A DNA stretch of 64,000 bases from a plasmid. The DNA lies in sequence record NZ_AP019725.1; one strand, 5' to 3'. This document shows, piece after piece, positions 1-64,000 of this stretch. A program made the translations under genes and the position numbers. The notes beneath the pieces were generated by a model. The model saw nothing but the letters and a program-made list of their open reading frames with translations, had not been told where the DNA came from and did no database searches. The number at the start of each line of letters is the position of its first letter. The first letter of the stretch is position 1.

Positions 1-1249
1 CGAGGTTGGTGGTGTACTGCTTGCTGATGTGTTCGCATTTGAGGTGCCATGACTTATCTGTAGTGCCCTGGACAGCTACCTTTATGGTGTTGTGGCCATT
101 CTTTCGGTTGATAGCATCTATGGCGGCGGCCAGGCGTGATTGCTTGTCACGGTCAATGGTGTCAAAAAGGTTGGTTTGGATGGCAGAATCAGGAACTATG
201 TTCCAGACAATGACACCGGCTTTTTTGTACTGATAACCGCCCTCTTTGCGGAAATCCATGCGGAGTGCCCGAACTGCAGTGCTTACAAGTTCCTGAAGGT
301 CGTTGGTCGGTACCTGCAGGTGGATGGTGCGGTTGATGCAGTACTGCGGAAGATCCATACGGAAACGGCTGGTATAGGCGAATACTGTTATCTCTGTGCA
401 GCAGCTGTGCTGCATACGGAGCTTACGGACACATTCGGAAGAAAAGTTGGCGACAGCTTCCTCTAAGCTGGAGAGTTCGGACAGACCGGAGTCAGGGAAA
501 CTTCGGCTGGTACAGATACTCTTCTTCTGTGGCAGTTCCTCGACATCGATGCAGGATTCACCACGAAGCTCCTTCCAAGTACGTACACCGGTAATTGTAA
601 GTTATTTTCGCACAAAACTCTCGCTTTTCTGAGTGAAATCCCAGGCGGTATTTAAACCGTAATAGTGCAGCTTATCCAAGCTTCGATGGCCGATACCCCA
701 AACATCGCCAATTTCGAAGCCCTGCAGCGCCTTGATGCGCTTTTCCTCAGAATCAATCATGCATACACCCTGATATCCCTTGTACTTCTTTCCGTAACGG
801 CTTGCCACCTTCGCCAGAGTCTTTGTCGGAGCAATACCCATCGTAACCGGGATGCCGGTACCCTTTCCGATGGTCTTCACAATCCTGTGACCGTAGGAAA
901 CCAACTTCTCCCCTTCTCCGAAGCCGGAGAGATCCAGGAACGCTTCATCAATTGAGTACTGGGTCAGTTCGGGCGTGAACTCGGACAGCAGCATCATTAC
1001 CCGGCGACTCATGTCACCGTACAGGTTGTAGTTTGAGCTGAAGACAGCCACATTGTTTGCCTCAAGGACTTCACGAATCTGGTAGAGAGGTGTACCCATC
1101 TTGATACCCATTGCTTTAACTTCGTTGCTTCGGGCCACGACACAGCCGTCATTGTTACTCAGAACAACGACAGGTTTGTCACGGAGCAGCGGATTGAACA
1201 CGCGCTCGCATGAACAGTAGAAGTTATTGCAATCGACAAGGGCTATCAT
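1..1249 (-). pseudogene. umuC: Y-family translesion DNA polymerase subunit UmuC, interrupted by an in-frame TAA at 602..604; the C-terminus runs off the window start
   Basis: The N-terminal 215 aa ([18 protein letters not shown]...) is a canonical UmuC N-terminus. The same reading frame continues past the TAA as LTITGVRTWKELRGESC...HLQVPTNDLQ..., colinear with the E. coli UmuC central and C-terminal region. There is a 4-nt overlap with umuD upstream. Confidence 0.75.
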
Positions 1250-1695
1250 CTTCCTTTTCTAAGCTGTCTCTTTATGTTATAAGTAAGAACACCCCATATC
1301 AGGTAGTTGTTCTCTTCAGTAATCTTTATGGGTGAATATTCCTCGTTGGCCGGTACGAGCCAGATACATTTCTCCTTATCGTCAAAGCGCACAGTCTTCA
1401 GCGTGAACTCTCCATCGATGAAAGCCACAACGATGTCACCGTCCTGAGGCTCCAAGGCCTTGTCTATAACCAACAGGTCGCCATCATCAATACCACAGTC
1501 CTTCATTGAATCTCCGGAAGCACGGGCATAGAATGTTGTGGCCGGATGACGTATGAGTTCCCGGTTCAGGTCTATGCTGTCAGTCATGTAGTCCTGGGCC
1601 GGTGAAGGAAATCCAGCTCTCACACCTTGATCTGCAAACGGCAATGACAGTTCACTGCTCAGGTCAGCAGAATACATGGTAAGTTTTATGTTCAT
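1246..1695 (-). CDS. umuD: UmuD-like S24 LexA-family peptidase (SOS mutagenesis protein)
   Basis: 149 aa ending in a LexA/UmuD-like S24 peptidase domain ([18 protein letters not shown]...[13 protein letters not shown]). Its stop overlaps the umuC start in a classic umuDC arrangement. Confidence 0.85.
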
Positions 1696-1976
1696 CCCAG
1701 TAGACCTTTCTCCAGCATTTCCTTACGAAGAAGTTCTTTCTCAACCTCAGTCATATCAGCCAGTTTCAATCTGTGCGGATTCTGTATCTGATAAGCCTTG
1801 ACATCATCAATCACATTCTGGAAGTCATACAGAAATTCGCGAGAAGCGCCATGCCTTCTGTAGATTTCAATGGCTGCTTCCAATACTTCTACTGTGCAGC
1901 TGTCATCGCCCTGAAATACGATAGCCGGTATATCATTTACGATGCATTTTCTTAATAAAGCAAGTTGATCTTTCAT
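1692..1976 (-). CDS. small conserved mobile-element protein (MKDQ..LL.KC.VNDIPAIVFQG family)
   Basis: The 94-aa ORF overlaps the umuD start by 4 nt. The same ~75-aa domain recurs at 28468..28692 and as the N-terminus of the 18441..19475 protein. Confidence 0.6.
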   Translation of the reverse strand: MKDQLALLRKCIVNDIPAIVFQGDDSCTVEVLEAAIEIYRRHGASREFLYDFQNVIDDVKAYQIQNPHRLKLADMTEVEKELLRKEMLEKGLLG

Positions 1977-2103
1977 ATTTTGATTATGTTACAAATTCAA
2001 AAATAACATAAAATAATTTAGTTGTGTAATTTTATCCTAATCATACACAATCTACAGATAGTTGTGATACAGATAAATGGATAGTTGTATAAAACCGTCC
2101 ATA

Positions 2104-2391
2104 TTAAATATTTTTCAATTTACTTATTGAAGCAACAAACTCTTTGGCAGGTTTGAAAGCAGGTATATCATGTTCCGGCACAATTAATGTAGTGTTTCTG
2201 CAAATATTGCGAGCGGTTTTCTCTGCTCTATGCTTCAGGATAAAGCTGCCGAAGCCTCTTAGAAAGACAGGTTCCTGATTTGCCAATGAAGATTTTACTT
2301 CAGACATGAATGCCTCTACTACTGTTAATGCTGTTGCGTAATCTATACCAGTAGAATAAGATATTTGTTTAACTAATTCAGATTTTGTCAT
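2104..2391 (-). CDS. HU/IHF family DNA-binding protein
   Basis: MTKSELVKQIS...GFGSF... carries the HU-fold signature. An internal Met at 2391 is the likely start. Confidence 0.8.
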   Translation of the reverse strand: MTKSELVKQISYSTGIDYATALTVVEAFMSEVKSSLANQEPVFLRGFGSFILKHRAEKTARNICRNTTLIVPEHDIPAFKPAKEFVASISKLKNI

Positions 2392-2447
2392 ATAGCTATT
2401 TATAAAGGTTGATAATAAATACATTAAAATAGGCACAAAGATAATAA

Positions 2448-3401
2448 TTAGGAAGCATCAGATTTCAATAATGACAATTTTAAAGAGCCATCACACAACA
2501 AATCATAATATAAATAAAGCAACGGTTTTAAATAAGACCGGATAGCCGGAACCTGCAAATATATTTTCTTATTTACCATAACACACGAAAGCTTTTCATA
2601 ACCGTTTGGTATATGCTTATTAAGCTGAGAGATAAAATTAATAATCTTTTGAGGAGTAGGCCAGTTCAAGAACTGAATGGTCACATTCATATCATCATAA
2701 CTAACAGATAATTTATAAGAAAGATCTTGTGAGGTAACGAGAGAAGAAATAAGAAGCAGAGCCTCTAAATAATTGCTACCAGCCATTACTATTATATCTC
2801 TATCACAAGATATTTTTGACAAAACATAATCAATCAGCAAAGTTGAAGATGAAGAAAGCAAATATCCTGTTGAGTCTGGATCACCGGATTTATCCAGACC
2901 AAAGAACAAGACAGGATCCCAGCAGATATATACAGAGCCAGACTTATCTGTGCGTATTGAAGCCAGGCACTGATTATCGTCAAACAAAAGTCTTGTATTT
3001 CCCTTAACTGGATCAAATTGAAAAAGATTGCGATAGGCATTCAGTCCAGATTTATCCTGATGTATAGATTTGAGCAAATAGCCATGCAGTCCAAATACAT
3101 GTTTTAGTTTCACATATGTTTCTTTTGCCGAAACATCAAACAAATAATCTATTATTTGTTGTCTGCTGCAACGAACAGGCAGGGAAAACTCTTCGCAATC
3201 TTCCAATTCTTCTAAATTAACCTTCAGTAATTCAGCCAGCATAATAACCGAAATATCCGTAAAACCGTATAATTCCATACAGCAAATTACGTTATTTTCA
3301 TTACAATAAATGAGATAACCCCTATTGTTGATTCTATAAAGGCGAAAAAAATCACCATACTCTACTGGAGTATATTCTTTGAAAAGCGACTGGAAATTCA
3401 T
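2448..3401 (-). CDS. hypothetical protein
   Basis: 317-aa ORF with no recognisable motifs and AT-rich codon usage. Confidence 0.45.
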   Translation of the reverse strand: MNFQSLFKEYTPVEYGDFFRLYRINNRGYLIYCNENNVICCMELYGFTDISVIMLAELLKVNLEELEDCEEFSLPVRCSRQQIIDYLFDVSAKETYVKLKHVFGLHGYLLKSIHQDKSGLNAYRNLFQFDPVKGNTRLLFDDNQCLASIRTDKSGSVYICWDPVLFFGLDKSGDPDSTGYLLSSSSTLLIDYVLSKISCDRDIIVMAGSNYLEALLLISSLVTSQDLSYKLSVSYDDMNVTIQFLNWPTPQKIINFISQLNKHIPNGYEKLSCVMVNKKIYLQVPAIRSYLKPLLYLYYDLLCDGSLKLSLLKSDAS

Positions 3402-3865
3402 ATTTGATATTTTTAAAGTGACAAATCATTATTTTTATGTTTCTTTTTCCGTTTCAAAGGCGGAAGATCATCTTCTCTATTTTTCCTGCTACCGCCAGTA
3501 ATATCAATATCCGGTATAAAAGGAAGAGCAGAATGTGACATATACTCATTATCGCGTTCTAAAGACTCTCGCCACTCCCCTACCCTGTATATCGTGTTAT
3601 CATGCAATAAAGGCTCTCTATCAAAATGGCTCTGTATATTAGCATAGGTAAATTTGCGAGATATATCGGAAGCCTTAAATTCAAATGGAATATACCTATC
3701 TTTGGCAACAAGAATCAGTTTGCCAGTGCTGCAAGTGTCAGCCCGGAACAGATAGGTAGAATAATAAAGTTGGAACGGGATTTTGGATATACATTAAAAA
3801 GAAATTTAAGATTGCCAGCTGGAGCGTTCGGAGAAAACTGTGGTGCTACTTAGTTAATTGCAGAT

Positions 3866-4291
3866 ATGGAAGTAAAGTATGGAGTTTATAAAGTTGTCGG
3901 TTCAAAATCTGAACTGGTTATAGCTTATGGAGAACCGCACGTACCAATGAGGACGAGACGAAAATATGCCGGCAAGAAAGCCAAAATTAAGGCTATAGAA
4001 CAGCTTACCGGCAATGTAATGGATACTCATCTATCGACAAGTGAAATTAATGCTTATATTGGCCAATATATTTTTGGAACTTCTCAATGGGCAGAGTATC
4101 ATCGATTATTTGAATATTTTGCCAGTGAACTGGAACAAGTTCCGGAACCAGTAGAACTGAAGTTTCTTGTGATAGTTGAGTTTGATGAAGCAATGTGTAG
4201 GCCTGATGATGATCGGCTTATTTACATGGTGAAACAAGCTTTGGAAAATAACTCTATAGACATATATAGGGGCTTCAAAATCCAATCATAA
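3866..4291 (+). CDS. hypothetical protein
   Basis: 141-aa ORF with no recognisable motifs. Confidence 0.35.
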   Translation: MEVKYGVYKVVGSKSELVIAYGEPHVPMRTRRKYAGKKAKIKAIEQLTGNVMDTHLSTSEINAYIGQYIFGTSQWAEYHRLFEYFASELEQVPEPVELKFLVIVEFDEAMCRPDDDRLIYMVKQALENNSIDIYRGFKIQS

Positions 4292-4410
4292 CTTTCTCCA
4301 TCCAGGCAATTGATAACAAATAGGGAGAAGCATGAGACGTCAAATCGAATGACAAACAAATCAATATATTATAATTTAACGTCTTTCTTTTCCTACTTTG
4401 TTACTTTCAA

Positions 4411-5298
4411 CTAATCTATTGGTATGTTAAAATCTTGTCGCAGTTTGAATTTTACTAAAGTTGATGTTGCTATCTTATGAAAATCAGGATCTTCTTCAAT
4501 TCCGGATAACATTGTGTATATTTCATGTATAGTTTTATCTTCTCTTTTAATAATTTTTTCTTCAATAAATGGATAATCGAATGGATATAGCTTCTTCAAT
4601 TGTTGCATTATAAACTTCATATATTCAGGTCTCAGCCTTGCAAGACGTAATACATCAATTTCATTGATAATATCAAAAGCCACAGTGCTTATTTTACTTC
4701 CACGTCCGATTACAGCTCGCCCTATATTTATTTTTATATAAAATGGCAAGGAGCCTTCCTGGTATAATTTGCTAATAACTTTTTCAATAGGAATTAAAAT
4801 CCGGCTTTTCAACATTGCATTTGTATAATTAATGCCAAGTATTGCTTTAAGTTCCTCGGGTGATGTTTTATATGTTTTTCCTTTGGATATTATTTCATAT
4901 AATACATCGCTTTTCATATTAAATTTTGATAATGCATTTAAGAATACATTTGCGATATATGTATTCTCTATAGTTGATTTATCAGCATGATATAAATAAA
5001 TAGATAATGCATCTGTATTGTGTTTTATTTCTATTCCAGCATTGTGCTCATCACATGATATAACAAGTGGACGCATTTTAAAACCGCTTTTAGTAACTTC
5101 TCGAACAACAGTTTGATGATAGAGTGCGAGAATTGAAAAAAAAGCACTTTGGTTTGGGAAGTATTTATAAATGCTCTCCCATGAAATATAGGATGTTATA
5201 CAATAACTCTTTTTTTGATTTGAAAAAGAGCTATATATTTGCTCATCGAATAGAGCTAATAGTGAGCGGAAGCTATATGATGATAATTTATTTGACAT
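4411..5298 (-). CDS. hypothetical protein, distal gene of a two-gene AT-rich operon
   Basis: 295-aa ORF that overlaps the upstream gene by 11 nt. No known motif recognised. Confidence 0.55.
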   Translation of the reverse strand: MSNKLSSYSFRSLLALFDEQIYSSFSNQKKSYCITSYISWESIYKYFPNQSAFFSILALYHQTVVREVTKSGFKMRPLVISCDEHNAGIEIKHNTDALSIYLYHADKSTIENTYIANVFLNALSKFNMKSDVLYEIISKGKTYKTSPEELKAILGINYTNAMLKSRILIPIEKVISKLYQEGSLPFYIKINIGRAVIGRGSKISTVAFDIINEIDVLRLARLRPEYMKFIMQQLKKLYPFDYPFIEEKIIKREDKTIHEIYTMLSGIEEDPDFHKIATSTLVKFKLRQDFNIPID

Positions 5299-6583
5299 TA
5301 TAACAAACTTTTAAATTAGCTGGAAAATATTTAAGAAGAACACGTTGAAAATCATCAATAAAATATGTTTCAATAGTATTATATACATTATATGAAGTTT
5401 TGAATGTCAATATACATTCTGTGTCAGTTTCTCTATAGTCATAAAAATTTAATTGTGAAAATAGATCTTTAATCTGTGTACTGGCAGAACTTTCTTTGAT
5501 ATGAGTTATACATTCTGCCCAATAACGGATACCCGCAGCCGTATCTTTTTCTTCTTTTTGAAATAATGGTGCATCTTTTATCTTGGATTGATCTATTTTA
5601 GAAGAGTTTGGATTTATTCCATATCGTCTGAATATAAAGCATAAATAATTAGTCTTTTTATTTATATGTGAAGTTTCTGTATTTTCATATTTATATAAAC
5701 GCAGCCATAAATGTATAATTTTATCACTATCCATCAGTCGTATTTGGTTCAATATATTTATTCTATATTTCTCTAAGTGTTTTCGTAAGAAATTGTCTAT
5801 TTTCATAAATGATTCTTGTGCTTCAATATCCTGCCGTTTTGTACGACTATCATTATGAACAGTGAATTCCCATCCCGCAATTTTTTTACATTTTCCTACC
5901 AACTCTCTTCGTTCTTGATATGTAAAGAAACGAGGTGATAAACCTGCATCGAAAAGCTTCTTTATTTCAGTTTGTGTGGGAATAAGTATTTTATCAAGAA
6001 TATTTGTTACATTATATTTAATATCAAATTTTTTGTTTATTTCGGTAGGAGTTAAAAAGAATTTGTAATTATCACGAGGATCATCATGTTTTAGCATTTC
6101 CCAATACATTTCATATGTGTAAGATGATTTGAAAAATGTTGTCAAATTATAATCTAAGGAAGTGTAAGATGTTCCATTAGTTATAATATATATTTGTAAA
6201 ATCTCTGGATCTACATTCAGATGTAACCCTGTATCGTCTAATCGAGCACGAGAAAACAAGCTCATATAATCAAAGTTACCGTCAGCGTCCGGTTCACCTT
6301 TTATTTTCATAAAATCTCTAATCATCTTATCAATATCCTTTTTCCAATTTGGAGTCGGATACCATTCTCGTAAAACCTCTGGTGGAATATCAAGTTTTAA
6401 TATCCGCTGATTACGTATGTATTCTTGCAAATCAGTATTCAGAAATTGAATATATCTCTCTATCAATAATTGGCTACGGCTTCGAACTATTGAAGTTGTA
6501 AAGCCTGGAGCTTGTTTATTACGTTTAAGCAGGGCTTCTTCTTCGCTACTTATCGGTATATTCTCTTGTTTGACTTGGACCAT
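5288..6583 (-). CDS. hypothetical protein, proximal gene of the two-gene operon; possible replication-initiator-like protein given the adjacent iterons
   Basis: 431 aa from the internal Met at 6583 (446 aa from the upstream Met). The iteron array lies about 220 bp upstream of its start. No catalytic motif recognised. Confidence 0.5.
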   Translation of the reverse strand: MVQVKQENIPISSEEEALLKRNKQAPGFTTSIVRSRSQLLIERYIQFLNTDLQEYIRNQRILKLDIPPEVLREWYPTPNWKKDIDKMIRDFMKIKGEPDADGNFDYMSLFSRARLDDTGLHLNVDPEILQIYIITNGTSYTSLDYNLTTFFKSSYTYEMYWEMLKHDDPRDNYKFFLTPTEINKKFDIKYNVTNILDKILIPTQTEIKKLFDAGLSPRFFTYQERRELVGKCKKIAGWEFTVHNDSRTKRQDIEAQESFMKIDNFLRKHLEKYRINILNQIRLMDSDKIIHLWLRLYKYENTETSHINKKTNYLCFIFRRYGINPNSSKIDQSKIKDAPLFQKEEKDTAAGIRYWAECITHIKESSASTQIKDLFSQLNFYDYRETDTECILTFKTSYNVYNTIETYFIDDFQRVLLKYFPANLKVCYNVK

Positions 6584-6800
6584 AATTTTTATATTTGCCA
6601 CAAATATAAGAAGATATTTTAATAACACGTACTGTTATAAAGAAAATAAATAATTGAAAGTGTAATAGGAGTCTTATTCAGCTATTGATAATCAACAAAA
6701 AAGAAATGTTAATTCATATGCTTAAAAATGCTAATCATATTAACACTTATTTACAGCTTTCATCTAATTCACGTAGACCCAGAATTTTCTACAACTAAAT

Positions 6801-6965
6801 GAGCGTACCTTTCCAGAGGTGAAAGCGTACCTTTCCAGAGGTGAAAACGTACCTTTCCAGAAGTGAAAACGTAACCTTTCCAGAGGTGAAAGCGTTTTCC
6901 AGAGGTGAAAACGTAACCTTTCCAGAAGTGAAAGCGTTTTCCAGAGGTGAAAACGTTCCTTTTTA
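6801..6965. repeat. tandem array of 8 direct repeats (19-23 bp, consensus GAAARCGTA(A)CCTTTCCAGAGGT), iteron-like
   Basis: Head-to-tail units with no spacers and minor indel variants are read directly in the sequence. The 70-aa ORF 6769..6981 is only a translation of these repeats. Confidence 0.9.
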
Positions 6966-7369
6966 AATCTCTAATTATCAAGTAATTACGAATGTTAAAA
7001 AAAGATGCTTAGCTTTAGCTATAATATTAGCTTCTTTTTTGCTAAAGATATTACGAAAAACACTTCTAAAATAAAATCATCCATGCAAACAAATGAATCA
7101 ATAATGAAAAGCAACAAATAGGGAAAATAAATCAAAAAATTAAACTGAGTGTTTTAGGGCTATTTTAAGGCCCCTTTTGTGCTTGACAAGCCATTTCTTC
7201 AAAATCTAATAAAAGTTCCAAATTGGGCAAAAAACAAGCCAATAGGATGTGTTTTGGAAGCGAATGTCATTAGCGTTGCAGTTGTATCCTGATGAGATTT
7301 TTTCAAGAAGTTTTGTAGTCGCATAAGTTAGCAAATATTTTTTAGGATTTATATTGTAAATTAATTTCA

Positions 7370-7700
7370 TATATTATTTCCCTAATAGTAGCTTTACTGA
7401 TGAGGGAAATGGAACGAAGTGTAATGTGATTAGCAAGAAGAGTTCACGCAAATTGTGAACTTAATAACGCAAAGCGTTATATATTAGATAGTTATAAAAT
7501 ACATAATATTTTTTAGGTAGAATTTTGGTAGAATTTATATAATTAATATCTTAATTTAAAATGATTTATAAGGTGGAATGTTAAAAATATTCTAATTTAT
7601 AAATGCCATATAATCAGCATATTAATTTTTCATATATTGTTTTTTGGTGGAAAATAGGTGGAATTATTAATATTAACTATCTTTGTTGCAATAAAATAGA
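7370..7700. promoter_or_regulatory. candidate oriT/promoter region upstream of mobA
   Basis: AT-rich region with perfect inverted repeats (AGTTCAC-n7-GTGAACT near 7440, TAACGC-aaa-GCGTTA near 7467, TTTCCCT-n19-AGGGAAA near 7372). It also carries five GGT(A/G)GAAT direct repeats between 7510 and 7670. Confidence 0.4.
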
Positions 7701-7707
7701 TAATTAA

Positions 7708-8292
7708 ATGGCAGAGGAATATAAAAGTATAAAGATTAAAGAGGATGTAAAGAATAGACTTGATAGATATAAAAAGAGATGCAGTTATTCAGACTGCCTG
7801 GATGAGATGCTTGGGTATTTCGAGCTGACCGGCGTAGAGCCCCGTCTTGGTCAAACACCTCCAGTTGCTACTTTTGTTTCTACCATGAAGTCTGGCAATG
7901 CTGTTTTATTGAAGAGAATGGATGATCTGATAAAGATTCTACGTAATATTGAGATTAATAAGATTGATCCCATATTACATAGTGTTGAGGATGGATTTTT
8001 CTCGGATAGAAGTAATACTCCAGAAGTAGGGTTAAGTGTTTCTGAGGAGGAATTATACCAGGTAATACAAATGAATGAGAAATTGAAATCGGATATACGA
8101 AATAAAGATATACTTATACAAAAACTTCGGTCGGATGCTATTGAAAATAATGTTATTCAGGATATTATATCTGATATTGAAGAACTATTATCTGACAGAA
8201 TTCTTTCTTCTAATAAAGACGGTTTCTTTCTATTGTCTCGCGAGCATAGAGATCAACTAATAAGAAAAATTAGAACATATATCAATGTATAG
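7708..8292 (+). CDS. mobA: MobA-like mobilization accessory protein
   Basis: 194-aa protein and first gene of a three-gene operon with overlapping stops and starts, placed as in Bacteroides mobABC modules. Confidence 0.55.
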   Translation: MAEEYKSIKIKEDVKNRLDRYKKRCSYSDCLDEMLGYFELTGVEPRLGQTPPVATFVSTMKSGNAVLLKRMDDLIKILRNIEINKIDPILHSVEDGFFSDRSNTPEVGLSVSEEELYQVIQMNEKLKSDIRNKDILIQKLRSDAIENNVIQDIISDIEELLSDRILSSNKDGFFLLSREHRDQLIRKIRTYINV

Positions 8293-9214
8293 CAAATTGC
8301 ATCGTCCAGAAAAAAATGAGTTGGGAGTGTCAGTTAATGCAGGCAGTTGTGTTAAATTGGCTCATTACTTGGATAAGGAATCTGGTAGTGGAAAATTCTT
8401 TTTTTCGCAAAATCAGGATAGTGTGCCTTTGACCGAAGTAATACAAAAAATAGACAACAATAAGAAAACACTTAAAAACAATCAAGATAAATTCTACATG
8501 TTATCCTACAATCCTTCACAAAGGGAAATTGCCCATTTGATTAAAGAGGTGACAGGAAAAGATAACGTGGTAGCTCTTTCTTCACTGACGGATAAGGAGA
8601 TTGAAAAAGTTGTCTCTGAATTCCAGGATTACGTAAGGGACTGTATGGATATATATGCTAGGAATTTTAATAGAAATAAGGATTTGTCAAGTGAAGATCT
8701 TCTCTGGTTTGGAAGAGTGGAAACTGAACGGCATTATACATATCTTGATGAAGAGGTTAAGGATGGCTTAAGAAGTAAGGGAGACTTGAAAGAAGGATTG
8801 CAGCTTCATGCTCATGTTATAGTTTCCAGGATGGACGTTACTCAGACCATATCATTGTCGCCTCTGGCTAAAAGTATGGGAAATGTTAATGTTCTTAATG
8901 GGAAAGCCGTGAAAAATGGTTTCAGCATGAAAGGGTGGCAGGTAGACTGCTTTCAGCATTTCGGTAATAAATATGGATATATAGCAAATGCAGATGAACG
9001 CTTTTACTATCACGATAGCAGTTATTCCAGCTATAAAAATAAGATTCAGAATAAGATTATACATGAGGTAATGGAGGATATGAAAGAGGAGAGGCAATTT
9101 ATGACTGGTGCAAGAAATATTACTCTAATTCTTCATCCAACAAAGAAATCTGTCAAGTTGTATTTAAAGCAAAAAATTAAAAATATTTTATTGGAAAATG
9201 AGTCAGTGATATGA
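8285..9214 (+). CDS. mobB: MobB-like relaxase (relaxase/mobilization nuclease family)
   Basis: Carries a relaxase motif-III-like LQLHAHVIVSRMD (HxH...NRxD pattern). It overlaps mobA by 8 nt and mobC by 4 nt. Confidence 0.6.
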   Translation: MYSKLHRPEKNELGVSVNAGSCVKLAHYLDKESGSGKFFFSQNQDSVPLTEVIQKIDNNKKTLKNNQDKFYMLSYNPSQREIAHLIKEVTGKDNVVALSSLTDKEIEKVVSEFQDYVRDCMDIYARNFNRNKDLSSEDLLWFGRVETERHYTYLDEEVKDGLRSKGDLKEGLQLHAHVIVSRMDVTQTISLSPLAKSMGNVNVLNGKAVKNGFSMKGWQVDCFQHFGNKYGYIANADERFYYHDSSYSSYKNKIQNKIIHEVMEDMKEERQFMTGARNITLILHPTKKSVKLYLKQKIKNILLENESVI

Positions 9215-10842
9215 GTTTGATTTTTATTGAATGTTTGTTTCTTTCTGCATGTTTGATTTTTCTTATGGGCATTAATCCATTTGTAAAAAAATGGAAAAAT
9301 CTTGTATTGTATGCTTGTGGAGGTTTTTTTCTTACTTTGATAGTTTCGTACGTATTTCTCTGTTTTTTTGAGGTTCAATTATCCTTTTATTTGATTGCTG
9401 TTTTTTCATTATTTTTTGTTGCCAAATATTTGCTCAATGAATCTGGTGTCGAGAAAGCCAAGCCTAGAAAAGACGAAGATACATTTATTCTTGGCAGCGA
9501 AAGCGGTCAGCTTGAATTCTATTATCCACGTGATAATTTCATGGTTTTGGGGGGTGCCGGTTCCGGTAAGACTGCCTCGATAGGTAAGCCCATTCTTGAA
9601 CAGTATATACGTTATGGATGGGCAGGATTCATCTATGATTATAAAGATTATGATTATACGAAGACAGCTTGGAACCTGGTGCAGAAGTATAAATATCCTT
9701 ATAAGTTCTATTATATAAGTTTCACGGATATGTCACGTACATATAGGTTTAATATTCTTAATAAAAATGTGATTCGTAATGAAACGATGCTCTTCCAGGC
9801 GATGACAGACTTCTTTAATGCAATGAAACCTGAGAAAGGTAATACTGATGAATGGTTTCAGGCTGCGCTTGGATTACTTTGTGGTGTGGCGGTGAGATTC
9901 TATAAATTTCAGGGTGATTACGAGAAGTATTGCACCCTTCCGCATATTCTCAATTTCATCCTGATGGCCACACCGGAACAATTGACGCGTTTTCTGGAGG
10001 GGGATATGATGTCTAAGATGAAAGCTGGTGCGTTTCTTGGCTCCAAGGGCAGTGAACGTACCCAAAGTTCTGTGATATTTTCCATCAATAACTATATCAG
10101 TAATTTAGCTACTAACAAGAACGTATGTTATGTCCTTTCTGGTAATGATTTTATCTATGACTTGATAGATCCGGAAGATCCGAAGCTCTTTGCTGTTTCA
10201 AATAACTTTGCGATTGAGAGTATGATTTCTCCTATTGTAGCGATGTTAGTTCCCCTTGCTGCACGTCGGATTGAGTTTGGTAATCGTGTGAAATTCGCAT
10301 TTGTTCTTGATGAAATGACTACCGTTAAAGTGAATGACTTCCAATCTTTGCCATCGGTCTTGAGAGAATATGGCGTTTCATTTCTTGTATTGACACAATC
10401 CGGTACGAAATTCGATAAATTGTATGGTAAGGAGGATAGGGTTTCCATTATGGCCAATTTTGCTAATTTATTCCTGGGGAAAACAAAAGATGTGGAAGCA
10501 TTGAAGTATTATCCCTTGTTTTTTGGAAAGGAGGAGAAGGAAAAGAAAAGTATTTCCGCGGGGTCCAGTTCCGGTCGATACAATAGTAGTGTTACCAGGA
10601 GCAAACAGAAGGAGGAAATTTATGATAGCAATAAATTTGCTGAATTGCAGAAAGGAGAATTTATACTTTCTGCAGGGGAGTCTAATGTAAGCCGAATAAA
10701 AACACGGTTTGAAAAGTTTTCACTGGATGAAAAACCGTTACCGATAGTGAAGTTAACAACTGACAGGGAGGTGGAACAGAATTATCGACAGATTGGAATT
10801 GACTGTGAGAAGCTTTTGAATGAGCTTTGCCCGCTCCAATGA
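9211..10842 (+). CDS. mobC: type IV coupling protein (MobC/TraG-TraD family)
   Basis: N-terminal transmembrane helices are followed by a Walker A motif (LGGAGSGKTASIG). Size and position match a T4CP. Confidence 0.8.
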   Translation: MSLIFIECLFLSACLIFLMGINPFVKKWKNLVLYACGGFFLTLIVSYVFLCFFEVQLSFYLIAVFSLFFVAKYLLNESGVEKAKPRKDEDTFILGSESGQLEFYYPRDNFMVLGGAGSGKTASIGKPILEQYIRYGWAGFIYDYKDYDYTKTAWNLVQKYKYPYKFYYISFTDMSRTYRFNILNKNVIRNETMLFQAMTDFFNAMKPEKGNTDEWFQAALGLLCGVAVRFYKFQGDYEKYCTLPHILNFILMATPEQLTRFLEGDMMSKMKAGAFLGSKGSERTQSSVIFSINNYISNLATNKNVCYVLSGNDFIYDLIDPEDPKLFAVSNNFAIESMISPIVAMLVPLAARRIEFGNRVKFAFVLDEMTTVKVNDFQSLPSVLREYGVSFLVLTQSGTKFDKLYGKEDRVSIMANFANLFLGKTKDVEALKYYPLFFGKEEKEKKSISAGSSSGRYNSSVTRSKQKEEIYDSNKFAELQKGEFILSAGESNVSRIKTRFEKFSLDEKPLPIVKLTTDREVEQNYRQIGIDCEKLLNELCPLQ

Positions 10843-11065
10843 CATATTTTTATCTCCAATGGTGTGAATTAAGGTATTAAAGAATCATTTTGACTGTATT
10901 GTTCTATTTTTTGACTATATTGTTGTATGATAATATATTTTAAATGGCTATTTTTATAAACAATCGGTGAAATTGCTTTGATGACAAGGTGGGATTTATT
11001 ACGAATTCATGCCCTGATTGTGTGTGAAGGATATCACTATATAATCTTTATTAAATTTAATGCCT

Positions 11066-12490
11066 ATGAAAAAGTATTTATTGTTTGTGTGGATTGCTGT
11101 AGTTTTTTGTTCTTGTAATGAAGATAACTTTGATATTTCCCCTATGGAAGCAGATGCTACTTGTGCTAACATTATTGATGATGAACACTTTGTGTCAGTT
11201 AGTCAAGCCTCTAAAGTGGGTTCCTTGTTTCTAAATAACAATGGAAATGGGAATTGCGTGCACACAAGAAACAGTTCTGTTGTTCCTGAAGCAACTTCTG
11301 ATAAGACTGCTAAAGAAATAAGAACTATTTACAATAAAAATGGTGTGCCTTGTATGTATGTAATTAACTATGAAAGTGGTGGATTTGTAATAGTAAGCGC
11401 TACTAAGAATTACTATCCGATTCTTGCATATTCTGAAACCGGTTCAATGAATGTAGAAGAAGCTATGAAGACAGGATTTTCTGTTTGGTCGGAAAAAACA
11501 ATACAAAAAATTGTGGAAAGTAGTTCTTGGGATGGAGATTCCCAAGCAGAGTTTCAGAGAATGTGGGTTGCTTATGATAAACAAGAAGTAGAAGTTGCCC
11601 CTCTTGATGCTTTAAATGATGGAGTGTTATTTCGTCAACGTATGAATGAATTATATGAACTGTGTCCAGGATATTCTTTCGGCCCGTTGACCAGTGCTCG
11701 TTCTTTCCTTTCTCAATCAGAATATGATAGTTATGTTGAGAAGGCTGAACTTTACGGTTCTCCACTTGAATTTACGATTGTAGGCTATAAACGAGATCCC
11801 CATGAAAGGGTTGGGCCGTTAATTAATACTGTATGGAGTCAAAAAAGTCCTTTTAACGGGTTATGTCCCCAAAATTGTCTTGCAGGTTGTGTTGCTATTG
11901 CTGTGGCCCAAATCATGAGATACCATGAATGGCCTGCTACTTATAATTGGAGTGACATGCCCAATACAACAGCAACAATAGCTACTCAAACATTGATAGC
12001 AGATGTAGGTAAGGCTGTGGATATGGAATATGGTGAATCGGCATCTAAATCCTCTATTGGTAAAGCTGCACTTGGCTTTTGGGCTAAAGGATATAATGTG
12101 GAGCTAAAGGAACATAAATCTTGGGAAGTAGAAGATGAAATATTTATCAATCATCGTCCGGTATATATGCGGGGAAATCAGAAGGAATTTATGGGTTTTA
12201 GTTGGGATGGACATGCCTGGGTGTGTGAAGGAGCTGAGAGGTGGAATACAGGTGCAAACTATTTTGTGGAGTATCTTGTAAATCGCTCTACCAATCCGAG
12301 CTATTCAAGTTGTGGACTTCCTGCATACTGGGCTCCACAAAGGTCTTCCGGTTCTGGTTATCTTTTGTTTTATATGAATTGGGGATGGGGAGGAGAAGCT
12401 AATGCATGGTATAATTTTAGTGATGTAGATTCAGGATATGGAAATTTTGAATATGATAGACAGAATTTATATGTTTATCCTAAAAAATGA
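11066..12490 (+). CDS. C10 family (streptopain/SpeB-like) cysteine peptidase lipoprotein
   Basis: Lipoprotein signal (LLFVWIAVVFCSC) and a catalytic-Cys region (VWSQKSPFNGLCPQNCLAGCVAIAVAQIMRYHEWP) typical of the C10 family. Confidence 0.8.
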   Translation: MKKYLLFVWIAVVFCSCNEDNFDISPMEADATCANIIDDEHFVSVSQASKVGSLFLNNNGNGNCVHTRNSSVVPEATSDKTAKEIRTIYNKNGVPCMYVINYESGGFVIVSATKNYYPILAYSETGSMNVEEAMKTGFSVWSEKTIQKIVESSSWDGDSQAEFQRMWVAYDKQEVEVAPLDALNDGVLFRQRMNELYELCPGYSFGPLTSARSFLSQSEYDSYVEKAELYGSPLEFTIVGYKRDPHERVGPLINTVWSQKSPFNGLCPQNCLAGCVAIAVAQIMRYHEWPATYNWSDMPNTTATIATQTLIADVGKAVDMEYGESASKSSIGKAALGFWAKGYNVELKEHKSWEVEDEIFINHRPVYMRGNQKEFMGFSWDGHAWVCEGAERWNTGANYFVEYLVNRSTNPSYSSCGLPAYWAPQRSSGSGYLLFYMNWGWGGEANAWYNFSDVDSGYGNFEYDRQNLYVYPKK

Positions 12491-12496
12491 TACGTT

Positions 12497-13030
12497 ATGA
12501 AACATACATATTTTACTTTGTTTTTTTGTTTGTTATCTTTATTGCTTGGTAGTTGTGACAAAAATGTGGATGATTTCTATCCTCCTTATAACTATAATTA
12601 TTATATAGCTTTTGTTGATGAATCAGGTAAGGATTTGTTGGAGGGGATATCGACTACTCTGAGTGATACAAAGCTTCCTATTCTGGAGAAAGGTACTTAT
12701 TCTTATGTTTTTATTCCTCCTAATTCTAAAGACCAGTTCACGTTTTCTGGGATTATAGAGTTAGAAAATGTGAAGGGTCATAATGCTTTAGGTATTCATT
12801 TAGGAATGGCAGACTGGCATCTTCACAAAAAGCCCGAAGTGATTACTCATAATTTTGCTTCTTCTTTTATTTTTGGAGATGACGAGATGCATGAGTTGGT
12901 CTCTTATTGGAAATTCGATAGTATGTATAAGAAGGCTGATCTTGTTCGTGTTACTATAGATAATGTGGATGCGCGCATTGAAATGGACACATATAAATTC
13001 CAATCATTGGCTATTTTAACGTTGAAATAG
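12497..13030 (+). CDS. lipoprotein, possible cognate staphostatin-like inhibitor of the upstream C10 protease
   Basis: Signal with lipobox (LLLGSCD), 177 aa, and only 6 nt downstream of the protease. The inhibitor role is inferred by analogy with B. fragilis bfp/bfi pairs. Confidence 0.5.
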   Translation: MKHTYFTLFFCLLSLLLGSCDKNVDDFYPPYNYNYYIAFVDESGKDLLEGISTTLSDTKLPILEKGTYSYVFIPPNSKDQFTFSGIIELENVKGHNALGIHLGMADWHLHKKPEVITHNFASSFIFGDDEMHELVSYWKFDSMYKKADLVRVTIDNVDARIEMDTYKFQSLAILTLK

Positions 13031-13105
13031 TAATAGCATTGCTGATGATTTAATATTGTTTCCTTTTAAAGTCGTGCATAACAACATATAGTTTGTACCA
13101 ATTAA

Positions 13106-13157
13106 CATAGTGTATTGAAATAAATCTAAAACTCGTTTTCAATACACTATGTTTTTT
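13106..13157 (+). terminator. rho-independent terminator (16-bp perfect stem ACATAGTGTATTGAAA / TTTCAATACACTATGT plus T-tract)
   Basis: Read directly in the sequence after the lipoprotein gene. Confidence 0.65.
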
Positions 13158-13193
13158 GTATTGAAATAATTCTTTGAATAAATTTCGTATTTT

Positions 13194-13508
13194 ATGCTCC
13201 ATAAAGACATAGATATGGAACATCAAGGAGAAATCATATTATATCAGCCGGACGAAGCCGTTAAGCTGGAAGTACGTTTGGAAGATGAAACAGTCTGGCT
13301 GACACAAGCACAAATAGCTGAATTATTTGGGACTGAAGTTCCAGCTATTTCTAAACATATACGCAATATTATTCGAAATGGAGAATTAGAGAAGGAAGCA
13401 ACTGTTTCCAAAATGGAAATAGTTCGTTTAGAAGGTTCTCGAAAGGTTAAACGTGTTATTGATATTTATAACCTTGATATGATACGGGAATTCTCGCTTA
13501 ATTCTTAA
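13194..13508 (+). pseudogene. RhuM-family virulence protein, N-terminal fragment (truncated paralog of 32796..33656)
   Basis: 104 aa (GEIILYQPDEAVKLEVRLEDETVWLTQAQIAELFG...) closely match the first ~100 aa of the full 286-aa RhuM at 32796..33656. The C-terminal ~180 aa are absent. Confidence 0.6.
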
Positions 13509-13600
13509 AGAAATCGGGTGTTTCCTCTTTTATATTTGAACGAACATGATTATCTTTGTGAAAGATAATCTTTCTCACTTATAATATAAAACTCATATAA

Positions 13601-15004
13601 ATGAAATTCAACCAGTTCATAGACAGACAAGACTCTTTGGAAAGACTACAAAATGCGTTTTTAAGAGAAACGCCCCAATTTCTTGTTATATACGGTAGAA
13701 GACGCATCGGTAAATCCACGCTCATCAAGGAGATAATGAAAGACGATGATGTCTATTTTCTGAGTGACCAGACTAATGAGACCAACCAGCGTGCCTTGTT
13801 CGCCAAGACCATTGCTTACTGCATCCCCCGGTTTGATAAAATGATTTATCCTGACTGGGAAACGCTGCTATTGGAGTTGAATGACAAGCTAACCCGGCGT
13901 ATAACCGTTTGTCTGGACGAATTCCCGTACATGGTCAAGAGCTGTACTTCCTTGCCATCGGTCATCCAAAAGCTACTTAATGGGAAAACACTCAAATATG
14001 ACTTGATTATTTGCGGTTCTTCCCAACAACTCATGCAAGGATATGTACTGGATAAAAGAGAACCCTTGTATGGCTTGGCCGATGAGATTGTCAAATTAGA
14101 GCCAATCCCCGTATCCTACATCAGCCAAGCGTTGGAAGTGGATAGAATCTCCGCAGTGGAAGAATACTCCATTTGGGGAGGGATACCCAGATACTGGGAA
14201 CTGAGAGCCGATTATTCGGACATGAACACCGCCATCCGAAAATTGATTTTAGATACCAAAGGGATATTGGCTGAAGAGCCCCAAAGACTTCTTCGTGATG
14301 ACCTGCGAGATACAGTACAGACCTCTACCATCTTATCCATCATTGGGAACGGCGTCAACCGCATTACCGAAATTGCATCAAGAGCAGGGAAGGATGCGAA
14401 TCAAATTTCCGAACCACTAAGCAAATTACGTGAGTTAGGATACGTCAGGCGTGAGATACCTTTCGGCGAGAGTGAGAAAAAAAGCAAGAAAGGCATTTAT
14501 CGCATCAATGACAATATGTTGCAGTTTTACTACCGATTCGTCGCACCGTACCATTCTATCCTCGAACTGGGACGTATCGACACCGTCATGCGCCTGATAG
14601 AGACACAATTCAGCCTATATGTAGGTGACTGTTGGGAACACTTGTGCCGACAATATGTAAGCGGTAACGAAATAGACGGTATCATCTACAACATGGCTTC
14701 CAGGTGGTGGGGGAAGATATTCCCCAATGACAACAAAGAGGGAACGATGATAGAACTAGATATCGTAGCAGAATCCTTCGACAAGAAACATATTCTTATC
14801 GGAGAATGTAAGTGGACGAACGGAGAAGATGCACAACGATTGGCTCACTCTTTATCAGAAAAAGCACAAAGCCTCCCATTCGTCAAAAGGGGGCAGCAGG
14901 TGCATCTCGTCCTTTTCCTGAAAAGGACACCCGAACATCCGGAAGCAGCTAGGTATTTCCTGCCGGAGAATATTGTGAGCTCTCATGCCTTTAGGCGTGA
15001 GTAG
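13601..15004 (+). CDS. ATP-binding protein (AAA/Arch_ATPase plus DUF234-type)
   Basis: Walker A motif (YGRRRIGKSTLIKE). Paralog of 24077..25414. Confidence 0.75.
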   Translation: MKFNQFIDRQDSLERLQNAFLRETPQFLVIYGRRRIGKSTLIKEIMKDDDVYFLSDQTNETNQRALFAKTIAYCIPRFDKMIYPDWETLLLELNDKLTRRITVCLDEFPYMVKSCTSLPSVIQKLLNGKTLKYDLIICGSSQQLMQGYVLDKREPLYGLADEIVKLEPIPVSYISQALEVDRISAVEEYSIWGGIPRYWELRADYSDMNTAIRKLILDTKGILAEEPQRLLRDDLRDTVQTSTILSIIGNGVNRITEIASRAGKDANQISEPLSKLRELGYVRREIPFGESEKKSKKGIYRINDNMLQFYYRFVAPYHSILELGRIDTVMRLIETQFSLYVGDCWEHLCRQYVSGNEIDGIIYNMASRWWGKIFPNDNKEGTMIELDIVAESFDKKHILIGECKWTNGEDAQRLAHSLSEKAQSLPFVKRGQQVHLVLFLKRTPEHPEAARYFLPENIVSSHAFRRE

Positions 15005-15042
15005 CTCACAACAATAGATAAGGAAGAACAAAAACAAAAGAC

Positions 15043-15693
15043 ATGAATGTGGTTATTTATTCACGTGTAAGCTCACAATCTGCCAGGCAATCGACCGAGC
15101 GGCAGATTGTTGATTTGGAAAGATTTGCAACCGGACGGGGAGACAAGGTGGTTGCGGTCTTTGAAGAAAAGGTAAGCGGACGAAAGGCCAATGTAGATCG
15201 CCCGGTATTAAGCCGTTGTTTGGAATACTGCATAGATTCGCAGAACCAGGTGGATATGTTACTTCTGGCCGAGATTTCACGCTTGGGACGTTCCACCTTG
15301 GAAATTTTAAAGGCACTTGATATACTGCATACACATAAGGTATGCGTGTACATCCAAAATTTGAATTTGGAAACATTACGGCCTGACAAGACAGTAAATC
15401 CTTTGTCTTCGCTGGTAACTACTTTGTTAGGGGAACTTGCAGCCATGGAACGCCAGGGAATCATCGATCGCCTCAATAGCGGACGGGAGTTGTATATTGA
15501 GAAAGGGGGGAGGTTGGGACGGAGACCGGGAAGCAAAAAAAACTTGGAACAGAAAAGAGAAGAATACAAAGAGGCTATTTCTCTATTGAGGAAAGGATAT
15601 TCTATCCGGAATGTTGCTAAGCTGACAAATAAATCTGTTTCAACCATTCTAAGTGTAAAAAAGGAGTTTGGCATTGAAAATAGACTAAAATGA
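15043..15693 (+). CDS. small serine recombinase (resolvase/invertase family) with C-terminal HTH
   Basis: N-terminus MNVVIYSRVSSQSARQSTERQ carries the catalytic serine motif. The 216-aa length and C-terminal HTH fit a resolvase/invertase. Confidence 0.85.
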   Translation: MNVVIYSRVSSQSARQSTERQIVDLERFATGRGDKVVAVFEEKVSGRKANVDRPVLSRCLEYCIDSQNQVDMLLLAEISRLGRSTLEILKALDILHTHKVCVYIQNLNLETLRPDKTVNPLSSLVTTLLGELAAMERQGIIDRLNSGRELYIEKGGRLGRRPGSKKNLEQKREEYKEAISLLRKGYSIRNVAKLTNKSVSTILSVKKEFGIENRLK

Positions 15694-15711
15694 GGATTAC
15701 TAAAATTAAAA

Positions 15712-16539
15712 TTGATTGATATGAAAATATATCATTATACAAATATAGAAGCTTTGGCACTCATTCTAAAGAATCAAACAATTCGATTCAACCGTTTGGA
15801 CAAAGTAGATGATATAGAAGAAGGCAATGCAGAATCGTGGGGAGTGAAATTCTGCAAATATGTTTTTGTTTCTTGTTGGACAGACAAGAAAGAAGAAAAT
15901 ATTCCTCTATGGAAAATGTATAGCGGCAATACTGGAGGAATAAGAATTGCACTTGAACAAGAAATGTTTAAAGAGTATTTGATTTCCGATTTAAAAATTG
16001 AAAGTTTACAATCCGAAGGAAGTATGATTTCTAAAATATCGCCTCAGGATATGATAAACCCTAATTTCTTTATTATTCCTATACAAGATTATGAGAATGA
16101 TTTATTTTATAGGCATATAAAATATGTGGATGATATTTTCCCTTTTACAAAGGATGCCATTCAAGTAAATAATATCCAAGGGAATAGGGGAGATATAATT
16201 GTGGACATGAAACCTTTTGGTTATTACAAAAATAATCGTTGGAAGTTTCAAGATGAAGTTAGATTCGTTCTCTATGTTTTTCCAATAAATCCTTTGTTGG
16301 AAAGTTCTAATCCTAAAATGAACTCTATTGTAGTTCAAAGTCTTCTAAATAATAAATCTTTACCATTTGATTATTATGACATGAAATTAAAGGATGATGC
16401 TTTTAAGAATTTGGAAATAACATTAAGCCCCTCTGCAACAGAATCTCAAGAAACGATTGTTCGGGCATTGGTTGACAAATATGCGCCTAAGGCAAAAATT
16501 AAAGAAAGTTCTTTAGGAAAAGTTGTTCGCTTAAAGTGA
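15712..16539 (+). CDS. DUF2971-like protein
   Basis: N-terminal IYHYTNIEALALILKNQTIRFNRLDKVDD resembles the DUF2971 signature. It lies immediately downstream of the serine recombinase. Confidence 0.45.
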   Translation: MIDMKIYHYTNIEALALILKNQTIRFNRLDKVDDIEEGNAESWGVKFCKYVFVSCWTDKKEENIPLWKMYSGNTGGIRIALEQEMFKEYLISDLKIESLQSEGSMISKISPQDMINPNFFIIPIQDYENDLFYRHIKYVDDIFPFTKDAIQVNNIQGNRGDIIVDMKPFGYYKNNRWKFQDEVRFVLYVFPINPLLESSNPKMNSIVVQSLLNNKSLPFDYYDMKLKDDAFKNLEITLSPSATESQETIVRALVDKYAPKAKIKESSLGKVVRLK

Positions 16540-16683
16540 GGGAAATGAGAAGTATGCCAACGGAAAACGAATTTTCAAGGATACATCGTTTATTTCTGAT
16601 TCTGAGAAACAAGGTCAGCCGGTTTTCTAAGCAAGAGAGATTCTCATAGGGAAAAGTAAACACAGCGATATGCATCAAAAATA

Positions 16684-16732
16684 GACACCAATCAGAAAAT
16701 ACAAAGTTGCTTGTTTTAATGATTGGTGTCTG
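16684..16732. terminator. bidirectional terminator hairpin (12-bp perfect stem AGACACCAATCA / TGATTGGTGTCT)
   Basis: Lies between the convergent genes 15712..16539 (+) and 16753..18369 (-). Confidence 0.6.
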
Positions 16733-16752
16733 GAACTGGTTTGGGAGTTATA

Positions 16753-18369
16753 CTATATACCATGTTCTAAATCAAGACTCTTTTTTTTTGAAGTTGAAGG
16801 TTTGATATTCCATCCGGAAGTCAATGTCACTTTCTCAAAATTCTTTTCTACACTACCTTTTGTGTAAGTTAGGATGCCCTTTTCCAGGAAATTTTTGAAA
16901 TCAGATGATTTCATGTCTCTGAAAATGTTTATATATTCATTTTTAAGAAATTCATTTATGGCATGTGCTGATATTTTTTTTTGCGTGCATTTTTCTATAA
17001 CATATAAATTACTAGGTACCGGTACCATCGTGTTCAGCCCCATGAAGATATTACAGTCTACCATGAGAGTGTAAGCGCTACTCTCGGCAAGAGGTGCGGA
17101 AATGCAATAATTGGCTTGCTCAAGCAGGGAATCCACCAGCTCTTTTGTGGAAGAACTGATACTATTGGCCAATTGTTCATATCCTCTTAGATTCAGTTGG
17201 GATATGGTCTTTTCGATAGCCGGGATGAATTTCATTCCTGGACCCAGGTTCAAATCAAATCTTTTGTAATAGACAAGAAGTTCATTCCAATCTTTGTACC
17301 GTGGAGGTTTGATGATATTTACATTGTCTATACTATGTTGCTTAAGATACTCGCCGGAGGAAAATGTGTCTTCTTTGAAGGTCAGCGTGTTTCCATCCGG
17401 GAAACTCAAATAGATGGTCTTATATGTGTCTCCAGTGTTGGTTCTGGCAAAAGCTTTACATTCCTCACCTTTGAGATAATATGCTGTGGTGATATCAAAA
17501 CCATTACCGCTGGCATCATTATCATAGCAACAATTCCACTTTACCTTATCAGATGGGAATATACGGCTTATATTCTCTATTTGGGATTTGGTGACATATC
17601 CCCCCGTGCTTATGAATGCGCATGTGGTTTCTTTAGTATAATGGTTTAGCTCGTAGAAACTCATTGCGTCAATAGCAGATTCAAAGAGATATATGTCTGT
17701 AACCTTGTCAAAAGGAACAAAATTGGCCATCCAACAGCTTTGGGCCTTGTCACCACCCGTGGCGAAGGCTTTATAATTGGTGTTGGTCTCTGCAAAATAG
17801 TTCCTCATTTCAAAGTTAAGGATTTCCATCCGGGAGGGTTTACGGAATGGAAAGCCGATATGATTGTTTTTCCCTACCTGGTAGATAAACAGTCTATTGG
17901 CAAAATCCTCCACAGTCTGTGGAGAGAGCCTCCTTTGGACGGTTAAATATGGATTATCCTTTTTGATAGGGCGGGGATTCCAATAATTCAAATTGAATTC
18001 CTTAATGTAGTTCTGGGTGTGGTCTTTTGTACGGCTTTGTACGTTGCTGGTGACAATTCTTTCGCCAGTCATATACCTTGAAAGAACTTCATTGACTCCT
18101 CTATATCCCTGTTGGGTGCAATAAGAGAACATATGCAATCTTTTAAGGACGAACTTGGTCAGCTCTCCCTTATCGTCAAAGCTGCCTTTCCTTGAGAAAT
18201 AGGTGTTCTTTTTAGGAAAGATGACTATTTCGTCTTCTGGATTTTTGAGGTTGCCAAGAACATAGGTCAAGTTCGTTGCTTGTCTGCCCGATATGCGTGT
18301 ATATCCGAGATCCTCTGCTATGTTTATGATTGATATTTTGGCCCTGCATTCATCGTAATCCATTTTCAT
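16753..18369 (-). CDS. DNA primase-like protein (CHC2-type N-terminus plus Toprim domain)
   Basis: N-terminal KISIINIAEDLGY and a Toprim-like LFESAIDAMSFYEL. Last gene of the ArdC operon. Confidence 0.6.
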   Translation of the reverse strand: MKMDYDECRAKISIINIAEDLGYTRISGRQATNLTYVLGNLKNPEDEIVIFPKKNTYFSRKGSFDDKGELTKFVLKRLHMFSYCTQQGYRGVNEVLSRYMTGERIVTSNVQSRTKDHTQNYIKEFNLNYWNPRPIKKDNPYLTVQRRLSPQTVEDFANRLFIYQVGKNNHIGFPFRKPSRMEILNFEMRNYFAETNTNYKAFATGGDKAQSCWMANFVPFDKVTDIYLFESAIDAMSFYELNHYTKETTCAFISTGGYVTKSQIENISRIFPSDKVKWNCCYDNDASGNGFDITTAYYLKGEECKAFARTNTGDTYKTIYLSFPDGNTLTFKEDTFSSGEYLKQHSIDNVNIIKPPRYKDWNELLVYYKRFDLNLGPGMKFIPAIEKTISQLNLRGYEQLANSISSSTKELVDSLLEQANYCISAPLAESSAYTLMVDCNIFMGLNTMVPVPSNLYVIEKCTQKKISAHAINEFLKNEYINIFRDMKSSDFKNFLEKGILTYTKGSVEKNFEKVTLTSGWNIKPSTSKKKSLDLEHGI

Positions 18370-18440
18370 ATCTTTTAAAATTTAAAATTACACATTTTTT
18401 TGAACTGATAGGGAAAAAAGGGAGAAAAACTTTTTTTATT

Positions 18441-19475
18441 CTATATTTCTGTTGACGAATCTGTAGAGTTGGCGATTTGTTTTGCAATGGATACCCCCCA
18501 CCCCGTCACCGTCTTATTCAGAGATACAAGACTATTTCCGCCGGACTTATTGGTCATTTCGACTTTGTGGCCGGACAGCAGTTTCTTGATTGTTTCCGGA
18601 GACTGCTTTTCCAGATTAATACTGCCTATGTTTAGAGGTTCTGTTTTACCGGTGGATTTATCTTTTATCTGGAAATCTGTAATCTGACTGACCGGTATAT
18701 TTCCTTTTTGGGTAATTGTTATATTTCCTTTTAGTTGCCTGCTGTCTGTTTTACATATGGAAACACCTTCAATTATGTATTTTGATTGGGCATTGTTACA
18801 AAAGTTGTCTATGGCTGATGCATATTGTGTCAGGGCTTGGGATATATCATCGTATCCCATTTGATGGTAGTTTTCTATTACTGTAAATAGTTCGTTCTTT
18901 TCTTCTTTTAACGGGTGTCTGGACATTATGTCAGAGAAACATGTTTTCAGACTGTTGTAGTCTCCTATTCGTTCCGGATAATTCGGATCGTCAGAAAAAA
19001 CGAAGTAGCTTATCTGATTGCTTTCTTTGCTATAATTAATGGCAAAATCATAGTTTCCGTTATTTCCTGTGATACCTATATAGTCTTTTTCCTTTAATAA
19101 AAGATACTTGCCATAAGATGTTGTATTCTCATAGGTTCTGGTAAATCCGTAATCTTTTAAGTGTTGTTCAAAATCTTTTATTTGAATAGGGAAATAGGCC
19201 TCTTCTTTCTCCTGAAGAATGTAGAACGCTTCTTTTTCACTTGTTGTCAGATCTGGGAGCTTGGTTGCTATAGAGTTTTCCAGTTGGTATGCTCTGAAAT
19301 TTTCCACTACATTTTCATGGAAATCTATCAAAAACTCCGGACTGCAACCGTTCTTCCTATAAATGTTTTCCGCTGCTTGCAGAATTTCTACAGCACAGCT
19401 GTCGCTTCCCTGGAAAACAATGGCTGGAATATCGTTTACCAGACATTTCTTCAGTAGTTCTTTTTGATCTTTCAT
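18441..19475 (-). CDS. fusion protein: small MKDQ-family domain plus central region plus shared C-terminal ~75-aa module
   Basis: The N-terminal 75 aa are homologous to 1692..1976 and 28468..28692. The C-terminal ...DKSTGKTEPLNIGSINLEKQSPETIKKLLSG... is shared with the next two genes. Confidence 0.6.
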   Translation of the reverse strand: MKDQKELLKKCLVNDIPAIVFQGSDSCAVEILQAAENIYRKNGCSPEFLIDFHENVVENFRAYQLENSIATKLPDLTTSEKEAFYILQEKEEAYFPIQIKDFEQHLKDYGFTRTYENTTSYGKYLLLKEKDYIGITGNNGNYDFAINYSKESNQISYFVFSDDPNYPERIGDYNSLKTCFSDIMSRHPLKEEKNELFTVIENYHQMGYDDISQALTQYASAIDNFCNNAQSKYIIEGVSICKTDSRQLKGNITITQKGNIPVSQITDFQIKDKSTGKTEPLNIGSINLEKQSPETIKKLLSGHKVEMTNKSGGNSLVSLNKTVTGWGVSIAKQIANSTDSSTEI

Positions 19476-19506
19476 TTTATATCTTCGTTTTTGTTGCCAG
19501 AATAAT

Positions 19507-21084
19507 TTAAATGCCAGCAGAGTTGTCAGCTGAGTTGAATACTTGTTTTACTGCGGATATTCCCCACCCCGTTATGGTTTTATTCAGAGTGACAAGACTG
19601 TTTGTGCCGGACTTATTGGTCATTTCTGTTTGTTGTCCGGATAACAACTTTTTGAGTGTTTCCGGAGACTGCTTTTCCAGGTCAATATCCCCCACATTTA
19701 TAGATTCTGTCTTACCGGTGGATTTATCTAGAATGCGGTAATGGCTGCTTTCTTTTTGGCCGGAAGAATAGAATACGTCATAGATCAGAGTTTTACAACC
19801 GGAAGATTGCAATTCTATTTGTTTTGTTGATATGTTTGTTTTCATTTCCATATATTTATTGGTAACGGCTGCCCATTTATCCATACCCTCGGCTGATATA
19901 TTTTCTTTATCGAGAGCTCCAAAAGGATTTTTAGCATATTCACGCATTATTTTATTACGTTCTTCTGATAAATATTGTTCTGGACTTATCGCTGCTTTTG
20001 TATTATTCGAGGAGTACCATTCTAAAGGATGTGGGTTATCTTCACCGTAAGCACCGTAAACTATGTCATCTACTGATTTTCTGATGTTGGCATCTGTGGT
20101 TAATGTTTCATATTTAAAGCCGTTTGGATTAGAATTTAATTCATCTTTTATACTTTTCAAATAGCTCTCGACAGTATTGTATTCAATAACTTCACATACT
20201 TTGCCATTAAAGTCATAATATGAAATGGTTCCTATGACTTCTTTATTGGAGAGTGCTTCAATATTATACTTATCTTGAGGTTTGTTTGAATAATCGATTC
20301 TTGTATTAACTTGTTTATGGCCATTTTCTTGTTGAATACCGGATTCTTCTATTTTAATATTGGGCTCTGTTCCCCTTTCCTTTGCAATGCCAATTTCATA
20401 TTTATAATCATCTATAATCTGTTTCTGTTTTTGTTTCTTCCAGTTCATTATTTTATCTGATTCATTATTGATATATTGATCTCCTTTATTATAATCAAGA
20501 CTCATTTCTTTTATGTAAACATAACCTTCAGTATCCTGTAGACTGGAAACTAACTTTTGGGTAGGCTTTATAATCCTGCGATCTGCTGGTACCTCTATAT
20601 TACCACAGTACGCTCTTGCAACTTCCTGGCAGACAGTAATAGTTGGATTTTTTATATATAAGAATAACTCTTTGTCTTTTCTTATAGTTATAAGTTGTGC
20701 TTTTTCTGTAGGATTCCTTATGTCACTAATGGAGGCCCTTCTCCATTTTAAAGCATATAGTTGTACTTTTTCTACTGGTTTTTGGATGTTTTTTATGCTG
20801 ATTCCCTCTTTTATGAGGTATAGTTGCTCTTTTGCTGTTAAATTCTTAATATGACGATAGTTGTATATATCATCTTTTAAAGCGATGAATCGTACTTTTT
20901 TTGTAGGTTCCTTTATATATTTTATTGCATGAGAAGAACTCCTTACGGCAGCCAGCTGTTGTGCTTCTGTCGGATTAGTTATCTCTTTAATCATTGTCGG
21001 ATTTCTCTTGATATTTTCTAACTCTTTGTTTTCCGAAGAATTGAGAATGTCGTTAATGAGTTCTTTTAGTGGTTTCATAAGCAT
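19507..21084 (-). CDS. DUF4116-like repeat protein with the shared C-terminal module
   Basis: At least six I(K/R)NPTxxxQL.A repeats in the N-terminus. The C-terminal ...DKSTGKTESINVGDIDLEKQSPETLKKLLSGQQTEM... is the shared module. Confidence 0.6.
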   Translation of the reverse strand: MLMKPLKELINDILNSSENKELENIKRNPTMIKEITNPTEAQQLAAVRSSSHAIKYIKEPTKKVRFIALKDDIYNYRHIKNLTAKEQLYLIKEGISIKNIQKPVEKVQLYALKWRRASISDIRNPTEKAQLITIRKDKELFLYIKNPTITVCQEVARAYCGNIEVPADRRIIKPTQKLVSSLQDTEGYVYIKEMSLDYNKGDQYINNESDKIMNWKKQKQKQIIDDYKYEIGIAKERGTEPNIKIEESGIQQENGHKQVNTRIDYSNKPQDKYNIEALSNKEVIGTISYYDFNGKVCEVIEYNTVESYLKSIKDELNSNPNGFKYETLTTDANIRKSVDDIVYGAYGEDNPHPLEWYSSNNTKAAISPEQYLSEERNKIMREYAKNPFGALDKENISAEGMDKWAAVTNKYMEMKTNISTKQIELQSSGCKTLIYDVFYSSGQKESSHYRILDKSTGKTESINVGDIDLEKQSPETLKKLLSGQQTEMTNKSGTNSLVTLNKTITGWGISAVKQVFNSADNSAGI

Positions 21085-21103
21085 TTTGTTTTGTAATTAT
21101 TGA

Positions 21104-22906
21104 TTATATTTCAATGGCATTGTCTATTGCATTCAATGATTGTTTCTCGGTCTTGAGTGTCCAGCCGATCGGTGACTTGCTTAACCTCATTATCCGCGTA
21201 GCACCGGATTGGGTGGACATTTCTGTCTGTTGTCCGGACAACAATTTCTTGATTGCTTCCGGAGGCTGTTTTCCCAAATCAATATTGCTTGCGGTTAAAG
21301 GTTCTATCTTGCCGGCAGATTTATCCTTTATATAGAATTCTCCAGATGAGTCGTTTAATAATGACCTGCATCCGGATGATTGGAGTTCAACTGTATTCAG
21401 TTCCTTAATCCTCAAAATTTCTTTAGTAGGCAATATGTGTTCTGTATAATCGCCGCCGGAACGGGACCCTGTACAAAGAATATAATCATTGCCGGATTTC
21501 CACACCATACGGTCTTGCATCTCATCTTTCCAATAAAATTGAGTATGAAGTTGCCCATGTTGATCGTAGTAGTAGTGGTGAATTACCGGCAGACCGTTTT
21601 TCTCAGATTTCCAGTTAATGCCCATTGCCATAGCCATACGCCTTGCTGCCTGGGTACTTTCCAAGTCAGGATGCCCATTTGCAGCTTTTATAATCCTTTC
21701 TGTTTTGGTAGGCTGACGTATCTCTCCTCTGCTGAGCATTGCTCTGTATTCTTCTTTCAGTACATTTCGTTCTGCTTCATATTTGTTGCTTCGTGTTATG
21801 CTTATGCTTGATAATAAATTTTGTTGGTGTTGTGGCCGGAGGTTTCCCTTGCGTGTTGTGGGCACTGAATAAAATGGATTTTCATATCCTCTCGATACGA
21901 GATATTCATCTTCGGTCATGACTGGTATCTGATTTTGTTTTTCGGTTGAATCCTCGTGTTCCCGGTTCAGACCTATACCTTCTTCCAGGGAAGTGACTGC
22001 TTTGTTGACATCACTTAAAATTGTCATAATAAATTTCGGATCACTCGAAATTATGGAACACCATCCGTCTAGGTACTGTGCGTTTTCTTTTCTGGGGGTA
22101 ACTGCCATACCTAGATCACGTCCGGTTACTGCAGCTGACAGTTCGGCAATCAATTCTTCGCGGGCGTATTCAGTGCTTCCGAAGGAACCAAATTTTCTTG
22201 CCAGTCTTTCTGGATGTCCGGTCGAATGTGCCATCTCGTGAAGAGCTGTGTAGTAGAATTCCTTATCATCAATGAATTGATACCTTTCTGGAAGGGTAAT
22301 GGAATCTTTGTATGGGCTGTAGAAAGCTCCGTCTTGCTCTTTAAGGGTGATGGGACATAGCCATGTCTGTTTTTCAATGGTTGAATCCAGTAGGGCATTC
22401 CGGAAATTGTTGCTGGAATTGATGGTGAACCTAAATTTCTTAACTAGAGCGTTCCATTTTTCTGGATAGACTTCTGAATAGTTGGTCTGGTCTAGATTGA
22501 ACACGTTGTAATATTTAAGAAATGGAATGACTTTATATTTTTCTTGTTCTGCAGGTGATAGGTCCTTGTAGAATTCTCTTGTGACCCGCTTTCCCGTTAT
22601 CTTGTCCTTAATGATTAAATCATAATAGGATACAGGAAATGCTTTGGCACCTTTCAGAACTTGTACCTTTTCATTACGCGCTTGGTTGAAAGTGACAAAA
22701 ATAGGGGTTTTATATTTGTATTTATCACAAATAAAATAGAGTAAAACCTTGTTCTGATTATTGTATGATCTTCCTGTCAGATTTTGCGGAAATCCCTTGA
22801 ATCGGGAAGTGAACCACGGTTTCGTCCAGTTGGATGAATGTACTTCTTTCATCTTTTCGATCATTAGCTCTGCATACTTTTCTAATGCCGGATTTTCATT
22901 TTTCAT
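21104..22906 (-). CDS. ardC: ArdC-like antirestriction protein (ssDNA-binding N-domain plus zincin-like metalloprotease) with the shared C-terminal module
   Basis: N-terminal domain WTKPWFTSRFKGFPQNLTGRSYNNQNKVLL, then an HExxH motif (YYTALHEMAHSTGHPERL). The C-terminal ...KDKSAGKIEPLTASNIDLGKQPPEAIKKLLSGQQTEM... is the shared module. Confidence 0.8.
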   Translation of the reverse strand: MKNENPALEKYAELMIEKMKEVHSSNWTKPWFTSRFKGFPQNLTGRSYNNQNKVLLYFICDKYKYKTPIFVTFNQARNEKVQVLKGAKAFPVSYYDLIIKDKITGKRVTREFYKDLSPAEQEKYKVIPFLKYYNVFNLDQTNYSEVYPEKWNALVKKFRFTINSSNNFRNALLDSTIEKQTWLCPITLKEQDGAFYSPYKDSITLPERYQFIDDKEFYYTALHEMAHSTGHPERLARKFGSFGSTEYAREELIAELSAAVTGRDLGMAVTPRKENAQYLDGWCSIISSDPKFIMTILSDVNKAVTSLEEGIGLNREHEDSTEKQNQIPVMTEDEYLVSRGYENPFYSVPTTRKGNLRPQHQQNLLSSISITRSNKYEAERNVLKEEYRAMLSRGEIRQPTKTERIIKAANGHPDLESTQAARRMAMAMGINWKSEKNGLPVIHHYYYDQHGQLHTQFYWKDEMQDRMVWKSGNDYILCTGSRSGGDYTEHILPTKEILRIKELNTVELQSSGCRSLLNDSSGEFYIKDKSAGKIEPLTASNIDLGKQPPEAIKKLLSGQQTEMSTQSGATRIMRLSKSPIGWTLKTEKQSLNAIDNAIEI

Positions 22907-24076
22907 AGCAATATACAGTATTAGTAAATATATTGTTTCAATTTTAATTCGCACAAATATATGCCTATAGCTATGCAATTGCATTTCGATTTTTCAATTG
23001 ATGACTAACACTTATAGGGAAGATTAGTTGTCATTATTCTAACAGAACTCTAACAGCCAAATTCACTGTAATCGACACTAAAATTACAATAAAGTTCACC
23101 ATACAAAACAATAGTTCGGTATCAATACAATCAATAAATCATGCCTATTCTTGCGCTGATGGTTCTGTATATAAGGTTAATCATGGAGGAGGTATTGCTC
23201 CAGGACAAAAACATGAAGCTAGTATTTCCATCTCAAGCAGTAAGTTACCGATGACATTCATAAATGTTTCAGACTCATATCCGTCTGGCTTATCAGGGGC
23301 TTCATATCCGACTACAATTATAAGTACAACGAAAGAGGTTCTGGTCACAGCGAATTAATAACTAATTTCAGAAGGAAACAAGGCCGGCCTCAATTATGGG
23401 CCAGCCTTGTCTTCATAAGCTATATACTGAAAAACTCTTTAGGAAATCATTTATTTAATAATCATATTTTCTCCAATCTGCTGATATATCCATATTCCTC
23501 GTTACAGTAAAAGTATAACTATGCAGGCGATTAGTGTCAGAGAAGGTCTTTATTGCCGTTCCGGAATCCAGATAGAGTTCGGTACGGATGGACTACCTGG
23601 ACGACATCGACATAGAGGAGTTCCGGGATATTCCCACCTATAAGCGTATGTGTATATGCATCCTGCGCAACGACCATACCTGCAAGTATATGGGGTTCGC
23701 CTTGACGAAGGAGGAGAACGAAATGAAGAGTAACGCCTTGAAAAAATACAAGGATATAAATGCACTATGATGCCTAACCTTCAACCATAAAAAAGCCCCG
23801 ACAGAAGCCGGGGCCACTTATCAAAAAATGATAAATAGAGAACTACTACAACAGCAAAAGTAATGTGTTTCCTTTAACAAACAAGTTATAACACATAGAT
23901 GATGTGGATGCGTGTATTGAAATAGACACATATAAGTATTCTTCTATAATAAGATTATAAAGTTGGGATTATGAAATATTTGTAGTACTTTTGTATTGTT
24001 TCATAAACTTACAGCCGTAATACTTACGATTGTAAGTTTTAATGGCAAGGCTGATTGATTGATAAAAACAGAAAAA

Positions 24077-25414
24077 ATGAAGTTTTATAATAGAGAAGAA
24101 GAACTTGAAGCTCTGAATAAAGTAAGAGAATTGTCTTTTAATGAACATTCCATGTTCACAGTCCTTACAGGTAGACGTAGGATAGGTAAGACTAGCCTTA
24201 TTAAAAAGAGTTGTAATAATACTCCTACTGTCTATCTATTTGTATCTAGGAGTAATGAAGCATTATTATGCCAAAGTTTCGCTGAGGAGATCAGAACTGC
24301 CCTTAATATATTCGTACCAGATGGCATAATATCTTTCGCCGATCTATTTCAATTTCTGATGGATGTTGGTACTAGAGCGAAATTTAATTTAGTAATTGAT
24401 GAATTTCAGGAGTTCTTCTTTATAAACTCTGAAGTGTACAGTAAGATGCAACATATTTGGGATAGTTATCGACTAAAGTCAAATATTAATTTAGTAGTGA
24501 GTGGTTCAGTATATACCTTGATGACTAAAATATTTAAAGATGAGAAAGAACCACTATTTGGCAGAGCTGATCGAATATTAAAATTGATGCCATTTTCAAT
24601 ATCTGTATTAAAAGAAATAATGACAGATAATGGGATACCTTTACCGGAGTGTAATGAAGAACTATTAGCTCTATACTCTTTTACAGGAGGGGTACCAAAA
24701 TATGTCGAGATGCTTGTTGAGAACGGTTGTCATGGTCTCATGGATGTAATGGTTGATTTTATGGTACAACCTGATTCTCCTTTTCTCACTGAAGGGAAAA
24801 ATCTCCTCATTCAGGAATTTGGAAAACAGTATGGAAATTATTTTTCTATATTGGCATCTATTGCTAATGGAAAGAATACACTCACAGAAATGGAAAGCCT
24901 TATGGGGAATATAAGTCTATCTGGACAATTGAAACGTTTGGAAGAAGACTATGAGTTGATCAAAAAGAAGCGTCCACTATTTGCTAAAGAAGGTAGCCAA
25001 ACCGTTAGATATGAGATATCAGATATGTTTTTACGCTTTTGGTTTCGTTACTTTGTTAAGTATCAAAATTTGATTGAGCTTCAAAACTATACTCTTTTAG
25101 GTGATATTATCAAAAAGGATTTTCCTACTTATTCTGGGATAACTCTAGAAATGTATTTTCGCAAAAAAATGATGGAAAGTCATGAATTTATGGATATTGG
25201 TGCCTGGTGGTCAGGTAAAAACAATTCCAATCAGAACGAAATTGATATTATTGGTATCTATGCAGATAATAAACGTGCCTTAGTTGCTGAAGTTAAACGT
25301 AAGGGACGTGAGTTTAAACCTGAACACTTTAAGCAAAAGATTGATTTTATACGTACAAAAATACTTTCCAATTATGAAATAGAGAGCTGTTGTTTAAGTA
25401 TGAATGATATGTGA
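24077..25414 (+). CDS. ATP-binding protein (AAA/Arch_ATPase plus DUF234-type), paralog of 13601..15004
   Basis: Walker A motif (LTGRRRIGKTSLIKK). An alternative TTG start lies at 24059. Confidence 0.7.
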   Translation: MKFYNREEELEALNKVRELSFNEHSMFTVLTGRRRIGKTSLIKKSCNNTPTVYLFVSRSNEALLCQSFAEEIRTALNIFVPDGIISFADLFQFLMDVGTRAKFNLVIDEFQEFFFINSEVYSKMQHIWDSYRLKSNINLVVSGSVYTLMTKIFKDEKEPLFGRADRILKLMPFSISVLKEIMTDNGIPLPECNEELLALYSFTGGVPKYVEMLVENGCHGLMDVMVDFMVQPDSPFLTEGKNLLIQEFGKQYGNYFSILASIANGKNTLTEMESLMGNISLSGQLKRLEEDYELIKKKRPLFAKEGSQTVRYEISDMFLRFWFRYFVKYQNLIELQNYTLLGDIIKKDFPTYSGITLEMYFRKKMMESHEFMDIGAWWSGKNNSNQNEIDIIGIYADNKRALVAEVKRKGREFKPEHFKQKIDFIRTKILSNYEIESCCLSMNDM

Positions 25415-25640
25415 GTCGGAATAATACTTTCCTTTACCCGTCCAAATAGAACAATCCCCTTACTTCAATTCAAGGTAAGCGACTGCTCAACTACATCTTG
25501 TGTATTCGATTTTTTATTGAGGTGCACTCCATTGTAAGTGCGTCTCGATTTTTTCATATGCCAACTTATCTCAGGGTTGTTATTGAGTGTCAATCTCGCT
25601 TTTTCCCGTTTTTTCCTGCATTTTCTCGGAACTGTCCCGA

Positions 25641-27227
25641 TTATTTTCTCCATACATCCGGTAGCAGTTCCTTCAGGTCTCTGTCTGATTTGGGTGCCAG
25701 ATAATAGGGGAGTTTACTGATCACATCATTCAGCCACTCTCTGGGGTTGACACCACGTTCCTTACATGAGCCAAGCAAGGAGCAGATTATAGCCGTATTC
25801 TCAGCAGCTTCGTGATTTCCGCAGAACAGCATGTTCTTTCTTGATATGACCAGTGGCCTCAGGGCATTCTCACAGCGGTTGTTGTCTATAAAGATTCTTC
25901 CGTCATGGAGATACGGTTTCATTCTTGGCAGCAGGGAGTAGGCATAGGCTATGGCTTTCCCCATAAGACTTCGTTTTAGAACTTTAGGGTATGTGTTTTT
26001 AAGCCAGAGTTCAAAGCTGTCAAGTATCGGCTCGGATAGACGTTGACGTAATTCAGCACGTTTTTCATACGGGAGTTCCTGTTTATCCGCCATGTATTCC
26101 ACATTATACATATCCTGGATAAATTTGAGTCCCTGCATGGCATATTCCGGATTTTCTTCCTTGCACAGCTCTATATGCCTGCGGATATGTGCGAGACAGC
26201 CACACAGGCACACGTCCTCTCTATCCTCAAAGGCGTCATAAATAGGATGGCCGTCACTTTGGAGATATCCTTTGAAGTTTTTCAAAAGCCTGACCGCAAC
26301 TTTTTGTGAACGCGATCCGTTGTCGTAATGGAAGAAGAGCAGACGCGGCACAGCCGCTCGGACTATCCAGATGTATTCTTTTGCGGCTTTATGCCTCTCA
26401 TGGTTTATAACCGGAAGCGTGGTCTCGTCAACCTGGAGGTAATCTGCGGCCAGTACTTTCTTCCTGAGTTCCAGATAAAGTGGTCTGAGAAGTTCGCAGA
26501 CCGGTCTGAACCAGCCGTCCAATGTGTTTCTGGACAGTTTCACACCCAGATGTTCCAGCTGTTTCACTTGTCGGTAGAACGGGACATGATATTCGTACTT
26601 CTGTAAAAGGACCTCAGCGAGCATGGAAGCCCCGGGCATGCCTTTATATATGGGCATCAGTGGCATGGGAGCGGTTATTACAGCCTTTTCTCCGTTGTCA
26701 ACGGCCTCCATTTCATTTTTCAGGGCATATGTGGGACGTACCGTGTCTTTCACATAGAGGTAGCCGGGTTTCATCTCAAGGGTCCTGGTATGTTCCTCGC
26801 CTATCTTGACGTATCTGCTTAAATCGACATTCTCCGGTTCGATGACGACTGTTACAACCGGAAGGTTATTCATGACGACCCGGTTACGGCGTGGCGTTTT
26901 ATTGGCGGCCCGGGACTTGGGGACGGTAATCTGTTCAGCCGCCCTGCTCCGGGCCTCTTCGATTTCCGCCTCTATCTGTTCCAGGTCGCCATAGTCAAAA
27001 GGGAGCTTCGGGTCTCCGTTATCGACAGGCTTGCATTTCTCACTCATCTTTCCGAACACCTTCCTCTTCAGCCATGCCAGGGAGGCGTTCAGCTCAACTA
27101 TCGTACCCCGGAGCTCTTCTATGGTCCTTGCCTGGGCCGAGATGATCTCACTCTGTTTACGGTTGATATCCAGCAGCTGTTCCATTGAGGATTCCACAGC
27201 TTGTCCGGTTGCATCTTCTTTTGCCAT
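25641..27227 (-). CDS. tnpC: IS66-family transposase TnpC
   Basis: 528 aa, positioned as the third ORF of the IS66 element, with the coiled-coil N-terminus MAKEDATGQAVESSMEQLL... typical of IS66 TnpC. Confidence 0.85.
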   Translation of the reverse strand: MAKEDATGQAVESSMEQLLDINRKQSEIISAQARTIEELRGTIVELNASLAWLKRKVFGKMSEKCKPVDNGDPKLPFDYGDLEQIEAEIEEARSRAAEQITVPKSRAANKTPRRNRVVMNNLPVVTVVIEPENVDLSRYVKIGEEHTRTLEMKPGYLYVKDTVRPTYALKNEMEAVDNGEKAVITAPMPLMPIYKGMPGASMLAEVLLQKYEYHVPFYRQVKQLEHLGVKLSRNTLDGWFRPVCELLRPLYLELRKKVLAADYLQVDETTLPVINHERHKAAKEYIWIVRAAVPRLLFFHYDNGSRSQKVAVRLLKNFKGYLQSDGHPIYDAFEDREDVCLCGCLAHIRRHIELCKEENPEYAMQGLKFIQDMYNVEYMADKQELPYEKRAELRQRLSEPILDSFELWLKNTYPKVLKRSLMGKAIAYAYSLLPRMKPYLHDGRIFIDNNRCENALRPLVISRKNMLFCGNHEAAENTAIICSLLGSCKERGVNPREWLNDVISKLPYYLAPKSDRDLKELLPDVWRK

Positions 27228-27307
27228 TCAATATCCTTTTTTGATGATATAAAGATAGCGAAAAGCTATAAGAAAAACAAGCCTTCAAGCTGTTTGTTTA
27301 CAACTGT

Positions 27308-27679
27308 TTACCAATGCTTTTTCAAATTGGAAAGCCGTCTTTGCCTGCCTTTGCTGACATCTTCATTGATGCCTTCCACCATAACGACCAGGTCACTCCA
27401 GGTCATGGGGTAAGAACGGGTGGCAGGATCATAGGCGGGTATCTTGAAGGTGCCTTCTTCAAGCAGTTTCTCGTAAAGGACCAGACCGCCCGGTTCGGCA
27501 TGGAGCAATTTTATCTTGGTCCGGAAACGGTTGTAGAAAATGAATACGTCCCCACTTCTGATGTCGCCTCCCATCCTCTCATGCACAAGGCCGCAAAGAG
27601 TGAACATACCTTTCCTCATGTCCGTATAACCGGGGCATAGGAAATATCTCATGCTGTCATTTAGGCAGAACATTGGCAT
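27308..27679 (-). CDS. tnpB: IS66-family TnpB (Orf2)
   Basis: 123 aa with an IS66 Orf2-like sequence (YTDMRKGMFTLCGLVHERMG...). Confidence 0.8.
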   Translation of the reverse strand: MPMFCLNDSMRYFLCPGYTDMRKGMFTLCGLVHERMGGDIRSGDVFIFYNRFRTKIKLLHAEPGGLVLYEKLLEEGTFKIPAYDPATRSYPMTWSDLVVMVEGINEDVSKGRQRRLSNLKKHW

Positions 27680-28091
27680 TATATATTTTAGAGATCAGAT
27701 TCAGGGCAGCTTCACAGCCGGAAGACCCTTTAAACTTCAACTTCAATCCGTTGGGTAATTCCAAGGATATTTCAGAGCTGTCCTTTCCTTTCAAGGGAAA
27801 GGGGACGCTAGGCTGGGGAGATGGCAGGGGAGTCTCGTGAGATATACCGGGGGATGGCGTGTCGCCATTGATTACTATGGGGACAAAGCTGTCTTTAACC
27901 CCTAAGCGGGAGGCTTCTGCCAATAACTCCCGCTCCGTTATACCGTATTTTTGTTTCCAAAGATAGAATCTACTACGGCTATAACCTTCATTCTCACAAA
28001 AATCAGCAATGGACAAACCACTCTGCTGCTGACGGAAAAGAACGGAGATAAATTTTTCTCTGCTCATCATGTGTTTACGTCGCTGCATCAT
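27657..28091 (-). CDS. tnpA: IS66-family TnpA (Orf1, HTH)
   Basis: 144 aa, first ORF of the element, overlapping the tnpB start. Confidence 0.7.
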   Translation of the reverse strand: MMQRRKHMMSREKFISVLFRQQQSGLSIADFCENEGYSRSRFYLWKQKYGITERELLAEASRLGVKDSFVPIVINGDTPSPGISHETPLPSPQPSVPFPLKGKDSSEISLELPNGLKLKFKGSSGCEAALNLISKIYNANVLPK

Positions 28092-28194
28092 AGGATATTA
28101 TTTTTTTGTAGCAAAAGTAAGGAGGGAAAATGAACTGTAGAAGATGTACTTACTTAGGCGCTTACAATTCAAGAAGTAAGGGGATTATTGTTTG

Positions 28195-28404
28195 TTACTC
28201 TTCTTGGTGGTTCATGGCGTACTCTTCATGCCAAGCAAGAAAGGCTCTGGCGCTCTCGTCACTTATCGGCCGGGTATCAATCCATTCTTCCCATGCATCA
28301 GTTAGTTCAGGCTGTGCTTCAACAAACTCTACTAATGTAATTTTACCGTCTTGCTGAAGCTGTACAAGCTCCTCATAGCTTTTGTTTTGTAATTCTTTCA
28401 TCAT
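28195..28404 (-). CDS. hypothetical small acidic protein
   Basis: 69-aa ORF immediately right of the IS66 target-site duplication. Confidence 0.35.
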   Translation of the reverse strand: MMKELQNKSYEELVQLQQDGKITLVEFVEAQPELTDAWEEWIDTRPISDESARAFLAWHEEYAMNHQEE

Positions 28405-28467
28405 CGTAATATTTAATATTTTAATATCTGGATATTTGAATATCTTTATATTTGTACATTTGAATAT

Positions 28468-28692
28468 TTATAGATCAGGCACCTTAACTGTAGCCTGATT
28501 ATCCTCTTGATATTTCCTAAAGTCCTCTGTGAGCAGTTCAAGGTCTTTAATGAATTCATTACTGCATTCCTTTTTTGCCAAGGAATAATAATATTCCAAT
28601 GTCTGCAACGCAAACTTATCCTTCCCTACCAGGGTAAACAATGGTATGTCGTTTTTAAGCGCATTGCGAGCTAATATTACTTGATCTCTCAT
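28468..28692 (-). CDS. small conserved mobile-element protein (MKDQ-family paralog)
   Basis: 74 aa (MRDQVILARNALKNDIPLFTLVGKDKFALQTLEYYYSLAKK...) homologous to 1692..1976 and to the N-terminus of 18441..19475. Confidence 0.5.
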   Translation of the reverse strand: MRDQVILARNALKNDIPLFTLVGKDKFALQTLEYYYSLAKKECSNEFIKDLELLTEDFRKYQEDNQATVKVPDL

Positions 28693-29089
28693 TTTTTATT
28701 CTTGTTTTGATGAATACTATTCTTCAACTTATCTAAAAATGACGAATATAGTTCATCACTTCCATGTCTTGGGAATTTGCTTACTCTTCTCCGGCTGGTC
28801 GGGATGGTATTTCTCTTCCTCTTCCATCTGAAGCCGGACGGCAGCGGCCATGAGCTGTGACAGTGGGACAATAGTAGTCCCGAATACCGCAAATGGCTCG
28901 TATTCTCCTTTATCATTCTGGATATACTTTCTTTCCCCTAAAACGAAGTATCTCTCCTTTTTCCTTGTGCTGCTTGTCTGAGCATCTTTAAGGTCTTGTA
29001 GCCGAAGGAAAGGGTACGCATAGGGAAAGACTCTATTCCGATTGCAACATCTAGTTCCAATTTGAATCTGTATTTATTCTCTTCTACTA

Positions 29090-29639
29090 TCATCTAAAAC
29101 CAATCGGGTTACGTGTTTTCTCTTCAACTTTCTTCCTAACCTGAAGCTCGGCCAACGTCTGGTTGATCATCTTCAGTTACATCCGGGTATCCTCGTTGAT
29201 GTCGTTGTAATCGGTGAAAACTTCTTCCATGTAGGCTCGGAGTTCCTTTATCTGTTTCTCCAGTTCCCCCACTCTGTCTACCGGTAGATTGGCTATCAGT
29301 TGACGGATGGCGACGAAGGCACGAACGATTAAAACACTTGTTTGGATAGCTATATTGCTTCTGAGCACACTTAACCCCATGCTCTGTAAAAGCTAATGGA
29401 ATAGCAGTCTTTGGTCGTTTATTTCGTGATGTCATCACAAATTGTGATGACATATTTTGCCATTCGTCCTTTGCCAGTTGAAACATGAAGTCTTCCGGGA
29501 AACGCTCGATATTACGCTTCACCGCCTGATTGAGAACTCGTGTTTCCACCTCGTACATTTCTGCCAGGTCAAAGTCCAGCATTACCTTCTGGCCCCGGAT
29601 CTCATATATCTTGCTTTGGATTAATTGCAGCTCGTCCAT
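29090..29639 (-). pseudogene. ORF6N-domain protein, frameshifted copy of 35277..35846
   Basis: The N-terminal 60 aa are near-identical to the intact copy. The reading frame breaks, and the C-terminal half is recovered in ORF 29177..29380. The nucleotide sequence is near-identical to 35280..35830. Confidence 0.7.
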
Positions 29640-29676
29640 AAAGAATTTATTGTCGATTGATTACACTAATGCATAC

Positions 29677-31503
29677 CTATTGATTATTCCAATGAGATTG
29701 TTCAAAACTAATATAATTGAGGGAAATACCAAAAAGATTTGACTCTTCTTGGCTGCTATTTACTTTAGCTGCCAGAATTTCATCCAAATCGCACCGGAGC
29801 AGTATCCATTCTCCACTTCCTTCCGCTTTCCAGTAGAGATGAACCATTGGCATACAATATCCTATTCCATTTGAAGTTCTAGGCATTTCTCTCTTTTGTG
29901 GGAATCTACATGGCATGCTCCCTTTCCAGAAACGGATTGTCGGCTGCAGGTCAATAGACATTCGGCCAATCTCATCCTGCCACTCATTATCATTCACTGT
30001 ATTTGTCCTCTTTGAAGACGGACGATAGCAGTGCCCGATATAATCAAAAGTTCGTTCCCATACAGCCTTTATCTCACCTTTCAATGGAATTTTCCCCCGA
30101 TTGGACAGAACATAGGTAATATTGAAATTACTGTCGTATGGTCGGTTATGTATCACTACTCCTGTATTGGTCTCTTCCTCCACCTGAATCATACGAAGAG
30201 CCGGCAAATCAGTCTGCTCCTTAATGGTAAATGTCATATCCTCCCTGGTTACTTTATCAAGGTGATTGGCCTTCTGCCAAATTGTCTCCCCTTTCTTCCG
30301 GAAAAGCACGCCAAGTTCATAAGTCCCTGCTGGAGCCGTTACATAGGATCTTCTTGCAGTCCCTTTCATCATGGCGCCATTTTCAGCAACAATGGAACAT
30401 GGCTGGAACTTATCCACTATATTCCCGGTATTGTCCATGAGCACCATACGGAAGTCCCCTTCCCATGTATCCGGCATATTCCCGGTTTCCAGATCCAAGC
30501 CGGTCCAGTATCCGTAGAATCCGAACATAAATCCCTCATTCCGATAGATGTCGATACCATATGATACTTCTCCAGGCTCAATATCAAACCAGTTACCTTC
30601 AGAATTGCCAAGGACAATATCATCAGTTTTGCCAAAAGTGCTCCAATAGCCGACATCAATCGGAAACTCCTCCAAGTCAATGGGGCTATTATATCCCCCT
30701 TTCAGCGTCAATGTATAGGTATAGGCTTTGCCTGCCTCCCATTGGTGACTTTCGGGAATGTCATAGACACGTTCTTCTCCGTCCACAACAACGGTAAGGG
30801 TTATTCCTTTTGCGGAGTTTACCGGAAGCATGATCGTTTCAACGGGTATGGGGTCTTTGGTGTCATCCAGATAATAGTTGCCACCTGCCAGTAAGCTGCC
30901 TTTGCTTCCCATCGGAGTGGTGGTATTGTTTGCAGCGTTGTACTTTGCAGTGGTATGGATGCCATTCCAGGTCAGGGATTCAATATGCCCTTCTCCGATA
31001 TAATTGTTTTTCTTGATAGTTATCCGAACCAAGGAGAGCAGGTGTTTCATCTTGACCTCCACCTCAGGCTTTTCGGCTCCAACCGATGCGGAACCGGCCA
31101 AGTAATCTGTCTGGGAGCCAATGTCAATAGGAATCTCTCCGCTGCTCTTGATTACAGACGAATAGGGATAGTAACAGATAATATCCCTCATCTCATCAGC
31201 AAGCGCCACTTCTCCCCCACTCCATATTTTGCCATCATAAACAAATTTCTTGTTTATGCATGTGTCATTATAGAACAGTCCTATCTCGCTGTCAGGTTCA
31301 AAAGAGGAAACTGTACCTCTGGTTGTCACTTCATTCAGCATCTCTATGCTTGTAGAGAAGCACAACATCGTTTTAGGCTTGTCCGGTTCCGGTGCAGGCT
31401 CAGGAGTAGGCTCCGGTTCAGGCAGAATGAGGTCATTTCCCTTGTCGCAGGAAGCCAGGAGAAGCAATGTTGCCATAATGCTGGGAATAATCAATTTTTT
31501 CAT
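29677..31503 (-). CDS. Mfa/fimbrillin-like surface lipoprotein (adhesin-like)
   Basis: Lipoprotein signal (LLLASCD), a PEPEPTPEPAPEP linker, and the ICYYPYSSV motif shared with the fimbrillin-family genes at 54754, 55776 and 58812. Confidence 0.55.
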   Translation of the reverse strand: MKKLIIPSIMATLLLLASCDKGNDLILPEPEPTPEPAPEPDKPKTMLCFSTSIEMLNEVTTRGTVSSFEPDSEIGLFYNDTCINKKFVYDGKIWSGGEVALADEMRDIICYYPYSSVIKSSGEIPIDIGSQTDYLAGSASVGAEKPEVEVKMKHLLSLVRITIKKNNYIGEGHIESLTWNGIHTTAKYNAANNTTTPMGSKGSLLAGGNYYLDDTKDPIPVETIMLPVNSAKGITLTVVVDGEERVYDIPESHQWEAGKAYTYTLTLKGGYNSPIDLEEFPIDVGYWSTFGKTDDIVLGNSEGNWFDIEPGEVSYGIDIYRNEGFMFGFYGYWTGLDLETGNMPDTWEGDFRMVLMDNTGNIVDKFQPCSIVAENGAMMKGTARRSYVTAPAGTYELGVLFRKKGETIWQKANHLDKVTREDMTFTIKEQTDLPALRMIQVEEETNTGVVIHNRPYDSNFNITYVLSNRGKIPLKGEIKAVWERTFDYIGHCYRPSSKRTNTVNDNEWQDEIGRMSIDLQPTIRFWKGSMPCRFPQKREMPRTSNGIGYCMPMVHLYWKAEGSGEWILLRCDLDEILAAKVNSSQEESNLFGISLNYISFEQSHWNNQ

Positions 31504-31513
31504 ATTGTTCATT

Positions 31514-32308
31514 TTACTTAAAATCAAAATTATAGTCTTCATTCATAGATTTTTTTCGAGCCAGTTCCTTCTCCATCCGTCCAATGGCTATGGAAAAAAA
31601 GAATTCCACCATGGGGGCTGTGTTACGCTCATCCCGGCATGCTTTAAGAGCGCCGATGTATTTTTCCCTATCTGTACTTTCAATGAGGAGCATAGGATAT
31701 CCTAATTTGACTAAAATGAAATTAGACAACAATCGTCCAAGCCGTCCATTCCCATCCCGGAACGGATGCAGGAAAATGAAATGCTTATGGAACTGTGCTG
31801 CAATTTCTATGGGATGTACCGGCAATTGCTCTATTGCTTTCTGTGTAGCTTCCATTAGCTTAGGAACACGGGCAATCAGTTCTTCATGATCGCCAAAAAT
31901 TGTATCACCAGCTCCCATGTCAGTATTGGTATATTCTCCTGGCACTGCATCTTTATATCGGTATGTTAGCGTATGCTGGGTCAGAATCCGATGTGTCTCC
32001 TTAACTAACTGTTCTGTTAACGGCAGCTCTGTTTGCCCCATTAGAAAATCATACGCATTGAAGTGATCCAGTATCTCAAATGCTTCAAAGAGAGTTTTGC
32101 CTTGTGGTATCATTCCCAGCCCTTTTTCTTTCAAAGCTCTTGTGTCATCTACAGAGAAGGTGTTGCCTTCGATTGCACAGCTATGAGCTGAGAAGAGTAT
32201 CTCATTGTACTCTTTCAAATCCTCTACATTGAATTTATCAATGACGGTGGTTTTATACTCTCTCAATAAGGTATTATACCTTTCAATCTCTCTTTCAAAC
32301 ATAACCAT
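31514..32308 (-). CDS. Fic family protein
   Basis: Canonical Fic motif HPFRDGNGRLGRLL. Confidence 0.85.
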   Translation of the reverse strand: MVMFEREIERYNTLLREYKTTVIDKFNVEDLKEYNEILFSAHSCAIEGNTFSVDDTRALKEKGLGMIPQGKTLFEAFEILDHFNAYDFLMGQTELPLTEQLVKETHRILTQHTLTYRYKDAVPGEYTNTDMGAGDTIFGDHEELIARVPKLMEATQKAIEQLPVHPIEIAAQFHKHFIFLHPFRDGNGRLGRLLSNFILVKLGYPMLLIESTDREKYIGALKACRDERNTAPMVEFFFSIAIGRMEKELARKKSMNEDYNFDFK

Positions 32309-32573
32309 TCTGTTTTATTTGTCCTCTATGAACTCATCCTCATACACCCAAATATGTTTGCCACTTCCGCAAATCTCCACTTCCCACTTGGTATCCCATT
32401 TCTCGATTAGAATAATGTTCCGGTACCCTAAGTAGGGTTCAATCAATGTCGCTGTTCTCATTTATATAGCTTTATTAGTATTACTCTGCAAAGATACAAA
32501 TAAAAAGAACATGGGCAAATATACCCGTAATAAAAATTACCGATATATGCTATGTTTTATAACACACTAGTCG

Positions 32574-32792
32574 CTAAATGGGTCTGAAATCAATTTCAAC
32601 ACCTAAAGCATCACCTATACGACTCAATATTTCTAGACTTGGGTTATATTTGCCAAGTTCTATTTTTCCAATGTTAGATGAATCTATTCCAGTTAGTTGC
32701 GCTAATTTAAATTGCGACAACCCTTTCTCCTTCCGGAGTTCGGCAATTCTTTTCCCTATACGTATCTTATGATTAATTTCTGTTGCTTCCAT
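32574..32792 (-). CDS. XRE-family HTH transcriptional regulator
   Basis: 72 aa with an HTH (IGKRIAELRKEKGLSQFKLAQLTGIDSSNIGKIE). A 4-nt gap separates it from the upstream RhuM gene. Confidence 0.8.
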   Translation of the reverse strand: MEATEINHKIRIGKRIAELRKEKGLSQFKLAQLTGIDSSNIGKIELGKYNPSLEILSRIGDALGVEIDFRPI

Positions 32793-32795
32793 ATT

Positions 32796-33656
32796 CTAAA
32801 GTAAATTGGTTATCATTTCTGCGGGCAAGCTCAGCTTTGAGAACGCGAACCATTTTTTTCCTAAGTCCTTCAGTGATGCGCCGATATGATATACAGCATC
32901 GTCCACAATCAAGAAACGGTCATGAGAGAGCTTGCATGTCCGGACATCGACGGGCGGGTACTGGTCCTTATGTCTGTCAAGGTCGAGCCGGAACTGCGGA
33001 GTGATGCGCTGCGTGTAGATGGTGGCCGTTACTCCCGGTTGCCGTTTGCTCAGCATGAGCAGCACGCTCTCATCAACATAGTTGTCAATGAGTACAAGCG
33101 ACTGTCTGGCAGACTTGATAAGATCCGAAGCGAATTTATAGGCATCGAAGATCTGGCCGTCGAAGAAGATGCCCTCTACCGGGGGAAGGGATGTGCGGAC
33201 AAAGAAATCGACTTTATTTGTTAGCTCTTCCAGTTGCCGGTCATGGGCAGTCAGCCTTGAATCCGTTTTATTCTCCAGTTGGTTAATACGTTGATTGATG
33301 GAATAGCCTTTCAAAAGGTATTCTTTCAACACCTTGTTTGCCCACTGTCTAAATTGAGTACCCCGTTGACTCTTTACCCGATATCCGACAGATATAATTA
33401 CATCAAGATTATAATAATCCACTTGATAAGTCTTACCATCAGAAGCAGTATAGGCAAATTTTGCCCAAACTGAATCCTTTATCAATTCTCCCTCTTTGAA
33501 GATATTCCGGATATGTTTTCCAATGACACTAATATCTCGGCCAAACAAATGAGACATTTCATCAATAGAAAGCCATACCGTTTCATTTTCCAAACGAACA
33601 TCCAGCTTTATTTCTTCGTCTGGCTGGTATAATATGATTTCTCCTTGATTCCCCAT
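32796..33656 (-). CDS. RhuM-family virulence protein (full length)
   Basis: 286 aa with a Virulence_RhuM-like N-terminus (GEIILYQPDEEIKLDVRLENETVWLSIDEMSHLFGRD) and an intact C-terminal domain. Confidence 0.75.
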   Translation of the reverse strand: MGNQGEIILYQPDEEIKLDVRLENETVWLSIDEMSHLFGRDISVIGKHIRNIFKEGELIKDSVWAKFAYTASDGKTYQVDYYNLDVIISVGYRVKSQRGTQFRQWANKVLKEYLLKGYSINQRINQLENKTDSRLTAHDRQLEELTNKVDFFVRTSLPPVEGIFFDGQIFDAYKFASDLIKSARQSLVLIDNYVDESVLLMLSKRQPGVTATIYTQRITPQFRLDLDRHKDQYPPVDVRTCKLSHDRFLIVDDAVYHIGASLKDLGKKWFAFSKLSLPAEMITNLL

Positions 33657-33672
33657 TATTATATCTTTCCTG

Positions 33673-34188
33673 TTATTGGTTCATATAATTCAAAAGTAAT
33701 TCCTTATCTTCCCTACTCGCTCTTTCCCAAAACTGTGACCAGTTCTTATAATTGCCATATCGGTCTATATTATTGTCGCTTACAGTTTGCCATGCTGAAG
33801 AACTGACTTTCTTCAATGTATCAAGACTATGGTTATATCCGAAAAGGAAGAAGGAATCCACGGTTTCCGTCTCAAAAGGATATATTTCTGAACGGATCTT
33901 CCCATCCCTAAGCTGCGCCGTAATCCGGCTGTCATAGTCCGGGTATTTATCCGGCTCTACTTCCACGTCCAGAGCCTCAAGCAGCCATCTTTTTATATCA
34001 TCGTTACTGTTCAGGTAGAAATCAAATACATCACCTTTCTTGCTCGCCCACTTATTCAGGACGTGCTTGTATAATTCATTGTCAAGTTTTCCATAAATTA
34101 ATTTATCTATGAAGGCGGTATTGATTACCCCATTGACGATTGCTGCCGTAACAGCGTCAATAGCCAGTATTGCTTTCTGTGTATTCAT
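33673..34188 (-). CDS. hypothetical protein
   Basis: 171-aa ORF inside the Fic/RhuM operon with no motif recognised. Confidence 0.45.
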   Translation of the reverse strand: MNTQKAILAIDAVTAAIVNGVINTAFIDKLIYGKLDNELYKHVLNKWASKKGDVFDFYLNSNDDIKRWLLEALDVEVEPDKYPDYDSRITAQLRDGKIRSEIYPFETETVDSFFLFGYNHSLDTLKKVSSSAWQTVSDNNIDRYGNYKNWSQFWERASREDKELLLNYMNQ

Positions 34189-34456
34189 ATTTTTAATATT
34201 TAAGTTGACTAATAGGGAATTACAAAGTTAAATTATAGTCTGCCTCAATAAGAAAGAATACTTCCTTTGTATTTTTATAAACTCTACGTTTTGCACCGAG
34301 AACTTTTAGCTTTCGATAAGAAATCATAGCTTTCGTGTCTTCTACGGAATCCACGCCGTTAATGATTGTATGGATCTTGATGTTCTTCTCAGTAACTTTC
34401 CATGCCATAGTATTTTTTTATTAGTTATTAAAGTTCCATACCATAGTCCACCCCTC

Positions 34457-35236
34457 CTACCTATTCTTGTTCAGGTCAAAAGTAGGTTCTCCAGACAACG
34501 ATAATTCATTAATTCGCTCTATCTGCCGGTTAAGGAAATAATCCGTATATCCGGAATAATTCCCTGTTTCATAGAAAAAAATCAGTCCTTTCCTATAGTG
34601 AAGGATATCCGCATCCTTTGCGGAATATACCGGAATCAAATCAGCATTCATCATAACGATGCTTTCCATCATACGTGAGGTACGTTTGTTCCCGTCAATG
34701 AAGGGCTGGAGCTTGGCTATATTACAATGTAGATAAATAGCTCTCTCCAGTGGATTGCTATATAATTCCTGGTTAAAAAATATTTCGTTTAAGGCCATCC
34801 GTATCTCCCGGATTTCTTTTGGCGGGATATATTCCGTACCGGTAATCCGTACAGCACGGGAGCGCAGCATGCCGGACTCTTCACTGGATACCAACTCACT
34901 GGAGATGGTACGATGTAACCGAAACAAGGTACGTTCACCTATTTGCTCCTGATTATGCTCCTTATTGATATATTCCATTTCGGAAACAAAAGTATTATAG
35001 AGGTTTTTCAGCATCTTGGCGTCCTCATATCTCTTTTCCGATGTGATATTATCTTTCAGTAAAGCTTCTGTCTCCACATATGTGTAGGTGTTTCCCTCTA
35101 TCTTTCCAGAGTAATAACACCACACTACTGCCAGGTCCTTTATCTCGGAAGATGTCAATGAAGAAAGTTTAGCGTGCTTGTTCGTAATGATGAAGTCAGC
35201 CTTTTTCTTTTGTATATCATTGAAGATAGGAATCAT
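34457..35236 (-). CDS. Fic/Doc family protein (Doc-like variant motif)
   Basis: Motif LQPFIDGNKRTSRMM resembles the Doc-type Fic core HxFx(D/N)GNKR. Confidence 0.65.
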   Translation of the reverse strand: MIPIFNDIQKKKADFIITNKHAKLSSLTSSEIKDLAVVWCYYSGKIEGNTYTYVETEALLKDNITSEKRYEDAKMLKNLYNTFVSEMEYINKEHNQEQIGERTLFRLHRTISSELVSSEESGMLRSRAVRITGTEYIPPKEIREIRMALNEIFFNQELYSNPLERAIYLHCNIAKLQPFIDGNKRTSRMMESIVMMNADLIPVYSAKDADILHYRKGLIFFYETGNYSGYTDYFLNRQIERINELSLSGEPTFDLNKNR

Positions 35237-35276
35237 AATTTATAATATTTACGTATTGACAAATAGGGAAAAACGA

Positions 35277-35846
35277 CTATTCATAGGCCCGGAATCCAAT
35301 CGGATTACGTGGTTTCTCTTCAACCTTCTTCCTGACCTGAAGCTCGGCCAACGTCTGGTTGATCATCTCCAGTTGCATCCGGGTATCCTCGTTGATGTCG
35401 TTATAATCGGTAAAAACTTCTTCCATGTAGGCCCGAAGTTCCTGCATTTGCTTTTCCAGTTCTCCCACTCTGTCTACCGGTGGATTGGCTATCAGCTGGC
35501 GGATGGCGACGAAGGCACGCATGATACTCATATTGATTTGTATGGCTGCCTTTGAATTTAAAACACTGCTAAGCATAGCAACTCCTAATTCTGTAAAAGC
35601 ATAAGGAGAACGTCTCATACCCATCTTTATAGAATTGGACATCACAATTTGTGATTTCCAATTCAATGTTTCTTCTTTTGTCAGTTGAAACATGAAGTCC
35701 TCCGGGAAACGCTCGATATTACGCTTCACCGCCTGATTGAGAGCTCGTGTTTCCACCTCGTACATTTCTGCCAGGTCAAAGTCCAGCATTACCTTCTGGC
35801 CCCGGATCTCATAGATCCTGCTTTGGATTAATTGCAGCTCGTCCAT
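35277..35846 (-). CDS. ORF6N-domain protein (intact copy)
   Basis: [55 protein letters not shown] is a pfam ORF6N-like N-terminal domain. Confidence 0.7.
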
Positions 35847-35880
35847 AATTGATTTTTTGCACCTCAAAGACTCTTATACC

Positions 35881-36363
35881 TCATTCTATCTTGACAGCTT
35901 CTACAAACTTTAATAACACAGCGACTCTTTCCGCATGGAATGAAAGCTGATTGAATAATTTGTGTGTCTTAAGCATCTCAATGGCCGCATCAGCTGTAAT
36001 AACCCCCTGCTCATAGAGCCTGATAGTAGCATATAACTGATCATTTGCGACAGGTCCCATTACCAACTCATATTCTTCTGTACTTTTTCCTTTACGGTTG
36101 TTGACAACAAACTCCAACCATTCTTTTGTTGCGCCTGCGAAATGGCGAACAACAAATTCTCCTTCAAGGATATTATCAGGCACTTCATAGACCGAGACAA
36201 TTGCCCTATCGCTTTGTTCCCTGTTCTTTTTGAGCAAAGCCCATTTTTTTGCCTGCTCAAAGTTAGTTGTCGTATAGAATCCTCTTCCGAAATCCGTAGC
36301 TTTACGGCCTTTCTGTATATTAGGACGTTTTACGACAACTGTTGAACCGTGATATAGTCTCAT
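35881..36363 (-). CDS. DUF3990-like protein
   Basis: N-terminal MRLYHGS...FGRGFYTT signature. Its stop overlaps the start of the next gene. Confidence 0.6.
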   Translation of the reverse strand: MRLYHGSTVVVKRPNIQKGRKATDFGRGFYTTTNFEQAKKWALLKKNREQSDRAIVSVYEVPDNILEGEFVVRHFAGATKEWLEFVVNNRKGKSTEEYELVMGPVANDQLYATIRLYEQGVITADAAIEMLKTHKLFNQLSFHAERVAVLLKFVEAVKIE

Positions 36364-36803
36364 TTCTTTTTATTGATATAAGTTGTTATAGTATCTAGTA
36401 TATATTCTGTATCTTGGGTGTGCAGCATTTCAAAATTGTCATTTAGAAATTCAAGAACCCCATGATTGGAAAACAACAGAAGGATTTCTTCGGCACTTTT
36501 CTTTTTTGCTTCCCTATAACTTTCTATACAGAACATTTTAAAAAGTAGGACTTTGGACTCGTCACCTTGTATTTTCCTTTGCTCCGTTTTCTCTTTCTCT
36601 AATGCTTCATAAAGTGATAATGTGCTTGAATACCACAGTTTAGTATTCAAATCCAATAAAGACTTATACAGTTTGGAAGAATAGATATAATATAACGCAT
36701 CTCTTAAAGGCAACATCTTTTTCTTCATAACCATATTGACCAAATCACGCATCACGAATGGAAGCATGGCATAATCCAATTGATTTTGATCGTTCTGAAG
36801 CAT
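36360..36803 (-). CDS. DUF3791-like protein (usual partner of DUF3990)
   Basis: 147 aa, overlapping the DUF3990 gene by 4 nt. Confidence 0.5.
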   Translation of the reverse strand: MLQNDQNQLDYAMLPFVMRDLVNMVMKKKMLPLRDALYYIYSSKLYKSLLDLNTKLWYSSTLSLYEALEKEKTEQRKIQGDESKVLLFKMFCIESYREAKKKSAEEILLLFSNHGVLEFLNDNFEMLHTQDTEYILDTITTYINKKK

Positions 36804-36873
36804 ATTTTTATTTTTATGTTATCTACTTATATGATTATCCGCGTACTATGAGTGGTGGTACGATCGCGGATAA

Positions 36874-37329
36874 TCAAAATCCATTCAATTCTTTCAGTTT
36901 CTTTTCCAGATAGTTAATCCCTTTCTCATTCAGCTTGCCATCCTTCATGTACTCATCCAGGAATTTGCGGATAGCTATGTATGCAATTTCTCTCATATCA
37001 ATGTCATGTTCTAGTTTGATACGTCCTAGATCCTTATGCGTATCTACATCGAACCATACATTCATAGCCTTTTTTCGCTCTACCTTTTGAGCAGCCTTTG
37101 AACGGTCTTTTACCTCTCTGTCCTCTTTCGGTGCAGCCATAGGTTGTTGGTCTTCCTTTTCAACCTCTACGCTCAATTCCGGTTCATCAATCCTGTTTTC
37201 CGCTTTCTTGCGGCGCAGAATTTGATTCTCTTCTTTCTGGCTCTTTACCATTGAGCCTATTTCGCTTAAAAAATCGACTTTTTCGTTTTTTCCTGCCATA
37301 CTGTCAAATGTATTAGTTTTCATTATCAT
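36874..37329 (-). CDS. TraB/DUF3408-like small partner protein of ParA
   Basis: 151 aa with a charged N-terminus and C-terminal VWFDVDTHKDLGRIKLEHDIDMREIAYIAIRKFL. It overlaps the ParA gene by 17 nt. Confidence 0.45.
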   Translation of the reverse strand: MIMKTNTFDSMAGKNEKVDFLSEIGSMVKSQKEENQILRRKKAENRIDEPELSVEVEKEDQQPMAAPKEDREVKDRSKAAQKVERKKAMNVWFDVDTHKDLGRIKLEHDIDMREIAYIAIRKFLDEYMKDGKLNEKGINYLEKKLKELNGF

Positions 37330-38191
37330 CTACCGGGCGTTCATCCGGATTTTTCATATACCATGCTTCCAAAGCGCGACGCTGCCAATCCTCAGGCCTT
37401 CTCTCGCCGGTAATCTCCTCTGCAAGACTCATGTAGTCTTCGGCGCCATTGCCTTCCGGATCATGTTCAAATATAGTCCTATGCCTTAGGGGGCTTTCGT
37501 CGAAACGGACGCTTTTACGTATTTTTGTTTTGAATACCTTTCCAGGGAATTGACTTTCAAAATACTCTATTACGCTTCTACTGATACGGGTATTCCGGTC
37601 ATACCGTATAGGTAAAAAGCCTAGAATGTCCAATTCCTCATTAAATTCATCATCCTTGACCTCGTTTATGGAATCCATCAATGTCTGCATCCCTTTCAAG
37701 GAAAAACCGCTGCAATCTATAGGGACCAACACCCGGTCACTAACTACCATCGCATTGAAGTTTACGATACTTTCTTTAGGAGAACAGTCGATTAATATAT
37801 AATCAAACGCATCTTGAAGCGGTTTTAATTTACGTTTTAAAATACGCTCCCTGGCCTTTCGCGCAGCCAGTATCATATCGGCATCGCGGAGCTCTCGTGA
37901 AGAAGGAATGTAATACAGACGTTCCTTTCCACTATATCGGTTGTCTATAGCGTCATATCTCACATATACAGGTACGGAGCCTTCGTCGCTTTGCCGCATA
38001 AACCACTCATTAAAAGTCTCATCTCCCGCAGCACCGTCAAAACCCAGCAAAAAAGTAAGGTCGCACTGTGGATCTGTGTCTATCAGAAGTACTCTCTTTC
38101 CTAGAATCCAAAGTGCTGTGCCCAGACTAGCCGTTGTGGTGGTCTTTGCGACCCCACCCTTGTAATTTAAAACACTTAATATCGTTGCCAT
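37313..38191 (-). CDS. parA: ParA/MinD-family ATPase (TraA-like)
   Basis: Deviant Walker A motif (NYKGGVAKTTTTASLG). Confidence 0.85.
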   Translation of the reverse strand: MATILSVLNYKGGVAKTTTTASLGTALWILGKRVLLIDTDPQCDLTFLLGFDGAAGDETFNEWFMRQSDEGSVPVYVRYDAIDNRYSGKERLYYIPSSRELRDADMILAARKARERILKRKLKPLQDAFDYILIDCSPKESIVNFNAMVVSDRVLVPIDCSGFSLKGMQTLMDSINEVKDDEFNEELDILGFLPIRYDRNTRISRSVIEYFESQFPGKVFKTKIRKSVRFDESPLRHRTIFEHDPEGNGAEDYMSLAEEITGERRPEDWQRRALEAWYMKNPDERPVDDNEN

Positions 38192-38199
38192 ATATTCAG

Positions 38200-38760
38200 A
38201 TGTGTAATTTCGTGTAACAAAAATACGCTATTGCCTTTTAATAAGCAATTTTAAATATTTAAATATTTGAGTGTTTAAGCATTTTTTATACTTGAACATC
38301 TGAGCGTTTAAGAGTTTTAATGTTTGGATATTCAAATATGCAAACGTTTAGATTTCTGCATGTTCACATATTAGAATGCTTGTATATTTAAATATTCGCA
38401 TATGCAGACATTGAGATATGTGAATGCTTTAGTATTTATGCATCTGTGTATTCAAATGCATAGATACCCAACGCATAGAATATAAATATTCAGGCATCCG
38501 AAAGTTTAAATGTTCAGACTCTCAAACATATAAACGTTTACATGTTTATACGTTCAAATACTCAGATATATAAATATATAAATACTTAACTGTGCTGACA
38601 TTGAAATATGTGAATACTTTAGTATTCGTGCGTTTGAATACACAGATACCCAACATGTAAAATATGGACATTTAAATATTTAAGCACTTAAATTCTCAAA
38701 CTCTTAAATATGCAAATATTCAAATGCGTGGACATTTGAATGTTTTGGCGCACAGCAAGT
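38200..38760. repeat. repeat-rich AT island upstream of parA: two ~65-bp direct repeats (38408..38475 and 38598..38660) plus at least 8 TTAAATATT-type motifs
   Basis: Read directly in the sequence. Candidate centromere-like, operator or oriT region in the divergent interval between parA (-) and an integrase (+). Confidence 0.6.
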
Positions 38761-38887
38761 GAACTACGCAATCAAATTGTAGTACAAGCTACCAATACTA
38801 GGGTGGTAGTACAAATATTATCTTTCCATGCTTGTCCAGAATAACTTTGTATTATTTTTGCATTATGAAAAAACTGCGGACAAAGCA

Positions 38888-39934
38888 ATGGATATCGAAA
38901 CTGCAACAAGCAATTTTCTGAGTGAGCTACGACAGATTGGTTTGGATAATAACGGTGCACTGTTAATCCAGGTACAAATAGATGGCGTAAACCATATAAT
39001 GAGCTATGGAAATTTGAATAATTTTGCAGCAGGTGCGAAGATGATGGAGAAAAAAGGGGATAGCTTAATCAAGTTTATGGAGAGGGAAATCCCAATTGCT
39101 TCCATCAGAGAGAGTACCAAAAAAATCCATTTGGACACACTGAACCAAATTAGGAGCTTTTCACCGAACATTAGCCTTCAAGAGGTATCCAGTGATTTTC
39201 TTCTTGAATTTGAGATTCACATGCGTGAGGTATGTAATCTATCAACGAACACGATAGCTCGTCACATGAAATCACTCAAGAGATATATCAATATTGCACG
39301 AAAAAAAAGAATAATCACAGAATACCCGTTCTTGAATTATACAATCAGAACAGAACAAGTACATAGAGATGCACTTACTGAAAAGGAACTTGAAATATTG
39401 GAGAAATATAGAGAAAATCTTGCAGAACCCAATGAGGCGTTAAACGCTTTTCTCTTCAGTTGTTATACTGGTTTAAGATACTCGGATGTGCGCATGTTTA
39501 CCAAACAGAATATATACACAATCAACCGTAAAAAATGGATTGTCCTCAAAATGTATAAGACAAACAAGGAAATACGCATACCGTTAAGCACAATCTTCGA
39601 AGGAAAGGCGCTAGAGCTTACAAGATCCATTTCGAGGAATAGGGGAGTAATATTTCGCATCGGAAGCAACCAGCAAGCCAATAGGGACCTGAAAAAAATT
39701 GCAAAACAAGTAGGGATAAAAAAAATGACCTTTCACACTGCCCGACATACTTGCGCAACACTGCTCTTGTATAGAGGTGTCAGTATAACTACAGTTCAGA
39801 CCATACTCGGCCATCAAAGTGTAAAAACCACGCAGATATACAGTGCCGTAACAGATATGACCTTGGAACGAGATCTAAAGAAAGGAAGTGCCAAAAAGGG
39901 TAGGGGAGAGAAGATTAGGAGACGAAAACAATGA
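38888..39934 (+). CDS. tyrosine-type site-specific integrase
   Basis: C-terminal catalytic region (HTARHTCATLLLYRGVSITTVQTILGHQSVKTTQIYSAVT) with R, H-x-x-R and Y residues. Confidence 0.8.
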   Translation: MDIETATSNFLSELRQIGLDNNGALLIQVQIDGVNHIMSYGNLNNFAAGAKMMEKKGDSLIKFMEREIPIASIRESTKKIHLDTLNQIRSFSPNISLQEVSSDFLLEFEIHMREVCNLSTNTIARHMKSLKRYINIARKKRIITEYPFLNYTIRTEQVHRDALTEKELEILEKYRENLAEPNEALNAFLFSCYTGLRYSDVRMFTKQNIYTINRKKWIVLKMYKTNKEIRIPLSTIFEGKALELTRSISRNRGVIFRIGSNQQANRDLKKIAKQVGIKKMTFHTARHTCATLLLYRGVSITTVQTILGHQSVKTTQIYSAVTDMTLERDLKKGSAKKGRGEKIRRRKQ

Positions 39935-40231
39935 CTTAATAGAGTAGGGGATAGGGGTAGTGTAAAATAAACAGATAGCTAAAAAGTAAATTTGAGAAAA
40001 GCGTAGCGATTCAACTGAAAGAGTGGTCGTTACGCTTTTGCTTTTGATGTGGAAAAGGTCGTTTGCAGACATCCAAAAGCCACACAACGCAAGAGTTCAG
40101 TTACCACATCATTACTGCCGTAATGTGTGAACTTCCAGAATAAGCATCTGTTTTTCTGCGATTTGCGTAATTTTGCGTAGCTGTTGGTAACTCACGGTAA
40201 ACTAATTTTGTCACCAAAAAAGAAGTGAGTT

Positions 40232-49937: not shown

Positions 49938-50492
49938 ATGTACGGAAAATTGAGAATGTCGTTTATTTCGCTAGTGTTGTTTTTTGGTAGTGTGGAATGC
50001 TTCGGGCAGTTTTATTCTGCAAGGACTAATATCCTTGGTCTTGTTACGGGTAATCTTAATGCGGAGTTTGGTATGACTTTGAACAAGAAGTTTTCTCTTC
50101 ATCTTCCAGTTCAGTACAATCCTTTCATTTACAGCAAGAGTAACAATACTAAATTCCAGAACCTGACAGTTCTTCCCGGTGTCCGCTATTGGTTTCGTGA
50201 GAGCTTTCGCGATCCGTTTGTGGGTTTCTCGGTTCTTGCCAGCCGTTACAACATCGGCAATATCTGGGACAAGTACCGTTATGACGGTTGGGGCTTGGGG
50301 GCTGGTCTGTCTTTCGGGTGGACCTATCCGATGGCTCCCCGTTGGAACTTTGAATGGGAGCTTGGACTTGCCGCGTTTTGGGCCAACCATGACAAGTCTC
50401 TCTGCAAGACCTGCGGATATAAGTTTGACCATGAGAGGAAAGTGTACCTGATACCCCATAAGATTTCAGTGAACCTTATTTATCTATTCTGA
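49938..50492 (+). CDS. DUF3575-family outer-membrane beta-barrel protein (first gene of an Mfa-type fimbrial cluster)
   Basis: Signal peptide plus RTNILGLVTGNLNAEFGMTLNKKFSLHLPVQYNPF and an aromatic C-terminus typical of DUF3575. Confidence 0.7.
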   Translation: MYGKLRMSFISLVLFFGSVECFGQFYSARTNILGLVTGNLNAEFGMTLNKKFSLHLPVQYNPFIYSKSNNTKFQNLTVLPGVRYWFRESFRDPFVGFSVLASRYNIGNIWDKYRYDGWGLGAGLSFGWTYPMAPRWNFEWELGLAAFWANHDKSLCKTCGYKFDHERKVYLIPHKISVNLIYLF

Positions 50493-50536
50493 CGGTTAGG
50501 GAAGTAAATATCAATTGGAAGGAGGAAAATAGAATA

Positions 50537-51040
50537 ATGACGTATTTCGTTAACCATCTGTCTCTGTATAGTCCTAAAAACAGGGCATGCAAGAAATTAT
50601 TGGATTTTATCAGTCAGTTTGAACATGTCCTTATCAAGGATGACTGCTCTCTGGATGCTTTGTCATCTTTGATTGAAGATAGAATCCGGGAAATCAATAC
50701 TTCGCATCCTAAATTGCGGCCTATCTGCTATTCCCGGAATCATTCCCTTCAACGTATTACGGCGTCTGTCTTGCCGGCTTCCGGTGTACCGGATTATGTG
50801 TTCATCATGGATTTCTGCCAAGTGTGCAGCATTTTCCAGTATTCTGAAAAAGCGTCTGTTGTTCCAGGTGTCTGCCGTGTTTGCGGGTGTACCGAAAATG
50901 GCCCTTGTTACCATCCGGATTACGGAACCTGCTGGTGGGCTGATGAAGAGCATACGATTTGTTCCCATTGTGCGGAAAAGGCAGTCACAGAAGATCCGTT
51001 GACTACTCACTGTATAAATGCAAAGGAGGATGGGAAATAA
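50537..51040 (+). CDS. hypothetical Cys-rich (zinc-ribbon-like) protein
   Basis: C-terminal CRVCGCTENGPCYHPDYGTCWWADEEHTICSHCAEK. Confidence 0.45.
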   Translation: MTYFVNHLSLYSPKNRACKKLLDFISQFEHVLIKDDCSLDALSSLIEDRIREINTSHPKLRPICYSRNHSLQRITASVLPASGVPDYVFIMDFCQVCSIFQYSEKASVVPGVCRVCGCTENGPCYHPDYGTCWWADEEHTICSHCAEKAVTEDPLTTHCINAKEDGK

Positions 51041-51279
51041 TGGAAATGACCCAGCCTGTTTGGATATTCTTTGGCATAGTGCTTTTCATGGCACTATGTG
51101 GCATTCTGATAATGATAAGGGATTGAGAGGGTAAGTGATGACTTTATATATTGTGTTGATCAGCGTTTTGGGGACTGTTGTCTTACTGTGCGTTCTGCTC
51201 AGCGTTTATATGGCCGCCGAAATTGAACCTGATAATGATGATTTCTGACGAATTATTAACATGTAAAAAATAGAGAACT

Positions 51280-51618
51280 ATGTTACAATCACAAGTAATT
51301 GGTAACCTGGGAGCGGATGCTGCCGTGGAGAAAGACAATGCGGACAGACAGTATGTGTGTTTCAGCATGGCACACAAGGAGTTTGGCAAGGATCATAATG
51401 GGCAGATGACGGAAAGGACGGTCTGGCTACAGATAAGGTGGTACGGCTATACGGAAAAGATGCTTGCCTGTCTGAAGAAAGGGACAAAAGTTTTCGTGAG
51501 TGGACGTATGTCCGTGAAAGCATACCTGGATAACAGCGGTAATCCGCAGCCGTCGCTCAATATATCCGCCACTGAGATAGAACTGTGTGGGACAAAACCT
51601 GATAGTGCATGTTCGTGA
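51280..51618 (+). CDS. ssb: single-stranded DNA-binding protein (short OB-fold SSB)
   Basis: MLQSQVIGNLGADAAVE...WLQIRWYG...KVFVSGRM...A follows an SSB OB-fold pattern. Confidence 0.7.
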   Translation: MLQSQVIGNLGADAAVEKDNADRQYVCFSMAHKEFGKDHNGQMTERTVWLQIRWYGYTEKMLACLKKGTKVFVSGRMSVKAYLDNSGNPQPSLNISATEIELCGTKPDSACS

Positions 51619-51777
51619 TATTGGGAAGAGATGCCATGAGTGACTGTGAAGAGGGACTGACAGAGTATCTGAAGGGTGTCTGGCTCAAGATTCGTCCCGG
51701 ACTTTCGGTAATGCTTGGCATTATCATTCTGATGAATCTTCTGTATGTTATGATTGTATTACTAAAGCATTGGAAAA

Positions 51778-53844
51778 ATGATTGATAAAAGGAGACTGTT
51801 CCTATTTGGTACCCTTTCCACGCTTGTGCTGAGCTGCAGCACTCCCATTGTTTCCGTTTTAGAGAAAAACGGTGCCCAACGTGTGGGGCTGACGCAGATC
51901 CAGCGCAAGCCTAACAAAAAGAGGGTACAACCGGCTGTGATCGACACTACGCAGGTATATAGCAGGGAGACGATGCGGAAGCTGAAGGAGGGCTTCACGG
52001 AATATGAAAAGGATGATAATGGCGAGGAAATCCTAAGCGTATCGCTTGCTGACGTGCAGATTGTCGCAAAAAGCAAGAATGTTGCCGAGCGTGCGGGCAA
52101 GATTGCCATAGATTTCAAGGTTGATGTCCCGGCGGCCCTGATAGATAACAAGTGGCAAGTACAGTTGTCTCCGGTAGCATACAAGAACGGCAAGAGGATA
52201 TGCTTTGACAAGATACTTCTTTCCGGCGCCCAGTTCCTCAGACAGCAGGAAAAGGGGTATCGGATGTACCAGAACTTCATAAGTTCCATTATTCCTGACA
52301 GCGCGTACATGCAGTTGCTGTTTGATGCAAAGGGCTATCGGAAGGCCCTTTTTGACATTGAGGAACAGTTCTATTATGCCTGGAGGAAAGAACAGTTGTC
52401 ACAGACCCGCTTTATTGACTGGAAGAGTGTTCGCAACAGACGCAATCTACTGTTCAACGGTGTAATGGAACGTAACCGTGCAGCAGTGAGACCTGACAAC
52501 TGGAAAACCGTTCTTCCCGCGTACTGGCTGGAGAGGGAAGTCGCCAATGCTCCAGGACATTGGGGAAATTATCTTTCCCCTAAATACCGGTTTGAACAGC
52601 GGCTTATTACGAAAGAGGACTCGGTGGAGATACAGAAACGTTTCTTTGACTGGAAAAAGAAGGCGGAGAATGAACGGAAAAAGGCCCTGACCCAAGAAAA
52701 ATACAATGAATATGTCCGGTTTCCCAAGGAGCCGTGCCGCCTGGATACCGTAATACAGAACGGTGACCGGTTTGAATACTACTATTCGCAGAATATCGAG
52801 GCGGATGAGAATATACGTAAGATTGACGTGACTATAGACGGTATCGTGGTTGCGATGGACGAGAGCCGTTATCAGTTGCCCCAGAGCGACACGCTTACCT
52901 ACTATATATCCTCAATGGTACAGTTCCTGGACCATGCGCCCAGATACAAACGGATAATAGTCTCCCGTCATGCTACTGCCAACCAAACCGCCTTTATCAG
53001 CTATAAGGCGGGTTCCTCGCTGTTTGACGAACGGATAGGGAACAACAAGGAAGAGATAGACAAGGTGATGGAGACGATGCACAAACTGACATATACCGGT
53101 GAGCTGGTACTTGACAGTGTACATATGTGTGCCACATCCTCACCGGAAGGTACAGACTATCTGAACATGCAGCTGGCCAGACAACGTGCAAAACAGCTCA
53201 AGTCGTATCTGATACAGCGTACGGATGACAGGGAAGCAGTCGCCCTTTTCCGTGCCGATGCGATAGGGGAGGACTGGACAAAGCTTGTCGGTCTCATCCG
53301 CAATGACTCGAATATTACGCAGCGCAGCGCGATATTGAATGCCATTGCATCTGTCAAGGAGAACGATGCCCGCGAGGAGGTACTCAGGAATTTCCATGAT
53401 TACCGGTATATAAGGGAGAAACTGTATCCGCAGTTGCGTGCAGTGAATTTCCAGTTCCATCTGCACCGTAGTGAGATGGTGAAGGATACCATTCATACAA
53501 CCGTCATAGACACAGCTTATATGGATGCTGTCAAACAGCTGGAGAACCGGCAGTACAAGGCCGCCCTGCCGGTACTCAGTGAATACAATGACCATAATAC
53601 GGCAGTCTGTCTGATGAGCCTCGGATATGACCGCCAGGCTGTCGAGATACTGCGCTCCCTGCCGCAGAATGAGGATACCCTTTATCTGCTTGCGATTCTG
53701 TATGTACGTGAAAAGAGGTTTGAGGATGCGGTGTCCGCTTTCAGTGAGGCGTGCCGTCTTGATCCCGGGAAATGGTTCAGGGGAAACCTTGATCCGGAAA
53801 TCTATCAGCTAATAAATGACTATAACTTAAATTTTGAGCAATGA
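51778..53844 (+). CDS. DUF3868-position protein with an OmpA-like peptidoglycan-binding motif and C-terminal TPR repeats
   Basis: Signal peptide, an OmpA-like motif (SPEGTDYLNMQLARQRAKQLKSYL) and TPR-like repeats at the C-terminus. Confidence 0.6.
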   Translation: MIDKRRLFLFGTLSTLVLSCSTPIVSVLEKNGAQRVGLTQIQRKPNKKRVQPAVIDTTQVYSRETMRKLKEGFTEYEKDDNGEEILSVSLADVQIVAKSKNVAERAGKIAIDFKVDVPAALIDNKWQVQLSPVAYKNGKRICFDKILLSGAQFLRQQEKGYRMYQNFISSIIPDSAYMQLLFDAKGYRKALFDIEEQFYYAWRKEQLSQTRFIDWKSVRNRRNLLFNGVMERNRAAVRPDNWKTVLPAYWLEREVANAPGHWGNYLSPKYRFEQRLITKEDSVEIQKRFFDWKKKAENERKKALTQEKYNEYVRFPKEPCRLDTVIQNGDRFEYYYSQNIEADENIRKIDVTIDGIVVAMDESRYQLPQSDTLTYYISSMVQFLDHAPRYKRIIVSRHATANQTAFISYKAGSSLFDERIGNNKEEIDKVMETMHKLTYTGELVLDSVHMCATSSPEGTDYLNMQLARQRAKQLKSYLIQRTDDREAVALFRADAIGEDWTKLVGLIRNDSNITQRSAILNAIASVKENDAREEVLRNFHDYRYIREKLYPQLRAVNFQFHLHRSEMVKDTIHTTVIDTAYMDAVKQLENRQYKAALPVLSEYNDHNTAVCLMSLGYDRQAVEILRSLPQNEDTLYLLAILYVREKRFEDAVSAFSEACRLDPGKWFRGNLDPEIYQLINDYNLNFEQ

Positions 53845-54728
53845 GAAGAAACTTGAAAATCTTATTTTATGCCAGCCTTGCCGTATTGTTCTCTTCTTGT
53901 GAGAATCTTTTCAAGGAAGAGTGTGAGGCCAAGGGGTTTCTTTCCGCCACAGTGTCGGACAAGGGACCTGTACCGTCCACAACGGAGGAAATTCAAGTAC
54001 GCTATTATGACTACCATACCGGTGTGGAGCATACCGAGAAACTGGGGGAACCTGACTATTTCGCTCTAGGCAACCGTTTTTTGTCACAGCTGGATGCCGG
54101 AACATACAGATTCCTCGCATATACCCGTTTCAACAACAAAATCCGTAATGCAGGCGACATCTCGACAATTGAGATTTATGCCGATACGGTAGTTTCGGCC
54201 AAATATGCCTGTCCGGTTATAGCGAATCCACAGCATCTGGTCTTTATGGGCAAGGAGAGTGGCACCATTCTTCCGGAGGATACAACCTATCGGGAGTTCG
54301 TTCTCTCGCCGATGGTGCAAAAGATCATATTTAATGTGACAATAAGAGGACTTGCGCCTGCCCAGACTGTTTCCGGGATGGAAGCCTTGCTCAAGGGAGT
54401 AATCATTTCCCGGAAGATATATACCAACCAGCCCCAGCCTTCCTATGCCGGTCTGGTCTTTGATTTTGCAGAAAAAGAGGGGAAATATACTTTCGAAGCC
54501 TATGTGTTCGGGCTTTCCAATAAGGTGGAAAACACGCTCTGTATGGAAGTTGTCACCAATTCAAAGAAATATTATCCGGAAGTGGACCTTTCCTCTGTCC
54601 TGGCAGATTTTACATCTGACGGCATCGTGTTCGAGATTGTCATCGACTTGAATGCTGGTGTCGATCCGGTTGTTACCATAGCCGGCTGGCGCGATCTGGA
54701 CTGGGGAGAAATCCAACCCGTATTATAA
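53841..54728 (+). CDS. FimB/Mfa2-like fimbrial anchor/accessory lipoprotein
   Basis: Lipoprotein signal (LAVLFSSCEN) and ~295 aa, in the position of the Mfa2-like gene. Confidence 0.5.
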   Translation: MRRNLKILFYASLAVLFSSCENLFKEECEAKGFLSATVSDKGPVPSTTEEIQVRYYDYHTGVEHTEKLGEPDYFALGNRFLSQLDAGTYRFLAYTRFNNKIRNAGDISTIEIYADTVVSAKYACPVIANPQHLVFMGKESGTILPEDTTYREFVLSPMVQKIIFNVTIRGLAPAQTVSGMEALLKGVIISRKIYTNQPQPSYAGLVFDFAEKEGKYTFEAYVFGLSNKVENTLCMEVVTNSKKYYPEVDLSSVLADFTSDGIVFEIVIDLNAGVDPVVTIAGWRDLDWGEIQPVL

Positions 54729-54753
54729 TTTTTTATTCACTAAATTTTTTTAT

Positions 54754-55689
54754 ATGAAAATCAAATTAGTTTCGGCAGCCCTGCTTGCACTGTTGGCATG
54801 CAGCTGCACAGAAGGGTTCAATGACAAGAATGGAGTTGACGGCACCAATACGATGCAGGTCAACGCGTACATCGGGAAGTCACCGGTAACAAGAGCTGAA
54901 AAGACTGCCTGGGAAAACAATGACCAGCTGGGCGTCTATGTCGTGGACAACTCCATTGACGTTCCGTACAAGGGTTCGGCATCCTACAGTAACATCCCTT
55001 TTGTCTTTACCGGTAAGGGATTCAAGAGCGACAATATCCTACTTGATGAGAATGAGGGTACTGTATACGCCTATTATCCCTATAAGAGCGACCTTGCGGA
55101 CCCGAAGGCTGTACCGGTTGACATCAGCGAGCAGACAGACCACTTGTACGGGGAGGGAAACAGCAAGGTGAGCATCACTGCCCGTAATGTGGACATTGAG
55201 ATGCAGCATGCCCTGACCCAGGTTGTCTTCAAGATCAGAAAGACTTCGGACTACAAGGGTGGCGAAGGCAAGATTACCGCTGTGGTTCTGAAGAATACAG
55301 GTGCGGCCAAACCGTTGCAGACCAAAGGCAGCTACAACATAGCTACTGGGGCGGTGACAACCACCCAGGATGGAGATGTCAGTTTCTCGGTCAACCAGAC
55401 ATTGACGGAGGACTATGTTTCCCTTTCCAGCATTCTTTTTCCGGTAAGCGCCACTTCCGGAAAAGACATGCAGGTTGTCTTCACGATTGACGGAAGAGAC
55501 TTGAAATATGATTTCCCGGCAGGTACAGCATGGGCAGCCTCTTACCGTAACATCTATTCCATTTCCCTTGACGGAAACGGTCTTATTATCGGTGGTGGTG
55601 AGGACCCGTCCGGAGGCCAGTCCGGTGTGACAATCGAACCGTGGACGGACAGCCAGAATAATGACATTTCTCTTGTTCCTGTAATTTGA
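54754..55689 (+). CDS. fimbrillin-family protein (Mfa-like pilin)
   Basis: Lipoprotein signal (LLACSC) and a VYAYYPYKSD motif. Confidence 0.6.
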   Translation: MKIKLVSAALLALLACSCTEGFNDKNGVDGTNTMQVNAYIGKSPVTRAEKTAWENNDQLGVYVVDNSIDVPYKGSASYSNIPFVFTGKGFKSDNILLDENEGTVYAYYPYKSDLADPKAVPVDISEQTDHLYGEGNSKVSITARNVDIEMQHALTQVVFKIRKTSDYKGGEGKITAVVLKNTGAAKPLQTKGSYNIATGAVTTTQDGDVSFSVNQTLTEDYVSLSSILFPVSATSGKDMQVVFTIDGRDLKYDFPAGTAWAASYRNIYSISLDGNGLIIGGGEDPSGGQSGVTIEPWTDSQNNDISLVPVI

Positions 55690-55775
55690 GAATGACGATT
55701 GATATACAGAAGCCTGCTTTTGATAGGCATGGCTTCTGTATATAAAATTGGGGGCTCCCCATAAAAAGAAAAAGT

Positions 55776-58700
55776 ATGAAGAAACATTTTTTATCATATA
55801 TATCTGTACTCCTGCTGGCACTCCTCCTCGGGTGTGAGAAGGACACCGGAACATCCGGTTCATCCCCTGTCTGTTTCTATCTGTCTCCAGAGCCATCCAC
55901 CCGTGCGACAGATACGGAATTTGAGAAGGGGGATGCTATCGGAGTTTTTGCGGCCGCGCGTGATGACGAGTCGGTTCCGGCCCAATTGCATCCTTCCGGT
56001 AATTTTGCCGCCAACAAGAAATATATATTTGACGGTGAAAAATTTGTACCGGATGGGGAAAGCAACTCAATATTCATAACATCCTATCCCATTGACTATT
56101 ATGCATATTACCCGTATGCTACTGTTGACAACCCTTTGGAGTTCACTTTCCATGTGGCTGCTGACCAGGAAAGCCTGACAGAATCAGACCTGATGTATGC
56201 CAGGAACACTGACGGCTCAGGCAAAAACAATATTCCTTTAACCTTTATCCACAAGCTATCGAAAGTTGTGGTTCCCTATAGCCGGGAGAATGTCGGGGGG
56301 GCTGCCGGAACTGCCGTTGTCAATGATGCATATACAGGCTGTATCATGAATCTTTCGACAGGAGAGATACGTACCTTGTTCGATGACGGCCAGCAGGATA
56401 TTGTTATGTTCAAGGATGGTAACGCAGCCGATGTCAGCTTTAGTGCCATTTTCCCGGAACAGACTTTTAGTGCAGCCGACCCTTTTATTATTTTTGATGA
56501 CTCGAAAGAGTTTAAATTATCTGCAGACCGTCTGTTTGAAAGCGAGCATGTGGTGGAATTGCCGTTTATGGGCAAGATCTTGGAGTACCAGTTTGCAGTG
56601 ACTCCGATAGAAAAGAACATATCAAGTAAAGGCGGCACCTTTAACCTCGCAATTGCTTCTAAAAAATATTATTCTGTCAATGGTACATTGATACCCGGAA
56701 CAGAAACGCCTCTTGATTATGACTGCTCATCATCTGTGGATTGGATAACGTTTGATAAGCCGACGCTGGAAGTTACAGTAGCTGAAAATACAGATACGGA
56801 TAATAGTAGAACGGGAATAATAACATTTAAACAAGCTGAATCGGATAAACAAGTAAGCTGCACGGTAACCCAGTCTGCGGGTGAAATCACATATGGTGCT
56901 TGGACTGTTACTATCTCCGCTAATCCGACAACCATAGCTGCTGTGGGTGGTACGTCAACCCTGACCTATTCCGCTGTGCGTAACGTTCTGACCAATGGAA
57001 CTGTTACCGGCACAGAGAAGGCTACTCCGACAATTAGCGGTAGTGCCACCGGCTTCACCCGTTCCGGCACTACGGTGACGGCTGCCAACAATACTTCTGC
57101 ATCTTCCCGCAGTGTGACTTATACTGCCACTCATGAAGGCAAGTCCGCCACTTGTACGATCACCCAGTATGCAGGTAGTAAACAGTATGCTTCTTGGAGC
57201 GACTGGACTGTTACTGTATCAGCTAATCCGACTACTATTGCGCGGACAGGGGGTACTTCTACCATAACAAGGGCTGCTACCCGTACCCGCACCTGGACAT
57301 GGAACGGTGTTTCCGGTTCCGGCGGTACCGAGACTGACAGTGGCACTCCAACATTAAGTGCAAGTGGTTCCGGCTTTACCTTGAGTGGTACAACGCTGAC
57401 TGCCGGCAACAATACCACGACATCTTCCCGTAGCTGTACGGTAACTGCTACCCATGCCGGCAAATCTGCTACTTGTACAGTTACCCAGTCTGCGGGTGAG
57501 ATCACATATGGTGCCTGGAAAGTTACCATTACGGCCAACCCGACTACCATCGCTGCTGCGGGTGGTACGTCAACCCTGACCTATTCTGCTGTCCGTGATG
57601 TCTTGACCAATGGAGTTGTCACCAGTACAGAGAAGGCTACTCCTACAGTTAGCGGTAGTGCCACCGGTTTCACCCGTTCCGGTGCTACGGTGACGGCTGC
57701 CAACAATACTTCTGCATCTTCCCGCAGTGTGACTTATACTGCCACTCATGGTGGCAAGTCTGCCACTTGTACCGTTACCCAGTCTGCGGGCAGCATGACT
57801 ACCGAATATGGCAGTTGGACCACTAGCAGCCTTACAGTGAGTGCTTCTCCTAATCCTGTAGCCGCTTCCGGAGGAAACTCCGCATTGGGCTGTAAAGCTA
57901 ACCAGACCCGTCCTAAATATACGAAGTGGAACGGTGTTGTCACCAAGACTGATACAGAGTCTCAGTCTGTTGCAGTAACAGCTACATGGAGTAAAGTTTC
58001 CGGCACCGGTTCGCTCAGCGGTTCTACGGTTTCCTTCGATAATAACACTACAACAAGTGCTAGAAGTGGTGTTTATCGTGCCTCCAGTGGTGGTAAGACG
58101 GCTGACGTTACGGTCAGTCAGTCTGCAGGTAGCATGACAACTGATTACGGCAGTTGGACTACTAGCAGCCTTACAGTGAGTGCTTCTCCTAATCCTGTAG
58201 CCGCTTCCGGAGGAAACTCCGCATTGAGTTGTAAAGCTAACCAGACCCGCTCTAAGTACACGAAGTGGAACGGTATTACTACCAATACGACAACTGAGAG
58301 TCAGACAATCGCAGTTAGTGCCAGCTGGAACAAGGTTTCCGGTTCCGGTTCATTGAGCGGTTCTACGGTCACTTTCGGTAATAATACCACAGCAAGCGCA
58401 CTTAGTGGTGTTTATCGTGCCTCCAGTGGTGGTAAGACAGCTGACGTTACCGTCAGACAATCGGCTGGTTCTGTCTCTTATACATATACATTTACCTTTA
58501 GTGACGGCTTGACAAGTACCAGCTGGAGCAGCATAGCCGCCGGAGGTGATTCCAAGAGTTATTCAATTGTCTCTACCAGGGTCGTGAAGTGGAACGGCGT
58601 ACAAACTGGCACAGAGAATGTCAGTTATTCTGGTTCCAGCAATGTGTCCTGGGCTTCTGTTTCCGGATCTAAGATAACTGTTGGAGACAATCCGAATGCT

Positions 58701-58802
58701 TCAGCCCGTAGTGGTGTGATAACGTTTACCCAAGCGTCATCCGGAAACACAATAAAGGTAACTCTTCTTCAACTGAAGAAAAATTCTGTAGACATTAATT
58801 AG
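55776..58802 (+). CDS. giant fimbrillin/Mfa-like adhesin with tandem BACON-type domain repeats
   Basis: Lipoprotein signal, YYAYYPY motif, then at least five ~100-aa repeats (...CTVTQSAGEITYGAWTVTISANPTTIAA.GGTSTLTYSAVR...), supported by near-identical ~300-bp nucleotide repeats. Confidence 0.75.
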   Translation: MKKHFLSYISVLLLALLLGCEKDTGTSGSSPVCFYLSPEPSTRATDTEFEKGDAIGVFAAARDDESVPAQLHPSGNFAANKKYIFDGEKFVPDGESNSIFITSYPIDYYAYYPYATVDNPLEFTFHVAADQESLTESDLMYARNTDGSGKNNIPLTFIHKLSKVVVPYSRENVGGAAGTAVVNDAYTGCIMNLSTGEIRTLFDDGQQDIVMFKDGNAADVSFSAIFPEQTFSAADPFIIFDDSKEFKLSADRLFESEHVVELPFMGKILEYQFAVTPIEKNISSKGGTFNLAIASKKYYSVNGTLIPGTETPLDYDCSSSVDWITFDKPTLEVTVAENTDTDNSRTGIITFKQAESDKQVSCTVTQSAGEITYGAWTVTISANPTTIAAVGGTSTLTYSAVRNVLTNGTVTGTEKATPTISGSATGFTRSGTTVTAANNTSASSRSVTYTATHEGKSATCTITQYAGSKQYASWSDWTVTVSANPTTIARTGGTSTITRAATRTRTWTWNGVSGSGGTETDSGTPTLSASGSGFTLSGTTLTAGNNTTTSSRSCTVTATHAGKSATCTVTQSAGEITYGAWKVTITANPTTIAAAGGTSTLTYSAVRDVLTNGVVTSTEKATPTVSGSATGFTRSGATVTAANNTSASSRSVTYTATHGGKSATCTVTQSAGSMTTEYGSWTTSSLTVSASPNPVAASGGNSALGCKANQTRPKYTKWNGVVTKTDTESQSVAVTATWSKVSGTGSLSGSTVSFDNNTTTSARSGVYRASSGGKTADVTVSQSAGSMTTDYGSWTTSSLTVSASPNPVAASGGNSALSCKANQTRSKYTKWNGITTNTTTESQTIAVSASWNKVSGSGSLSGSTVTFGNNTTASALSGVYRASSGGKTADVTVRQSAGSVSYTYTFTFSDGLTSTSWSSIAAGGDSKSYSIVSTRVVKWNGVQTGTENVSYSGSSNVSWASVSGSKITVGDNPNASARSGVITFTQASSGNTIKVTLLQLKKNSVDIN
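56871..58460 (+). repeat. intragenic tandem repeats (~300-340 bp units; near-identical pairs at 56871..57180/57471..57790 and 57791..58130/58131..58460)
   Basis: Read directly in the sequence. These repeats encode the BACON-like domains. Confidence 0.7.
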
Positions 58803-58811
58803 TTATCTGAT

Positions 58812-59594
58812 ATGAAGAAAGTAATTTTTCCTTTAGCACTTTGTCTCATCACCGCCGCATGTGGCGGTAATGAGAACGGCGGCACGGAACCGGAGATGAA
58901 GATCAGCTCTTGTTATGTCGTAAGCAGTTCGTCCGGCCAATCCGAGAATTTTTCCTCTCCAGTCGGCATGTATATCACTTCGGAAGCCGGGCAACCTTAT
59001 GAAGGAAGCGGTGTCTGGAGCGCAAGCTACAACTCTGGGGCGTGGGCAATGGATAAGCCCGTATATGTGACTAAAGCCGGTAAGGTATATGCTTATTATC
59101 CCTATTCGTCGAATGATTCCCCACCGGTCCTGCCGCTTGATATGACAAAGCAGACCGATGTACTATACAGTAGGGTTGCGTCTCTCATTGCGCCAGGTTC
59201 AGTCTCCCTATCTGTCAAATTGTACCATGCTTTGAGCAAACTTGTGGTTAGCGTTAAAGGTGAGGAGGTTACGGGGCTGTCTCTTTCTTCTCCGGTAACA
59301 TGCAGGTTTAATATCTGTACCGGGGAGTTCACGGATTTACAATCCGGTCAGGTGGCTTCTACGGGTGCCCGGCTGTTTGTCGTTCCTCATGTTACAGTAG
59401 GGAAAGAAATGCTCATTACCCTGAAGTCCGGGAAACAGTACACATATTCGGTGGATGGTACAGAGTTCCGGGCTGGAGAAAGCTATACCTACGAGTTCCA
59501 GCTTAATGAAGATAGGGACAAACTGGAAATCCTTGACATATCCGTGGAGGATTGGATTAACGACAACAATTACAATGACTATTTAAGAAGATAA
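58812..59594 (+). CDS. fimbrillin-family lipoprotein
   Basis: Lipoprotein signal (LITAACGG) and VYAYYPYSSND. It ends 2 nt before traE. Confidence 0.6.
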   Translation: MKKVIFPLALCLITAACGGNENGGTEPEMKISSCYVVSSSSGQSENFSSPVGMYITSEAGQPYEGSGVWSASYNSGAWAMDKPVYVTKAGKVYAYYPYSSNDSPPVLPLDMTKQTDVLYSRVASLIAPGSVSLSVKLYHALSKLVVSVKGEEVTGLSLSSPVTCRFNICTGEFTDLQSGQVASTGARLFVVPHVTVGKEMLITLKSGKQYTYSVDGTEFRAGESYTYEFQLNEDRDKLEILDISVEDWINDNNYNDYLRR

Positions 59595-59596
59595 TT

Positions 59597-59908
59597 ATGA
59601 AAAAGAAAATTGTTTTATTGGGTCTGTTGCTTCAGGCATCGTCCTCAATGTTTGCACAGACAGCAAACTCCAGGTCAGACATAAACAGCATGCTGTCTTC
59701 CTGGCTGATACCCGCCATCGGTCTGTTGATGTTGGGCGGATTTATCGGACTTGTAATCTATAACCAAGAAGCTCTTCGCGGGAAGAACGGACTGTCAAAG
59801 CAGGACGGTTGGATATCCGTGGGAGAGGGGATGATATTTATTGTTGTCGGTATTGCGGCTATCGGATTCATAGCTTCGAAACTGGCAAGTATGAATTTCA
59901 GCATCTGA
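59597..59908 (+). CDS. traE: conjugative transposon protein TraE (DUF4134-like)
   Basis: 103 aa with a signal peptide and two transmembrane segments. It sits immediately before the traF/traG homologs. Confidence 0.65.
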   Translation: MKKKIVLLGLLLQASSSMFAQTANSRSDINSMLSSWLIPAIGLLMLGGFIGLVIYNQEALRGKNGLSKQDGWISVGEGMIFIVVGIAAIGFIASKLASMNFSI

Positions 59909-60228
59909 TGGATATTTGCAAGGTATATAGGGGACTGGATTCTCCCTGCAAAATCAAGGGGGTGCTGAGTCACTATTTCTATATTGTCTTCTGTGCCTAT
60001 CTGGTGAGCTTTGTCTTTGTCCTGTTTTCTTTCAGTTCGATTTTGCAGAAGGGAACTGTACTGTCCTTCCTTGTGGAGGCGGTCATTGAATTGGGAATTC
60101 CGACAGCTCTTTATGTGTATTTCTATAGGAAATCCGACAAAGTGAAGATAAGAAAGGACAACCGTGTTATCACAATATCGAACCGTGGGCTTTATAGGGC
60201 TTTAAACCAAAGAAGATATGGACAATGA
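59908..60228 (+). CDS. traF: conjugative transposon protein TraF (DUF4133-like)
   Basis: ~106-aa membrane protein. Its ATG overlaps the traE stop (ATGA). Confidence 0.6.
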   Translation: MDICKVYRGLDSPCKIKGVLSHYFYIVFCAYLVSFVFVLFSFSSILQKGTVLSFLVEAVIELGIPTALYVYFYRKSDKVKIRKDNRVITISNRGLYRALNQRRYGQ

Positions 60229-62647
60229 TTTTTTTTATCCTATACATGACATCATTCCGGATAGGGAAGGCCATGGGATGGTTATCGGAAAGAACGGCAG
60301 TCTGACCTATGTGGTCAGACTGTCATCGCCTGAGGTGTATTCACTTTACAAGGATGAACTGGCAACACGCCATGCTGTATTTGTACAGGCATTCTCCCAT
60401 ATGCCTGACAATAGTTGGGTGCATAAGCAGGATATTTTCAGAAGTCTTCCCTTCCAGTCAACCGGTGTGGGGATGTCGTATTTGGCCAAATCTGATCAGG
60501 AGCACTTTTCAGGAAGGAAATATCTCAAGCACAGCTGTATGATAGCCTTCACTCTGGTAGGAATACAGTCGTTGTCCTCCGCATATGTGAAGAATATATT
60601 CTCTTTTAAGGAGAATCTTTCCGGTGAGGATTCAGAAAGGTTGGATGAGTTCTTGTCGGCCGTTGAGTTTGCCATAAATAATCTGTCTGCGCTCCGTAAT
60701 ACAAGGATTGACTTTCTTTCCTTGGATGAACTGCGGGAGTATCTTTTCCTTTCCGCTAATTTCTCGGAAAAGAACGGAATACGTGATATACATTTTGAAG
60801 AGCAGATTACTGCTGGAAATACCAAGGCGCGGGTGTATGCCATCACAGACGACGAGTTCTTGCCTGAACAGTATCCGGTGTATGGAAAGGACTACACTGT
60901 TTCCAAGGACAAGTCCGAACTTTATATGTCTCCTTCCGAGGCATTTGGCGGCATTCATCTCAATCATAACCATGTGTATAACCAGATCCTTTATTTTTAT
61001 TCGGACAAAAAGTTGAAGGACACGTTGCGCCGTAATCTGGATTCCCATATCGCCAACCGTGGCTGGGACAGAATCAACTCGCCGGCAAAGATTGCCAAAA
61101 TGACGGAACTGGTCAAGGAGATTAAGGACAATAACGAGATCCTCTGCTATGCCCATTACTCGGTTGTTCTGTGGGAAGAAGATACTCAACAGTTGGAACT
61201 GGCCGAGAAGGAGTTGCGGTCATCGCTCGACTTGTTTGATCTGAAATATTATATACCCTCATATGGCAACCTTGCGGATTTATATGCCGGTGGAATAGTT
61301 GGCTGTGTATCTTCGCTCAGGCTGGAATATATGTTCATGACTTCGCTCTCCCTTGCCGTAGCTTTCTTTGTCCACTATACAGGCTTTTCCGATGATCCGG
61401 ACGGTATTCTTTTCAACGACCGCCTGACTCAGATTCCGCTGCGCAAGGATATATGGGATGCCAACAACCGCCGTATCAAGGCGCGTAATGCCGTGGTTAT
61501 CGCACCAACCGGCTCCGGGAAATCCTTTCTGACGAATAATATCATCCACCAGCTCTTGGACAAGGACTTTACAGTGGTGGGTGTTGAATTCGGAAATAGC
61601 TTCAAGCAATTGTGTTACCTCTATCCGGAGATAGCCATACACATTGAGTATGATCAGAACCAGCCCCTTGGCATCAATCCTTTCGATCTCGGAGGTTCAC
61701 CCATGACCCCCGAAAAGGAGGAGACACTGGTCGCACTCTGCCTGCGTTTTTGGCAGAACAGCTCGACAGACCCCAATCTGACTGTAGCCTTGCGGAAGAT
61801 GCTTTCCCAATACTATTGTGATGTCAGCCAAGGACATTCTTTTCCGGGTTTCTACACTTATCTCACGCAGAATTATGAGAGTCTGTGTGAGAAGTGTGAC
61901 ATCAGGCCGGATTACTTTGACATTGATTCTTTCCGGCATGTTTGCAGTGAGTTCATGCCCGGCAAGAGCTACGCGAATCTGTGTGCCGCTGAAGGTGTCG
62001 CCAGCAGCCTGAGTGATAAGAGGTTCATCCATTTTGAACTGACCAAAGTCAAGGCAAACCCTTTTGTTGCTTCTGTCGTGATGAGCCTTCTGTTTGACGT
62101 CATCAATAATAAGATATTGTCAGATCCTTCAAAAAAAGGGTATATCATTTTTGATGAATATGCCGAGACAGCCCAGATGAAGTCTTCCAACTCACTGCAG
62201 GGTGACATACATCAGACTGTCGCTTTCTTCTACCAGAAAATCAGAAAAGAGAACGGAGCTGTCATGACCATTATCCAGTCACCTTTCCAGCTGCCGGAAA
62301 ATGAATATACGAAAGGTATTATAGCCAATACCCAACTGTTGTATGTGCTTGAAGGTACCGAGGTCGTATATGATGCGGTGATCAAGACCTTTATGATAAA
62401 GAACAATGCCCACATTAATCAGATGAAGTCCATACAGAACAATTATGACTGTACGCATCCCTATTCAGAGTGTTGGATCAGATTTGGCGAGAACTATGCA
62501 TTGACGGTCCGTCTGGAAGCTTCGGCACGCAAGTATCTTGCATTCCAGACTCAGGGAGAGAAACGTGCTGCTCTGGACCGGCTGTATAGTACAAACGGCC
62601 ATGATATGCAAACGGCCATTGAAACATATTTAACTTCTAAAAAATGA
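60218..62647 (+). CDS. traG: conjugative transposon ATPase TraG (VirB4-like)
   Basis: 809 aa with a Walker A motif (VVIAPTGSGKSFL) and Walker B (IIFDEYAE). Confidence 0.85.
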   Translation: MDNDFFYPIHDIIPDREGHGMVIGKNGSLTYVVRLSSPEVYSLYKDELATRHAVFVQAFSHMPDNSWVHKQDIFRSLPFQSTGVGMSYLAKSDQEHFSGRKYLKHSCMIAFTLVGIQSLSSAYVKNIFSFKENLSGEDSERLDEFLSAVEFAINNLSALRNTRIDFLSLDELREYLFLSANFSEKNGIRDIHFEEQITAGNTKARVYAITDDEFLPEQYPVYGKDYTVSKDKSELYMSPSEAFGGIHLNHNHVYNQILYFYSDKKLKDTLRRNLDSHIANRGWDRINSPAKIAKMTELVKEIKDNNEILCYAHYSVVLWEEDTQQLELAEKELRSSLDLFDLKYYIPSYGNLADLYAGGIVGCVSSLRLEYMFMTSLSLAVAFFVHYTGFSDDPDGILFNDRLTQIPLRKDIWDANNRRIKARNAVVIAPTGSGKSFLTNNIIHQLLDKDFTVVGVEFGNSFKQLCYLYPEIAIHIEYDQNQPLGINPFDLGGSPMTPEKEETLVALCLRFWQNSSTDPNLTVALRKMLSQYYCDVSQGHSFPGFYTYLTQNYESLCEKCDIRPDYFDIDSFRHVCSEFMPGKSYANLCAAEGVASSLSDKRFIHFELTKVKANPFVASVVMSLLFDVINNKILSDPSKKGYIIFDEYAETAQMKSSNSLQGDIHQTVAFFYQKIRKENGAVMTIIQSPFQLPENEYTKGIIANTQLLYVLEGTEVVYDAVIKTFMIKNNAHINQMKSIQNNYDCTHPYSECWIRFGENYALTVRLEASARKYLAFQTQGEKRAALDRLYSTNGHDMQTAIETYLTSKK

Positions 62648-62651
62648 CAAC

Positions 62652-63206
62652 ATGAGACATCTTTTATTATCCCTATTCGTGATGTGCTGTTCGATACGGT
62701 TGGCACATGCACAGATCCCGGTGACTGACGCCGCGATGAATGCCAATACCATAGCCAACCAAATTACTAATGCGGCAACCTGGGGCAACCAGTTGCTGAA
62801 GCTGAAAGAGCAGGCTTCTATCCTTACCACTACCCTTAAGTTTGTCACAGACGTCTCTTCGGCAATCAGGGATGCAGCTTATGCCAAATCATTGATTGAG
62901 CGGCAATCCTATATAGTGGACCGGTGTACTGACGTTATTGTCCGTGCCGATAAGGTCGATTTGTCCCTTGCTTCTTCCATTGAGCGCAATGTCACTGACT
63001 TCCTTGCGACCAATAATTCTCTGATATCCTTGATCTCGAATACGATGACCAGTAAGTTCAAGATGAATGACAGTGAGCGTCTGAAGAGTCTGATGGATAT
63101 AAAGAAGGAACAGGATGAACTGCTCCAGAGGCTGCATACAGTGGATATGATTCTGGGCACATCGATGGCCACCCGTGATATCATTGAGTTACAACTTCTA
63201 AAATGA
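62652..63206 (+). CDS. conjugative transposon protein TraH/TraI-like (secreted)
   Basis: 184 aa with a signal peptide (LFVMCCSIRLAHAQ), in the position following traG. Confidence 0.45.
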   Translation: MRHLLLSLFVMCCSIRLAHAQIPVTDAAMNANTIANQITNAATWGNQLLKLKEQASILTTTLKFVTDVSSAIRDAAYAKSLIERQSYIVDRCTDVIVRADKVDLSLASSIERNVTDFLATNNSLISLISNTMTSKFKMNDSERLKSLMDIKKEQDELLQRLHTVDMILGTSMATRDIIELQLLK

Positions 63207-64000
63207 TGATTATGGGAAATATAGAATCCATTCAAGTGGCTTATGACCGGACGAAATCATATATTGTATATGACTCCTTCCAGTATATAATGATAGCCAT
63301 TGTTGTCTTTCTGATCGGTATGAAACTATGGGATGAGTGGCAAAAGAATCTTTCAAGCAACAACCATCGTTTTGATGTGGCCGCATACTGGGGGCAGGTG
63401 AAGATATGTCTGGTTGTCTGTTTCATTGCCACTTCTGCCGGTATGGTTTTTCATCTGGTTGAGACGGTCTGCGTTGAACTGCAAGACAACCTCATCAACG
63501 ACTTGGGTGGTGATACGGGCAACAAATCCATAGAGACTATGACGAATATGGTGAAGAACCAGGTCCTTGCAGTACAGGAAAAAGAGTCTAAAGGGTTGAC
63601 GCTTGATATTCCCAATATCACGGATATTGTCTGGAAGGCCCTTACCGCAATAGTGATGTCTGTCGGTGTTTTCCTTTTCAAATACACCTATACATTTTTT
63701 ATTCTAGGGCGGTATATGTGGCTTTTACTGTTGGAACTGATTGCACCGGTGGCCATTGTGCTGATGATACACGAAAATACCCGGAGCTATTTCTATACGT
63801 GGCTGAAGAACATGATCATCTGCTATCTGATGATTCCGATGTTTCTTTTGGCGGACAAGTTCTCGAATGAGGTGGCCGGCTTTTTTATGGAAGGCAAGGA
63901 AAACCTGGGACAAGTTACTGTATTGGTGATTGTATGTGTCGGTGTCTGGGTGAAAATCAAGATGTTCAGTGTCGTGAAAGCTAAGGCTTCCAATTTATTT
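63203..64000 (+). CDS. traJ: conjugative transposon protein TraJ-like polytopic membrane protein (3' partial; runs off the window end)
   Basis: Open frame from the ATG at 63203, overlapping the stop of the previous gene, with multiple hydrophobic segments. It is absent from the ORF track only because no stop occurs before the window end. Confidence 0.55.
   Translation, partial: MMIMGNIESIQVAYDRTKSYIVYDSFQYIMIAIVVFLIGMKLWDEWQKNLSSNNHRFDVAAYWGQVKICLVVCFIATSAGMVFHLVETVCVELQDNLINDLGGDTGNKSIETMTNMVKNQVLAVQEKESKGLTLDIPNITDIVWKALTAIVMSVGVFLFKYTYTFFILGRYMWLLLLELIAPVAIVLMIHENTRSYFYTWLKNMIICYLMIPMFLLADKFSNEVAGFFMEGKENLGQVTVLVIVCVGVWVKIKMFSVVKAKASNLF

Follow-up and report, generated by a model that had tools for sequence, protein, structure and literature searches.

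A type V pilus gene cluster contiguous with type IV secretion genes on a Bacteroides conjugative plasmid and its relatives

Pili and adhesins of conjugative elements

The 98-kb Bacteroidales conjugative plasmid pMMCAT directs the production of Mfa-like fimbriae, with aggregation of the cells (Garcia-Bayona et al., bioRxiv 10.1101/2024.04.29.590671). Like the plasmid DNA analyzed here, pMMCAT combines a conjugation system with type V pilus genes, the first of which encodes a DUF3575 protein, and its pilin genes are a hotspot of variation. The pMMCAT locus (NZ_CP072253.1), however, comprises genes for a DUF3575 protein of 410 aa, a DUF5119 protein and one fimbrillin, together with a divergent LuxR-type regulator; it lies beside parA, about 45 kb from a CTnDOT-like type IV secretion system (T4SS), and is separately regulated, being expressed while the conjugation genes are not. 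In contrast, the 64-kb stretch of DNA that we analyzed (hereafter, the window) carries six pilus-side genes, among whose products are a 1008-aa adhesin and an OmpA/TPR lipoprotein, and these genes are fused to a T4SS of a different subtype.

Plasmid p5482 of B. thetaiotaomicron VPI-5482 (NC_004703.1) shares with the window the T4SS subtype (the TraG proteins are 43% identical), the order of the T4SS genes (VirB2 position, VirB3 position, TraG, TraI-like, VirB6-like, TraM, TraN) and the same BfmA, DUF5712 and coupling-protein mobilization genes, and it also possesses a DUF3575-DUF5119-fimbrillin cluster. In p5482, however, it is the mobilization genes that lie ahead of the T4SS, whereas the pilus cluster is located about 10 kb downstream, next to parA. 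The window cluster differs both in composition and in position from the loci of the p5482/pMMCAT type, which consist of three genes, encode a DUF3575 protein of ~410-430 aa and adjoin parA; the DUF3575 protein of p5482 shows only a weak match (1e-5) to the OmpA/TPR protein.

Anchor-stalk-tip type V operons are also present on DGR-carrying conjugative elements of Bacteroides, for which the need of the tip in transfer has been assayed: deletion of the tip adhesin of one such ICE left the filter-mating frequency unchanged (Macadangdang et al., bioRxiv 10.1101/2024.11.15.621889). In these ICEs, which integrate at a tRNA-Lys locus and carry rteC, merR and araC-family regulator genes, the pilus/DGR locus is treated as cargo, the tip is a DGR-diversified C-type-lectin protein, and operon fusion to the T4SS is not described. 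The CTnDOT-type tra operon (traA-traQ) resembles the present one in encoding a Bacteroidetes-type T4SS with a TraG/VirB4 ATPase and, in the plasmid near-identical to the window, TraM and TraN downstream, but the window encodes VirB5-like and TrbL/VirB6-like proteins and no traA-D set, its T4SS genes are preceded by pilus genes instead of traA-D, and the carrier is a plasmid.

Adhesins encoded in transfer regions, such as the thin pilus of the IncI1 plasmid R64 (pil operon, PilV shufflon) and the aggregation substance PrgB of pCF10, stabilize mating pairs, mainly in liquid, and a variable tip sets recipient specificity. As in R64, a shufflon-like inversion system adjoins the present operon, but the adhesins belong to unrelated families (a type IVb pilus in R64 and a Gram-positive surface adhesin in the case of PrgB). 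A preliminary description of this DNA considered its architecture to be undescribed. This holds for the operon fusion of pilus and T4SS, which we found described nowhere in the searchable literature, but not for type V pili on Bacteroides plasmids and ICEs, which were already known from pMMCAT and the DGR-ICEs. Searches of the literature on DUF3575, on DUF3127, and on p5482 together with fimbriae found nothing relevant.

A plasmid-borne array of pilus and secretion genes

Judged by its sequence, the 64-kb stretch is a variant of plasmid pBuniCL06T06-1 and not a conjugative transposon: the source DNA is ~97% identical to this circular, 62-kb plasmid of B. uniformis, which encodes ParA/ParB. The element had been taken for one of the CTnDOT type, and a ParA/TraB-like pair 20 kb away on the opposite strand had been set against the traA-traD genes of such elements, but these turned out to be plasmid partition genes. 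Identity of the window with pMMCAT was ruled out because the latter (NZ_CP072253.1) has another T4SS and an unlinked three-gene mfa locus; a megablast comparison of the L016 and L010 lineages with plasmid records gave nothing resembling pMMCAT. The plasmid to which the window belongs carries a class A beta-lactamase gene. A C10 peptidase (11060-12490), evaluated as a pilin-maturation protease, was rejected as a general feature of these clusters because, among the relatives, it is present only in pBuniCL06T06-1.

The array consists of 14 plus-strand genes, with intergenic gaps of -11 to +153 nt throughout; it opens with the DUF3575 gene (starting at 49938), and its last gene, VirB6-like, is truncated where the window ends. 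In ORF coordinates, this agrees with the uninterrupted same-strand array initially reported, in which pilus genes run into T4SS genes. The region is best explained as the first half of an operon that encodes the mating apparatus, carried by a conjugative plasmid of Bacteroides from the pBuniCL06T06-1 family.

A conserved recombination site of ~31 nt (49649..49695, minus strand), the right inverted repeat of an invertible module, precedes the start of the DUF3575 gene by about 274 nt. The same site recurs with this spacing (272-274 nt) in the B. fragilis plasmids and pBuniCL06T06-1, and the fixed upstream region of the operon probably has its left edge here. An invertible promoter ahead of the operon in the relatives was considered and rejected, given that the inversion system flanks gene cassettes, which do not encode pilin tips, and not a promoter; no flanking pairs of inverted repeats were found in the searched upstream stretches of loci L003, L004, L010 and L030. 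Scans for sigma-70-type and Bacteroides-type promoters produced matches at the chance level only, which do not place the operon promoter. Mobile insertions are frequent near the array, among them a 9-kb insertion and transposases of the IS66 and IS256 families.

The first gene of the array encodes a DUF3575 outer-membrane beta-barrel protein (49938..50492; PF12099, E = 4e-48) and is followed by an accessory gene for a 167-aa Cys-rich protein (50537..51040), with homologues (Cys167) in L010, L025 and many metagenome loci and, in the ICE lineage, also ahead of the array. Next come genes for a short SSB of 112 aa (51280..51618; SSB family, E = 3e-14) and for a 58-aa small hydrophobic protein (51609..51785), which overlaps both neighbors and is annotated in pBuniCL06T06-1. 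The embedded ssb had been taken as an indication that the cluster belongs to the transfer operon, but this gene is not conserved: it is a lineage-specific insertion that is absent at this position from the B. fragilis plasmids, L010 and several other lineages. In the ICE lineage, a different SSB-type gene (DUF3127) overlaps the DUF3575 gene by 4 nt; a PDB sequence search with DUF3127 gave no match.

The first large pilus-side protein is a 688-aa lipoprotein (51778..53844) with an OmpA-like peptidoglycan-binding domain (residues ~420-560) and C-terminal TPR, the latter recognized by Pfam. The OmpA profile matches with E = 0.12, and Foldseek retrieved OmpA C-terminal domains (target TM 0.74) and also PorE. 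Thus, the OmpA-TPR part of the original assignment is borne out, whereas the DUF3868 domain named along with it was not matched even at E <= 5. The adjacent 295-aa lipoprotein (53841..54728), with a lipobox and a type V pilin-superfamily fold, would have an anchor (Mfa2/FimB-like) role. Its match to Pfam Mfa2 (E = 0.0055, 16.8 bits) falls below the 21.2-bit cut-off, and there was no NCBIfam match and no PDB sequence match; a search with the predicted fold (pLDDT 69) gave Bacteroides pilin-type structures for all of the top 12 matches, but with TM of only ~0.3, and NCBI assigns the orthologue to the FimB/Mfa2 family. We keep the Mfa2-like label previously given to this protein as a tentative one.

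The following three genes encode a 311-aa fimbrillin, the probable stalk subunit (54754..55689; Mfa_like_1, 1e-34; PDB 4K4K, 3T2L, 3UFI); a 1008-aa fimbrillin with BACON and repeated domains, the probable tip adhesin (55776..58802; Mfa_like_1, 1e-29; BACON, 6e-11); and a 260-aa fimbrillin-family lipoprotein, the last of the pilus genes (58812..59594; Mfa_like_1, 2e-20; family profile matching 3UFI, 4K4K, 3T2L and 3SY6). A “TRA” arginine motif, a candidate for the Arg/Lys-specific cleavage by which the polymerizing subunits of type V pili, assembled by strand exchange, lose their N-terminal strand, is present near residue 47 of the 311-aa pilin and near residue 43 of the 1008-aa protein, and no clear Arg/Lys cleavage motif was found on reading the translation of the 260-aa pilin; these sites are motifs in the translation only. 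Type V pilins are produced as lipoprotein precursors, and lipobox cysteines, read by eye from the translations, are found in the four pilin-like proteins (LLAC, as in the 311-aa pilin, LLGC, TAAC and FSSC) and in the OmpA/TPR protein (LSC). By these three Mfa_like_1 matches and the sequence matches to solved pilin-family structures, the subunits belong to the FimA/Mfa pilin superfamily, in accord with the pilin-like nature proposed earlier for the proteins sharing a YAYYPY motif. The module is best explained as a complete type V set that consists of the DUF3575 and OmpA/TPR proteins, the anchor-like and stalk-like proteins, the BACON tip and the small pilin.

The last fimbrillin gene terminates with TAA at 59594, and the ATG of the first T4SS gene begins at 59597, confirming the reported gap of 2 nt. 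The strong terminator plus independent promoter that, according to the preliminary description, would speak against a fusion here was not seen: no plus-strand terminator was found at this junction, and Bacteroides -7 boxes occur in the array at the chance level, with none in the gaps, in a consensus scan that may miss promoters within coding sequence. The two genes that precede traG encode a small membrane protein of 103 aa that has a signal peptide (59597..59908) and a 106-aa membrane protein (59908..60228; 11-nt overlap with traG), in the VirB2/TraE and VirB3/TraF positions, respectively. The start of the second gene is most likely the ATG at 59908, which overlaps the preceding stop as TGATG. 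The names traE and traF previously attached to these genes are positional, given that neither protein has a family match even at E <= 5, including DUF4133; the p5482 homologues match faintly only (DUF4133, 0.022; TrbC/VirB2, 2.3).

The 809-aa TraG/VirB4-family T4SS ATPase (60218..62647; TraG P-loop/VirB4, 7e-50) scores 242.1 bits with TIGR03783, the NCBIfam model of Bacteroidetes conjugative-transposon TraG, which is below the cut-off of 261.55, and 170 bits with the general TraG P-loop domain, against a cut-off of 25.8. The 184-aa secreted protein encoded next (62652..63206) was previously labeled traH/I; it is a VirB5-like protein in the TraI position. The array then continues with the truncated gene for a TrbL/VirB6-like membrane protein (63203..64000; E = 4e-9), and in the near-identical plasmid the operon runs on to TraM, TraN and an M23 peptidase. 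According to phmmer labeling of 27 loci, the TraG tree and the annotation of p5482, the T4SS is of a non-CTnDOT Bacteroidales subtype that is shared with p5482.

Conservation of the linkage among relatives

The window alone would not show that the linkage between the pilus and T4SS genes is beyond chance; the conservation across relatives does. The same gene order with tight junctions was identified in pBuniCL06T06-1, in B. fragilis plasmids and in six genome loci (L007, L009, L010, L016, L017 and L025), and the same fused array is present in ICEs at different chromosomal sites of B. thetaiotaomicron and P. dorei. Thus, DUF3575 and fimbrillin genes ahead of the T4SS, which the preliminary description proposed to look for in other elements, occur both on plasmids and in integrated ICEs. 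Our metagenome survey, seeded with the OmpA/TPR protein, covered the best 80 of at least 499 matches, of which about 58 extend far enough to be informative. In all ~58, pilins are followed by T4SS genes, so that none of the informative loci among these best 80 lacks the T4SS, and the junctions span -4 to +15 nt with a single exception, in which the copy is frameshifted; in several lineages, the stop of the last pilin gene overlaps the start of the VirB2-position gene.

The fused state is found in two TraG clades, between which identity is only 41-46%; on plasmids as well as ICEs, the linkage persists at TraG identities as low as 41-42%. Across relatives, the identities are 69, 49 and 47% for DUF3575; 66, 64, 50, 50 and 47% for the OmpA/TPR protein; and 69, 63, 46, 42 and 41% for TraG. 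DUF3575 is retained in all lineages and diverges in step with TraG, and the OmpA/TPR lipoprotein, the best conserved of the pilus-side proteins, likewise shows identities that track those of TraG. The pilins evolve faster and vary more in length than these two proteins, the tip protein above all, with tip-type proteins of 528-1414 aa in the relatives. The family is abundant in gut metagenomes: 3090 sequences fall into one OmpA/TPR protein cluster, and the index of the collection lists a second cluster in 735 blocks.

Considering the window sequence alone, on which an internal promoter is possible, and the frequent insertions nearby (the 9-kb insertion, IS66 and the IS256 family), a fimbrial cluster could have landed beside the tra genes by chance or recently, with independent transcription and no functional link. 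This appears very unlikely, however, because the linkage is kept in all informative loci, on plasmids and ICEs, down to the TraG identities given above; furthermore, protein identities of 41-69% mean that the relatives are not recent copies of one element, and a terminator plus a promoter would not fit into junctions of -4 to +15 nt. A related possibility raised in the preliminary description, that the cluster also resides at non-mobile sites where tra genes abut it by chance, fails in that all informative relatives keep the downstream T4SS.

Possible roles of the pilus in DNA transfer

Taken together, these genes could form a single transfer operon whose products include an accessory type V pilus, serving as a mating or aggregation adhesin, a reading to which we give about an even chance. 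The array would be a single transcription unit, in which case production of the secretion system would always be accompanied by production of the pilus. The pilus might then bring donor and recipient together or hold them, through mating-pair formation, stabilization or aggregation that favors transfer, and the fast-evolving tip protein might set the surfaces or recipients that are bound. The T4SS retains its own protein in the VirB2 position, so that the pilus would be an add-on rather than the DNA conduit. The real, cell-aggregating fimbriae produced from the plasmid-borne DUF3575/pilin locus of pMMCAT count in favor of the adhesin reading, whereas the lack of linkage between the Mfa loci and the T4SS in p5482 and pMMCAT, and the dispensability of the DGR-ICE tip in filter mating, count against it. 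Sister T4SSs, in p5482-like plasmids and flavobacterial relatives, have no adjacent pilus cluster, which implies that the pilus is not essential to the secretion system; a search of the 10 kb around p5482-like T4SS loci for pilus clusters is uninformative in this regard because the cluster of p5482 itself lies just past the fetched flank. A more specific version, in which throughout this widespread family of gut Bacteroidales plasmids and ICEs the pilus is a dedicated, co-expressed part of conjugation that finds and holds recipients and the hypervariable tip sets the recipient species, is less likely, and we put it forward tentatively. On this version, no type V pilus would have been shown earlier to act in DNA transfer, and the Bacteroidetes-type T4SS would gain its first described mating adhesin.

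The same observations on pMMCAT, where the aggregating fimbriae are regulated apart from the conjugation genes, on the unlinked loci of both plasmids, on the ICE tip adhesin and on the sister T4SSs are also compatible with the pilus being cargo that benefits the host through adhesion or biofilm formation and came to be fixed in front of the tra genes, where it may be transcribed together with the T4SS genes yet serve colonization or aggregation of the host cell and influence DNA transfer indirectly at most. Cargo, however, usually varies between related elements, whereas this module is never missing and keeps its position, with overlapping junctions, in both TraG clades, on plasmids and in ICEs, and its non-pilin proteins co-diverge with TraG. 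Moreover, the module sits inside the transfer region, with DNA-processing genes (SSB types, primase-like) on one side and the T4SS on the other, and not at an element edge or a cargo hotspot. We therefore regard the cargo scenario as possible but doubtful.

Obligate linkage, co-divergence with TraG and the stop/start overlap of the last pilin with the VirB2-position gene in several lineages would also be expected if the pilin-like lipoproteins, DUF3575 and the OmpA/TPR protein were integral parts of the T4SS, contributing to its outer-membrane complex or to a conjugative filament, and required for transfer. OmpA-like peptidoglycan anchors are found in PorE of the T9SS and in the Dot/Icm outer-membrane cap, and we know of no conjugative pilus described for the Bacteroidetes-type T4SS. 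Nevertheless, such a role seems improbable: the same T4SS gene set is present in p5482-like and flavobacterial relatives without these genes adjacent, DUF3575 and pilins make ordinary fimbriae away from the T4SS in p5482 and pMMCAT, and the VirB2-position and VirB5-like proteins are retained.

Bacteroidales exchange DNA very frequently in the human gut. Should the pilus prove to be cargo, its strict linkage to the T4SS would still call for an explanation. The adhesin hypothesis is directly testable because a cultured strain, B. uniformis CL06T06C18, carries the near-identical plasmid. If it is correct, the variable tip would be a determinant of plasmid host range, including that of a beta-lactamase plasmid, and a target for blocking transfer.

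Pilus and T4SS genes in one plus-strand array

The open reading frames reported in the preliminary description were recovered at the same positions, and its central observation, that pilus genes run directly into type IV secretion system (T4SS) genes, was confirmed. On the plus strand, genes for DUF3575 (49938-50492; Pfam 4e-48) and SSB (51280-51618; 3e-14) precede those for three Mfa_like_1 fimbrillins, namely, a stalk-like pilin of 311 aa (54754-55689; 1e-34), a BACON-containing probable tip adhesin of 1008 aa (55776-58802; 1e-29) and the last pilin (58812-59594; 2e-20). Downstream, Pfam searches identified a TraG/VirB4 ATPase (60218-62647; 7e-50), a VirB5-like protein (62652-63206; a weak assignment) and a TrbL/VirB6-like protein (63203 to the window end). 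A 2-nt gap separates the stop of the last pilin gene (59594) from the start of the following gene (59597). The names “traE” and “traF” lack support, with no family matched even at E <= 5; the products are small membrane proteins that occupy the VirB2 and VirB3 positions. An in-frame ATG at 59908 overlaps the stop of the preceding gene as TGATG and opens a gene for a 106-aa membrane protein, the 3' end of which overlaps traG by 11 nt. TraG itself scores 242 bits against the Bacteroidetes conjugative-transposon TraG model, below the curated cut-off of 261.55.

Lipoprotein signal peptides were recognized in the translations of all four pilin-like proteins and of the 688-aa protein (51778-53844). 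Polymerizing type V subunits are expected to carry an arginine site near the N terminus, as in FimA/Mfa1 maturation, and a putative “TRA” arginine site is present near residue 45 of the 311-aa and 1008-aa proteins. For the 688-aa protein, previously labeled DUF3868/OmpA-TPR, the OmpA-TPR part of the label holds, but DUF3868 was not matched: Pfam matches were to TPR families only, OmpA being faintly matched over residues 425-480 (E = 0.12). In an AlphaFold model derived from 20 homologues, confidence is limited to the C-terminal half, which resembles peptidoglycan-binding domains of the OmpA-like type (target TM 0.74 for the C-terminal domain of Salmonella OmpA) as well as PorE of the T9SS. The “Mfa2-like” label of the 295-aa protein (53841-54728) stands for the fold class, although the Pfam score is below threshold. 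The top twelve matches of its model (pLDDT 69) are all Bacteroides FimA/Mfa-superfamily crystal structures, albeit at TM about 0.3, which supports membership in this predicted fold class; the anchor role is putative.

No terminator-like site was found on the plus strand at the pilin/T4SS junction, and no Bacteroides -7 box (TAnnTTTG) in the intergenic gaps, the number of such boxes being that expected by chance (5 observed, 5.0 expected). Co-transcription cannot be proved by scans of this kind; the short junctions, however, leave no room between genes for a terminator plus a promoter. A GC-rich palindrome, TGGGGGCTCCCCA (55749-55761), lies between the stalk-like and tip genes, in a gap of 86 nt. 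Because an A-rich run follows it on the plus strand, it is no terminator for that strand; a hairpin that processes or stabilizes the mRNA after the major subunit gene is possible.

Conservation of the pilus-T4SS linkage

The same linkage recurs on plasmids and ICEs, as a check of other Bacteroidales elements for DUF3575/fimbrillin genes upstream of T4SS genes demonstrated. Four B. fragilis plasmids found with TraG (68-69% identity) encode DUF3575, OmpA/TPR, anchor-like, fimbrillin, BACON and fimbrillin proteins, in this order, and then the T4SS genes, with 7-nt junctions. Scanning species-representative genomes with a TraG alignment yielded 21 loci, which were labeled with the window proteins; the fused array was present in L007, L009, L010, L016, L017 and L025 (TraG identities of 63%, 46% and 42%), several of these genome loci having a 4-nt overlap between the last pilin gene and the next gene. 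The fused state occupies two of the three Bacteroidales clades in a neighbor-joining TraG tree, and identity between these two is no more than 41-46%. Among the 21 loci, no such array was detected upstream of p5482-like or flavobacterial T4SSs. Because there are sister systems without the module, it is quite improbable that the pilus proteins are a structural part of the T4SS.

A search from the pilus side, with OmpA/TPR homologues, identified an ICE at different chromosomal sites in B. thetaiotaomicron and P. dorei, with the same array and with primase-like and small genes upstream on the same strand. In metagenomes, we examined the best 80 of at least 499 OmpA/TPR loci (45-100% identity): in all of the ~58 that extend far enough downstream, the pilins are followed by T4SS genes, at junctions of -4 to +15 nt bar one frameshifted copy, and no T4SS-less copy of the cluster was seen among the 80. 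This outcome favors real linkage over the same fimbrial cluster lying elsewhere with tra genes merely abutting, and chance abutment is effectively excluded. The best reading of these comparisons is a putative single module, anciently fixed.

Across five lineages, identity to the window protein is 66, 64, 50, 50 and 47% for OmpA/TPR and 69, 63, 46, 42 and 41% for TraG; for DUF3575, the values are 69, 49 and 47%. In the five-lineage comparison, the pilins diverge faster, and tip proteins vary in length between 528 and 1414 aa. In the genome locus L007, the stalk and tip proteins are nearer to those of the window than the TraG of this locus predicts, which hints at adhesin cassette exchange. The tip gene in the window has a tandem repeat of 339 nt (57780-58456; two copies, 83% matches), along with additional, dispersed internal repeats. 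A very abundant ~50% lineage has ~1.2 kb with small ORFs between the VirB3-position gene and traG (L007, 8765-9986; metagenome locus L057, 18338-19572), absent from the other lineages.

Among the loci compared, ssb occupies this position only in the window lineage and one 72% relative; other genes take its place in the B. fragilis plasmids, and none in L010. In the ICE lineage (L030, 9159-9452; also L031-L034 and many of L053-L113), a DUF3127 protein gene overlaps the DUF3575 gene by 4 nt, and its product matches a PHROG annotated as single-strand DNA-binding protein (6e-17), which marks it as a predicted second SSB-type gene, unrelated to the classical ssb, at nearly the same place. The pMMCAT plasmid likewise has ssb within the transfer region. 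Since such genes recur in transfer regions, it is nothing unusual for an ssb to lie within or next to a transfer operon, and its presence here lends weak, although not zero, support to the view that it marks the cluster as part of that operon.

The host plasmid and its variable segments

The element had been taken for a conjugative transposon but is a plasmid: window positions 7054-64000 are collinear with, and about 97% identical to, pBuniCL06T06-1, a circular plasmid of 62 kb from B. uniformis CL06T06C18. In pBuniCL06T06-1, the operon runs on to TraM, TraN and an M23 peptidase; this plasmid also encodes ParA, ParB, a BfmA/DUF5712 relaxase set and a coupling protein. The “ParA/TraB-like pair” 20 kb from the array represents plasmid partition rather than tra genes, and CTnDOT traA-D is therefore not an applicable comparison.

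Three differences set the window apart from pBuniCL06T06-1: a 9-kb insertion (39932-48966), the adhesin repeat number (1008 against 1100 aa) and inversion of the segment immediately 5' of the array. The insertion, absent from pBuniCL06T06-1, encodes an integrase, a DUF5906 protein, a Toprim primase-like protein, a Mob_Pre relaxase, an IS256/Mutator-family transposase and a class A beta-lactamase (46359-47312); from this gene content, it looks like a mobilizable transposon carrying beta-lactam resistance onto the plasmid. It took the place of one arm of an invertible module. There is a shufflon-like multi-site inversion system (23039-23070, 48979-49695): a ~31-nt site occurs four times in pBuniCL06T06-1 (L001; 15280, 16783, 27397, 28900), delimiting two ~1.5-kb invertible modules with paralogous 200-216-aa cassettes X and Y, 36% identical, of which X is inverted in the window. 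A minus-oriented copy is found 272-274 nt ahead of DUF3575 in the window, in pBuniCL06T06-1 and in the B. fragilis plasmids, and in every case a tyrosine recombinase gene immediately precedes it; the ICE clade lacks these sites.

Positions 1-7054, missing from pBuniCL06T06-1, contain an impB/mucB-family fragment in a higher-G+C stretch. Elsewhere in the window are two paralogous ATPase_2/DUF234 genes (13601-15004, 24059-25414) and an IS66-family transposase (25641-27227). Directly 3' of the coupling-protein gene is one for a C10-family cysteine peptidase (11060-12490) that has a Spi-inhibitor-like domain at the N terminus; among plasmid records, only pBuniCL06T06-1 shares it, and it was rejected as a partner of the pilus module in general. 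An orphan 621-aa fimbrillin-domain protein (within 29677-32308, minus strand; Mfa_like_1, 7e-27), also present in pBuniCL06T06-1, is encoded away from the main pilus cluster and adjoins a Fic-family gene.

A possible role in mating

It is already known that conjugative elements encode adhesive organelles and that mobile elements of Bacteroides carry type V pili. The conjugative Bacteroidales plasmid pMMCAT (98 kb) has an Mfa-like locus that produces fimbriae and causes cells to aggregate (bioRxiv 10.1101/2024.04.29.590671). In the reference record, this locus consists of LuxR, DUF3575, DUF5119 and one fimbrillin; it adjoins parA, and a CTnDOT-like T4SS is some 45 kb away. Plasmid p5482 has the T4SS subtype in common with the window (TraG, 43%) and a pMMCAT-like three-gene pilus cluster, unlinked. 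In the 117-kb B. ovatus plasmid NZ_CP041396.1 (L028), a different type V cluster (9013-18662 of that record; DUF3575, a 562-aa protein, DUF5119, three fimbrillins and an InlB-repeat protein, with an ISBf3 insertion afterwards) begins 68 nt past the coupling-protein gene of the T4SS and has the same orientation, a second mode of embedding a type V cluster among conjugation genes. DGR-carrying ICEs have type V operons as cargo, and deletion of the tip adhesin left filter-mating frequency unchanged (bioRxiv 10.1101/2024.11.15.621889). No description of pilus genes fused to T4SS genes was found in the literature searched.

One operon would yield a type V pilus along with the T4SS, and the likeliest job of the pilus, to which we give about an even chance, would be cell-to-cell adhesion that aids transfer. 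By analogy with the thin pilus of R64 and PrgB of pCF10, the pilus may join cells and so assist transfer. Both analogues are encoded in transfer regions and matter mostly in liquid, which would also account for the null result on filters. The main rival reading, possible but distinctly less probable, is that the pilus is a host-benefit adhesin fixed in the operon. Of the earlier interpretation, the linkage stands, whereas the element type and several gene names do not; the proposed pilus for mating-pair formation is a reasonable hypothesis. The module is widespread in gut Bacteroidales.
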